This document shows positions 1 to 64,000 of a DNA stretch of 64,000 nt, piece by piece. The translations under genes and the position numbers were made by a program. The notes below the pieces were generated by a model that was given only the letters and a program-made list of their open reading frames with translations, was not told where the DNA came from and did not search any database. Each line of letters opens with the position of its first letter. Within the stretch, counting starts at the first letter, position 1. The DNA is from Pristiophorus japonicus (lineage: Eukaryota), in contig NW_027251843.1 in the NCBI RefSeq assembly GCF_044704955.1, positions 124,001-188,000 on the forward strand, given 5' to 3'.

Positions 1-748
1 GTACTACAGCACTTTGCAATTTTTCTCTATTCGAATAAAACTTGCTCTTTGATTTTTTTCTGCCAATGTGCATAACCTCACACTTTCCAACATGATACTG
101 AATCTGCCAAATTTTTGCCAGCTCACTTTGCCTGTCTATGCCTTTTTGCAGGTTTTTTGTGTCTTCCTCACACATTGCTTTTACTCCCATCTTTGTATCA
201 TCAGCAAACATGGCTACGTTACACTCGGTCCCTTCATCCAAATCATTAATATAGATTGCAAATAGTTGGGGTCCCAACACTGATCCCTGCAGCACCCCAC
301 TTGTTATGGATTGCCAACCCGAGAATGAACCATTTATCGTGACTCTCTGTTTTCTGTTCATTGGCCAATCCTCTATCCATTCTAATATACTACCCCAAAC
401 CCCGTGAACTTTTATCTTGTGCAGTAACCTTTTATGTGGCACCTTGTCAAATGCCTGCTGGAAGTCTTTATCCACCCTATTCGTTACATCCTCAAAGAAC
501 TCCAGAAAATTTGTCAAACATGACTTCCCCTTCGTAAATCCATGCTGACTCTGCCTGACCGAATTTTGCTTATCCAAATGTCCTGCTACTGCTTCTTTAA
601 TAATGGATTCCAACATTTTCCCAACCACAGTTATGTTAGGCTAACTGGTCTATAATTTCCTGCTTTTTGTCTGCCTCCTTTTTTAAATAGGGGCGTTACA
701 TTTGCAGATTTCCAAACTGCTGGAACCTCCCAAGAATCCAGGGAATTC
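1..748 (-). mobile_element. CR1-type LINE ORF2 (RT region) fragment
   Basis: Minus strand reads as decayed CR1 RT (VPQGSVLGP-like, FADD-like segments). Closely similar to 16605-17260. Boundaries approximate. Confidence 0.8.
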
Positions 749-3480
749 TCAGTGTCCTGTCATGTAATGTGTATTCATTTGCGTTGTTAGACTTCCCCAA
801 ATGCATTACCTCACAGTTCTCGGGATTGAATTCCTTTTGCCACAGTTCTGCCCACCTGACCAGTCCATTGATATCTTCCTGCTGTCTACAGCTTTCTTCC
901 TCACTATCAATCGCACAGCCAATTTTTGTATCATCAGAAAATTCTTAATCATGTCCCCTACATTGAATTCTAAATCATTGGTGTATATTACAATGCGCAA
1001 GGGACTTAGTACTGAGCCCTGCGGAACAATACTCGAAACAGCCTTCCAGTCACAAAAACACTTGTTGACCATTACCCTTTGCTTCCTGCCACTGAGCCAT
1101 TTTTGGATTCAACTTGCCACTTGCCCTTGGATCCCATGGGCTTTTTACTTTTCTGCCATGTGAGACCTTGCCAAAAGCCTTGCAAAGATCCATGTAGACT
1201 ATATCAAAAATGCAACACTCATCGACCCTCCTTGTTATCTCCGCAAAAAATTCAATCACGTTAGTCAGGCACAACATTCCCTTAACAAATCCATGCTTAC
1301 TGTCCTTGATTAATCCGTCCCTTTCTATATGACAATTTATCCTCTCCCTCGGAATTGTTTCCAATAATTTTCCCACCACCGAGGTTAAGCTGACTGGCCT
1401 GTTATTACTCGGCCTATCTCTTTCCCCCTTTTTAAACAAAGGTACCATGTTAGCAGTCCTCCAGTCCTCCGACACCTCACCTGGAAACAGGGTAGATTGA
1501 AAAATTATGGTCAGAGCCTCTGCTATTTCCTCCCTTGCTTCACTTAACAACATTGAATAGATTATATGCTAAACCCCTTAATACTTCTTCACTCACTATG
1601 TTTATCTCATCAAATATTTCACACTTGTCTTCCTTAATTACAATGTCTGCATCGTCCCTCTCTTCTGTGAAGGTAGATACAAAGTATTCATTTATAACTA
1701 TTCCCACATTTCTGCCTCCACACGCAGGTTACCTTTTTGGTCTCCAATAGGCCACACTCTTTCTTTAGTTATCCTCTTGCTTTTCATGTATTTATTAAAC
1801 ATCTTTGAGTTTTTCCTGACTATACTTGCCAATATTTTTTCATACCCTCTCTTTGCATTCCTAATTTCCTTTTTAATTTCACCCCTGCACTTTCTATACA
1901 CCTCTGGGCTTTCTGCAGTATTTAGCTCTGGGTATCTGACATAAGCTTCCCTTTTTTGCCTTAACCTACCCTGTATGCCCTTCGACATCCAGGGGCTCTA
2001 GATTTGGGAGTGCCACCCTTTTCCTTTGTGGGAACATACTTGCTCTGAACCCTCACTATCTCCCCCTTGAATGCCTCCCACTGCTCTGACACTGATTTAC
2101 CTTCAACATAAGAACATAAGAAATAGGAACAGGAGTAGGCCATATGGCCCCTCGAGCCTGCTCCGCCATTCAATAAAATTATGGCTGATCTGATCATGGA
2201 CTCAGCTCCACTTCCCCGCTCCCAATAACTCCTTATCCTCTTATCATTTAAGAAACTGTCAATCTCTGTCGTAAATTTATTCAATGTCCCAGCTTCCACA
2301 GCTCTCTGAGGCAGCAAATTCCATAGGTGTACAATCCTCTGAGAGAAGAAATTTCTCCTCATCTCAGTTGTAAATGGGAGGCCCCTTCTTCTAAGATCAT
2401 GCTCTCTTGTTCTAGTCTCCCCCATTAGTGGAAACATCCTCTCTGCATCCACCTTGTCAAGCCCCCTCATAATCTTATATGTTTCCATAAGTTCACCTGT
2501 CATTCTTCTGCATTCCATTGAGTAGAGGCCCAACCTACTCAACCTTTCCTCTAAAGTCAACCACCTCATTTCCAGAATCAACCGAGTGAATCTCCTGTGA
2601 ATTGCTTCCAAAGCAAGTATATCCTTTCGTAAATATGGAAACGAAAACTGCACGCAATATTCCAGGTGTGGCCTCATCAATACCCTGTATAGCTGTAGCA
2701 AGACTTCCCTGCTTTTATACTCCATCCCCTTTGCAATAAAGGCGAAGATTCCATTGGCCTTCCTGATCACTTGCTGTACCTGCATACTATCCTATTGTGT
2801 TTCATGCACAAGTACCCCCAGGTCCCACTGTACTGCAACCGATCCAATCTTTCCTCATAACTAGATTTGGGAGTGCCACCCTTTTCCTTTGTGGGAACAT
2901 ACTTGCTCTGAACCCTTACTATCTCCCCCTTGAATGCCTCCCACAGCTCTGACACTGATTTACCTTCAAGTAGCTGTTTCCAGCCCACTTTTGCTAAATC
3001 ACCTCTCAGCTTAGTAAAATGGGCCTTACCACAATTGAGAACCTTTATTCCTGCTCCATCTTTGTCCTTTTCCATAACTACGCTAAATCTAACTGAATTA
3101 TGATCACTAGCACCAAAATATCTTTCCCACCTGCCCAGCTTCATTCCCTAAAACTGAGCCCAGAACCGCCCTCTCCCTTGTTGGGCTTGCTACGTACTGG
3201 CTATAAAAGTTCTCCTGAATGCATTTGAAGAATTCTGGGACCTCTATACCTTTGACACTGATTCCATCCCAGTTAATGTGAGGGGAGTTGAAATCCCCGA
3301 CTATTGTTGGCCGATTGTTTTTGACCTTCTCAGCAATTTGCCGACATATTTACTCTTCGATCTCCCTCTGACTGTTTAGGGATCTATATTACACACCCAG
3401 CAATGTGATTGCCCCTTTTATGTTAATCAGTTTAACCCACATGGCCTCATTTGATGATCCTTCTAACATATCATCCCTCT
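749..3480 (-). mobile_element. CR1 LINE ORF2 fragment (endonuclease to RT), interrupted by a nested CR1 piece
   Basis: ORF fragments 806-1072, 1050-1553, 1698-1988 and 2767-3144 carry CR1 ORF2 motifs (DWRTANMVPLFKKG, RPVSLTSVVGKLLE, SDHNSVRF, VPQGSVL). Confidence 0.9.
2107..2860 (-). mobile_element. 5'-truncated CR1 3' end nested in another CR1, flanked by a 109-bp duplication
   Basis: CR1 C-terminal protein (RPHLEYCVQF, LWNLLP) and short-repeat tail at 2107. Flanks 1998-2106 and 2861-2969 are the same 109 bp with 2 mismatches. Confidence 0.85.
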
Positions 3481-3670
3481 GTCAGAGGTCCTGTCTTTCA
3501 GATGAGACGTTAAACCGAAGTCCCGTCTGCTCTCTCAGGTGGACATGATAGATCTCATAATCACTACTGGAAGGGCAAGGGGATTCTTCCCAGTGTCCTG
3601 GTCAAAATTTATCCCGCAACCAACATAGTTAAAACCGATGATCTGGTCAGGATCTCATTGCAGTCTGGGA
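3481..3670 (+). mobile_element. DeuSINE-type (SacSINE1-like) SINE fragment
   Basis: Contains the Deu-domain-like core CAGATGAGACGTTAAACCGA...CTCTCAGGTGGAC, also seen at 14346-14765 and 30195-30800. Confidence 0.7.
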
Positions 3671-3674
3671 ACTT

Positions 3675-4155
3675 CATAGAATCAGAGAAATTTACAACAT
3701 GTAAGGAGGCCATTCGGCCCATCGTGTCCGCACCGGCCGACAAAGATCTATCCAGCCTAATCCCACTTTCCAGCTCTTGGTCCGTAGCCCTATAGGTTAC
3801 AGCACTTCAAGTGCACATCTAAGTACTTTTCAAATGTGGTGATGGTTTCTGCCTCTACCACATTTTCAGGCAGTGAGTTCCAGACCCCCACCACCCTCTG
3901 GTTGAAGACATTTCCCCTCAAATCCCCTCTAAACCTCCTACCAATTACTTTAAATCTATGTCCTGGTTGTTGACCTGTCTGCTCAGGAAAACTAGGTCCC
4001 TCCTATCCATGCTATCTCGGCCCCTCATAATTTTATACACCTCAATAAGGTCTCCCCTCAGCCTCCTTTATTCCAAAGAAGACAACCCCAGCCTATCCAA
4101 TCTTTCCTTATGGCTAAAATTTTCCAGTCCAGGCAACATCCTCGTAAATCTTCCT
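3675..4155 (-). mobile_element. CR1 3' end fragment
   Basis: Reverse complement encodes CR1 ORF2 C-terminus (RLRGDLIEVYKIMRG, WNSLP) plus 3' UTR and tail. Confidence 0.8.
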
Positions 4156-4355
4156 GTGTGCAATTGGTTGTAAAGCACTTTGGGATGTCCTGAGTTTGTG
4201 AAAGGTGCTATATAAATTCAAGGCTTTCTTTCATTGAAGTGGGAGGGCCCTGATCCTGACCCTCGCCCATTGTCCATGCACTCTGACCTTCCAGGAGGTC
4301 TCGGGATCATTTGGGAGTAGTGACCCTGCCTGGCCCCGGTACACTGAGGCTAATT

Positions 4356-5889
4356 TGTAGAATTTACCAATATCTCGCAAAGATTCCAGATACCTTTCCC
4401 CTACAGAGGAGAAGAATCCCGTTCTGGGCTTTTAAAATGAGTTTAAAGGGGCAGACGAAGCCTGCGGGGGATAAAAGGGGATTCATTCATGGAGACCCCC
4501 CCCCGCAGTGTTTGGACTCATAGGAAAGGGAATTCAAAATGCACCAAAATTACAGAAGCTTGAGATCCCCTAAACATCTATGGGAAGGAGCATATCGATT
4601 TTAAGATTCTACAACATTTTGGCTGCGAAAAAGAGTTACCAAATACAGGAGGTGGAGCCAACGTCTGAAGCAAATTCGTGTAATAAGGATCCCAGACTGT
4701 CTGGGGGAACTATTCACCCCCTAAGAGATAATCGAATTACCCAATCAAGTAAAATGGAAATCATGGTCAGAAAAACTGGACAATCCTAAAACAATGCAAA
4801 ACCAATGAGAGCACATTCTCACACCCTAATCAAGTTACTGCTGACAAAGGAGACATTTGAAAATCAATGGACAGAACAGCTTAAACAGAGCCCAAGAGAT
4901 TTGATGGGAGATAATGGAGCCTTTTTTTGGGATATATCTATACCCCAGTTTTACAAGGAAAGCTAGCAGAATACAGGACTAGCAGAACACAGACTCGAAC
5001 AGGACATAGACTCGAAAGGAACACAGACACGAACAGAACACAGACAGACACAAGCAGCCGGAGTGAAGAAATGGAGTCGTGAAGCAACCTACAAGAAATC
5101 ATCAAGGACCGACCGAGCACGAGGCCCATGAAATGGAAGGTTGTCAGCAACCAAATTGACAAACCCGGGCTACCACAACCAGCGAAACGACCAACCAAAA
5201 CCAACTCAGCAAAAACCGAAGAATCAACATTTATCTCCACTCTACAATCTACTTCTGAACAGCCAACGGGTGAGAAATTACCAAAAGGGACTAACTAAAA
5301 CCAAAGAAAGTGGGTACTTATCCCATACATCCGAAACGCAAATTACCGCATCAACGGACGCACCCCAACTGAAGACTACGCAGTCCGAAGTCCTCTCCTC
5401 CGTCCGGGGTATGGCTCGCCTAGAAGGCCAAGTGCAGCAAACCCCGAAACCGTGATTCACCGACAACTGTCTAAAGGGATTGGTGAGCATAGCCCCTGAA
5501 CCCTCAGAGCTATAACTTAGTTAGTTAGGGGAATTGGGAGGGGGGAGGCTGGGATAACTTGTGTAAATGTATCTGCATTCTCCTCTTTACCACATTTAGA
5601 GTTTAAGCTGTATTCTTTTCCCCACAGGCTGTAATTTGACATTTTATTCAATGTGTTGTACCCTTCAGTGTGTATTGATCTGTGTGTGTGTTATTAAAGG
5701 TGTGCCTTTTACTTCTTTTTAAACACAATAAAGCCATACCTGCTTCCTACCTTGAAACCGATTGTCTGTCCAAGTCTGTCACAGTCCCTTCATAATTCCA
5801 GTGTCTAGAACCAAGGGTGTAGGAGCGATTCAGAACCACTCATATAAGGTCAGAAGGGAAAGCTGACCCTCTGCAAACCACCCCTTACA
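4356..5889 (+). repeat. 5' LTR (1534 bp) of copy 1
   Basis: TG...CA termini. Direct repeat of 12407-13992, 56710-58255 and 61923-63355. AATAAA at 5727-5732. Confidence 0.95.
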
Positions 5890-5890
5890 C

Positions 5891-7723
5891 ATGGCAACCC
5901 AGATAGGACACTGGTACAAGGGACGTGATAAGAGAGAGACTGGTTTCAGGAAACAAAGCAAAATGGAAGAGGAGATTTCCTCATATGTGTTTAAGAGGGT
6001 AAATGTGGCTAAGGAGTGGGTAATCGATCTATTGTATGCTGAGCATCCAGAAGATGCTGCAGCTCAATGGACCGATAACAAGGACCATAAAAGGACGATA
6101 GAGAAGGCCATTTGGCTAATTTGCCTTCAGCAACAGACCCGGCTTCGAGATGAGGAGAATGAGAAATTAAAGGGAGTATTGAGACAGGCAGAAGAGAGGT
6201 CCAGCGCAAGGGCCACAGTCGGGGAAAGGTTGTGGACAGAGGTGGGACAGTTAAAGGAAAGTAGAGAGCTCACTAAAGAAAGGCACAAAACCCAACTGGA
6301 CCTTTTACGGTGTCAGATTATTGAAGCCAAGAATAGCAAACGGGCGTTGCGGGAAGAGAATTCCTGCCTCGCCAAGCAAGTTAAAGAGTATGGGGAGAGG
6401 GTGAGACACATTCAGGTAGCCTATAAGGTAGCCAGTACCAGGGAATTTGAGCCAGGAGACCACGGCCGCTGCCAGCAGCAGATCCAAAGCTTGAACCTTG
6501 CTCTATCCTGGGCTAAAGGCATGGTGTGCCTGATAAACCCGGGTTTAGCCCAGGAACACCTGGTTGGGCAAGGAGAAACCCCTCAGTCACCACCTGTAGC
6601 TCCCAGGAATGGCCCCGGGCAGCAGGGGTGTCAGCCAGAGTGCGGGGCAGGCAAGGATTACGAACTACTAACACCGGCAGCCCCGAGTTTTAATTCGGCT
6701 TGGCAGCAGGGGGAAGAGGGCAAGCCAATACAAGAAGGGCCGAAACCAGGGCCAATGGACCCGGTCCGGCAGCAGAAGTTTGGCCCGCCTGATGCCAATG
6801 GGGCAGCAGGACCCCTAGAATGCAACTTCGTAGTCCCCCACGACACCCAAAAACTGAGGGCTATGATAGGCCACCTAAGTAAGCTCACCCAACAGGGGGA
6901 TCCCTCGGTACACTTCCTGGAAGTGGAACACACAGGGGATATTAACGGGTGCGATGATTCGGAGCAGGCTAAGCTGTTGCTCTTCTCACTAGACACCAAG
7001 CTGTGCCATTCCCTCTCTGCAGACAGCAGAAAGGGGCGAAACACGTACGCTACAGTTAAGGAGGAGGTTCCAGAGGCCATGGGTATGAACGACGGGAGTC
7101 CTTTCTCCCGAGTGGAGAAAACAGTGCAGCTCTATGGGGAGACTCCACAGGCTTTCGCCGACAGGTTGTGGCCGGTCTACGAAAGGGCCTGTAGTGGGGT
7201 TCTTGACCGGGCCCACCTGAACCCTAACGAGCTGGCTCACTGGCTCCGCAGCCTGGTGGCAAACAGCTTACCTGGAGTAAAGGCAAAAGTCGAGGTCTGG
7301 TTCGATCCAAGAGATCCCAGAACCACCGAGGAGACAGTGGTCAGACAGTTGACCCTGGCTTACCGGAACGGTAGAGGGACAGAGGAGCCCTCCTCTAAAG
7401 GGAGGGTCCATGAGATTAAACCCAGCTAAGGCAAGAGAGAGTGGCATCAGGAAAGTGGGAACCCTCCCCATAAAGGAGGCGAGTGTGTTGGGTGTGGGAA
7501 AAGTGGGCACTGGAGGAAGAACTGTAGGAACCCATGGAAAGGGACTAAGGGAAAGGCCACTTCAGCCCCAGCCCGTAAGGCCGGGGCAGGAACACCCGAC
7601 TCATATGAGACACTCGTAGCCGCCCTACAGACACTCATAAACGGACAGGGAGCAGTAGCTATCGCAACTGGTGCAGTAGCCGGTACGGTAAAACCCTCTG
7701 CTCCAACCCACCCAGATGCATGA
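5891..7723 (+). pseudogene. gag: gag (coiled-coil N-terminus, capsid-like region, CCHC zinc knuckle, PSAP)
   Basis: 512-aa ORF ends at a premature TAA (7427-7429; CAA in copy 2). The same frame continues through C-V-G-C-GKSG-H-WRKN-C (7484-7525) and KPSAPT to TGA at 7721-7723. Confidence 0.9.
5892..5909 (+). promoter_or_regulatory. Primer-binding site, tRNA-Arg(CCG)-like
   Basis: TGGCAACCCAGATAGGAC lies 2 nt after the LTR. Copy 2 has TGGCGACCCAGATAGGAC (53847-53864), a 17/18 match to the complement of vertebrate tRNA-Arg(CCG) 3' end as I recall it (TGGCGACCCAGATGGGAC). Confidence 0.8.
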
Positions 7724-10700
7724 CTAGAGCCAGCTCAGCCTGTGTACCTGTGTTCCCGAGAGTATGATTCCTGGAAGAGACCTTGCGTTACGATGGAGGT
7801 GGAGAAAGTGAAAGGGACCTACCTGCTAGATACTGGTGCTTCCAGCACCCTTGTATATGCAGATAACCCAGCTACCTCACCTCTATCGAACGGGGTCCCG
7901 TACAGTCTAGTGGGGTTCACAGGCAATGAGCAAACTGGTTCGTTTTCCATCCTGCTCACCATTCAGTTAGGGACACTCAAAACCAAATGGAAGTGTGTCC
8001 TGATGGAATGGGAGCAGAAGGGAAAAGGGATCCTGGGGGCTGATTTTATCATTGCCCACCAGATCCTAGTGGATCTCAGGAACCACTGTCTATGGGGAGC
8101 CATAGTGACTGACAGGGAAGGTGAGGTGGCGGTGATCCCAGAAAAAGGGGCCAAGGGAACATTGTGTACCGTGAAGCCAAAGGACGGTTATGACTTGGAA
8201 TTACTGGTCAGTAACACCCCAGTGGAGTACCAGGCATATGTACGGGCACACCTTGCAGCATTCGCCACCCACAAACATGACTGTGGTAGGGTAACAGGGG
8301 CTGGAAGTTAGTATAGTAGGGGACCCCATGACCCGACCACAAAAGCAATATAACTTCCCCAGGGAGGCAGAGGCAGACCTGACAACGGCGCTGGGATCAC
8401 TGGTAGAGCAAGGGGTGTTAAGACCGATAGCCACCCGTGTGAACTCTCCACTGTGGCCGGTTAAGAAACCGAACAACTCATGGAGGGCCACCGTGGACTA
8501 TTGAATACTAAATAAGAATATCACTGCCTGTGCACCCACTGTAGCAGCCGTAGCGGATCTCATAGGGAGTATTCCAGCATCCGCGACCACTTTCACGGTG
8601 CTGGACATTTCAAATGGGTTCTGGTCCATTCCTTTAAAACCTTTAAGGGCCAACAATACACGTGGAACTGTCTTCCCCAAGGCTTCCACAACAGCCCCAG
8701 CATTTTTCACCAATGCATGGCGAACTGTTTAAAGGGCTTCAGCAGACCCCAGCAGTTGGTGCAGTATGTGGATGACCTGCTCCTGTTCACCGATCAGGGG
8801 GAGGAGCATGGCCCACTGCTGGCTGAGCTGCTGGAGCTGCTAAAAGAAGAAGGGTTTAAAGTAAACCCCAAGAAGGCACAGGTCGGCCAGAAGGAAGTCA
8901 AATTCCTGGGGCTGACTGTGCGTGCTGGGGAAAGGGCCATAGACAAGGCTAGAAGGGAGGCAGTACAGGAGTTACCAGCCCCCAACACAGTGACAGGGGT
9001 AAGATCCTTTCTAGGACTCACCGGGTACTACAGAGACTTCATTGAGGATTATGCAGCCACTGCAGCCCCTCTGCTCAGGCTCCTACACAAGGGTGTAGAG
9101 TGGGACTGGGATGAGGGTTGCGAGGCAGCATTTAATCAGCTCAAGAAGGACTTGCAGGTACGATAGATGTAGGAAAGGAGTTTTTCCTGGAGGTGGCAGC
9201 CAGCGGGGACAATTTGAGCTCAGTGCTGCTTCAAGAGCAGCACGGCCTTACTGGCCTTAGTGGTTTACTCCTCCAGTATCCCAACAGATGTGGAGAAGTG
9301 GTACTCCAACTGTGAGAGACATCTCCGAGCCACACATTGGGCAGTGAAAAGATCTTTCATCTTCACGGAAGGGTCTCCTCTAACACTCCTAACCCACCAC
9401 ACACCGACTCAGATGCTCCTAGATGGGAGGATTAAGGACAGGACGGTGAGCAGTGCCCGCATTGCTCGCTGGACCCTGCTCCTCTCCCAGATGGACCTCA
9501 GAGTAGAAGGCCCCCGTGATCAAGGCTCGCAGCCAACCTAATCTATCCTGGGAAAGCCCACAGGTGCTCCATAGAAGGGGTATGGGAGGTGAGCATTGGC
9601 CTTCAGGCTGGGTTACACCCTACAGGCCGGGACATCTACGTGGACGGGTCCAGCACGGTATCTGTTGGCGAATGACTCACTGGGTGCGGAGTCTATAACC
9701 CAAGGGCAGATATTGCCCTGGCAATCAAGCTGCCCAGCACCATGAGGGCCCAGCACGCTGAACTGTCCGCCGTAATGTACGTGGTGATCCACCCCGAGGA
9801 ATTCCCTACTCCGTACACGATTTGCTCGGACAGTATGTTCACCTGCAATTCATGTACGGAGTACCTGGCTCTCTGGTCCCGTCGCGGATACATGTCCGCT
9901 GATGGGAGACCCCTGGCAATCAAGCCCCTGCTGGAGAAAATCTTGGGGGAAGAAAGAAAGGTCTACATACATAAGGTGAAGGCCCATTCAAAAACTGAAC
10001 CCCTAGCAGAGGGAAACCAACAGGCTGACAAACTGGCCAAAGAAGGTGCCCGCACGGGAAAGTTCTGGGACCCCTATGACACCGGCCGCATAGCAGCGGT
10101 CAAGAATAAGAACAGGGCAGCGGTGAGTACAGGTATAGCTTTGGCCCCGGACTTAAAAACAGTTCAGGCACAGGACCCAGTCCTGAAAGCTGTCCTGAAT
10201 GCGCTAGCTAGAGGAGAGAGAGTAGAAGGTCCGTACGGCACAGCAGCCATTACCGTTAAGGAAGGCATGCTGTTTAAAGAGGGACAATGGGTCGTGCCAC
10301 AGCAGCACCAGAGGGAATTCCTAAAACTGGCCCATGAGGGTCCAGGAGCGGGACACCCCGGGCCTGAGACCACCTGGCAACGGGTGGAACAGGCAGGATG
10401 GTGGCCGGGACTCAAGGAGGATGTCCGCGAGTTCTGTGCGAACTGCCTGGTGTGTGCTACGAACAACCCTGACCCCCAGAAAAGGAAGGTGTCCCTAGGA
10501 CACGTCAGGAGGGTAGAGGGACCATGGCAGTCAATCCAAATTGACTACATCGGGCCCCTACTCACCGCCCAGGGAGGCTACTAATACTTCCGAGTCCTGA
10601 TGGACGTGTTCTCAAAATGGGTTGAAGCCTTCCCCTGCCGAACAGCCACCGCACGAGGGACAGCTAAGATTCTAGTGAGGGAAGTGTTCTCCCAGTGGGG

Positions 10701-11847
10701 ACTCCCACAGTATGTGGAGTCGGACCAGGGGAGCCATTTCACCGGGCAGGTAATGCAGGCAACCCTTAAGGTGCTCGGCATTGAGGGGAAATGGCACGTT
10801 GCCCACAATCCACAGTCATCCGGTATTGTGGAGCATTTAAACTGCACCATTAAAGAAAAGCTGCGGAAGGAAACGAGAGACTCACCCCAAAAGTGGGTGG
10901 AGGTCTTACCGTTGGTCCTAATGGGGATCCGAGCCCAGCCAGTCAAAGAGCATCGGATATTCCCCATACGAGCTCATGACTGGCCGGATCATGCGGAACC
11001 CCACCCATATCCGAACCCCGGTGCTCACAGAAGGTCAGCTCAGAGAGGTGAACCGGGACCGGTTTGTCAGGAACCTGTTTGAACACCTCAAACAGATTCA
11101 CTGGCAGGCTGCTAGTAACATGGGCAGACAGCATCAGGGGAACCAATTGCTGCTAGAACCTAGCAAACACCACGAATGGGAGATAGGGGACCAGGTCATG
11201 GTGAGGAACTATGCTCAGGTCAGTGTTTTTGAAGCATTATATATGGGGCCATACAGCATTGTGGACAAGGCAAGCCCGATGGTCTGTGCCATAAAGCTGC
11301 CCCACCGTACTAAGTGGTTCCACATCAACCAGTGCAAGCTGTACAACCCAGGGTCAGCCAAGCACAGAGGGCAGCCGGGAGGGGTGAACCGTCCTCAGGA
11401 CAGGGACCCTCCGTTGGCCGCCCCCGACGGTGGAGGGCCACAGGGAATGTGGCAGGCTCAGAAACCGTGCCTATAGTGGCGGTGAATTGCAGTACTGGAG
11501 GGGCTATCCCACCCATCGTTTGGGATTCGGACGCACCCCCAGTAACCCAAGCCCTGAGAAGGACCCTCCGTACACCACGGCCAAAGATACTGTGGTCACT
11601 GGCATCTGAGCCTCAGCGATTCTACCCTAGGAGAAGGGCAGCCCGACAGGAAAGGCCGAAGGTCAGAAGTACAGAGGCCGCTCAGAGTAGGGACCACCAG
11701 CCAGCCGCCTCCAGCGGTGAGGGTCTCACAGGAGCAGTAGCAATGAGCTGTCCCAGAGACAAGGGTCTTCAGCTCACCAGCTGCGGGGAAACCCTAGCAT
11801 CCAGGCGGCTATCAGGCCGCACAAGGCATGGGCCTGACAGGGACTAA
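7724..11847 (+). pseudogene. pol: pro-pol: protease, RT, degenerate RNase H tether, RNase H, integrase with long C-terminal tail
   Basis: Motifs LLDTGAS; LDISNGFWSIPL; LPQGFHNSP; YVDD; IYVDGS...AQHAEL...SDS...KVKAHS...GNQQAD; HHCC; IDYIGP, SDQGSHF, SSGIVE; GPY. Several stops, frameshifts and small deletions. Confidence 0.92.
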
Positions 11848-12398
11848 CCAGGCCACCCGGAGACGGGTGGAGGTTGTACATAGCTCTAATTTTAGTTTAA
11901 GGCAGCTGACTGCACCATTTTACATTTTAAGGTTTCGTTTAGAATTGAGGTTAATGTTGCAGTAATGTTGAGGTGATTATTTTGAGTTTGTCTTGTGTGT
12001 CAGCCAGCCTGAGAGCAGTTCTCAAGGGCAGGATCCAGACATTACCGGGTAATGGACAAACCTCAGGAGACCAATTGATGTTGTTTAATTTTAATCTATG
12101 TTTTTTTCCCTTCTGTAATGTGGTTGTACGTTGCCTATATGCTGGTGAATATAATGTAACTGAAATGAAATGTAACTGTGCTGAAATACAATTGTAGTGA
12201 TTGAACCCCCTCCAAGCTGGGAGGGTATAAATGTAAAAAGTTTGTACCTGTAAAGGGAAAAGTGTGCATCTATGGTGATGTTACATAAGTGTAATGCATT
12301 TTGGGTATTAGTTTAGCTAATTTACGGAGAAGGTTATCTCTTGGGAGTCAGGAACTTTGCTCACCTCGAAGATGATACCATAAGTGATATGGTATCAC

Positions 12399-12406
12399 AG
12401 GGGGAA
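12399..12406 (+). promoter_or_regulatory. Polypurine tract
   Basis: AGGGGGAA immediately before the 3' LTR; same arrangement at 61914-61922. Confidence 0.8.
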
Positions 12407-13992
12407 TGTAGAATTTACCAATATCTCGCAAAGATTCCAGGTACCTTTCCCCTACAGAGGAGAAGAATCCCTTTCTGGGCTTTTAAAATGAGTTTAAAGG
12501 GGCAGACGAAGCCTGCGGGGGTTAAAAGGGGATGCATTCATGGAGACCCCCCCCCAGTGTTTGGACTCGTAGGAAAGGGAATTCAAAATGGACCTAAATT
12601 ACAGAAGCTTGAGATACCCTAAACATCTATGGGAAGGAGCATATCGATTTTAAGATTCTACAATATTTTGGCTGCGAAAAAGAGTTACCAAATACAGGAG
12701 GTGGGGCCAACGTCTGAAGCAAATTCATGTATTAAGGACCCCAGGCTATTCACCCTCTAAGAGATAATCGAATTACCCAATCAAGCACAATGGAAATCAT
12801 GGTCAGAAAAACTGGACAATCCTAAAACAATGCAAAACCAGTGATAGCACATTCTCACACCCTAATCGAGTTACTGCTGACAAAGGAGATATTTGAAAAT
12901 CAATGGACAGAACAGTTTAAACAGAGCCCAAGAGATTTGATGGGAGATAACGGAGCCTTTTTTTGGGATATATCTATCCCCCAGTTTTACAAGGAAAGCT
13001 AGCAGAACACAGAAGTAGCAGAACACAGGACTAGCAGAACACAGACTCGAAAGGAACACAGACTCGAAATGAACACAGACTCGAACAGGACACAGACTCG
13101 AACAGGACACAGACTCGAACAGGACACAGACTCGAAATGAACACAGACAGACACAAGCAGCCGGAGTGAAGAAATGGAGTCGTGAAGCAACCTACAAGAA
13201 ATCGTCAAGGACCGACCGAGCACGAGGCCCATGAAATGGAAGGTTGTCAGCAACCAAATTGACAAACCCGGGCCACCACAACCAGCAAAACGACCAACCA
13301 AAACCAACTCGGCAAAAACCGAAGAATCAACATTTATCTCCACTCTACAATCTACTTCTGAACAGCCAACGGGTGAGAAATTACCTAAAAGGACTAACTA
13401 AAACCAAAGAAAGTGGCTACTTATCCCATACATCCGAAACGCAAATTACCGCATCAACGGACGCACCCCAACTGAAGACTACGCAGTCCGAAGTCCTCTC
13501 CTCCGTCCGGGGTACAGCTCACCTAGGAGGCCAAGTGCAGCAAACCCCGAAACCACGATTCACCGGCAACTGTCTAAAGGGATTGGTGAGCATGGCCCCT
13601 GAACCCTCAGAGCTATAACTTAGTTAGTTAGGGGAATTGGGAGGGGGGAGGCTGGGATAACTTGTGTAAATGTATCTGCATTCTCCTCTTTACCCCATTT
13701 AGAGTTTAAGCGGTATTCTTTTCCCCACAGGCTGTAATTTGACATTTTATTCAATGTGTTGTACCCTTCAGTGTGTATTGATCTGTGTGTGTGTTATTAA
13801 AGGTGTGCCTTTTACTTCTTTTTAAACACAATAAAGCCATACCTGCTTCCTACCTTGAAACCGATTGTCTGTCCAAGTCTGTCACAGTCCCTTCATAATT
13901 CCAGTGTCTAGAACCAAGGGTGTGGGAGCGATTCGGGACCACTCATATAAGGTCAGAAGGGAAAGCTGACCCTTTGCAAATCACCCCTTACA
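12407..13992 (+). repeat. 3' LTR (1586 bp) of copy 1
   Basis: Direct repeat of 4356-5889 with an expanded internal ACACAGACTCGAA-type short repeat region. Confidence 0.95.
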
Positions 13993-14345
13993 AATTGTAG
14001 CCTCACCCTTGACCTCACCCCGGTGCTGGGCAGCAAGCTTTTAAATGCAATCTAGAAGCTTCTACACCGACACCCAACATGAAGCCTTGCTGAAGTATGT
14101 TGATATAAGTGTGCCGCAATGTTCCCTGATAAAGTTCTCCCGATCTGTGTGTGATCTGAGCTTTCTCACTGCTGAGCCTGTTTCCCCTGTATCCACCCAT
14201 CTACAGTTCGAGCTTCCTGCCAGTGAACAGCGTCTTAACGGGACACTCAGTCTTTACGAACTCTTACTGTTAACCATTTCAGTGCTGAATGTGCGGCAAC
14301 CCTGCACTGCAGATGTTTATACAACAGTCCAATATGATTTTCAGT

Positions 14346-14765
14346 ATCAGCCGTGGCTCAGTGCGTTGCACTCTCGCCTCTGAGTCAGAAGGTTGTGGGG
14401 TTAATTCCCAGTCCAGCAACTTGGGCATAAAAATCTAGGCTGACACTCCAGTGCAATGCTGAGGGAGCACTGCATTGTCGGAGGTGCCGTCTTTCAGATG
14501 AGACATTAAACTGAGTCCCCGTCTGCCCTCTCAGGTGGATGTAAAAGATCCCATGCCACTATTTTGAAGAAGAGCAGGGGAGTTCTCCCCAGTCTCCTGG
14601 TCAATATTTATCCTTCAACCAACATGACAAAAGAACAGATTATCAAGTCGTCATCACATCGCTGTTTGTGGGAGCTTGCTGTGCACATTTTGGCTGCCGT
14701 GTTTCCAACATTACAACAGTGACTACACTCCCAAAGTACTTCATTGTGTGTAAAGTGTTTTGATT
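14346..14765 (+). mobile_element. DeuSINE-type tRNA-derived SINE, near full length
   Basis: tRNA-like head (TGGCTCAGT...GAAGGTTGTGGGTT), Deu-like core and LINE-related 3' part. Confidence 0.8.
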
Positions 14766-14924
14766 TGTCACCCTTAACATCAAACGCATTTATATTTAGA
14801 CTAAACTTGTCAAGCCAAGCGAAGAAGATTAAGAATTAGTGTTGCTCACCTCTAATGGTTAATCACCAGACAGGAGTTCATTAACCCAGCTCTCCGTTAT
14901 CAGATGTGAATTATCCCCACAGTG

Positions 14925-14960
14925 ACACACACACACACACACACAGACACACACACAGAC
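14925..14960. repeat. (CA)n microsatellite
   Basis: Direct AC dinucleotide run with two AG interruptions. Confidence 0.9.
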
Positions 14961-14999
14961 TAATATACACCTATTAAACATCCTTCTCCTCCCTTTCAG

Positions 15000-15328
15000 G
15001 CTGAGGGAAGACACCACCCACGCTGACCCTGCTGCCCCCCTCCCCGGAGGAGGTCACGACCAAGGGCACTGCCACCCTGGTGTGCCTCGCCGATCACTTC
15101 TACCCCGATGCGGTGGAGGTGGAGTGGAAGAAGGACGGGGCGACCATTTCGGCCGGGGTCCAGACCAGCGACTACCTGCGAGCTTCGGACAACACCTACA
15201 GTGTCAGCAGCCTGCTGACCCTCTCTGGCTCCGACTGGGAGTCCAACGCCAGCTTCTCCTGCAGCCTCACCCACGAGAGTCTCTCCTCTCCCCTCAGCAA
15301 GGGAGTCAGGAGAGCAGAATGTGCGTAG
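15000..15328 (+). pseudogene. IGKC: Immunoglobulin light-chain constant exon, shark kappa-like (NS4/type III), with an in-frame stop at codon 2
   Basis: Polypyrimidine tract and CAG acceptor (AG 14998-14999). Phase-1 exon reads xGC-TGA-GKTPPTLTLLPPSPEEVTTKGTATLVCLADHFYPDAVEVEWKKDG...YSVSSLLTLSGSDWESNASFSCSLTHESLSSPLSKGVRRAECA*. C1-set Cys/Trp/Cys and the penultimate interchain Cys are present. Isotype assigned from remembered similarity to nurse shark NS4. Confidence 0.9.
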
Positions 15329-15487
15329 TGTGTCAGGGACAGTCCGCGGGGGAGACACAACTTTAAATAGAACAGGGGGTGAGCCGGGAGGGCAAAGGTC
15401 ATTGTCAGCACTGCATTTCTACTCTCTTCCTTCTCGGTACTGGGTCAGGGAAAGCATCTGAGGGTCAGGGGGTAAAGCACGTTATTG

Positions 15488-15630
15488 GGGCAGTGTCGAG
15501 GGAGCTTTACTCTGTATCTAACCCGTGCTGTACCTGCCCTGGGAGTGTTTGATGGGACAGTGTAGAGGGAGCTTTACTCTGTATCTAACCCATGCTGTAC
15601 CTGCCCTGGGAGGGTTTGATGGGACAGTGT
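15488..15630 (+). repeat. Two copies of a 67-bp tandem repeat within the putative IgL 3' UTR
   Basis: CAGTGT recurs at 15491, 15558 and 15625. Unit is GGGACAGTGTAGAGGGAGCTTTACTCTGTATCTAACCC...TGTTTGAT. Confidence 0.85.
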
Positions 15631-15920
15631 TGACTCGTGCTGCCAAGTAAAACCTCTCGAAGGTGCTGAGGACTGTCAACAGAGTAAAACTAATGTTAAG
15701 CTGCGAAGTGCCGCTTCAGTAAGCAGACCTCCTCCCTGCTCACCCTGCTGTTACAATTCAAGGTTTTGTCCCCGTTTAAAGGGACAGGATTCTCATCGTG
15801 TGGAGAAAATCCCCACAACTGTTTTAAAAAAGCTGCATTCTCCCTGTGAATGTCTCCAGCTCGCTCTCGCTGGGCTGTTTATTCAAGTTTTGTTTCTGTA
15901 AATGTGAATCTGTAAAAGAC

Positions 15921-15926
15921 AATAAA
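15921..15926 (+). terminator. Probable poly(A) signal of the IgL transcript
   Basis: First AATAAA I see after the C-exon stop, followed by a GT-rich tract (GTCTGTGTCTGG...GTGTTTT). Confidence 0.65.
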
Positions 15927-16433
15927 CGTTAAGAATATTCAGTCTGTGTCTGGCAAGTGTTTTGGAAATGTCCCACCTCCCCCTCAGCTGGATTGGCTGC
16001 ATTTCAGTAAGTGTCTGTCCTGATTGGCTGGGTGGGCTGTCAATCAATGGCACGTCAGCAGGAGATTTGAATCAAAGCCAATTATCAATCATTTTAAAAC
16101 GATCAATTTGACCTCGAACCCCTGGAGTGCACAAGATTAAACACAGAGACTCTAAAAGCTGCTGGGATTAAACCCTCCCAGTCTGAGCATTGGTTCTCAC
16201 TCTGCACACTGGGGGTGTTGGGGCAGCCCCCGATGGTGGGATCGCACTGTGCACTCAGTGCTGACTGCTGGGGGCAATCTGGGAGCAGGTGGCCCCAGTC
16301 ACAACGTTGCATTCTCTCTCCTTAACGTGTGGCACGTGGCAGCAGCACAAAACTGTACCGAGTGAGGCCTCAGCTTCGGGAGAGGAGCAGTCAGTGTATC
16401 ACCATGTACATGTCCCTGAGTATTAGTGTGGCT

Positions 16434-16589
16434 NNNNNNNNNNNNNNNNNNNNNNNNNNNNNNNNNNNNNNNNNNNNNNNNNNNNNNNNNNNNNNNNNNN
16501 NNNNNNNNNNNNNNNNNNNNNNNNNNNNNNNNNNNNNNNNNNNNNNNNNNNNNNNNNNNNNNNNNNNNNNNNNNNNNNNNNNNNNNNNN
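16434..16589. other. Assembly gap (156 N)
   Basis: Run of N. Confidence 1.
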
Positions 16590-16604
16590 GTAGATGTGTG
16601 TGTG

Positions 16605-17260
16605 CCACTTTCCAACATTATACTCCATCTGCCAACTTTTTTCCCACTCACTTTGTCTGTCTATATACATTTGCAGATTTTTTGTGCCCTCCTCACAACT
16701 TGCTTTCCCACCCATCTATGTATCGTCAGCAAACTTGGCTACATTGCACTCGATCCCTTCATCTACGTCATTAATGTAGATTGTAAATAATTGAGGACCC
16801 AGCACCGATCCTGCGGCAACCTACTAGTTACTGTTGGCCAACCGGAAAATGACCCATTTATCCTGAGTCTCTGTTTTCTGTGAGTTAGCCAATCCTCTAT
16901 CCATGCTAATATATTACCCCCAACCGCTTGAACTTTTATCTTGTGCCTTTTATCTTTTAAGGGGGCTGCACCTTATCGAATACCTTCTGGAAATCCAAAT
17001 ACACTACATCCACTGGTTCCCCTTTATCCACCCTGCTTGTTACATCCTCAAGAATTCCAGCAAATTTGTCAAACATGATTTCCCTTTCATAAAACCATGC
17101 TGACTCTGCTTGATTGAACTATGCTTTTCCAAATATCCTGCTACTGCTTCCTTAATAATGGACTCCAACATTTTCCCAATGACAGATGTTAGGCTAACTG
17201 GTCTATAGTTTCCTGCTTTCTGCCTGCCTCCTTTTTTAAATAGGGGCGTTACATTTGCTG
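16605..17260 (-). mobile_element. CR1 ORF2 RT fragment
   Basis: Same subfamily as 1-748; WQMEYNVGK and FADD-like segments on the minus strand. Confidence 0.8.
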
Positions 17261-17326
17261 TGCGTACTTTGGAGAGGGCGTTAAAAGGAGCGGTGACATC
17301 CAGAATACCAGATTTTGCCTCAATTC

Positions 17327-17720
17327 AACAACAACAACTTGTATTTATATAGCGCCTTTAACATAGTGAAACGTCCCAAGGCACTTCCCAGGAGTATTAT
17401 GAGATACAAAATTTGACACCGAGTCACATAAGAAGAAATTAGTGTAGGTGACCAAGGAGGTATGTTTTAAGGAGCGTCTTGAAGGAGGAAAGAGAGGTAG
17501 AGAGGCGGAGAGGTTTAGGGAGGGAGTTCCAGAGCTTGGGGTCTTGGCAACAGAAGGCACGGCCACCAATGTTTGAGTGATCATAATCCGGGATGCTCAG
17601 GAGGGCAGAATTAGAGGAGTGCAATCATCTCGGGGGGTTGTGGGGCTGGAGGAGATTACAGGGAAAGGGAGGGGCGAGGTCATGGATGGATTTGAAAACA
17701 AGGATGAGAATTTTAAAAAT
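17327..17720 (-). mobile_element. L2-clade LINE 3' end with (TTG)n tail
   Basis: GGRAF...PKLWNSLP...SFKTLLKTYL C-terminus and GGCGCTATATAAATACAAGTTGTTGTTG end on the minus strand. Confidence 0.8.
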
Positions 17721-17784
17721 CGACCCCCCACGAGCCATTCTCCCCTCCCCCCAGGACTAGGCTCCCATCTCCCCCCGCCCCCCC

Positions 17785-18175
17785 GCCATCGGCCCCTCGA
17801 GCCTGCTCCGCCATTCAATGAGATCATGGCTAATCTTCTACCTCAACTCCACTTTCCTGCACTGTCCCCATATCCCTTGATTCCCTTAATATCCGAAAAT
17901 CTATTGATATCCGTCTTGAATATACTCAAACACTGAGCATCCTCAGCCCTCTGGGGCAGAGAATTCCAGAGATTCACCACCCTCTGAGTGAAGAGTTTTC
18001 TCCTCATCTCAGTCCTAAATGGCCGACCCATTATTCTGAGACTGTGATTCCTGGTTCTAGACTCCCCAGCCACAGGAAACATCCTCCCTGCATCTACCCT
18101 GTCAAGCCCTGTCAGAACTTTGTATGTTTCAATGAGATCACCTCTTATTCTTCTCAACTCTAGAGAGTATAGGCC
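17785..18175 (-). mobile_element. CR1 3' fragment
   Basis: ORF 17843-18157: RRIRGDLIETYKVL...NLWNSLPQR. Confidence 0.85.
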
Positions 18176-18474
18176 TTGAAACTTGCGGAACCAAGGCGGG
18201 TAGATGGGGTTCAGATACAGATGAGCTGTGATCTGATTGAATGGCGGAACAGGCTCGAGGGGCTGAATGGCCTCCTCCTGTTCATTGTGTCCAGCAGCAG
18301 CTGTGTACCTCTCCGCAACCTCATCTTGACTTTTATCAGTCGCATCAGAGCCTTGATTCCCTCACCAGGAGGCTGGTGTTTCCAGATCAATGTCCAGCAG
18401 ATCGATGCCATGAGTCAGACTCAGTGAGTGCTGTCAGCGGGTGGAAAGGCTGCTCTAACTGCAGCCTTGTTCTA

Positions 18475-19250
18475 ATGCATTTGGGGAGGGGCAACAAGGC
18501 AAGGGAATACACAATAAATGTGAGGGTACTGAGAGGGGTGGAGGAACGGCGGGACCTTGGAGTGCAGGTCCACAGATCCCTGAAGGTAGCAGGCCAGGTC
18601 GATAAGGTGGTTAAAAAGGCATACGGAATACTTGCCTTTATTAGCCGAGGCATAGAATACAAGAGCAGGGAGGTTATGCTTGAACTGTAGAAATTACTAG
18701 TTTGACCACAGCTGGTGTACTGCATGCAGTCCTGGTCACCACATCACAGGAAAGATGTGATTGCACGAGAGACGGTACAGAGGAGATTCACGAGGATGTT
18801 ATCAGGACTGGAGAATTTTAGCTTTGAGGAAAGATTGGATCTGCTGGGCGTGTTTTCCGTGGAGGCTGAGGGGAGACCTTATTGAGGTATTTAAATTTAT
18901 GAGGGGCCTAGATAGAGTGGATAGAATGGACCCATTTCCCTTCGCAGAGGGGTCAACAACCAGGGGGCATAGAATTAAAGTAATTGGTGGAAGGGTTAGA
19001 GGAAGATGAGGAAACAATTCTTCACCCAGAGGGTGATGGGGGTCTGGAACTCACTGCCTGAAAGGGAGTAGAGGCAGAAATCCTCACCACATTTACAAAG
19101 AACTTGGATGTGCTCTTAAAGTGCTGTAACCCACAGGGCTACGGACCCAGAGCTGGAAAGTGGGATTCGGCTGGGTAGCTCTTTGTTGGCCGGCACAGAC
19201 ACGATGGACCAAAATGGCCTCCTTCCGTGCTGTAATTTTCTGTGATTCTA
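18475..19250 (+). mobile_element. CR1 3' fragment
   Basis: ERRDLGVQVHRSLK...KAYGILAFISRGIEYKS and RGDLIEVFK, ending in a TTCTGTGATTCTATGAT tail. Confidence 0.85.
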
Positions 19251-19686
19251 TGATCGTGCTGGTGGTGTTGACCACTTTAAAAGTCGCAGCATGCATTTTA
19301 TTGAAGCTATTTCCATCCCTGGTTTCCCCGCTGCCAATAATTGGATCAATCGATGATGTAGCGCCCCCTTGTGGTACATCTATATGGGCTCCACCCAAAC
19401 CCTTGCTTTCAATCCTTGAACCCACATTGCCTACGCTAGCTGGAGCCCCGCTCCTTAATCACAGCATCTCACAGCACAGAGGGAGGCCACTTGGCCCACC
19501 AAACCTGTGCTGGCTCTTTGAAAGTCTGGACTACTATAGCCTGGACTAATAATACAGAGACACGAGTTCAAATCCCACTACGGCAGCTGGGGAATTTAAA
19601 TTCAATTAATTACATAAATCTGGAATAAAAAGCTAGTGTCAGTAATGGTGACCATGAAACTGCCGGATTGTCGTAAAAACCCATCT

Positions 19687-22382
19687 ACCTGGCCTGCTAC
19701 CTTCAGGGATCTGTGGACATGTATACCAAGGTCCCTTTATTCCTCTACAACTCTCATTGTCCGACCATTTAATACCCTGTTCGCCCTCCCCAAATCCACT
19801 TCTCTGGATTGAATTCCATTCATTAATGTTCTCCCCACCTGACCAGTTGATTGATATTTTCCTGCTGTTTACAGGTTTCTTCTTCATTATCAGCCACACG
19901 GCCGATTTTGCTATCATCTGCAAACATCTTCATTATACCCCCTACATTCAAGTCTAAATCATTGATATATACCACAAAAAGCAAGGGATCTTGTACTGAG
20001 CCCTGCGGAACCCCACTGGAAACATCCTTCCAGTCACAAAAACACCCATCAACCATTACCCTTTGCTTCCTGCCTCTGAGCCAATTTTGGATCCAACTTG
20101 CCACTTTGCCCTGCATCCCATGGACTTGACTTTCGTGACCAGTCTGCCATATATCAAAAGCCTTGATAAAATCCATCTACACTACATCATATGCACTGTC
20201 CTCATGGACATTCCTTATTACAGCCTCGATGAATTCAATCAAGTTATTCAGATATGAGCTTCCCTGAACTAATCCATGCTGACTGTCCTTGATTAATCCG
20301 TGTCATTCCAAATGAAGATTTATCCTGTCTCTCAGAATTTTTTCCAATAATTTTCCGAGCACCAAGGTTACGCTGACTGGCCTGTAATTACTCGATCTAT
20401 CTCTTTCTCCCTTTTTAAACAAAGTTATAACATTAGCAGTCCTCCAGTCCTCTGGCACCACACCTGTAGTCAAAGAGGATTGGAAAATGTTGGTCAGAGC
20501 CTCTGCTATTTCTTCTTTTGCTTCTCTTAACAGCCTGGGATACATTTTATCCGGGCCTGGGGATTTGTCCACATTCAAAGCTGCTAAGCCCCTTAATACT
20601 TCCTCTCTTACTATGTTTATTTCATCTAATATTTCACACTCCTCCTCCCTGATTGCAATGTCTGCATCGCCCCTCTCTTTTGTGAAAACAGGCGCAAAGT
20701 ATTCCTTGAGAATCATACCCATGTCTTCTGCCTCCACACACAGATTACCTTTATGGTCTCTAATAGGCCCTACTCTTTCTTTAATTATCCTCCTGCTCTT
20801 AATGTATTTGAAAAACATCTTTGTGTTTTCCTTGATTTTACTTGCCAAAATGTTTTCATGCTCTCTCTTTGCTTTCCTAATTTCCTTTTTAATTGCACCC
20901 CTGCACTTTCTATACCCCTCTAAAGTTCCTGCAGTATTGAGCCCTCGGTATCTGTCATAAGCCTCCCTTTTTTACTTTATCCTACACTGTATATCCCTTG
21001 ACATCCAGGGGCCTCTAGATTTGTTAGTCCCACCCTTTTTCTTTAAGGGAACAGACTTACTCTGAAACCACAGGATTTCCTCCTTGAATGCCTCCCACTG
21101 CTCTGACACTGATTTACCTTCAAGTAGCCGTTTTCAGTCCACTTTGGCCAAATCTCATCTCAGCTCAGCAAAATTGGCTTTTCCCCAATTGAGAACTTTT
21201 ATTCCTGCTCTATCTTTGTCCTTTTCCATAACAATCGTAAATCTAACTGAATTATGATCACTAGCACCAAAATGCTCTCCCACTGATACCCCTTCCACCT
21301 GCCCCTCTTCATTCCCCAAAACCAAGTCCAGAACCATCCCATCCCTTGTTGGGCTTATTACATACTGGCTAAAAAAGTCCTCCCAAAAGCATTTTAGGAA
21401 TTCCGCACCCTCTATACCTTTCACACTAATTTTATCCCAGTTAATATTAGGGTAGTTGAAATCCCCTACTATTGCTGCCCTATAGTTTTTGCACTTGTCA
21501 CAAATGTGCCTACATATTTGCTCTTCTCTCTCCCTCTGACTGTTTGGGGGTCTATAGTACACTCCCAGCAGTGTGATTACCCCTTTTTCATTCTTCAATT
21601 CGACCTATATGGCCTCATTTGATGATCCTTCTGACATATCATCCCTCCTCACAGCTGTAATTGTTTCTTTCAATTGTTTCACAACTGCGACCCCCTCCTT
21701 TTTTATCCCACTCTCTATCCCGTCTGAAAACCCCGTAACCAGGAATGTTGAGCTGCCATACCTGCCCTTCTTTCAGCCATGTCTCAGTAATAGCTATAAT
21801 ATCGTACTCTCAAGTGTCTATCTGTGCTCTCAGCTCATCTGCCTTATTCCCTATACTCCATGCATTGAAGTATATACCATTTAGCACTGCCAAACTGCCT
21901 TGTTGTCTATTTTCTAGGCTTTGTTTCCTTGGTCTTCCAAATTCACTGTCTAGTTTTCTGCTTTCCAATTCCAGCTTTGCTTCTTTCCCCTCTGAATCTA
22001 TTCTCCGGTTCCCATCCCCCTGCCAAGCTAGTTTAAACCCTCCGCAACAGCACTACCAAAGCCCCGTGAGGATATTGGTCCCGGCTCTGTTGAGGTGCAA
22101 CCCATCCGGCTTGTACAGGCCCCACCTCCCTCAGAAATGGTCCCAATGTCTCAGGACACAAAAAACCCTCCCTCCTGCACCATCTCTACTGCCACGCATT
22201 CATCTGCTCTATTCTCCTATCTCTGTACTCACTAGCACGTGGCACCGGGAGTAATCCGGTGATTACTACCTTTGAGGTCTTGCTTTTTAATCTCTCTCCT
22301 AGCTCCCAAAACTCTGTTTGTAGGACCTCATCCCTCTTTCTACCTGTCATTGATACCGATATGGACCACAACCTCTGGTTGT
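19687..22382 (-). mobile_element. CR1 LINE, 3' arm (ORF1 end, ORF2 endonuclease and RT), split by the ERV insertion
   Basis: GVYYRPPN, VGDFNYPNINW, SDHNSVRF, SPGPD, VPQGSV and FADD motifs. Continues at 29477. Confidence 0.9.
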
Positions 22383-23091
22383 TGTCGAAATCTCGACCTC
22401 CGAAAAGAATGACTCCGACACTTACAGCTCCGGCAGAAGTTTCTTTAATTTACTTGCTAGCAAGGGGCAGGTCACACTCAGTCAAGGGCTAAATGAACAC
22501 CTCCGAAATGGTACAGTTTCACAAGATATTTATACAGTAAAACCCAAGTTATGGCCTCTCCCTGTGTATTGGCTCTGTCTCGTAGTCAGTGAATACAGAT
22601 AAAGAGTTAATTACTACATCCTTGTCCTGACATGGTTTCCAGATATTTCCTTTTGTCAGGGTTATTCGTTGGCCAGCCGGCCATTACTCCATGAGAGTGA
22701 GGTAATGAGCTATTACCTGTCTTGCATTGTGTCAGGATTGTTCAGTTTCCTAGTCAGTTTATCTGTTTGCATCAAATGGATGTGGTCTCTACAAGAGATA
22801 ATGGCTGGTGGTTTGAGTCTGGAAGAAAAGGGTGGGGTGACATGGAACTCTTGTCGTGTAGACAATAGAGCACCATGGGCGGGGTGGGGGGGGGGTACTT
22901 GTCTCAGCATGACTTGTCTCCTAGCTGTCTGATGGCCATCAGCCATCTCAAACCAGGTTTAGCTGCTTATGCAAGCTGACTGCTTTCATGCAGAAAGTTC
23001 TGGAAGGACCAGGACTCCATTTTGTTATATATATTGCAAAGGACACACAAATACCATATGGTATCAGCTTAGATAAAAATACATTTCCACA
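22383..23091 (-). repeat. ERV 3' LTR (709 bp)
   Basis: About 98% similar by eye to 28772-29476. PPT AGGACAAAATGGGGGAA on the minus strand at 23092-23108. Confidence 0.93.
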
Positions 23092-23121
23092 TTCCCCCAT
23101 TTTGTCCTTCACAAGGACAAC

Positions 23122-24582
23122 TCAATCCATTCTGATCTTGTACAGTCTCTCCATTTCCATTTCCACACAAGAGCCTTCAGTAGTTGTTGCTACCATAACT
23201 CTAGCCGTGGTCTCGGTAGGTAATATGGTTTTTCCCACCCTGGCACAGCAACACTTAACCAAGACAAATAATTGATACAGGGCGAAGACTATCAGTAGGA
23301 ATATGATCAAACTCTGTACCACAGATTTCCCTAGGGATCCCAACCATCCCGATGCCCACCCCACAAGGTGATACCATCCTGGCCAACTATCTGTTTATAC
23401 TCTATTACCTTTTTCCTGATATATTCAGCTAGACTGCCGATTTCTTCTGATTTATCTGGGCTATACGTACAGCATTCTTCACCTATTAATGCGCATGTCC
23501 CTCCCTCCTTGGCTAGGAGATAATCTAAGGCCATACGATTTTGGAGAGCCACTGTTCGAATAGCTACCATTTCATCAGTTACCCCTTCAAAGGCTTGGGA
23601 AGTTGCGTTGGCTACTGATTCAACTAAGTTAGCCAGTTACCGTAACTGCCATTCGGTTGATGCTATTCCATAAGGTGGCACCATTACCTTGAATATTCCG
23701 TTTAGCCATGTCAAATCCCGTTTAAGTCTATGACTTCCATCGGCATCCCTTAGAGTCTTTATTGATCTGATAAAGGGTACCACATATCCTAAGTAACAGG
23801 ACCCTGTCCAGTTGGCTGGTAATCATGGGTAGGCTTTATGGCCACAAATAAAGTAGGTGCAATTATAGGACGTCAGCTCCTGGTCCTTTTGCGCCATCCC
23901 TACTCGAGTGGTCTCACCTTCCCACCCTTCACCTGGGGCTTTGTTATGGACCATTGTCTAGCCAACGGTTGCTATCTTTCTCTCAGTGGGATTAGTTGTG
24001 GCTTGCCATTTAGTCATTTGGGAACACTTGCTGCGTCCCATTTCTGGTCCTTTAGTTTCATTACTCACGAGGCATATTATACCTTCGGGATTTTCTATTC
24101 TGGGAGTAATACTTAGGAAGGGAGCCTGATGGTTATTATCATAATTGGGCTGGTACCATCCCTGGAAGGCTGTAAGTTTATACCCTGCCGACCTCCATTC
24201 TGTTTGCTCCTTCGTTTCTGGCCCCTTAGTTAGGTTTGTCCTATTCTACCATTTCTGATTCGTTAAAGGGGACCGATCTCAGGGGAATGCCCCCTTCGGA
24301 GTGGACAGGTACATGGGAACATATCCAACAACTCGACAAGTTTCTTTCTTGAGCATACCTATGACTCAGTGCCATAAATACGTTTACTTGCAATTCCCTT
24401 CGGTGCCGGGTCTGTACCCCTGGTGTAATCAATAATGCAAAGTAAAACCCTGTCAAGCCAAGCACCATCAGTCCCCATAGTCCATACAGTTCCTTATTCA
24501 GTCTTCCTTTTTCTGTTCCTCTGATTCCTTCTTCCCTTCCTCCTGGTCGGGTGCCCGTTTGCAATGGGATGCATGGATTCAT
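23122..24582 (-). pseudogene. env: env (gamma-type), disrupted
   Basis: Signal-like hydrophobic stretch, CWIC (CxxC), RLKR furin site (~23718-23729), immunosuppressive motif LQNRMALDYLLAKEGGTC, CX6CC and a TM helix. Confidence 0.9.
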
Positions 24583-26780
24583 GTTGGTCTTTCCTTTACC
24601 TTGATTGCAGTATTGGTCGCCAGCAAGACCTGGTATGGTCCTTCGAATCTTGGCTGTAGACTGCTTTTTCTTTTAAAAATCTTGATGTAAACAAATTCCC
24701 CTGGCTCCAGGTTATGACACTTCCTTCCGCTGGCTTGACTTGAGCTCCCTTTACCTGTGAATGAAAGCTGGAAATACATTTGGTTAGTGCAATACAATAA
24801 TTCAACATATTTTCCTCCATTTTGTGGATGTCCATTTGTTTTGCAGTAAATGGTGCTGTAAAAGGTAGTCGTTGGGGACGTCCCATAACTATCTCATGCG
24901 GTGACAGGCCTTTTGTTCTGTTGGTTGCAGATCACATTACCATCAAAGCTAAAGGCAGCAGTTCTGTCCATTTCAGTCCAGTGTCATTGCATAATTTTGC
25001 CAGCTTATTTTTAAGCATTCCATTATATCTTTCAACAAATCCAGCTGATTGTGGATGATAACTGCAATGAAAACGTTGATTAACCTGCAAAGCTTTACAC
25101 ATTTCTCTTATAACAGTTCCCGTTATCACTAGAAAGCATGGCAGGGATTCCGAAGCACGGTACGATTTCCTTTAACAAACATTTAGCAACAGTAGTGGCA
25201 TTGGCCTTTTTACATGGAAAGGCTTCAATCCATCTCGAGAACACATCTACAATACCTAATACATACTTGAATCCCATACACATAGGTAATTCAATAAAAT
25301 CCATTTGTAAATGTACAAAAGGCCCGACTGGATTTGGGTGGGAGGCAGATTCTACTTTTTCCGTCTTACCCGGATTCATTGTCTGACAGGTAACACAATT
25401 TTCACAGATTTGTTTTGCAATTGCCGAAATATCTGGTGCATACCAAGTTGCCAAAATATAATCTGCCAATCCCCCTTTGCCTGCATGTGTGAATGTATGA
25501 ACACATCGGGCTATCCATGGAAGTAAGGATCTAGGGGCCACCACACGGCCGTCGTGGTGAACCCATATTCCTTCTGGATTTTTATAACATTGATCCTTCG
25601 TCCAGGTCACCACCTCCTCCGTACTGGCCTGTGTCTGAAAGGCCAGCACGTCATTAATAGTGGGTGGCGGGACTGAGCAATTATTTTTCCTTAGTGGGAA
25701 CAATGACACCTGCATCCCCCCTTTTGACACAGCTGCTGACTTAGCTGCATTATCAGCTCTGGCATTCCCAAGTGCCACCTCATTCGACTGGCTTGTATGT
25801 GCTTGGCATTTGATAATGGCAAGTTTCAAGGGGCATTGAATGGCTTGCAGAAGATTTTCCACTTTTGATAGGGGTTCCTGAAGAAGTCAGGTACCCGCGA
25901 ATCTTCCAAATTTGTCCATAGTCATGTGATACCCCAAAAGCATACCTGGAGTCAGTGTAGATATTAACTGTTTGTCCTTCAGCCAGAATACAGGCTCGAA
26001 TTAACGCAAACAATTCGGCTTGTTGGGCTGAAAAGGAGTCTGGAAGAGAGACTGTTTCGACAACATTAAACTGGATTACAATTGCATAAGCCGCTCTAGG
26101 TTGGCCCCTATCATTTCGTAGGGCTGATCCGTCAACATAGTACACTAAATCAGGGTTACACATTGGTACATCTGTTAGATTGATACGTGGTTTAGTCACT
26201 AATTCGGTTACCATTTCACATGAATGGGGTTCGCCGTCTTCTTCCGTGGGGAGTAGAGTGGCTGGATTTAAGGTAGTGCATCTTTTGATGATAAGGTTCG
26301 GATTTGATAACAGTTCGACTTCATATTTAGTGGTTCTTGCAGAGGTTAGGTGTTGGGTGGCACATTTAGTAAGTAAAATCTCGACAGAGTGTGGGATATA
26401 CAAAATGGTCTGATGATTTAGAGTTATTGTCTGAGCCTGTTGCATAGCATAATAAGCTGCTGCCAACGAAGGAAGACATCTTGGTAGTCCGCGTGTCACT
26501 GGGTCTAGTTGGGTACTGAAATACGCTACCGGCCGCTGCCTGTCCCCATGTAACTGAGTCAAAACAGATTGTGCAAAACCCGACTTGTGATGCACAAATA
26601 AGTTGAATAGCTGAGTGTAATCTGGTAATCCCAAGGCTGGTGCTGAAGTGAGGGGCTGCCTAAGACTCTGGAAAGCATTCCGGGATACTTCATTCCAAAT
26701 CCTTCTTTAAGCATTGTGAGAATATAGTAGATTCATTCACAGCTCGTAGGTCATGGACAAACCTCCATTTGTGTGGGCTT
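24580..26780 (-). pseudogene. pol: pol remnant: RT scraps, tether, RNase H, integrase
   Basis: LTSAPALGLPDY, RPVAYFS, YYVDGS, AQQAEL, YTDSRYAF, HHCC, LQMDFIEL, HPQSAGFVER and GPY motifs. Confidence 0.9.
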
Positions 26781-27414
26781 CTGAACTGGAAGAATCAGTG
26801 TGTTACACGGATTTCTCATTTATGCTTATAGTGATTCACAGATCACAGAATGTAAAGTACTTGTTTTCTAATCTTATTAAAAGGCTTCCAAACCCAAGAT
26901 TTTTCCAATACACCCAAAATGTTGATCAAGGAGATCACCTCAAATATCTCAAAATCCCAATTCAACTATTGTACTGCCACTCTTTATCAAAAAAAACAAA
27001 TCCTCTTACTGAGCTAGAAGCTTTTGTACCAAGATTTTACACCAAGGACAATGAGAGTGTATTCCCCCAGCCTGCACCTCGAGAGACCCACAAAGGCTTT
27101 TTTTTTTAAAAAGGCATTACAACTTCCCAAGGCATTACAACTTCCCAAGGCATTACAACTTTTAACCACCGGGACCATGTCTCAACAAACCTACCCTTTG
27201 TGCATTTCCTAGCTCCGTAACTTCTCATCCGAATAAATCCACACCTGCGCTTCTAACTTAAAATGTCTTAAACTTCCCACATACAGGACAACACTATGAA
27301 GGGTTAAAAAACTTCACTTTGTTTGAAAAAGTGGGTGGAGCTAAAACAAACAGGCAGCTCCACAACCCTTCCAAATAGGTTTCCAGACACAAGAAAAAAA
27401 ACACAGAAGCGCTC

Positions 27415-27825
27415 TCATTCAAAGACAAGACATTCACCACTCTCATTCAAAGACAAGACATTCACAAAAGTCTCTCTCCATTCAATAAAGCTTCTCCTTT
27501 TTTTAATCCATAAGTCACTATCAGGTTCTCTTATGGCATTTAATTTACTTCCTCTGTTAAATTTTACATGGGCTTGAAGAATCGGAACCCAGGCCTTTTC
27601 TATTACTTTCCTTTTTTTTCTACCTGGATCTCTGTTTATAAGACACTCCTCTAGACATGTTGTTCTCTCTAAATTAAATGAACCATCGGGTGGAAATGGC
27701 CTGTTTTCACCCTTAGTCCACTTTACCGTTTTTTTTCTTTGGTCAATTGAAGACTGACCACAATTCTGGAGCATGACATAGGCTGGTGTGCCTTTTGTGG
27801 TGTTTTAACTTGCTCTGGCACCCAT
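27415..27825 (-). pseudogene. gag: gag matrix remnant
   Basis: Starts M-G-A-R-A-S (myristoylation-type Gly2), then a stop, then class I MA-like W...FPPDGSFNL. Confidence 0.65.
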
Positions 27826-28744
27826 TCTGCATGATTAAGATTTTCCACAGTTTCTGATCTCACAATCCTTTCGGCCAACCGAGTTCTCTATGCCCACTTC
27901 TCCTGGCCGTTACGTGGCCTGAAAAGGCTCTTAATTCGGGCTCTGTCTGGGTGTGTGAGATATGTTGGCACAAACCAACCGTAGTTGATCAATCAGTTAC
28001 TGTTTCTTTTCTCAATCAATCCTTGTTTTTTTTTCCGAATCACAATTTTCCTTAGTGATTCTTCCGGTTTCTCTAATGGCAATGTCGCACAAAGGTATTG
28101 CACACGACAGTACAACAAGGACAGCTAGGACAAACAATATTCACGCGAGTATACAAATCATAACCTTACACTCTATCTAAACAAATAATCAATTCTCAGT
28201 CTGCGTTGTATGCCACTACAGACCGAGTCCTTAACTTATCCTAATAAAACTTATAAAACTTATGGTTCCATACCCTAACTCTTATCACAGAAGAACCTTT
28301 GATCGATTGCGCTTCTTTTTTTTTCCTACTCTTATCACATAAGAACCTTTTCCTAATTAAAAACAATAAAACTCTTATCACATAAGAACCTTCAATTGAT
28401 TAGCGCTTTTTTTTTCTAATAAGAACCTTCAGGAACCTTTTTCGATCGACGAGCGCTCCCTTACCGACTGAAACCTTCCCCGGGCTGTTTCGAGATTTTT
28501 CCAGAACCCGTTCTCTTCTGCTTGCAAGTTGAGAAAGAAGTGGTTATAAAAAAATATCTTTAGGTTTTAAATGTCGAGTCTTGTAGATTGCAGTACCTCC
28601 CCTGTGGACAACAGATTACATATGCGATTCAACAGTGAAGAAACCTCTTGCGAGCAAAAGGCTCACCTTGTTTTGGCCACTGAAGCCTTTCACTGGAGAG
28701 GCACTATGCCTGTATCCGTTTTATTCACAGGACAGAGAGTATGC

Positions 28745-28762
28745 ATCTCGGTGGAACCTCCA
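28745..28762 (-). promoter_or_regulatory. Primer-binding site, tRNA-Gln
   Basis: TGGAGGTTCCACCGAGAT on the minus strand, the classical Gln PBS, 9 nt from the 5' LTR. Confidence 0.9.
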
Positions 28763-28771
28763 AGAAGTAAC

Positions 28772-29476
28772 TGTCGAAATCTCGACCTCCGAAAAGAATG
28801 ACTCCGACACTTACAGCTCCGGCAGAAGTTTCTTTAATTTACTTGCAAGCAAGGGGCAGGTCACACTCAGTCAAGAGCTAAGTGAACACCTCCGAAATGG
28901 TACAGTTTCACAAGATATTTATACAGTAAAACCCAAGTTATGGCCTCTCCCTGTGTATTGGCTCTGTCTCGTAGTCAGTGAATACAGATAAAGAGTTAAT
29001 TACTACATCCTTGTCCTGACATGGTTTCCAGATATTTCCTTTTGTCAGGGTTATTCGTTGGCCAGCCGGCCATTACTCCATGAGAGTGAGGTAATGAGCT
29101 ATTACCTGTCTTGCATTGTGTCAGGATTGTTCAGTTTCCTAGTCAGTTTATCTGTTTGCATCAAATGGATGAGGTCTCTACAAGAGATAATGGCTGGTGG
29201 TTTGAGTCTAGAAGAAAAGGGTGGGGTGACATGGAACTCTTGTCGTGTAGACAATAGGAGAGCACCATGGGGGGGCGGTACTTGTCTCAGCATGACTTGT
29301 CTCCTAGCTGTCTGATGGCCATCAGCCATCTCAAACCAGGTTTAGCTGTTTATGCAAGCTGATTGCTTTCATGCAGAAAGTTCTGGAAGGACCAGGACTC
29401 CATTTTGTTATATATATATTGCAAAGGGCACACAAATACCGAATGGTATCAGCTTAGATAAAAATACAATTCCACA
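28772..29476 (-). repeat. ERV 5' LTR (705 bp)
   Basis: TG...CA termini; direct repeat of 22383-23091. Confidence 0.93.
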
Positions 29477-30020
29477 TTGTTCACCCTCCTCCCTCAGAAT
29501 GTACTGCAGCCACTCAGTGACATCCTTGACCCTGGCACCAGGGAGGCAACATACCATCCTGGAGTCATGTCTGCGGCCGCAGAAATGCCTGTCTGTTCCC
29601 CAACTATCGAATCCCCTACCACTATTGCTCTTCCACTCTCCTTCCTCCCCCCTGTGCAGATGAGCCACCCGTGGTGCCGTGGACTTGGCTCTGGCTGCAC
29701 TTCCTAGAGGCACCATCGCCCCCACCAGTACTCAGAACACAATACTGGTTGGAGAGTGAGATGGACTCAGGGGACTCCTGCACTACCTGCCTGGATCTCC
29801 TCTTCTGTCTGGTGGTCACCCATTCCCTCTCTGCCTGCACACTCTTAAGCTGCGGGTGGCCACCTCTAGAAACGTGCTATCCACGAAGTTCTCAGCCTCG
29901 CAGATACACCGCAGTGACTCCAGCCACCGCTCAATCTCCGACACGCGGAGCTCGAGTTGCTGTAGCTGGTGACACTTCCTGCACATGTGGTCATCCAGGC
30001 CACGAGAAGCATCCAGGACA
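29477..30020 (-). mobile_element. CR1 LINE 5' arm (ORF1, SGNH esterase-like region)
   Basis: AIVVGDSIV and VCCLPGARVKDV motifs, contiguous with 22382 once the ERV is removed. Confidence 0.85.
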
Positions 30021-30194
30021 GAACTGCCCTGCCATGCCTCTATTTAATAGACTAAGGACTAACTTAGCAGAAATAAATTCAAACTAAAAAAAAGCAAATA
30101 ATGGTCTGGCCTACTTCATTCAGGCCATAATTTCTGGATTGTTCACCCGACTGAGGGCGAACACCATCGATGGGCCATTAATGGGCCTTTGGTT

Positions 30195-30800
30195 TTCAGC
30201 TCAGTCAGCTGTGGCTTAATGGGCAGCACACTCACCTCTGAGACCAAAGGTTGTGGGTTCTAAGTCCCATCCCTGAGACTAAGCTCCGAAATCTAGACTG
30301 ACAGTCCCAGTGCAGTACTGAGGGAGAGCCGCACTGTCGGAAGGGGTTGTTTTTCAGGAAAGAGGCTTGTCTGCCCTCTCAGGTGGACATTAACTATCCT
30401 GTGCCACTATTTTTAAGAAGAGCAGAGGAGTTCTCAGCAGTGTCCCGGCCAATATTGATCCCTCAACCAACATCACAAAAGAACAGATTATGCAGTCGGA
30501 CACTCGCCCCCCCAAGCCCACCCCCAGGGGAAGTGCAGCGTGCCACATTGCGCTCCACTTCCTGTCAGGGGCCGTGATCCCAATTTCGCATCCGTGGCGG
30601 CACTTGGGCGTGGGAAAAGTTACCACCCCACTCGGGACGATACGCAATTTGGGCCCATTATCTGGTCATAGTCACATGTGGGGGCTTGCTGTCTGTCGTG
30701 TCTCCTCCATTGCCGCAGTGACTAAAGTACTTCATTGGCTGTAAAGTGCTTTGGGACGTCCTGAGGTGGTGAAAGGCGCTATATAAATGCAAGTCTTTCT
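30195..30800 (+). mobile_element. DeuSINE-type SINE with an internal insertion at ~30491-30656
   Basis: Head, core and GGCGCTATATAAATGCAAGTCTTTC tail match the other copies. Confidence 0.75.
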
Positions 30801-32214
30801 TTCCAATTGAGCTCCACGTCTTTGAAACCCAAACCCGCGGACAGTGACTGACAGGTAAAGACCCTGTGGTCCATCCAGCCCGTCCCACACAATTGTGATA
30901 CCTTGTGTATCACAGTATAGACTCTCCACCCCACCCAAAACTACCTGATCTCCTGGGAGAGGCGAAAAACCAGGGAAAAAACCCATTGGGGGAAATAAAT
31001 CTGGGAAACTCCTCTCCAACCACCCCCGCTCTCCCCCCAGGCGATGGAAACTAGTCCAGGAGGTCACTGTGGCCCTGAATTCCCTGCAGTAACTACCTTC
31101 TGTAAGTGGTGATCTCCGCACCGGCCACAAACAGGTCCTGCTCTCGCTTATGTACAGCTCATGGATTTAAAATTACAAGCTTTCCCCACAGTGTCAAGTG
31201 CTGCAAATACTGTGTTACATTATCAGGGTTATATTCTCACTGTCTGTCATTGTCACAACACTCGCTATATAAATGCAAGTTGTTGTTGTGTTCAGGGCCG
31301 CTGTATCTGGCTCAGGCTTCTTATCCATCCCCCCTTCCCTTCCCTCTCCATTGGGGGCCGTGCCTTCAGCTGCCTGGGCCCTAACTCCCTGCTCCCTAAA
31401 CCTCTCTGCCACTCCACCCCTCTCCTCTTTTAAGACCTCCCTTCAAACCCAATCTGTGACTGAGGGTTTTAATCACCCTCCCAGCTCCTCCCCCTTTGGC
31501 TCAGCACCACTTTGACCAGATTACGCCTCTGTCAGCTGCCTCGGGATGTTGTTCTAATGTTCCAGTTGCTGTAGCAATGCGGGTTGTTGCTGCTGTACCT
31601 GGCGGCAGAGCGTCTCTGTGTGGATATACCCCGTGCACCGAGCTCCGCGGTGAGGCCTCCCACAGTGGAAAGGCCTGCTGATGATCGCTGCAGTGCGGAG
31701 TGGCTGCTGACCCACCAATCGGTCTGAGACACCGCCTCACGAGCGGACAAGGAGATACACGCTGAGATCCATCATCAAATGACACGTGGGGAACTGGAAA
31801 TGATTCTGCAAACCTGACTGGAGGTTTGGTACAAACGGGTTTTACAAACCAATCAATTGAGTGACACAGAAATTGTCCAAAAATTTGGTCTTTTCAGAAC
31901 CAACATCGCCCCCTTTTGGTATGAAGACAGCACTGCCAATTTCACTCACAATTTGAGCTGCAATTTTCAATGTCTCCTTACGTGGTTCGCTGTCAATCTT
32001 TATTTTGTAACACTCCTGTGAAGCACTCGGGGAGTTTTACTGTGTTAAAGGTGTTGTATAAAAGTTGCTGTTGTTGTTTGTTCTGAGTTAGCTGTTCCAA
32101 CTGAGGTCGGGATATGACTCACAGCTCAGGCTGTGCGGCATCCAGTGATGCAATGTTGTATCGTGGGTTCAAGCCCCACTCCAGGGACCTGAGTGCAAAA
32201 TAAAGCCATACACT

Positions 32215-32730
32215 ACTGTGCAGTCCTGAGGGAGTGTTGCACTGTCAGAGGGGCAGAACTGAGGGAGTGCTGCACTGTTAGAGGGGCAGGACTGAGGGAG
32301 AGCTGCACTGTCAGAGGGGCAGAAATGAGGGACCGCTGCACTGTCAGAGGGGCAGTCCTGAGGGAGTGCTGCACTGTCAGAGGGGCAGTACTGAGGGAGA
32401 GCTGCTCAGTCGGAATGGCAGTACTGATGGAGTGCCACACTGTCTGAGGGGCAGTACTGGGGGAGTGCTGCTCTGTCAGAGGGTCAGTACTGAGCGAGTG
32501 CTGCACTGTCAGAAGGGCAGTACTGCGGGAGTGCTTCACTGTTGGAGGGTCAGTACTGAGGAAGTGCTGCACCGTCGGAGGGGCAGTACTGAGGAAGTGC
32601 TGCACTGTCAGAGGGGCAGTACTGAGGGAGTGCTGCACTTTCGGAGGGGCAGTACTGATGGAGTGCTGCACTGTCAGAGGGGCAGTACTGAGGGAGTGCT
32701 GCACTGTCGGAGGAGGTGTACTGAGGGGGT
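32215..32730 (+). repeat. 33-bp minisatellite derived from SINE head sequence (~15 copies)
   Basis: Unit GCAGTACTGAGGGAGTGCTGCACTGTCAGAGGG matches SINE positions ~14451-14485 and ~30311-30345. Preceded by a SINE B-box-like GGGTTCAAGCCCC. Confidence 0.85.
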
Positions 32731-32733
32731 ACC

Positions 32734-33837
32734 TGTAGGTGGTTTTCTCGGGCCTACTGAAAACGCACCTCCTACTACAAGTTCTGGACGATAGGGATTA
32801 TATGGACAGATCAGACTCGGACACATGTTTTTCGGGCTCAACCGTATTGTGTTTAATAAGATTAACAACACCACTCATAAACAGTGCAAAACAGTACAAC
32901 CCTGGCTTGTCCCCAATAAGCCCTGTCATGCTAAGTTACCACGGCTTAATAAAAGAACCTTCCCGTGAAATAAACTAACACAGGACCCCCCCCAGCACTA
33001 AAGCCCTTGGGTTTGGTTGGGACTTACAATCACCCCCTCACACAGCTAAGTGGTCTTGTGGATGTGTAGGCGCAGGCAATATGCTCACCCTGATTGCCCG
33101 TTGTCTTGCTTGCAGCTTCTTCCTGAACGTCTCGCTCCTGGGCTTTTTCCTGGGCTTTTTCCTGGACTTTTTCCTGGGCTTTTTCCGGAGCATTCTTCCT
33201 CCTGAGCTGGAGCTTGTTGCAAAGCGGCTCCTCATATCCCCAAAACCCATCACCTCTCCTCCCGCCAATACTGACCAATGGATTGACTCCGGTGATCTGT
33301 CTGGACACTCCCACCGACCCGCCCCCCCCAAGGGCTGGAATGGCTCAAAATCTTTGTGAAAGATGATATTTTGTTTTCCCGCTCCCAGGCCTTGCATCTG
33401 GAGAGACAACGGGTGCTGATTACTGGATGTCTGTCGTTTCCTGAGTTGATGGCCCCCATTAGCAGGTAATGGGTTTCGATCACAAACCGATCTTGCTTAA
33501 CCGGCTTATCTCCTGGAAGACAATGGACTGGCCATTTCCTGCCTTGCACCAGTTTGGGTTGGGACTGAGTCGTGACTGTGCTTTAATAATGTGAGGGCAC
33601 AGTGTCTCTGAGTTACCTCTCGGGGTATTGTTCCCAGGAATCACTTTAGATGGTGATGACATCAATGGGCCTGGGTTCCCTGCCACCCAGCCTGTCAGTG
33701 TGAAATGTCCGGTTGTATATGAATGCACCTCAGTGCCACCCCCACAAGCTTGCCAAACAGTACAGTTCTTTCTTGGGGATTTGGATTTAAGGATTTAAAG
33801 TATTGTTGATAGAAATGGCCAGAAAGCTGGTGCTACA
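32734..33837 (-). mobile_element. Probable solo LTR (1104 bp)
   Basis: TGTAG...CTACA inverted termini, flanks GTACC/GTTCC. The minus-strand 3' end shares ordered motifs with the 1.5-kb LTR family. Confidence 0.65.
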
Positions 33838-34527
33838 GTTCCTCACCTCGGGGACAATAATGGTATGTTCCTCACCTGTCCTTTTCCTCTCCTCCCCTCC
33901 CCTCCCCGCCACACCCGGGGACAATAATGGCATTTTCCTCACCTCTCCCTCCTCTCCCACACGCAGGGACAATAATGGTAGGTTCCGCACTTCTCCATCT
34001 CCTCTCCCCCGCCGGTGACAATAATAGTATGTTCCTCACCTCTCGCTCTCCCCCCCCCGGGGACAATAATGGTATGTTCCTCACCTCTCGCTCTCCCCCC
34101 CGGGGACAATTATGGCATGTTCCTCACCTCTCCGTCTCCTCTCAGCCCCCGGGGACAGTAATGGTATGTTCTTCATCTCTCCCACTCCTCTCACCCCCTG
34201 GGGACAATAATGGTATGATCCTATCCTTTCCTCTCCCCGCCCACCCCACACCGGAGTCAATAATGGTATGTTTCTCACCTCACCCTCTCCCCTGACGGTT
34301 ACAATAATTGTATGTTCCTCACCTTTCCCTCTCCTTTTCCACCCCAGAGACAATAATGGTATGTTTAATGGTATGTTCCTCATCTCTCCCTCTCCCCCCG
34401 CCCCCCCCTCCCAGGACAATAATGTTACGTTCCTCACCTCCTCCCCACCTCCAGGGACAATGATGGTATGTTCCTCACCTTCCCACCCCCCCCCCCCCCA
34501 ACCCGGGGACAATAATGGTATGTTCCT
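33838..34527. repeat. Degenerate tandem repeat (~55-60 bp; core GGGGACAATAATGGTATGTTCCTCACCT plus a pyrimidine tract)
   Basis: Core recurs about 12 times with variable C/T-rich spacers. Confidence 0.85.
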
Positions 34528-34546
34528 TGTTAAACTCATCATTAAG

Positions 34547-36328
34547 TGATGTAACTGAGTACTGTGGACAATGAGTAAGTGCGACCTTAGCTCCTTTAAT
34601 TAAACTCCAGAGTGTCGGTACAGCGTGGGAGGCCTGCTTACATACAGTGCTCCCAAGGGATGCTGGGGTCCCTTGGGACTCCAACAGGTAGGCCCTCTGG
34701 TGGTGGTATGATACAGGTTGCCAAGGGTTACATACATAACATCACTCCCTCCCAAAGTCAATAGTACACTTATTTACAGGGTGAGACGATCTGGGGCTTT
34801 TCGCTCCCTTGTCGATCATCTCGGTACAAATGCAGGTTTGGGTGAGTTGATTGATTCTACGCTGGGCAGCTGGCCTTGCCGGACTGCTGGGGATGGTGAG
34901 TTCAGCTTTGTGGTCGACCGTGATGTCTGTTGCCACTTTCGTGTCTGTTGGAGGGTGAAAGTTGGTGATGTCCTCTTCGGGTTGCTCGTGGCTGTTTGTG
35001 AATTGCAGTTTAGTTGAGTCCAAATGCTTTCTGCAAGTTAGTCCATTAGCCAGATTGACCTGAAACACCCTACTCCCTTCTTTGGCTATGACGGTGCCAG
35101 AAAGCCATTTGGGACCATGTCCATAGTTGAGTACAAATACATGGTCATTTACCTCAATATCGCATGACAAGTTTGCGCGATCATGGTACATGCTTTCTTG
35201 ATGTCGACTGCCCTCGACGTGATCATGGAGATCAGGGTGGACAAGAGAGAGCCTTGTTTGAGTGCCCTTTTACAGCTCAGTTGGGGGAACCCCAGTGAGC
35301 GAGTGGAGTCTGGTGCGGTAGCTGAGCAGGACTCGGGACAGGCGGGTCTGCAGGGAGCCTTCCGACACATGTTTCAAATTTTGCCTGATGGGTTGGACTG
35401 CCCGTTCTGCCTGGTCATTGGATTCAGGCTTGAATGGGCCAGATGTGATGTGCTTGATCCCATTGCGAGCCATCGTCGCTGACAAGGACATCAGGCAGGC
35501 CGTGTGGGGCGAACATGGCTCGTAGGCTTTCGATGGTGGCAGTGGACGTGCTTACAGATATTATTACACACTCAATCCATTTTGAATAAACATCCACAAC
35601 AACCAAAAACATTTTGCCTAGAAATGGACCCGCAAAGTCAATCTGGATCCTAGACCACAGTTTGGAGGGCCATGACCACAAACTTAGCGGTGACTCTCTA
35701 GGTGCATTGTTCAGTTGAGAGCAAGTGTTGCATTGGCGCATGCAGGATTCCAAATCTGAGTCGATGCCAGGCCACCACACATAGGATCTGGCTATAGCTT
35801 TCATCATTACTATTCTTGGCTGGGTAATGTGTAGGTCACGTATGAACGTTTCTCTGCCTTTCTTAGGCAAAACCACATGATTGCCCCACAAAAGACAGTC
35901 CGCCTGTATGGACATTTCGTATTTGCACCGCTGGAACGGCTTGATCTCTTCATGCATCTCCGCTGGGACACTGGGCCAGCTCCCATGGAGGACACAGTTT
36001 TTTACAAGGGACAGTAAAGAATCCTGGCTGGTCCAGGTCCTGATCTGGCGGGCCGTAATGGGTGACATTTCGTTTTCAAATGCATCCATCGCCAAGAGCA
36101 AGTCTGCAGGCTGTGCCATTTCCACCCTGGTAGCCGACTGAGAGCATCAGCGCAGTTCTCTGTGCCTGGTCTATGCGGATTACATAGTTATATGCAGACA
36201 GCGTGAGCGCCCATCTTTGGATGCGGGCAGAGGCATTGGTATTAATCTCTTTGCTCTCTGAGAATAGCAATATGAGTGGCTTATGGTCAGTTTCTAACTC
36301 AAACTTGAGACCAAACAAATACTGGTGT
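34547..36328 (-). mobile_element. Ty3/Gypsy retrotransposon 3' half (RNase H end, integrase, PPT, 198-bp 3' LTR)
   Basis: LTR 34547-34744 with TGATGT...ACATCA ends. ETDHKPL, ARIQRWAL, ARSYVWWPGID and IDFAGPFLGKMFLVVVD motifs. Truncated at the 83-bp array. Confidence 0.88.
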
Positions 36329-37840
36329 ATTACTGCTAGTGTCTGTCACTGTAGGATATACTGAGTGTGGCTCATTAACCAGTGTGGAACAACGTACCCC
36401 AGTGACCAGGTATTACTGGGAGTGTCTGTGTCTGTAGGATATACTGAGTGAGGCTCATTAACCAGTGTGGAACACCGTACCCCAGTGACTGTGTATTACT
36501 GGGAGTGTCTGTGTCTGTAGGATATACTGAGTGAGGCTCATTAACCAGTGTGGAACACCGTACCCCAGTGACCGTGTATTATTGGGAGTGTCTGTGACTG
36601 TAGGATATACTGAGTGAGGCTCATTAACCAGTGTGGAACACCGTACCCCAGTGACTGTGTATTACTGGGAGTGTCTGTGACTGTAGGATATACTGAGTGA
36701 GGCTCATTAACCAGTGTGGAACACCGTACCCCAGTGACTGTGTATTACTGGGAGTGTCTGTGACTGTAGGATATACTGAGTGAGGCTCATTAACCAGTGT
36801 GGAACACTGTACCCCAGTGACCGTGTATTACTGGGAATGTCTGTGTCTGTAGGATATACTGAGTGAGGCTCATTAACCAGTGTGGAACAATGTACCCCAG
36901 TGACTGTGTATTACTGGGAGTGTCTGTGTCTGTAGGATATACTGAGTGAGTCTCACCAACGGTGTGGAACACCGTACCCCAGTGACTGTGTATTACTGGG
37001 AGTGTCTGTGACTGTAGGATATACTGAGTGAGGCTGATTAACCAGTGTGGAACACCATACCCCAGTGACTGTGTATTACTGGGAGTGTCTGTGACTGTAG
37101 GATATACTGAGTGAGGCTCATTAACCAGTGTGGAACACTGTACCCCGTTGACCGTGTATTACTGGGAGTGTCTGTGACTGTAGGATATACTGAGTGAGGC
37201 TCATTAACCAGTGTGGAACACTGTACCCCAGTGACCGTGTATTACTGGGAGTGTATGTGACTGTAGGATATACTGAGTGAGGCTCACTAACCGGTGTGGA
37301 ACAACGTACCCCAGTGACCGTGTATTACTGGGATTGTTTGTGTCTGTAGGATATACTGAGTGAGGCTCATTAACCAGTGTGGAACAACGTACCCCAGTGA
37401 CTGTGTATTACTGGGAGTGTCTGTGTCTGTAGGATATACTGAGTGTGGTTCATTAACCAGTGTGGAACAACGTACCCCAGTGACCGTGTATTACTGGGAG
37501 TGTCTGTGTCTGTAGGATATACTGAGTGAGGCTCATTAACCAGTGTGGAACACCATACCCCAGTGACCGTGTATTACTGGGAGTGTCTATGACTGTAGGA
37601 TATACTGAGTGAGGCTCATTAACCGGTGTGGAACACCATACCCCAGTGACCGTGTATTACTGGGAGTGTCTGTGTCTGTAGGATATACTGAGTAAGGCTC
37701 ACTAACGGTGTGGAACACTGTACCCCAGTGACTGTGTATTACTGGGAGTGTCTGTGTCTGTAGGATATACTGAGTAAGGCTCATTAACCAGTGTGGAACA
37801 CCATACCCCAGTGACTGTGTATTACTGGGAGTGTCTGTCA
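36327..37840. repeat. 83-bp tandem satellite, about 18 copies
   Basis: TATTACTGGG recurs at 36411, 36494 and onward; units near-identical with no unique spacers. Confidence 0.95.
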
Positions 37841-38598
37841 CCATACAATTGTGCTGAGTGTGAGTCATTAAGCGGTGTGGAACAAATCGATTCTACTTTG
37901 AAATATTTGTTTTCGATGATCGACTTCTGAACTCCGTGGAGTTGCGTTCGTGTTTTGTGAAATGTAATCGTTGGCAAAGGGGGATATTGCAGCTGCTGGT
38001 TGAAGGTGTTTGGTTAGAAGTGTATCAAGTGAAATGCATTGATATTGCTGTTTCCTACTGAACTGCACCAATAGAAACAAACGTTAACTATTTACTGACC
38101 GGTGAACAGCAGGACAGCACTGTTACATTATTCAGAAGCTCTGCATAATGAGTATAGTGACTGTAAACACTTTAATTGTTTTGGTGTTGATTAATCTCCT
38201 TCCCCCAACATGGTCCTGAGAATCTGTGGGTCCTGAGAGCTGAATTTAATGATCTTACTATTGCACAGGATGGATATTGGGCTGTGGTTATTGATTATTA
38301 AACTTCTGTAACTGATAAGAATATGATGGATCAGATCTTATCTATGATTCAGATTCTCTACGCAGGTAACCTGCAGCGATCTCTGCCGCAAGCTCAGCGA
38401 GGTCTGTTTCTGGGAGCAGAGACACGTATAACTGGAGAACATACATATCGGGTTTTCATAATAAACAGATCAGTCCGAGGGCAGGAAACAATTATATCAG
38501 TAATTGGTTAATAATGAAATATATAGTGCAATGCTTCAATAACTAAACTACTTCAATATCTGCAATGCTATGTCGAACTGATGACTGTGATTAATTAA

Positions 38599-41500
38599 TG
38601 TTATGCATGTAATTAGACCTTACCCAAATGTAAGACTTGCCACCAGGGGGCACACCTATGGGAGACCGAAGGGTCACCTGTGCACCCTGGGGCAAGCAGG
38701 TATAAAAGGTGACTCACTCTGGAGTCTGAAATAAAGAGACCAAGGACACAACAGTTTGAGCTTGCGATATAGTCCTGTGGATTTATTCTGAACATAACAA
38801 AGTGGCGACGAGTAATGGATCACAAACTTTCACGCAGCAATGACTGCCATTGGTATTCTTGAGAGATTTGATGAGGGTGATGATTGGGAAGCCTTCATTG
38901 AGTGCCTCGACCAGTACTTTGTGGCCAACGAATTGGACAAGGCTGAGATGGCGGCCAAGCATAGGTCGATTCTCCTCACCATATGTGGGTCATCGTTATA
39001 TGGCCTCCTAAAAAACTTGCTGGCAATAGTCAAAATAATGGACAAATCTTATGCAGAGCTATGTACGCTGGCTAGGGAACACCTCAAGCCAACAGAGAGC
39101 ATCCTGATGGCCAGGTACCAATTTATACTCACCAGCCCTCCGAGGGCCAGAACATGGCGCGTTTTGTCACTGACCTAAGGCGCCTTGCGGGGCAGTGCAA
39201 CTTTGCAGGATCCTTGGGGGAAATGTTGAGGGTCTTTTTTGTGCTTGGAATTGGCCACGAGGGCATTCTTCGCAAACTGCTGTCTGCCGAATCCCTAGAT
39301 CTGAGCAATAGCCAAGCATCATGATAGCCCAAGCCTTCATATCCATGAGCGATAACATGAAACAGATATCTTCACAGAATCGAAGCTCACTGGCGAGCAC
39401 CGTGCACAAAATAACGTTTGCAGCAGGCAGAATGGTGTAGGGCAGGGCCCACCCGATTGCAGAGGCCAGACCTAGGCCTAGAGTGACTCAGAGTCCGCCG
39501 TAGGGCATGAATGCATATCCATTAGCACCATGTTGGTGCTGCGGGGGCAGCCATTGAGCTGATCAATGTCGATTGAAGCCCTATTTGTGCAAGGCCTGTG
39601 GAACAATGGGGCACCACCGGGTGGCAGAGTCAGGAGAGGATGACCGATCCTGTGGGGATCACGATGAACGAGCAGGAGAGGCAACTGAACCTGAGGGTAA
39701 AGAGGAAGTAGAGGGATACACACCTTCACCGCCAAAAGCCCTCCGATAATGTTAAAAGTTGAACTTAACAGCCCTTCAGTCTCCATGGAACTAGACACGG
39801 GGGCAAGTCAATCAGTTATGAGCCAGAAGGCATTTGAGAGGCTGTGGGGCAACGAAACACAGAGACCCAAGCTGATCCCGATTCAGGAAAATCTGCGCAC
39901 CTACACCAAGAAACTCATATCAGTTATTGGTAGTGCGGACATAAGAGTATCCCATGAGGGAGCAGTGCACGAGTTACCACTGTGGATTGTTTCAGGTGAT
40001 GGGCCAACGTCGCTTGGCAGGAGGTGGATGGGGAAGATTCGATGGAACTGGGAAGACCTCTGCATACCCTCTCCGGCGAACGAGGTCTCCCTTTCCCAAA
40101 GACCAAGCAAACCCCCTCTTCCAGCTGAACCAGGCATTGAAGTGCAGATCCAGCTGAACCAGGCACAGGCCACTCATCACAACCAAGAGGAGGTAAAGTT
40201 CAACCGAGCAGTGGTACAGGCGCGGTACCCACCACTCCAAGCCGACGATCCCTTCGCGACGATGCAAGAGGCTCCAGGTCGACCATGCGGAGTGGGACTC
40301 CGGCCAAAACAATCCGAATGCGTCTTCCCGACACCAGAGGCAAAATACCTGGGGAAGAAGATTGCGGCAGTCGGCATCACGGACACGGACGAGAGGGCGT
40401 CCAGACCACGGGACAAGAAGGCATCCAGACCACGGGACGAGAGTGCGCCCAGACCATGGGATGAGAGAACGCCAGATCATGGGCCGAGAGAGCATCCAGA
40501 GCATGGGACGAGAGAGCGTCCAGAGCATGGGACGAGAGAGCGTCCAGACCAGGGGACGAGAGAGCGTCCAGACCACGGGACGAGAGAGCGTCCAGACCAC
40601 GGGACGAGAGAGCGTCCAGAGCATGGGGCGAGAGCGCATCCAGACCAGGGGACGAGAGAGCGTCCAGACCATGGGACGAGAGAGCGTCCAGAGCACGGGA
40701 CGAGAGAGTGTCCAGACCACGGGACGAGAGAGGGTCCAGTGCACGGGACGAGAGAGCATCCAGTGCATGGGACGAGAGAGCATCCAGACCACGGGACGAG
40801 AGAGCGTCCAGACCACGGGATGAGAGAGCGTCCAGACCACGGGACGAGAGAGCGTCCAGAGCATGGGACGAGAGAGCATCCAGACCAGTGGACGAGAGAG
40901 CGTACAGACCACGGAACGAGAGAGCGTCCAGAACATGGGACGAGAGAGCATCCAGACCAGGGGATGAGAGAGAGTCCAGACCAGGGGACGAGAGAGCATC
41001 CAGACCAGGGGACAAGAGAGCGTCCAGACCAGGGGACGAGAGAGCATCCAGACCAGGGGACGAGAGAGCGTCCAGATCATGGGACGAGAGAGCATCCAGA
41101 CCAGGGGACGAGAGCGCGTCCAGATCATGGGACGAGAGAGCGTCCAGACCAGGGGACGAGAGAGCGTCCAGAGCATGGGGCGAGAGCGCATCCAGACCAG
41201 GGGACGAGAGAGCGTCCAGACCATGGGACGAGAGAGCGTCCAGAGCACGGGACGAGAGAGTGTCCAGACCACGGGACGAGAGAGCTTCCAGACCACGGGA
41301 CGAGAGAGGGTCCAGTGCACGGGACGAGAGAGCATCCAGTGCATGGGACGAGAGAGCATCCAGACCACGGGACGAGAGAGCGTCCAGACCACGGGATGAG
41401 AGAGCGTCCAGACCACGGGACGAGAGAGCGTCCAGAGCATGGGACGAGAGAGCATCCAGACCAGTGGACGAGAGAGCGTACAGACCACGGAACGAGAGAG

Positions 41501-44500
41501 CGTCCAGACCAGGGGACGAGAGAGCGTCCAGACCAGGGGACGAGAAAGCGTCCAGACCATGGGACGAGAGAGCGTCCAGACCAGGGGACGAGAGAGCGTC
41601 CACAGCATGGGACGAGAGAGCGTCCAGAGCATGAGATGAGAGAGTGTCCAGATCATGGGACGAGAGAGCGTCCAGACCAGGGGACGAGAGAGCGTCCAGA
41701 CCATGGGACGAGAGAGTGTCCAGACTATGGGACGAGAGAGCGTCCAGATCATGGGACGAGAGAGCGTCCAGACAATGGGACGAGAGAGCGTCCAGACCAT
41801 GGGACGAGAGAGCGTCCAGATCATGGGACGAGAGAGCGTCCAGACAATGGGACGAGAGAGTGTCCAGACCAGGGGACGAGAGAGCATCCAGACCATGGGA
41901 CGAGAGAGTGTCCAGACAATGGGACGAGAGAGCATCCAGACCATGGGACGAGAGAGCGTCCAGATCATGGGACGAGAGAGCGTCCAGATCATGGGATGAG
42001 AGAGCGTCCAGACCACGGGATGAGAGAGCGTCCAGACCAGGGGACGAGAGAGCGTCCAGAACATGGGACGAGAGAGCGTCCAGACCAGGGGACGAGAGAG
42101 CGTCCAGAACATGGGACGAGAGAGCATCCAGAGCATGGGACGAGAGAGCGTCCAGATCATGGGACGAGAGAGTGTCCAGACCAGGGGACGAGAGAGCGTC
42201 CAGAACATGGGACGAGAGAGCATCCAGACCAGGGGATGAGAGAGTGTCCAGACCAGGGGACGAGAGAGCATCCAGACCAGGGGATGAGAGAGCGTCCAGA
42301 ACATGGGACGAGAGAGCGTCCAGACCAGGGGACGAGAGAGCGTCCAGAGCATGGGACGAGAGAGTGTCCAGACCATGGGACAAGAGAATGTCCAGACCAG
42401 GGAGGAGTGAGTGTCCAGACCACGGGACGAGAGAGCGTCCAGAGCATGGGATGAGAGAGCGTCCAGACCACGAGACGAGAGAGCGTCCAGAGCATGGGAC
42501 GAGAGAGCGTCCAGACCACGGGACGACAGCGGGTCCAGACCACGGGACGAGAGAGCATCCAGAGCATGGGATGAGAGAGCGTGCAGACCACGGGACGACA
42601 GCGGGTCCAGACCACAGGGCGAGAGAGCGACCAGACCATGAGACGAGAGAGTGTCCAGACCAGGGGACGAGAGAGCGTCCAGAGCACGGGACGAGAGATC
42701 GTCCAGAGCATGGGAAGAGAGAGCTTCCAGACCATGGGACAAGAGAATGTCCAGACCAGGGAGGAGTGAGTGTCCAGACCACGGGACGAGAGAGCGTCCA
42801 GAGCATGGGATGAGAGAGCGTCCAGACCACGAGACGAGAGAGCGTCCAGAGCATGGGACGAGAGAGCGTCCAGACCACGGGACGAGAGATCGTCCAGAGC
42901 ATGGGACGAGAGAGCATCCAGACCAGGGGAGGAGAGAGTGTCCAGACCACGGGACGAGAGCGCGTCCAGACCAGGGGAGGAGAGAGCGTCCAGACCAGGG
43001 GAGGAGAGAGGTTCCAGATCATGGGACGAGAGAGTGTCCAGACCATGGGACGAGAGAGTGTCCAAAGCACGGGACGAGAGAGCGTCTAGACCATGGGACG
43101 AGAGAGTGTCCAGAGCATGGGACGAGAGAGCGTCCAGAGCACGGGACGAGAGCGTCCAGAACATGGGACGAGAGAGCGTCCAGAGCACGGAATGAGGGAG
43201 CTTCCAGACCACAGAAGGTCGCCGCAACAGAACGGAGGTATGTGTCGCCCAACAAGGAAGATGACGGGGTTTGGGGCAAAGGTAAAGAGGCAAACCCGAT
43301 GAAGGCCAGGAATCAACTCCGCTCAAATAAATTGTGTGCACCATGTAACCCGTGTGAGCGGTCTTTCGTGGCCAATGATGTACCATTGTATGGGGTTGGA
43401 GGTATGTTATAAAAAGCCAAAGTAGCTGGCGAACACCAACCGGTCGTATGTGTATCTAACAAAGTATTCGTAGCAAGTGAGATGTTACTGCACAGGGCCT
43501 GGTGTGTTCTGCAGCAGGCCAAAGTAGCGGGCGAGCCCCAAATGATTAAACATGTGTTAAATAAGTTAAACAAAGCAGCAGCCTGTGTTCACTGGGCTAA
43601 AGAAACGTACCAAAGATTGTCCTAACATGTGCTCGAGTCAGACAAACTGCTCATCCCATGAGCTTGGGAGAGCAGAGTCACCATTATCGGTGCATTGTTT
43701 CGATAATGTCCAACACTGTCTCTGCACTGTAACATGATCCACCACGGGCCAGGCACTGAGAGTGGCGCCCATGTTCTCAGTTGGCCACCGTTGCCCACCC
43801 CCGGGGTGGAAACGGCGTAGCTTGCAGACCCACTCGCCGTCGTGGAAGTGCTAGAAAGCGAGGGGTCAACCGTAATGGCTCCCCAGCTTAGGACCTGGAC
43901 CAGCCAGGATCCCACGTTACCACCTGTCAAAGGTGAACTGCTCGATGGGATGTGGCAATCTATCTGCCAAAAAGACGTTAGACCCATCCCAACGTTGCAA
44001 AGCAAGGCAGGGCAGCTACACATAGTCGGTGGTCCGCGGCCCCCATACTATGGCCCAAAGTCCACGGGGACTACGAGGCCTCCCACCACTACCGAAAGTC
44101 TCAAGGTCATTGCGGCCATCCTGGGCCTCAGAGTCAGCACCCAAATGACTAAACCTAGCACCACGTGTGCCATGGCAGACTCCCTACAGACCGGCTATCC
44201 TGGGTGTTACGCAATCACCAGACCGAATCACTCAGAACCGAGCCTTCCACTTGCCATCAGCAGAGAACGCAGCACAATTGCACGGCCCCTCCACGCGACA
44301 TCAGAATAAGTGTTGTAGACCATGTTCAGGGCCCCAGTTGGGCCTCTAGCAGTGCATTAGCCAAGGGGGGGAATGGAGTGTATGTGATGAAAACAGAGCA
44401 TTTGATTGTGAAACCAAGTACCGTGCTAACGAGTAAAGCATTTGGACAAGACCAAACTGCGAACTACAGATAACCAGGAACCACTGTGAAAGGACCTGGC

Positions 44501-44882
44501 CCCCAGTGACCCACTAACACGATCAACTTCGTCGTCAATCACGAGGATGAACCCACCACATCAGAACTTTAACCCAGGCGATCGACCTGGGGACACGAGG
44601 CACCAGATCACCTCAACTTGCAAATAACTTACACATAAGACATTGGGGGGGGGGGGGGAGAGCGTTGTTATTAATGTATGTAAACCTTACCAAAATGTAA
44701 GACTTGCCACCAGGGGGCACACCTGTGGGAGACCTAAGGGTCATCTGTGCACCCTGGGGCATGCAGGTATAAAAGGTGATTCACCATGCTGCTTCCTCAC
44801 TCTGGAGTCTGAAATAAAGAGACTAAAGTCACAACAGTTTGAGCTTGCGATATAGTCCTGTGGATTTATTCTGAACATAACA
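38599..44882 (+). mobile_element. Ty3/Gypsy retrotransposon, deleted and decayed, with an internal repeat expansion
   Basis: LTRs 38599-38799 and 44666-44882 (TGTTAT...ATAACA), 5-bp TSD ATTAA. PBS TGGCGACGAG (tRNA-Ser-like) at 38803. gag from 38840 (ERFDEGDDWEAFIE), protease ELDTGAS, G-rich PPT. Confidence 0.9.
40385..43215 (+). repeat. 24-bp tandem array (~118 copies) inside Gypsy pol
   Basis: Unit GACGAGAGAGCGTCCAGACCA(C/T/G)GG; translates as PDHGTRER, DERASRPR or GRESVQTT depending on frame. Confidence 0.95.
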
Positions 44883-44993
44883 ATTAATGCTCAAGTTACT
44901 GAAATAGAATTTACAGCACAGAAAATGGCCTCTCCGCAAAATTGTTTTTTCTCGGTGTTTATGCTCTACACAAGATGCTTCCCATCCCATTCA

Positions 44994-45435
44994 AAGAAAG
45001 ACTTGGATTTATATAGCGCCTTTCACGACCTCCAGACGTCTCAATGTTTTACAGCCAATTAAGTAGTTTTGGAGTTTAATCATTGTTGTAACTTGGGAAA
45101 CGCAGCAGCCAATTTGCGCACAGCAAGCTCCAAGTTAATGACCAGATAAACAGTTTTTGTGATGTTGATTGAGGGATAAATAATGGTCAGGACACCAGTG
45201 ATACCTCCCCTGGTCTTCAAAATTGTGTCTTGTGATTTTTACATCCACCTGAGAGAACAGACCAGGCTTCAATTTAACATCTCAACCCAAAGATCGCACC
45301 TCCGACAGTGCAGCAGTCCCTCAGCATTGTACTGGAGTGTCACCCTCAATTTATGTGCTCGAGTCCCAGGAGTGGGATTTGAACCCACAACCTATTGAAT
45401 CAGAGGCAAGTTTGCTACCCAATGAGCCACAGCTT
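44994..45435 (-). mobile_element. DeuSINE-type SINE, full length
   Basis: Reverse complement of the 14346 and 30195 SINE from tRNA head to AAGTCTTTCTT tail. Confidence 0.8.
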
Positions 45436-45439
45436 ATGC

Positions 45440-46510
45440 TATCCAACCCTATTGTATTATCCTTCTATCCCGGTCTCTCTCATGTACTTAACTATCTTCT
45501 CCTTAAATGTGCACCTCCAATATTCCATGCTGTAGCAAGTTCCCCATTCTAACCACTCTCTGACCAAAGATGTCTCGCTCACCACAATTTCATGTTGGAT
45601 TAATTGACGAACTTCAGAATTGGACTCCCTCACAAGTGAAATTTTCTTCTCTACGTCTAAACTGTCAAACTCCATCATCATTTCAAAGGTGTCTATTGGA
45701 TCAAGCCCTCAGCCGGCACTTATCGAGAGAAAAGGGCCCCAGTCCTTCACACTTTCCTGATCGTTATAATCTCTCATTTCTGGTTTTGTCCTTGTGAAAT
45801 ATTTGGACTTCTCTGTTCTTTTCAATTCTATTGCCCTAGAAATGAATCGCAGTGTTCCATTTACATGTTATGGTCTTGTGAAGCTGTGTTGCTGCTTTCA
45901 ATGATTTGTGAGTCTGTAAACCTGAAACCCTTTGCCCCTCTGATCCATTTAGACTCTTATTTTCCAAGGAGTATTTGCGATCTTTATTCTTCCTCCCAAA
46001 ATACAGCAACTTACATTTTGCTACATTGAAATTAATTTGACATTGAACACCCATTCTGCAAGTTTATCAATTTCTTCAGAACATTGTTCTATTCTGCCTC
46101 TGTATTCATTGTATTTCCAATTTGGATGCGGCTGACAATGTTGAATATGTGCTTGTGCTTCCCGAGTCCCTATGGGTTATGTAAATGGTCAACGTCTGTG
46201 ATCTCAGCGCCAATCCTTGAGCATACCACTGCTCACCATCCGCCAGTCGGAGTAAATCCCTCGACCCCCTACTACCAATTATTGGCTTTTGTAGCCACCT
46301 TGCTGTCCATTCTGCTGCTTGTCCCCTAACACCACGTGCTGGGAGATTATTCCTGACTCTACTCTATCATACCATATCGAAGGCCTTTAGAGAATCAAAG
46401 TATATTACATTTACTGCATCACTCTTATCTACTCTTGCTGAAACTTATTCAAAGAATTCATCAGGTTTGGTCAAGCATGACCTTCCCTTTTGGAACACGT
46501 GTTGATGAAT
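45440..46510 (-). mobile_element. Old, highly decayed CR1 3' fragment
   Basis: FNVAKCKLLYFGRKN remnant and CR1-like nucleotide motifs. Confidence 0.6.
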
Positions 46511-46734
46511 CTTTAATATATTTTGTGTTTCTAGGGGGGGACGAAATTCGGTCCCGCACTTTTGGGGACGGTACCAGCCGCGAGGTGGGAATTCCTACGC
46601 CAGGCGTGGCAGTCCCGCCCCGCAAGCTATATTGGGCTTACCGCCACCAAGTGGACTTATTGAAGGCCGCGACTGATAAATGGGTCATTGTTTGGGCTGC
46701 CACAGCTCCCCTTTAATTCCCATCCCTGGGTTGC

Positions 46735-48210
46735 GTCCTACAGACAGGTATGTGCCCTGCCCCGTGGAGCATCCTACAGACAGGTATGTGCCCCGCCCCG
46801 TGGAGCGTCCTGCAGCCAGGTATGTGCCCCGCCCCGCGAGTGTCCTACAGCCAGGTATGTGCCCCGCTCCGCGGAGCATCCTACAGCCAGGTATGTGCCC
46901 CGCCCCGTGGAGCGTCCTACAGCCAGGTATGTGCCCCGCCCCACGGAGCGTCCTACAGACAGGTATGTGTCCAGCCCTGCGAGTGTCCTACAGACAGGTA
47001 TGTGCCCCGCCCCGCGGAGCGTTCTACAGCCAGGTATGTGCCCCGCCCCGCAGAGCATCCTACAGCCAGGTATGTGCCCCACCCCGCGATTGCCCCACAG
47101 CCAGGTATGTGCCCCGCCCCGCGAGTGTCCTACAGACAGGTATGTGTCCCGCCCCGTGAGTGTCCTACAGCCAGGTATGTGCCCCGCCCCGCGAGTGTCC
47201 TACAGCCAGGTGTGTGCCCAGCCTCACGAGTGTCCGACAGCCAGGTATGTGCCCCGCCCCGCGAGTGTCCTACAGCCAGGTGTGTGCCCAGCCTCACGAG
47301 TGTCCGACGGCCAGGTATGTGCCCCGCCCCGCGAGTGTCCTACAGACAGGTATGTGCCCCGCCCCGTGAGTGTCCTACAGCCAGGTGTGTGCCCCGCCCC
47401 GCGAGTGTCCTACAGCCAGGTATGTGCCCCGCCCGTGTCCTACAGCCAGGTATGTGCCCCGCCCGTGTCCTACAGACAGGTATGTGCCCCGCCCCGCCCG
47501 TGTCCTACAGACAGGTATGTGCCCCGCCCCAAGAGTATCCTACAGCCAGGTGTGTGCCCCGCCCCGCGAGTGTCCTACAGCCAGGTATGTGCCCTGCCCC
47601 GCGAGTGTCCTACAGCCAGGTGTGTGCCCCGCCCCGCGAGTGTCCTACAGCCAGGTGTGTGCCCTGCCCCGCGAGTGTCCTACAGCCAGGTGTGTGCCCC
47701 GCCCCGCAAGTGTCCTACAGCCAGGTGTGTGCCCAGCCCCATGAGTGTCCTACAGACAGGTATGTGCCCCGCCCCGTGAGTGTCCCGCCCCGCGAGTGTC
47801 CTACAGACAGGTATGTGCCCCGCCCCGCGAGTGTCCTACAGCTAGGTGTGTGCCCAGCCCCACGAGTGTCCTACAGACAGGTATGTGCCCCGCCCCGTGA
47901 GTGTCCTACAGCCAGGTGTGTGCCCCGCCCCGCGAGTGTCCCACAGCCAGGTGTGTGCCCCGCCCCGCGAGTGTCCTACAGCCAGGTATGTGCCCCGCCC
48001 CGCGATTGCCCCACAGCCAGGTATGTGCCCCGCCCCGCGATTGCCCCACAGCCAGGTATGTGCCCCGCCCCGCGATTGCCCCACAGCCAGATATGTGCCC
48101 CGCCCCGCGATTGCCCCACAGCCAGGTATGTTACCCGCCCCGCGGTTGCCCCAAAGCCAGGTATGTGCCCCGCCCCGCGATTGCCCCACAGCCAGGTATG
48201 TGCCCCGAGC
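46735..48210. repeat. GC-rich ~35-bp minisatellite (~42 copies)
   Basis: Unit GTGTCCTACAGCCAGGTATGTGCCCCGCCCCGCGA, period 35 (47161, 47196). Confidence 0.95.
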
Positions 48211-48649
48211 CGCTGTTGCTGCCATTGCCCATGGCAGCTTTACCAGGTGCCACCCAATCTTCGCTCTGGGGTGTGGCGTGTCTGCGCACGTGATGAGATG
48301 TGCATGGGACAGAACCAGTCGGAGTGTGGCGTGATCAGTTTGCACCGCCACGAAACTCCGGGGAATCTCCTGGGAGTGGGAAGCGGCGCCGTGCCTGGGA
48401 CAAAAGCTGTTTACGTCCCGTTGCGCTCACGGGAAGCATAAATGTCCCGAATCTGTCTCCCTGAGGGGTCCACTCACTTTCACACCTCCAACGGCAGGCT
48501 AATTGGTCTAGAGTCCCTTGCACTTGTTCTATCTTCTGTTTTCAATACGGGAATAACTTTAGCAGTCCACAAGTCCTCTGGCACTTTCCAATGTTTGTCT
48601 ATGAATTTATAATAGTAACTCTGCTAACTTTTCTCTATAATTGTGAGAG

Positions 48650-50270
48650 TCATCATAGGCAGTCCCTCAGAATTGAGGAAGACTTGCTTCGACTCTTAAA
48701 ATGAGTCCTTAGGTGGCTGAACAGTGCAATACGAGAACCACAAACTCTGTCACAGGTGGGGCAGACAGTCGATGAGGGAAAGGGGTGGGTGGAACAGGTT
48801 CGCCGCACGCTCTTTCCGCTGCCTGCGCTTGGTTTCTGCATGCTCTCGGCGATGAGTCTCGAGATGCTCAGCGTCCTCCCAGATGCACTTCCTCCACTTC
48901 GGGCGGGCTTTGGCCAGGGACTCCCAGTTATCAGTGGTGATGTTGCACTTTTTCATGGAGGTTTTGAGGGTTTCCCTGTAACGTTTCCTCTGCCCACCTT
49001 TGGCTCATTTGCCGTGAAGGAGTTCCAAGTAGAGTCCTTGCTTTGGGATTCTCGTGTCTGGCATGCAAACGATGTGGCCTGCCCAGCAGAGCTGATCAAG
49101 TGTAGTCAGCGCTTCAATGCTGGGGATTTTGGCCTGGTCGAGGACACACATATTGGTGCGTCTGTCCTCCCAGGGGATTTGTAGGATCTTGCGGAGGCAA
49201 AGTTGGTGGTATTTCTCCAGCGACTTGAGGTGTCTACTGTACATGGTCCATGTCTCTGAGCCATACAGGAGGGCGGGTATTACTACAGCCCTGTGGATTT
49301 TGAGCTTGGTGGCAGTTTTGAGGGCCTAGTCTTCAAACACTCTTTTCCACAGGTGGCCGAAGGCTGCACTGGCGCACTGGAGGCAGTGTTGAATCTCGTC
49401 GTCAATGTCTGCTCTTGTTGATAAGAGGCTCCCGAGGTATGGGAAATGGTCCACATTGTTCAGTACCGCGCCGTGGATCTTGATGATTGGGGGTCAGTGA
49501 TATGCGGCGAGGACAGGCTGGTGGAGGACCTTTGTCTTACGGATGTTTAGCGTAAGGCCCATGCTTTCGTATGCCTCAGTAAATACGTCGACTATGTCCT
49601 GGAGTTCAGCCTCTCTGTGTACACAGATGCAGGCATCGTCCACATACTGTAGCTCGACGACAGAAGGTGGGGTGGTCTTGGACCCAGCCTGGAGATGGCA
49701 AAGGTTGAACAGATTCCCACTGGTTCTGTAGTTTAGTTCCACTCCAGCAGGGAGCTTGTTGACTGTGAGGTGGAACATGGCAAGCGAGGAAGTTTGAGAA
49801 GAGGGTTGGGGCGATGATGCAGCCCTGTTTCATCCCGCTCCGGATGTGGATTGGGTCTGTGATGGATCCATTAGTAAGGATCACGACCTGCATGTCGTCA
49901 TGTAGCAGGCGGAGGATGGTGATGAACTTTTGGGGGCATCCGAAAAGGAGGAGAACGCTCCATAAACCCTCGAGGTCGACAGCGTCAAAGGCCTTTGTAA
50001 GGTCGAAGAAGGTCATGTGTAAGGGCTGGCGCTGTTCCTTGCATTTTTCCTGCAACTGTCGCGCTGCAAAAATCATATCCGTTGTGCCCCTTAGGGGAAG
50101 AAATCCCCCCTGCGACTCCGGGAGGAGCTCCTCAGCCACAGGGAGAAGATGGTTGAGGAGGACTCTCGCGACGACTTTCCCAGTTGCTGATAACGGAAAT
50201 TCCTCTCTAGTTGCCGCAGTCGGACTTGTTCCCTTTTTTAAAGATGGTCACGATCACTGCATCTCTGAGA
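48650..50270 (-). mobile_element. RTE-clade (BovB-like) LINE, 5'-truncated
   Basis: LPESQGGF...TTDMIFAARQLQEKC...FFDLTKAFD, YVDD, CLRKILQIPWED, C-terminal C2H2-like motif and a (TGA)n-type tail. Confidence 0.9.
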
Positions 50271-50829
50271 TAGTACGTGTGAATGTGATTCATCTGAACC
50301 AGGAGTTTTATCCTCTCCTTATTCCAGTATCAATTATCTCTCCCCCTTCTAACTTAAATATCTTGTATTTGTTTCATGAATGAATGCGATGATTATTTGA
50401 GAGTTTAGTTGGGACCCTTGCAGATCTCTCTCCTTTCTTCAGGCTCTGAATACTCATGCAGTGGTTCATTCTGCCCCTCCTGTCCACAACACGTGTGACT
50501 TCCTTCTACCTGAGGTCGGAGCTGTGCTCCACATGTCCATTTACACTTCTGCCCATGTCTGTCCGGGGGCCCCGCTGGTGTAAAGTCCAATAAACCCGAG
50601 CTCCCCTCAAACCCACAGCGGACACACAGTTTCCCTCCACCATCCCCCGCAGGTACATTCCCAGGCCCTGTTTGGAATTTCATTCACTGGCCATTCCCAC
50701 TGGGAATCCTCGGGCCCTCGTCGGCTCTGGGCTGGGAATGAAAAGCCTCAGGTTTCAGATCCTGAGCCCAGTGCAGTGCCCCTGCTGCAAAATACAGATG
50801 CTTGGACCTGGGGTCTGAACAGTGGTCTA

Positions 50830-51010
50830 TCCCCACACTCCAATGGTGCCGCTGTGGGAGCCCGGATGGGTCCTAACTATGCTGCCTTTTCCTGCGATAC
50901 GGGGAATATTCGATGTTCCAATGCTACTTGGGTCGCCTCCTTCACGTATTGTTCAGCAACATTGTGGACTGTAGTGGCACCACTTCCTTCTTTCACCATC
51001 AACTGCAAAA
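50830..51010 (+). mobile_element. Penelope-like element RT fragment
   Basis: GAAVGARMGPNYA resembles the Penelope RT motif G.AMG..MGPSYA. Confidence 0.6.
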
Positions 51011-51039
51011 TATAATCAAAATATAACTAACAATCTTGT

Positions 51040-53114
51040 TTTGCGAGGCCCCTTGGGGAAGAGTGATCATAATAAGGTAGAATTCTTTATTAAGATAGAG
51101 AGTGACACAGTTAATTCAGAGACTAAGGTCATGAACTTAAGGAAAGGTGACTTTGATGGTATGAGACGTAAATTGGCTAGAATAGACTGGCGAATGAAGG
51201 ATTGACGGTGGATAGGCAATGGCAAACATTTAAAGATCACATGGATGAACTTCAACAATTATACATTCTATAGATATGTGAAGAGAAAAAGATTAGTGAA
51301 GACAAACATAGGTCCCTTGCAGTCAGAATCAGGTGAATTTATAATGGGGAACAAAGAAATGGCAGACCAGTTGAACAAATACTTTGGTTCTGTCTTCACG
51401 AAGGAAGACACAAATAACCTTTCAGAAATACTAGGGGACAGAGGGTGTAGTGAGAAGGAGGAACTGAAGGAAATCCTTATTAGGCGGGAAATTGTGTTCG
51501 GGAAATTGATGGAATTGAAGGCCAATAAATTCCCAGGGCCTGATAGTCTGCATCCTAGAGCAGTTAAGGAAGTGGCCCTAGAAATGGTGGAAGCATTGGT
51601 GATCATTTTCCAACAGTCTATCGACTCTGGATCAGTTCCTATGGACTGGAGGATGGCTAATGTAAACCTACTTTTTAAAAAAGGAGGAAGAGAGAAAATG
51701 GCTAATTATAGACCGGTTAGCCTGACATCAGTAGTGGGGAAAATGTTGGAATCAATTTTTAAAGATGAAATAGCAGCGCATTTGGAAAGCAGTGACAGGA
51801 TCGGTCCAAGTCAGCATGGATTTATGAAAGGGAAATCATGCTTGACAAATCTTCGAGAATTTTTTGAGGATGTAAGTAGTAGGGTGGACGAGGGAGAACC
51901 AGTGGATGTGGTGTATTTGGACTTTCAAAAGGCCTTTGACAAAGTCCCACACAAGAGATTGGTGTGCAAAATTAAAGCACATGGTATTGGGGGTAATGTA
52001 CTGACGTGGATGGAGAACTGTTGGCAGACAGGAAGCAGAGAGTCGGGATAAACGGGTCCTTTTCAGAATGGCAGGCAGTGACTAGTGGGGTGCCGCAGGG
52101 CTCAGTGCTGGGACCCCAGCTATTTACAATATACATCAATGATTTAGATGAAGTAATTGAGTGTAATATCTCCAAGTTTGCAGATGACATTAAGCTGGCT
52201 GGTGGTGTGAGCAGTGAGGAGGATGCTAAGAGTCTGCAGGGTGACTTGGACAGGTTGGGTGAGTGGGCAAATGCATGGCAGATGAAGTATAATGTGAATA
52301 AATGTGAGGATATCCACTTTGGTGGCAAAAACATGAAGGCAGAATATTATCGGAATGGCGGCAGATTAGGAAAAGGGGAGGTACAACGAGACCTGGTTGT
52401 CATGGTACATCAACCATTGAAAGTTGGCATGCAGGTACAGCAGGCGGTGAAGAAGGCAAATGGTATGTTGGCCTTCATAGCTAGGGGATTTGAGTATAGG
52501 AGCAGGGAGGTCTTACTGCAGTTGTACAGGGCCTTGGTGAGGCCTCACCTGAAATATTGTGTTCCGTTTTGGTCTCCTAAGCTGAGGAAGGACGTTCTTG
52601 CTATTGAGGGAGTGCAGCGAAGGTTCATCAGACTGATTCCCGGGATGGCAGGACTGACATATGAGGAGAGACTGGATCGACTGGGCCTGTATTCACTGGA
52701 ATTTAGAAGGATGAGAGGGGATCTCATAGAAACATATAAAATTCTGACGGGACTGAACAGGTTAGATGCAGAAAGAATGTTCCCGATGTTGGGGAAGTCC
52801 AGAACTAGGGGACAGAGTCTAAGGATAAGGAGTAAGCCATTTAGGACTGAGATGAGGAGAAACTTATTCACTCAGAGAATTGTTAACCTGTGGAATTCAC
52901 TGCCACAGAGAGTTGTGGAAGCCAGTTTGTTGGATATATTCAAGAGGGAGTTAGATATGGCCCTTACGGCTAAAGGGATCAAAGGGTATGGAAAGAAAGC
53001 AGGAAAGGGGTACTGAGGTGAATGAGCAGCCATGATCTTATTGGATGTTGGTGCAGGCTCGAAGGGCCGAATGGCCTAATCCTGCACCTATTTTCTATGT
53101 TTCTATGTTTCTAT
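51040..53114 (+). mobile_element. CR1 LINE, 5'-truncated, with near-intact RT and 3' tail
   Basis: ORFs 51245-52051 and 52006-53016 (one frameshift) with YLDFQKAFDKV, VPQGSVLGP and FADD; (TTTCTATG)n tail. Confidence 0.93.
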
Positions 53115-53580
53115 CCCTGACTCTCTCGACCAGAACCAATAGGATCCAATTGCCCTCACCTTTGACTCAACCAGACTCCACATTCAACAGATCATCCTCC
53201 GCCATTTCCAGCGTGATCCAACCACCAAACACATCCCCTTTCAGGAGCAAAGTGACCTGTCCCTCCATGACAAGCTGGATCACTCATCTATCACCCCAGC
53301 AACCCCCTGCCCTTCCCCACCCCTTCCGATACATAACGCATGAGATGCAACACCTGCCCTTTCACCTCCTTCCTTCTCATCGTCCAAGGCCCCAAAAATT
53401 CCTTCCACGTGAAACAGTCATTTACTTTACCTGTTCCGATTCAGTATAATGTACTTGATGTTCAGGATGCAGTCTACAGTACATTGGAGTAAACAGATTG
53501 TGCGATTACTTTGCTGAACGTATCCATTTAATCTGCAAGCGTTTTCTCTGAGTTTCCGGTTGCTTGCCCCTTCAATTCTC
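53115..53580 (+). mobile_element. Penelope-like element, GIY-YIG-region fragment
   Basis: Decayed C..C (TGCAACACCTGC), YIG-like (TACATTGGA) and HFN-like segments. Likely the continuation of 50830-51010. Confidence 0.55.
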
Positions 53581-56500
53581 CAGGCTGTAATTTGACATTT
53601 TATTCAATGTGTTGTACCCCTCAGTGTGTATTGGTCTGTATGTGTTATTAAAGGTGTGCCTTTTACTTCTTTTTAAACACAATAAAGCCATACCTGCTTC
53701 CGACGTTGAAACCAATTGTCTGTCCAAGTCTGTCACAGTCCCTTCATAATTCCAGTGTCTAGAACCAAGGGTGTGGGAGCGATTCGGAACCGCTCATATA
53801 AGGTCAGAAGGGAAAGCTGACCCCCTGCAAACCACCCCTTACATAATGGCGACCCAGATAGGACACTGGTACAAGGGACGTGATAAGAGAGAGACTGGAT
53901 TCAGGAAAAGAAGCAAAATGGAAGAGGGGATTTCCTCGTATGTGTTTAAGAAGGTAAATGTGGCTAAGGAGTGGGTACTCGATCTATTGTATGCTGAGCG
54001 TCCAGAAGATGCTGCAGCTCAATGCACCAAGAGCAAGGACCATAAAAAGTCAATAGAGAAGGCCATTTGCCTAATTTGCCTTCAGCAACAGATCCGGCTT
54101 CTAGATGAGGAGAATGAGAATTAAAGGGAGTATTGAGACAGGCAGAAGAGAGGTCCAGCGCAAGGGCCACAGTCGGGGAAAGGCTGTGGACAGAGGTGGG
54201 AAAGTTAAAGGAAAGTAGAGAGCTCACTAAAGAAAGGCACAAAACCCAATTGGACCTTTTACAGTGTCAGATTATTGAAGCCAAGAATAGCGAACGGGCG
54301 TTGCGGGAAGAGAATTCCTGCCTCGCCAAGCAAGTTAAAGAGTACGGGCAGAGGGTGAGAGACATTCAGGTAGCCTATAAGGTAGCCAGTGCCAGGGAAT
54401 TTGAGGCAGGAGACCACGGCCTCTGCCAGCAGCAGATCCAAAGCTTGAACCTTGCTCTATCCCGGGCTAAAGGCATGGTGTGCATGATAAACCCAGGTTT
54501 GGCCCAGGAACACCTGGTTGGGCAAGGAGAAACCCCTCAGTCACCGCCTGTAGCTCCCAGGAATGGCCCGGGGCAGCAGGGGTGTCAGCCAGAGTGCGGG
54601 GCAGGCAAGGATTGCAAACGACCAACACCAGCAACCCCGAGTTTTAACTCGGCTTGGCAGCAGGGGGAAGAGGGCAAGCCAATAAAAGAAGGGCCAAAAC
54701 CAGGGCCAATGCATCCGGTCCGGCAGCAGAAGTTTGGCCCGCCTGATGCCAATGGGACAGCAGGACCCCTAGAAAGCAACTTCGTAGTCCCCCACGACAC
54801 CCAAAAACTGAGGGCTATGATAGACCACCTAAGTAAGCTCACCCAACAGGGGGATCCCTCGGTACACTTCCTGGAAGTGGAACACACAGGGGATATTAAC
54901 GGTGTGATGATTTAGAGCAGGCTAAGTTGTTGCTCTTCTCGCTAGACACCAAGCTGTGAAACACGTACGCTACGGTTAAGGAGGAGGTTCTAGAGGCCAT
55001 GGGTATGAACGACGGGAGTCCTTTCTCCCGAGTGGAGAAAACAGTGCAGCTCTGTGGGGAGACTCCACAGGCTTTCGCCGACAGGTTGTGGCCGTCTACG
55101 AAAGGGCCTGTAGTGGGGTTCTTGACCGGGCCCACCTGACCCCTAACGAGCTGGCTCACTGGCTCCGCAGCCTGGTGGCAAACAGCTTACCTGGAGTAAA
55201 GGCAAAAGCCCAGGTCTGGTTCGATCCAAGAGATCCCAGAACCACCGAGGAGACAGTGGTCAGACAGTTGACACTGGCTTACCGGAACGGTAGAGGAACA
55301 GAGGAGCCCTCCTCTAAAGGGAGGGTCCATGAGATTAAACCCAGCCAAGGCAAGAGAGAGTGGCATCAGGAAGGTGGGAACCCTCCCCACAAAGGGGGTG
55401 AGTGTTTTGGGTGTGGGAAAAGTGGGCACTGGAGGAAGGACTGTAGGAACCCATGGAAAGAGACTAAGGGAAAGGCCACTTCAGCCCCAGCCCGTAAGGC
55501 CGGGGCAGGAACACCCGATGCATATGAGACACTCGTAGCCACCCTACAAACACTCAAACAGACAGGGAGCAGTAGCTATCGCAACTGGTGCAGTAGCCGG
55601 TACGGTAAAACCCTCTGCTCCAACCCACCCAGATGCATGACTAGAGCCAGCGCAGCCTGTGTACCTTTGTTCCCGAGAGTACGATGCCTGGAAGAGACCG
55701 TGCGTTACGATGGAGGTGGAGAAAGTGAAAGGGACCTACCTGCTAGATACTGGTGCTTCCAGCACCCTTGTATATGCAGATAACCCAGCTACCTCACCTC
55801 TATTGAACGGGGTCCCGGACAGTCTAGTGAGGTTCACAGGCAATGAGCAAACTGGTTCGTTTCCCATCCCGCTCACCATTCAGTTAGGGACACTCAAAAC
55901 CAAATGGAAATGTGTCCTGATGGAATGGGAGCAGAAGGGAAAAGGGATCCTGGGGGCTGATTTTATCATTAGCCACCAGATCCTAGTGGATCTCAGGAAC
56001 CACTGTCTATGGGGAGCCATAGTGACTGACAGGGAAGGTGAGGTGGCGGTGATCCCAGAAAAAGGGGCCAAGGGAACGTTGAGTACTGAAGCCAAAGGAG
56101 GGTTATGACTTGGAATTACTGGTCAGTAACACCCCAGTGGAGTACCAGGCTTATGTACGGGCACACCTTGCAGCATTCGCCACCCACAAACATGACTGTG
56201 GTAGGGTAACGGGGCTGGAAGTTAGTATAGTAGGGGACCCCATGACCCGACCACAAAAGCAATATAACCTCCCCAGGGAGGCAGAGGCAGACCTGACAAC
56301 GGCGCTGGGATCACTGGTAGAGCAAGGGGTGTTAAGACCGATAGCAACCCATGTGAACTCTCCACTGTGGCTGGTTAAGAAACCGAACAACTCATGGAGG
56401 GCCACCGTGGACTATCGAGTACTAAATAAGAATATCCCTGCCTGTGCACCCACTGTAGCAGCCGTAGCGGATCTCATCGGGAGCATTCCAGCATCTGCGA

Positions 56501-59500
56501 CCACTTTCAAGGTGCTGGATATTTCAAATGGGTTCTGGTCCATTCCTTTAAAACGGGAGGACCAGTACAAGTTCGCCTTTACCTTTATGGGCCAACAATA
56601 CACGTGGAACTGTCTTCCCCAAGGCTTCCACAACAGTCCCAGCTTTTTTCACCAATGCATGGCGAACTGTTTAAAGGGCTTTAGCAGACCCCAGCAGTTG
56701 GTGCAGTATTGTAGAATTTACCAATATCTCGCAAAGATTCCAGGTACCTTTCCCCTACAGAGGAGAAGAATCCCTTTCTGGGCTTTTAAAATGAGTTTAA
56801 AGGGGCAGACGAAGCCTGCGGGGTTAAAAGGCGATGCATTCATGGAGACCCCACCCCCCCGCCCAGCAGTGTTTGGACTCATAAGAAAGGGAATTCAAAA
56901 TGGACCTAAATTACAGAAGCTTGAGATCCCCTAAACATCTATGGGAAGGAGCATATCAATTTTAAGATTCTACAACATTTTGGCTGCGAAAAAAGAGTTA
57001 CCAAATACAGGAGGTGGAGCCAACGTCTGAAGCAAATTCGTGTATTAAGGATCCCAGACTGTCTGGGGGAACTATTCACCCCCTAAGAAATAATCGAATT
57101 ACCCAATCAAGCACAATGGAAATCATGGTCAAGAAACTGGACAATCCTAAAACAATGCAAAACCAGTGATAGCACATTCTCACACCCTAATCGAGCTACT
57201 GCTGACAAAGGAGACATTTGAAAATCAATGGACAGACAGTTTAAACACAGCCCAAGAGATTTGATGGGAGATAACAGAGCCTTTTATTGGGATATATCTA
57301 TCTCCCAGTTTTACAAGGAAAAACTAGCAGAACTCAAAAACTAGCAGAACACAGAAACTAGCAGAACACAGAAACTAGCAGCACACAGGAGAGAAGCAGA
57401 AAAACTAGGAGAACACAGGAGAGAAGCAGAGCACAGGCTGGAACTCGCACAGACTGGAACACAGACACAGACAAGCAGCCTGCTTGCTCTACAGTGAAGA
57501 AATGGAATAGTGAAGGAAACTACCAGAACTGATCAGGAACTGACCGAGCACGAGGCCCACGAAACGGAAGGTTGTCAGCAACCAAATTGACAACCACTCT
57601 ACAATCTACTTCTGAACAAACCAACGGGGGAGAAATTACCAAAAGGGACTAACTAAAACTATTCCTAACCAAAGAAAGTGGGTATTTACCCCATACATCC
57701 AAAACGCAACTTACCGCATCAACGGACGCACCCCACTCGAAGACTACGCAGTCCGAAGTCCTCTCCTCCGTCCGGGGTACGGCTCGCCGAGAAGGCCAAG
57801 TGCAGTGAACCCCGAAACCGCGATTCACTGGCAACTGTCTAAAGGGATTGGTGAGCATAGCCCCTGAACCCTCAGAGCTATAACTTAGTTAGTTAGGGGA
57901 ATTGGGAGGGGGGAGGCTGGGATAACTTGTGTAAATGTATCTGCATTCTCCTCTTTACCCCATTTAGAGTTTAAGCTGTATTCTTTTCCCCACAGGCTGT
58001 AATTTGACATTTTATTCAATGTGTTGTACCCCTCAGTGTGTATTGGTCTGTGTGTGTTATTAAAGGTGTGCCTTTTACTTCTTTTTAAACACAATAAAGC
58101 CATACCTGCTTCCGACGTTGAAACCGATTGTCTGTCCAAGTCTGTCACAGTCCCTTCATAATTCCAGTGTCTAGAGCCAAGGGTGTGGGAGCGATTTGAA
58201 ACCGCTCATATAAGGTCAGAAGGGAAAGCTGACCCCCTGCAAACCACCCCTTACAATGTGTGGATGATCTGCTCCTGTTCACCGATCATGGGGAGGAGCA
58301 TGGCCCACTGCTGGCTGAGCTGCTGGAGCTGCTAAAAGAAGAAGGGTTTGAAGTAAACCCCAAGAAGGCACAGATCGGCCAGAAGGAAGTCAAATTCCTG
58401 GGGCTGACTGTGCGCACTGGGGAAAGGGCCATCGACAAGGCTAGAAGGGAGGCAGTACAGGAGTTACCAGCCCCCAACACAGTGACAGGGGTAAGATCCT
58501 TTCTTTAGCTTACCAGGTACTGCAGAGACTTCATTGAGGATTATGCAGCCACCGCAGCCCCTCTGCTCAGGCTCCTACACAAGGGTGTAGAGTGGGACTG
58601 GGATGAGGGTTGCGAGGCAGCATTTAATCAGCTCAAGAAGGACTTGCAGACCGCGCCAGCCTTAGGAGCGATAGATGTAGGAAAGGAGTTTTTCCTGGAG
58701 GTGGCAGCCAGCGGGGACAGTTTGAGCTCAGTGCTGCTTCAAGAGCGGCACGGCCAGCTGAGACCGGTGGTTTACTCCTCCAGGATCCTCACAGATGTGG
58801 AGAAGGGGTACTCCAACTATGCAAGACATCTCCTAGCCACACATTGGGCAGTTAAAAGATTCTTGATCTTCACGGGAGGGTCTCCTCTAACACTCCTAAC
58901 CCACCACACACCTACTCAGATGCTCCTAGATGGGAGGATTAAGGACGGGACGGTGAGCAGTGCCCGCATTGCTCACTGGACGCTGCTCCTCTCCCAGATG
59001 GAAAACAGAGTAGAAGGCCCCCGCGAGCCAAGGCTCGCAGCCAACCTAATCTACCCAGGGAAAGCCCACAGATGCTCCATAGAAGGGGTATGGGAGGTGA
59101 GCATTGGCTTTCGGGCTGGGTTACACCCTGCAGGCCGCGACATCTATGTGGAAGGGTCCAGAACGGTATCTGCTGACGAGCGACTCACTGGGTGCGGAGT
59201 CTACGACCCAAGGGCAGATATTGCCCTGGCAATCAAGCTCCCCAGCACCATGAGTGCCCAGCATGCTGAACTGTCCGCCATAATGTACGTGGTAACCCAC
59301 CCCGAGGAATTCCCCACCCGTACACGATTTGCTCGGACAGTATGTTCACCCGCAATTCATGTACGGAGTACTTGGCTCTCTGGTCCCGTCGCGGATACAC
59401 GTCCGCTGACGGGAGATCCCTGGCAATCAAGCCCCTGCTGGAGAAAATCATGACAGTGGTGGGGGAAGAAGGAAAGATCTACATACATAAGGTGAAGGCC

Positions 59501-62500
59501 CATTCAAAAACCGAACCCCGTGCAGAGGGAAACCAACAGGCTGACAAACTGGCCAAATAAGGTGCCCGCACGGGAAAGTTCTGGGACCCCTATGACACCG
59601 GCCGCATAGCAGCGGTCAAGAATAAGAACAGGGCAGCAGAGAGTACAGGGATAGCTTTGGCCCCGGACTTAAAAACAGTTCAGGCACAGGACGCGGTCTG
59701 AAAGCTGTCCTGAATGCGCTAGCTAGAGGAGAGAGAGTAGAAGGTCCGTACGGCACAGCAGCCATTACCGTTAAGGAAGGCATGCTGTTTAAAGAGGGAC
59801 AATGGGTCGTGCCACAGCAGCACCAGAGGGAATTCCTAAAACTGGCCCATGAGGGTCCAGGAGCGGGACACCCCGGGCCTGAGACCACCTGGCAACGGGT
59901 GGAACAGGCAGGATGGTGGCCGGGACTCAGGGAGGACGTCCACGAGTTCTGTGCGAACTGCCTGGTGTGTGCTGCGAACAACCCTGACCCCCAGAAAAAG
60001 AAGGTGTCCCTAGGACACGTCAGGAGGGTAGAGGGACCATGGCAGTCAATCCAAATTGACTACATCTGCCCCTACCCAGTGCCCAGGGAGGCTACAAATA
60101 CTGCCTAGTCCTGGTGGACGTGTTCTCAAAATGGGTTGTAGCCTTCCCCTGCCGAACAGCCACCGAACTCGGGACAGTTAAGATTCTAGTGAGGGAAGTG
60201 TTCTCCCGGTGGGGACTCCCACAGTATGTGGAGTCGGATCAGGGGAGCCATTTCTCCGGGCAGGTAATGCAGGCAACCCTTAAGGTGCTCGGCATTGAGG
60301 GGAAATGGCACGTTGCCCACAATCCACAGTCATCGGGTATTGTGGAGCTTTTAAACCGCACCATTAAAGAAAGACTGCGGAAGGAAACGGGAGACTCACA
60401 CCAAAAGTGGGTGGAGGTCTTACCGTTGGTCCTAATGGGGATCCGAGCCCAGCCAGTCAAAGAGCACCGGATATTCCCCATACGAGCTCATGACTGGCCG
60501 GATCATGCAGACCCCCACCCATGTCCTAGCCCCGGTGCTCACAGAAGGTCAGCTCAGAGAGGTGGACCAGGACCAGTTTGTCAGGAACCTGTTTGAACAC
60601 ATCAAATAGATTCACTGGCAGGCTGCTAGTAACATGGGCAGACAGCATCAGGGGAACCGATTGTTGCGAGAACCCAGCAAACACCACGAATGGGAGATAG
60701 GGGATCAGCTCATGGTGAGGAACTATGCTCGGGTCGGGGTTTTTAAAGCATTATATATGGGGCCATACAGCATTGTGGACAAGGCAAGCCCGATCGTCTA
60801 TGCCATAAAGCTGCCCCGCCGTACTAAGTGGTTCCACATCAACCAGTGCAAGCTGTACAACCCAGGGTCAGCCAACCACAGAGGACAGCCGGGAGGGGTG
60901 AACCGTCCTCAGGACAGGGACCCTCCGTTGGCCGCCCCCGACGGTGGAGGGCCCACAGGGAATGTGGCAGGCTCAGAAACCATGCCTATAGGGGCGGTGA
61001 ATTGAAGTACTGGAGGGGCTATCCCACCCATCGTTTGGGATTCGGACGCACCCCCAGTAACCCAAGACCTGAGAAGGACCCTCCGTACACCACGGCCAAA
61101 GATACCGTGGTCACCGGCATCTGAGCCTCAGCGATTCTACCCTCGAAGTAGGGCAGCCCGACAGGAAAGGCCGAAGGTCAGAAGTACAGAGGCCGCTCAG
61201 AGTAGGGACCACCAGCCAGCCGCCTCCAGCGGTGAGGGTCTCACAGGAGCAGTAGCAATGAGCTGTCCCAGAGACAAGGGTCTCCAGCTCACCGGCTGCG
61301 GGGAAACCCTAGCACCCAGGCGGCTATCAGGCCGCACAAGGCATGGGCCTGACAGGGACTAACCAGGCCACCTGGAGACGGGTGGTGGTTGTACATAGCT
61401 CTAATTTTAGTTTAAGGCAGCTGACTGCGCCATTTTACATTTTAAGGTTTAGTTTAGAATTGAGGGTAATGTTGCAGTAATGTTTAGGTGATTATTTTGA
61501 GTTTATCTTGTGTGTCAGCCAGCCTGAGAGCAGTTCTCAAGGGCAGGATCCAGACATTACCGGGTAATGGACAAACCTCAGGAGACCAATTGATGTTATT
61601 TAATTTTAATCTAGGTTTTTTTCCCTTCTGTAATGTGGTTGTACGTTGCCTATATGCTGGTGAATATAATGTAACTGAAATGAAATGTAACTGTGCTGAA
61701 ATACAATTGTAGTCATTGAACCCCTCCAAGCTGGGAGGGTATAAATGTAAAAAGTTTGTACCTGTAAAGGGAAAAGTGTTCATCTATGGTGATGTTGCAT
61801 AAATGTAATGCATTTTGGATATTAGTTTAGCTAATTTACGGGGAAGGTTATCTCTTAGGAGTCAGGAAATTTGCTCACCTCGAAGAATGATACCATAAGT
61901 GATATGGTATCACAGGGGGGAATGTAGAATTTACCAATATCTCGCAAAGATTCCAGGTACCTTTCCCCTACAGAGGAGAAGAATCCCTTTCTGGGCTTTT
62001 ATAATGAGTTTAAAGGGGCAGACGAAGCCTGCGGGGGATAAAAGGGGATTCATTCATGGAGACCCCCCCCCCTCCAGTGTTTGGACTCATAGGAAAGGGA
62101 ATTCAAAATGGACCTAAATTACAGAAGCTTGAGATCCCCTAAACATCTATGGGAAGGAGCATATCAATTTTAAGATTCTACAACATTTTGGCTGCGAAAA
62201 AGAGTTACCAAATACAGGAGGTGGGGCCAACGTCTGAAACAAATTCGTGTATTAAGGATCCCAGGCAATTCACCCCCTAAAAGATAATCGAATTACCCAA
62301 TCAAGCACAATGGAAATCATGGTCAGAAAAACTGGACAATCCTAAAACAATGCAAAACCAGTGATAGCACATTCTCACACCCTAATCGAGTTACTGCTGA
62401 CAAAGGAGACATTTGAAAATCAATGGACAGAACAGTTTAAACAGAGCCCAAGAGATTTGATGGGAGATAACGGAGCTTTTTTTTGGGATATATCTATCCC

Positions 62501-63355
62501 CCAGTTTTACAAGGAAAGACTAGCAGAACACAGAAGCTAGCAGAACACAGACTCGAACAAGGAACAGACTGGAACACAGACACAGACACAAGCAGCTGGA
62601 GCTGGGGAGTGAAGAAATGGAGTAGTGAAGGAAACTTCAAGAAATCATCAAGGACCGACCAACCAAAACCTACTCAGCAAAAACCGAAGAATCGACATTT
62701 ATTTCCACTCTACAATCTACTTCTGAACAGCCAACGGGTGAGAAATTACCTAAAAGGACTAACTAAAACCAAAGAAAGTGGGTACTTACCCCATACATCC
62801 GAAACGCAACTTACCGCATTAACGGACGCACCCCAACTGAAGACTACGCAGTCCGAAGTCCTCACCTCCGTCCGGGGTGTGGCTTGCCCAGAAGGCCAAG
62901 TGCAGAGAACCCCGAAACCGTGATTCACCGGCAACTGTCTGAAGGGATTGGTGAGCATCGCCCATGAACCCTCAGAGCTATAGCTTAGTTAGTTAGGGGA
63001 ATTGGGAGGGGAGAGGCTGGGATAACTTGTGTAAATATAGCTGCATTCTCCTTTTTACCCCATTTAGAGTTTAAGCTGTATTCTTTTCCCCACAGGCTGT
63101 AATTTGACATTTTATTCAATGTGTTGTACCCCTCAGTGTGTATTGGTCTGTGTGTGTTATTAAAGGGTTGCCTTTTACTTCTTTTTAAACACAATAAAGC
63201 CATACCTGCTTCCTACCTTGAAACCAATTGTCTGTCCAAGTCTGTCACAGTCCCTTCATAATTCCAGTGTCTAGAACCAAGGGTGTGGGAGCGATTCGGA
63301 ACCACTCATATAAGGTCAGAAGGGAAAGCTGACCCCCTGAAAACCACCCCTTACA
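53581..63355 (+). mobile_element. Env-less dual-RNase H retrovirus-like element, copy 2 (5' LTR truncated, solo LTR nested in RT)
   Basis: Partial LTR 53581-53843, PBS 53847-53864, gag to TGA 55638-55640, pol to ~61362 and 3' LTR 61923-63355. Collinear with copy 1. Confidence 0.95.
56710..58255 (+). mobile_element. Solo LTR of the same family inserted into RT of copy 2
   Basis: TGTAG...TTACA, 1546 bp. Splits CAG TAT | GTG GAT GAT with 4 extra bases (ATGT vs left GTAT). Confidence 0.93.
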
Positions 63356-63499
63356 CGGTGAAATATCCAATTACCTCAATGATACAATTAATGAATAAAC
63401 AGAATAACTGAGCACAGCCCAGAGGCGGGTGCCAGTGTTTCCAGTCGAGGAATGTAATATTTCGCCCCAGACTTCCATCCACTGAATTACACCAGGAAT

Positions 63500-63905
63500 G
63501 GCTGGTGATCTGATAATGGCTGCCCATGTCCTAACTCACAGCAGATCCCAATACCCCATTACACCTGTGCTCGCTGACCTACATGTGCTCCCTGTCGAAC
63601 AATGCCTCAATTTTAATATCATCATCCTTGTTTACAAATTTCTTCATGGCCTCTGTCAGGTCCACCAGCTCTGTGACTTTGTGAGCTCTCTGTGTTTCTC
63701 TAAACCTGGCATCTTTCACATCCCCAAATGTTAACTACTCCACCATTGGCAGCCGTGCTTTCGGCTGCCTGTGCCCCAAGCTCTGGGACTCCCTCCCTAA
63801 ACCTCCATACCTCTCGAGCTCTCCTCCTCCTTTAAGATGCTCCTTAAAAATTACCTATTTGACCAAGCTTCTTTCCAAAACCTACTTAAGGGCCTCGGTG
63901 TCAAT
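63500..63905 (+). mobile_element. L2-clade LINE 3' fragment
   Basis: ITPVLADLHVLPV...YKFLHGL and PKLWDSLP-like segments. Confidence 0.75.
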
Positions 63906-64000
63906 GTTTCCTGAATTCCCTATTGGATTTATTAATGACTGTCTTAAATCTATTTGGTTAAGTTCTGGTCTCTCCTGCAAGTGGAGAGAGCTTCTCTCCC

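What the first reader, a model, noticed from the sequence alone, without database searches (positions are those of the whole stretch)
7694..7760. Gag-Pol joined by an in-frame UGA-CUAG: candidate stop-codon readthrough
Seen: gag (frame of 5891) ends GAT GCA TGA CTA GAG at 7721-7723, and the protease ORF (7742 onward) is in the same frame. The identical TGACTAG is kept in copy 2 (55638-55644). Established: UGA-CUAG is a strong readthrough context in vertebrate genes (AQP4, LDHB, MDH1, OPRK1) and UGA-C in alphaviruses. Gamma- and epsilon-retroviruses read through UAG instead, and spumaviruses splice pol. Inference: this family makes Pol by UGA readthrough, an unusual strategy for a retrovirus-like element.
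Basis: partly seen in the sequence, partly recalled or inferred. Interest (0 to 1): 0.75.

Follow-up and report, generated by a model that had tools for sequence, protein, structure and literature searches.

The report
Leaky UGA-CUAG in snakehead-like endogenous retrovirus
A decayed vertebrate endogenous retrovirus has its coat gene and enzyme gene in one reading frame, split by a UGA stop followed by CUAG, so its replicating ancestor likely made its enzymes by occasionally reading through that stop, a known retroviral trick with a signal so far described for alphaviruses and host genes.

Summary
Observation confirmed with a correction. TGA-CTAG at 7721-7727 lies between gag and protease in one frame and recurs in copy 2, but both copies are dead: copy 1's gag also stops at 7427, and copy 2's gag has five indels. 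The element is an env-less ERV nearest to snakehead retrovirus (SnRV), not a lokiretrovirus. The stop is not a CpG accident. No alternative letter at 7721-7726 was listed among 1051+367 contigs from one deep sample (40 of 58 rows visible). An ~80%-identical sister family becomes alignable at the stop. Two Gag homologues (47%, 42% identical) end at the same place. The protease fold starts upstream of the first AUG, and no stable 3' structure was found. In-frame readthrough is already assumed for SnRV and Ovex1 (UAG), and UGA junctions are listed for SSSV, ZFERV and RMEV. UGA-CUA at a retroviral gag-pol junction was not found in my searches. Side result: 7 of 24 published lokiretrovirus consensus sequences carry TGA-CTA there, and that paper never mentions it. 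The scan had noted UGA-CUAG gag-pol junctions before in non-vertebrate copia/DIRS elements. Readthrough is inferred, not measured.

The parts
4356..5889 (+). 5' LTR of copy 1 (TG...CA, about 1.5 kb), preceded by a 4-bp target-site duplication
   Evidence: Self-BLAST; ends and matching AATT flanks; 53 mismatches in 1519 aligned sites against the 3' LTR (3.5%)
5892..5909 (+). Putative primer-binding site (TGG...), overlapping the first in-frame ATG at 5891
   Evidence: Sequence; the tRNA was not identified by any search
5891..7723 (+). gag, 610 codons: N-terminal coiled-coil-like part, capsid-like part, one CCHC knuckle (7484-7525), 65-aa tail; broken by a premature stop at 7427-7429
   Evidence: homologues P0023 (47%) and P0024 (42%)
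7721..7727 (+). gag stop UGA followed by CUAG (type II readthrough context)
   Evidence: variation among copies
7724..8311 (+). pro ORF in the gag frame; protease domain about 7757-8050; first AUG at 7793 lies inside the domain
   Evidence: Pfam RVP match from ORF residue 17; residues 16-45 align ungapped to HIV-1 protease 5-34
8312..11476 (+). Rest of pol, fragmented by stops and frameshifts: RT (YVDD), RNase H, integrase H2C2, rve core and SH3-like tail with a GPY motif
12399..12406 (+). Polypurine tract; no env ORF between pol and the 3' LTR
   Evidence: Three-frame translation of 11300-12420
12407..13992 (+). 3' LTR of copy 1
53581..63355 (+). Copy 2 of the family: truncated 5' LTR, different flanks, 3.8% divergent over 2836 aligned gag-pro-RT sites; tether (degenerate RNase H) domain at about 58599-58997
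55638..55644 (+). Same UGA-CUAG junction in copy 2
56710..58255 (+). LTR of the same family inserted into copy 2's RT at the YVDD codons

Best explanation
The TGA at 7721 is the natural end of gag in an env-less endogenous retrovirus whose nearest named relative is snakehead retrovirus, and its replicating ancestor likely made Gag-Pro-Pol by low-level ribosomal readthrough of that UGA, likely driven by the following CUA(G) without a downstream RNA structure. Shown: one frame across the junction, the motif in both window copies, near-fixation among sequenced copies, the same Gag end point in distant homologues, and a protease fold that begins before the first AUG. Inferred: most ribosomes stop and release a Gag of about 610 aa; a small share (1.3-1.5% is the published floor for the bare motif in mammalian cells) insert an amino acid and go on, which sets the Gag to Gag-Pol ratio. 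The two window copies are fossils and cannot do this now.
For: Same frame, with stops in the +1 frame and no slippery heptamer within -150/+100 nt. laid 1051 (X1) and 367 (X4; same sample) contigs plus 12 and 10 from two other samples: none of the 40 visible variant rows (of 58) falls at 7721-7726, and the visible rows go down to about 8% share. The 7th base does vary (7727 G>A: 4% of X1 depth, 22% of X4), as expected if UGA-CUA is the core (PMC4132726 abstract: first six of seven nucleotides universally conserved; UGA-CUA alone gives 1.5%). Contigs of an ~80%-identical sister family start to align at 7715-7721, with a different but open, proline-rich Gag tail in the same register upstream (tables 7-8). 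Gag homologues P0023 and P0024 end 68 and 64 aa after the knuckle, against 65 here. No fused Gag-Pol was found among 7988 longer candidates (weak). The first AUG matches HIV-1 protease residue 13. 15 of the 24 variant positions visible at 7791-7870 are third codon positions in this frame. Relatives are assumed to use in-frame suppression: SnRV (PMC1224870), Ovex1 (PMC2717909); the Ovex1 orthologue L001 shows gag-TAG-GGC-pro.
Against: No translation or RNA evidence. No stimulatory structure: z = +2.25, +2.07 and +0.31 for copy 1, +1.50 and +0.08 for copy 2, against -2.76 for L001's UAG junction; pseudoknots and long-range pairing were not tested. 18 variant rows were hidden, among them one T>C, one C>T and one G>A place at 3% or more in X1, so a minor sense-codon class below about 8% is not excluded. 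The DNA of P0023 and P0024 was not available, so their stop codon and context are unknown. The deep data come from one sample. In Tca2 an in-frame UGA junction did not direct readthrough in a reporter (PMC2194720 abstract).
Confidence: 0.8

Rival explanations
1. The stop is a CpG-decayed sense codon (CGA to TGA) shared by descent: a defective founder was amplified in trans by a helper with a fused gag-pol.
For: CpG decay is active: of 89 CpG sites scored between the two copies, 28 have decayed in one copy. One published lokiretrovirus consensus (Pfl) has CGA-CTA at the homologous junction. One hidden T>C row.
Against: At that rate two independent copies would both show TGA about 0.6% of the time. 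A neighbouring CpG shows C>T in only 5.5% of X1 depth, whereas no alternative letter above about 8% was listed at the stop. Gag homologues at 42-47% identity end at the same place. Decay does not explain the rare CTA context.
Confidence: 0.06
2. The stop is real but Pol comes from a spliced message, as in foamy viruses, with the AG in or next to TGACTAG as the acceptor.
For: The 40 nt upstream are pyrimidine-rich and the motif contains YAG. The SnRV lineage sits between epsilon- and spuma-like viruses (PMC1224870 passage).
Against: Neither AG is fixed: 7727 G>A and 7728 A>G occur in subfamilies. Splicing would not need gag and pol to share a frame. No joint at the junction was listed in the laid contigs (DNA or unknown run type, so weak).
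Confidence: 0.07
3. Pol is started afresh downstream of the stop (reinitiation, or an internal promoter as seen in the Tca2 junction).
For: An AUG lies 24 codons after the stop, and P0001 is predicted from a Met at the same place. Tca2 has a minor junction promoter (PMC2194720 abstract).
Against: That AUG corresponds to HIV-1 protease residue 13, so the product would lack the N-terminal strand needed for the dimer (established knowledge of retropepsins). A free Pol would also lose Gag-mediated packaging (established knowledge).
Confidence: 0.05
4. UGA is recoded specially (selenocysteine insertion or A-to-I editing to a Trp codon).
For: None beyond the codon identity.
Against: No Rfam family, SECIS included, reached its threshold in 4300-14100. 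The CUA context points to ordinary near-cognate decoding.
Confidence: 0.02

Closest known systems
Snakehead retrovirus (SnRV) and the SnRV-like ERV clade
   Same: Closest named RT: 69 of 139 residues (50%) over three blocks, counted by hand between copy 2's RT piece and the rows in the PMC7947760 supplement. One zinc knuckle; gag and pro-pol in one frame split by a single stop (PMC1224870); env-less SnRV-like elements are reported from frogs (PMC4131045 passage).
   Different: SnRV's junction is UAG-GGC (PMC13517186 section 4.1.2), here UGA-CUA-G. No env or accessory ORFs here.
SSSV, ZFERV and RMEV (aquatic retroviruses with a UGA gag stop)
   Same: UGA at the gag-pro junction in one frame (PMC13517186 section 4.1.2).
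   Different: Their contexts are UGAAGA, UGACGA and UGAAGU. They are described there as distantly related to epsilonretroviruses, and readthrough is stated there as not verified in epsilonretroviruses.
Ovex1 (avian; locus L001)
   Same: gag-stop-pro in one frame, stop 37 codons before the protease motif; related to SnRV (PMC2717909).
   Different: UAG-GGC with a stable 3' fold (z -2.76); no knuckle; catalytically altered RT.
Type II UGA-CUA(G) readthrough: alphaviruses (SINV, CHIKV), PSIV and vertebrate genes AQP4, OPRK1, OPRL1, MAPK10
   Same: Identical 6-7 nt signal; can act without a structure (PMC4132726 abstract; PMC13517186 section 2.5).
   Different: Not listed for a retroviral gag-pol junction in those sources.
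Lokiretroviruses (Wang and Han, PMC7947760)
   Same: Dual RNase H, coiled-coil region before the capsid, and TGA-CTA at the gag-pol junction in 7 of 24 published consensus sequences.
   Different: RT motifs differ (47 of 139, 34%, against Loki-Oja); no F-like env here.
Tca2 of Candida albicans (copia)
   Same: gag-UGA-pol in one frame.
   Different: Different superfamily; its junction did not direct readthrough in yeast reporters (PMC2194720 abstract).

Membership tests
SnRV-like ERVs | RT groups with SnRV in a phylogeny | tested here: inconclusive
   SnRV could not be put in the tree. By hand count SnRV is nearest (50%) against FFV 38%, WDSV 37%, Loki-Oja 34%. The tree places the RT with P0001 (100/99) in an unresolved group with amphibian and coelacanth 'NYNRIN-like' Pols and Ovex1-like L001, apart from gypsy-like rows (100/100). 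The copy-1 RT piece was cut in the wrong frame and dropped out.
SnRV-like ERVs | gag and pro-pol in one frame separated by a stop | tested here: met
SnRV-like ERVs | Single CCHC knuckle in Gag; GPY/F-like motif may be present | tested here: met
   Knuckle at 7484-7525; GPY in the integrase tail; features from PMC1224870 and PMC4299795 passages
Retroviridae and allies | Dual RNase H (tether plus RNase H) and order PR-RT-RH-IN between LTRs | tested here: met
   Pfam RT_RNaseH and RNase_H both hit (also P0001)
Retroviridae and allies | env gene | tested here: not met
   No long ORF between pol and the 3' LTR in copy 1; secondary loss is inferred
Lokiretroviruses | Loki-type RT motifs and clade | tested here: not met
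   The 8 Loki rows seen have a different motif before the catalytic site; the motif found here has 0 hits in that supplement (file cut when stored)
Lokiretroviruses | Paramyxovirus F-like env | tested here: not met
   No env ORF
ERV4 (crocodilian/turtle) | No zinc finger, no GPY/F motif, 5-bp TSD | tested here: not met
   Knuckle and GPY present, TSD 4 bp (features from PMC4299795 Table 1)
Type II (UGA-CUA) readthrough sites | UGA followed by CUA, conserved, with an open downstream frame | tested here: met
Type II (UGA-CUA) readthrough sites | Measured readthrough that depends on CUA | not testable with these tools
   Needs a reporter or ribosome profiling
Gammaretroviral type III readthrough | UAG plus purine-rich spacer plus 3' pseudoknot | tested here: not met
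   UGA, and no stable fold in 100-150 nt; pseudoknots not modelled

The most novel reading that the evidence does not exclude
Structure-free UGA-CUA readthrough is a widespread, overlooked Gag-Pol signal of deep-branching retroviruses. It sits at the same junction in this SnRV-like family and in a clade of lokiretroviruses (7 of 24 consensus sequences, plus one TGN-CTA and one CGA-CTA), toggling with a sense codon as the alphavirus opal does. In-frame suppression with this host-type signal could then be as old as the Loki/Retroviridae split, older than the UAG-pseudoknot of gammaretroviruses.
Probability: 0.3. Interest if true: 0.72.

Novelty: new variant of a known kind. Interest (0 to 1): 0.47.

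Why it matters
The August 2026 review of animal-virus readthrough (PMC13517186) lists UAG or UGA-AGA/CGA/AGU at retroviral gag-pro junctions and gives alphaviruses and PSIV as the UGACUA examples. This family, and lokiretroviruses in published data, add the UGA-CUA(G) signal to retroviral Gag-Pol control, apparently without a downstream structure. That bears on what the early retroviral Pol-expression strategy was. It also has a practical side: annotation splits such elements into a gag and a Met-started 'NYNRIN-like' pol that lacks the protease N-terminus (P0002, P0003, P0005, P0007 begin 1 residue before the catalytic motif). The claim is cheap to test with a short reporter cassette.

Tried and rejected
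No host genome was held, so copies were surveyed through Logan contigs. One search (71-nt window, 1% threshold) listed no variant at 7721-7727, but it also missed the 7727 change seen. It is blind near its edges and is not counted as evidence for fixation. No RNA holder was listed. Contig depth was not used as a copy number. My first reading, lokiretrovirus, was rejected on RT motifs. L001 first looked like an SnRV proxy but is an Ovex1 orthologue. Viral contigs held no relative. Of 80 metagenome loci, 33 had a protease motif followed by a long open frame, and only L001 showed a long open frame before a single in-frame stop; the others are weak, distant matches. ESM Atlas gave only sub-0.9 Gag-like leads. 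No Rfam hit, no tRNA gene, no slippery heptamer. The Odin paper had 0 hits for readthrough terms in its text and 0 for the motif or gene labels in 10 supplements. Searches for CGACTA and TGACTAH in the Loki supplement (only 30 of 68 and 30 of 83 places seen) added no junction beyond Dcl; one search found nothing. The RT alignment of PMC10435555 did not contain this family's motifs (trimmed alignment). The scan index had no look-alike by sequence or place.
Full report
Observation. The window reads GAT GCA TGA CTA GAG with TGA at 7721-7723. This is in frame with the ATG at 5891 and with a 195-codon ORF (7724-8311) that holds a retropepsin. Copy 2 has the same seven bases at 55638-55644. TGA is followed by CTAG in only 3 of 1075 cases in the window. 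Both copies are fossils.

Anatomy. Copy 1 runs from 4356 to 13992. It has 1.5-kb LTRs (3.5% divergent), a 4-bp target-site duplication, a PBS-like TGG site and a polypurine tract. Pfam finds protease, RT, tether, RNase H, integrase zinc finger, rve and SH3-like domains across 14 ORF pieces of the two copies; 3 gag pieces had no hit. Gag has one CCHC knuckle. No env ORF lies before the 3' LTR. Copy 2 has other flanks and is 3.8% divergent.

Identity. I first suspected a lokiretrovirus. The RT rows in the supplement of PMC7947760 (main text parts 1-2 of 4 read; supplement searched and part 68 of 71 read, file cut when stored) argue against it. Counted by hand over three blocks of 139 residues, copy 2's RT matches SnRV at 69, feline foamy virus at 53, WDSV at 51 and Loki-Oja at 47. 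The best database Pols are P0001 (80% in RT) and amphibian and coelacanth 'NYNRIN-like' proteins. Gag relatives include a catshark and a Xenopus protein. The tree separates this group from gypsy-like rows but leaves its inner order open, and SnRV could not be included. A knuckle, a GPY motif and a 4-bp TSD exclude ERV4 as defined in PMC4299795 (passages and Table 1). I call it SnRV-like on best match, not on a resolved tree.

Is the stop original? Ten runs were listed, none on record as RNA. In one search, 1051 contigs of X1, 367 of X4 (same sample), 12 of X2 and 10 of X3 were laid on 7560-7900. None of the 40 visible variant rows (of 58) lies at 7721-7726. The lowest visible rows are near 8%. 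Three X1 places at 3% or more are hidden (one T>C, one C>T, one G>A), so a small sense-codon class cannot be excluded. The seventh base varies (7727 G>A, 4% and 22%). One search is blind at these positions and is not used for fixation. It does show that a neighbouring CpG has decayed in only 5.5% of X1 depth, and that 7728 varies. Between the two window copies, 28 of 89 scored CpGs have decayed in one copy, which gives about 0.6% for two independent CGA-to-TGA events. Contigs about 80% identical begin to align at 7715-7721, with a different proline-rich tail in the same register upstream. A search for fused longer forms found none among 7988 candidates, which is weak evidence.

Mechanism. No frameshift is needed and no slippery site is present. 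ORF residues 16-45 align without gaps to HIV-1 protease 5-34 (weak E-values, 3.5e-4 at best), and Pfam RVP starts at residue 17. The first AUG (residue 24) therefore falls inside the fold, which counts against reinitiation. Both AG dinucleotides at the junction vary among subfamilies, which counts against a splice acceptor. The downstream RNA folds no better than shuffles (z +0.08 to +2.25 in five folds), unlike the UAG junction of L001 (-2.76 and -1.49). UGA-CUA alone supports 1.5% readthrough (PMC4132726, abstract), and structure is only conditionally needed for this class (PMC13517186, section 2.5). I commit to structure-free type II readthrough in the ancestor at 0.8. The caution is Tca2, whose UGA junction failed in a reporter (PMC2194720, abstract).

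What is known. In-frame suppression is assumed for SnRV (PMC1224870, passages) and Ovex1 (PMC2717909, passages). L001 is an Ovex1 orthologue with TAG-GGC. UGA junctions are listed for SSSV (UGAAGA), ZFERV (UGACGA) and RMEV (UGAAGU) (PMC13517186, section 4.1.2). So neither the strategy nor the UGA is new. I found no report of UGA-CUA at a retroviral gag-pol junction in ten searches (listings, of which 20 of 55, 20 of 37 and 15 of 27 were shown) or in term searches of PMC9040795, PMC12440569, bioRxiv 2023.10.26.564294, PMC12193657, PMC4131045, PMC10435555 and PMC5210030 (passages only). The library lacks most subscription papers and Repbase notes, and bioRxiv supplements were closed. Earlier notes of this scan describe UGA-CUAG gag-pol junctions in copia, DIRS and other elements of fungi, diatoms and a dinoflagellate; I did not check them.

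Side result. In the lokiretrovirus supplement, 7 of 24 consensus sequences have TGA-CTA at the gag end, in frame with the protease-proximal region (Bsp has a one-base slip further on). One has TGN-CTA and one has CGA-CTA in a fused ORF; 15 were not inspected or lack gag. The paper's text has no hit for readthrough, stop codon or frameshift, and no library paper holds both 'lokiretrovirus' and 'readthrough'. The motif is short and has arisen repeatedly, so convergence is at least as likely as shared ancestry.

Verdict. A real, selected gag terminator in a leaky context, in a dead env-less SnRV-like ERV: a new variant of a known kind. Interest 0.47; most novel reading at probability 0.3, interest 0.72.

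Noticed in passing
PMC7947760 supplementary data set S1: Of 24 lokiretrovirus consensus sequences, 7 have TGA-CTA at the gag-pol junction (Ofa, Cne, Pyo, Sau followed by G; Dcl, Lro, Bsp followed by A), Tfu has TGN-CTA and Pfl has CGA-CTA in a fused ORF. Nine more are labelled fused gag-pol (junction not inspected) and six were not assessed. The paper's text has 0 hits for readthrough, stop codon or frameshift.
   Followed up: partly
L001:974-982: An avian Ovex1 orthologue in a metagenome keeps gag-TAG-GGC-pro in frame with a stable downstream fold (z -2.76) although its RT active site is altered, which suggests the junction is still maintained in a domesticated gene.
   Followed up: partly
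window 56710-58255: An LTR of the same family sits inside copy 2's RT exactly at the YVDD codons; the target-site duplication is not clean.
   Followed up: partly
window 5891-5909: The first in-frame gag ATG overlaps the putative primer-binding site 2 nt after the LTR, and homologue P0024 is predicted to start at the same place. The leader is very short and the LTR long (about 1.5 kb); the conserved Met about 25 codons later may be the real start.
   Followed up: no
P0002, P0003, P0005, P0006, P0007 (amphibian genomes): Related Pols annotated as 'NYNRIN-like', ribonuclease H or integrase-like all start at a Met one residue before the protease catalytic motif, so the annotated start probably cuts off the protease N-terminus; their upstream DNA could hold the same kind of junction.
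   Followed up: no
window about 40300-43400, 36325-37885, 46720-48220, 32220-32730, 33840-34530: Several tandem arrays (24-nt, 83-nt, about 70-nt, 66-nt and about 45-nt units); the 24-nt array yields long spurious-looking ORFs on both strands.
   Followed up: no
window 16434-16589: A run of 156 N (assembly gap).
   Followed up: no
window 22383-23093 and 28772-29478: A 96%-identical 710-bp direct repeat pair 6.4 kb apart, possibly the LTRs of another young element.
   Followed up: no
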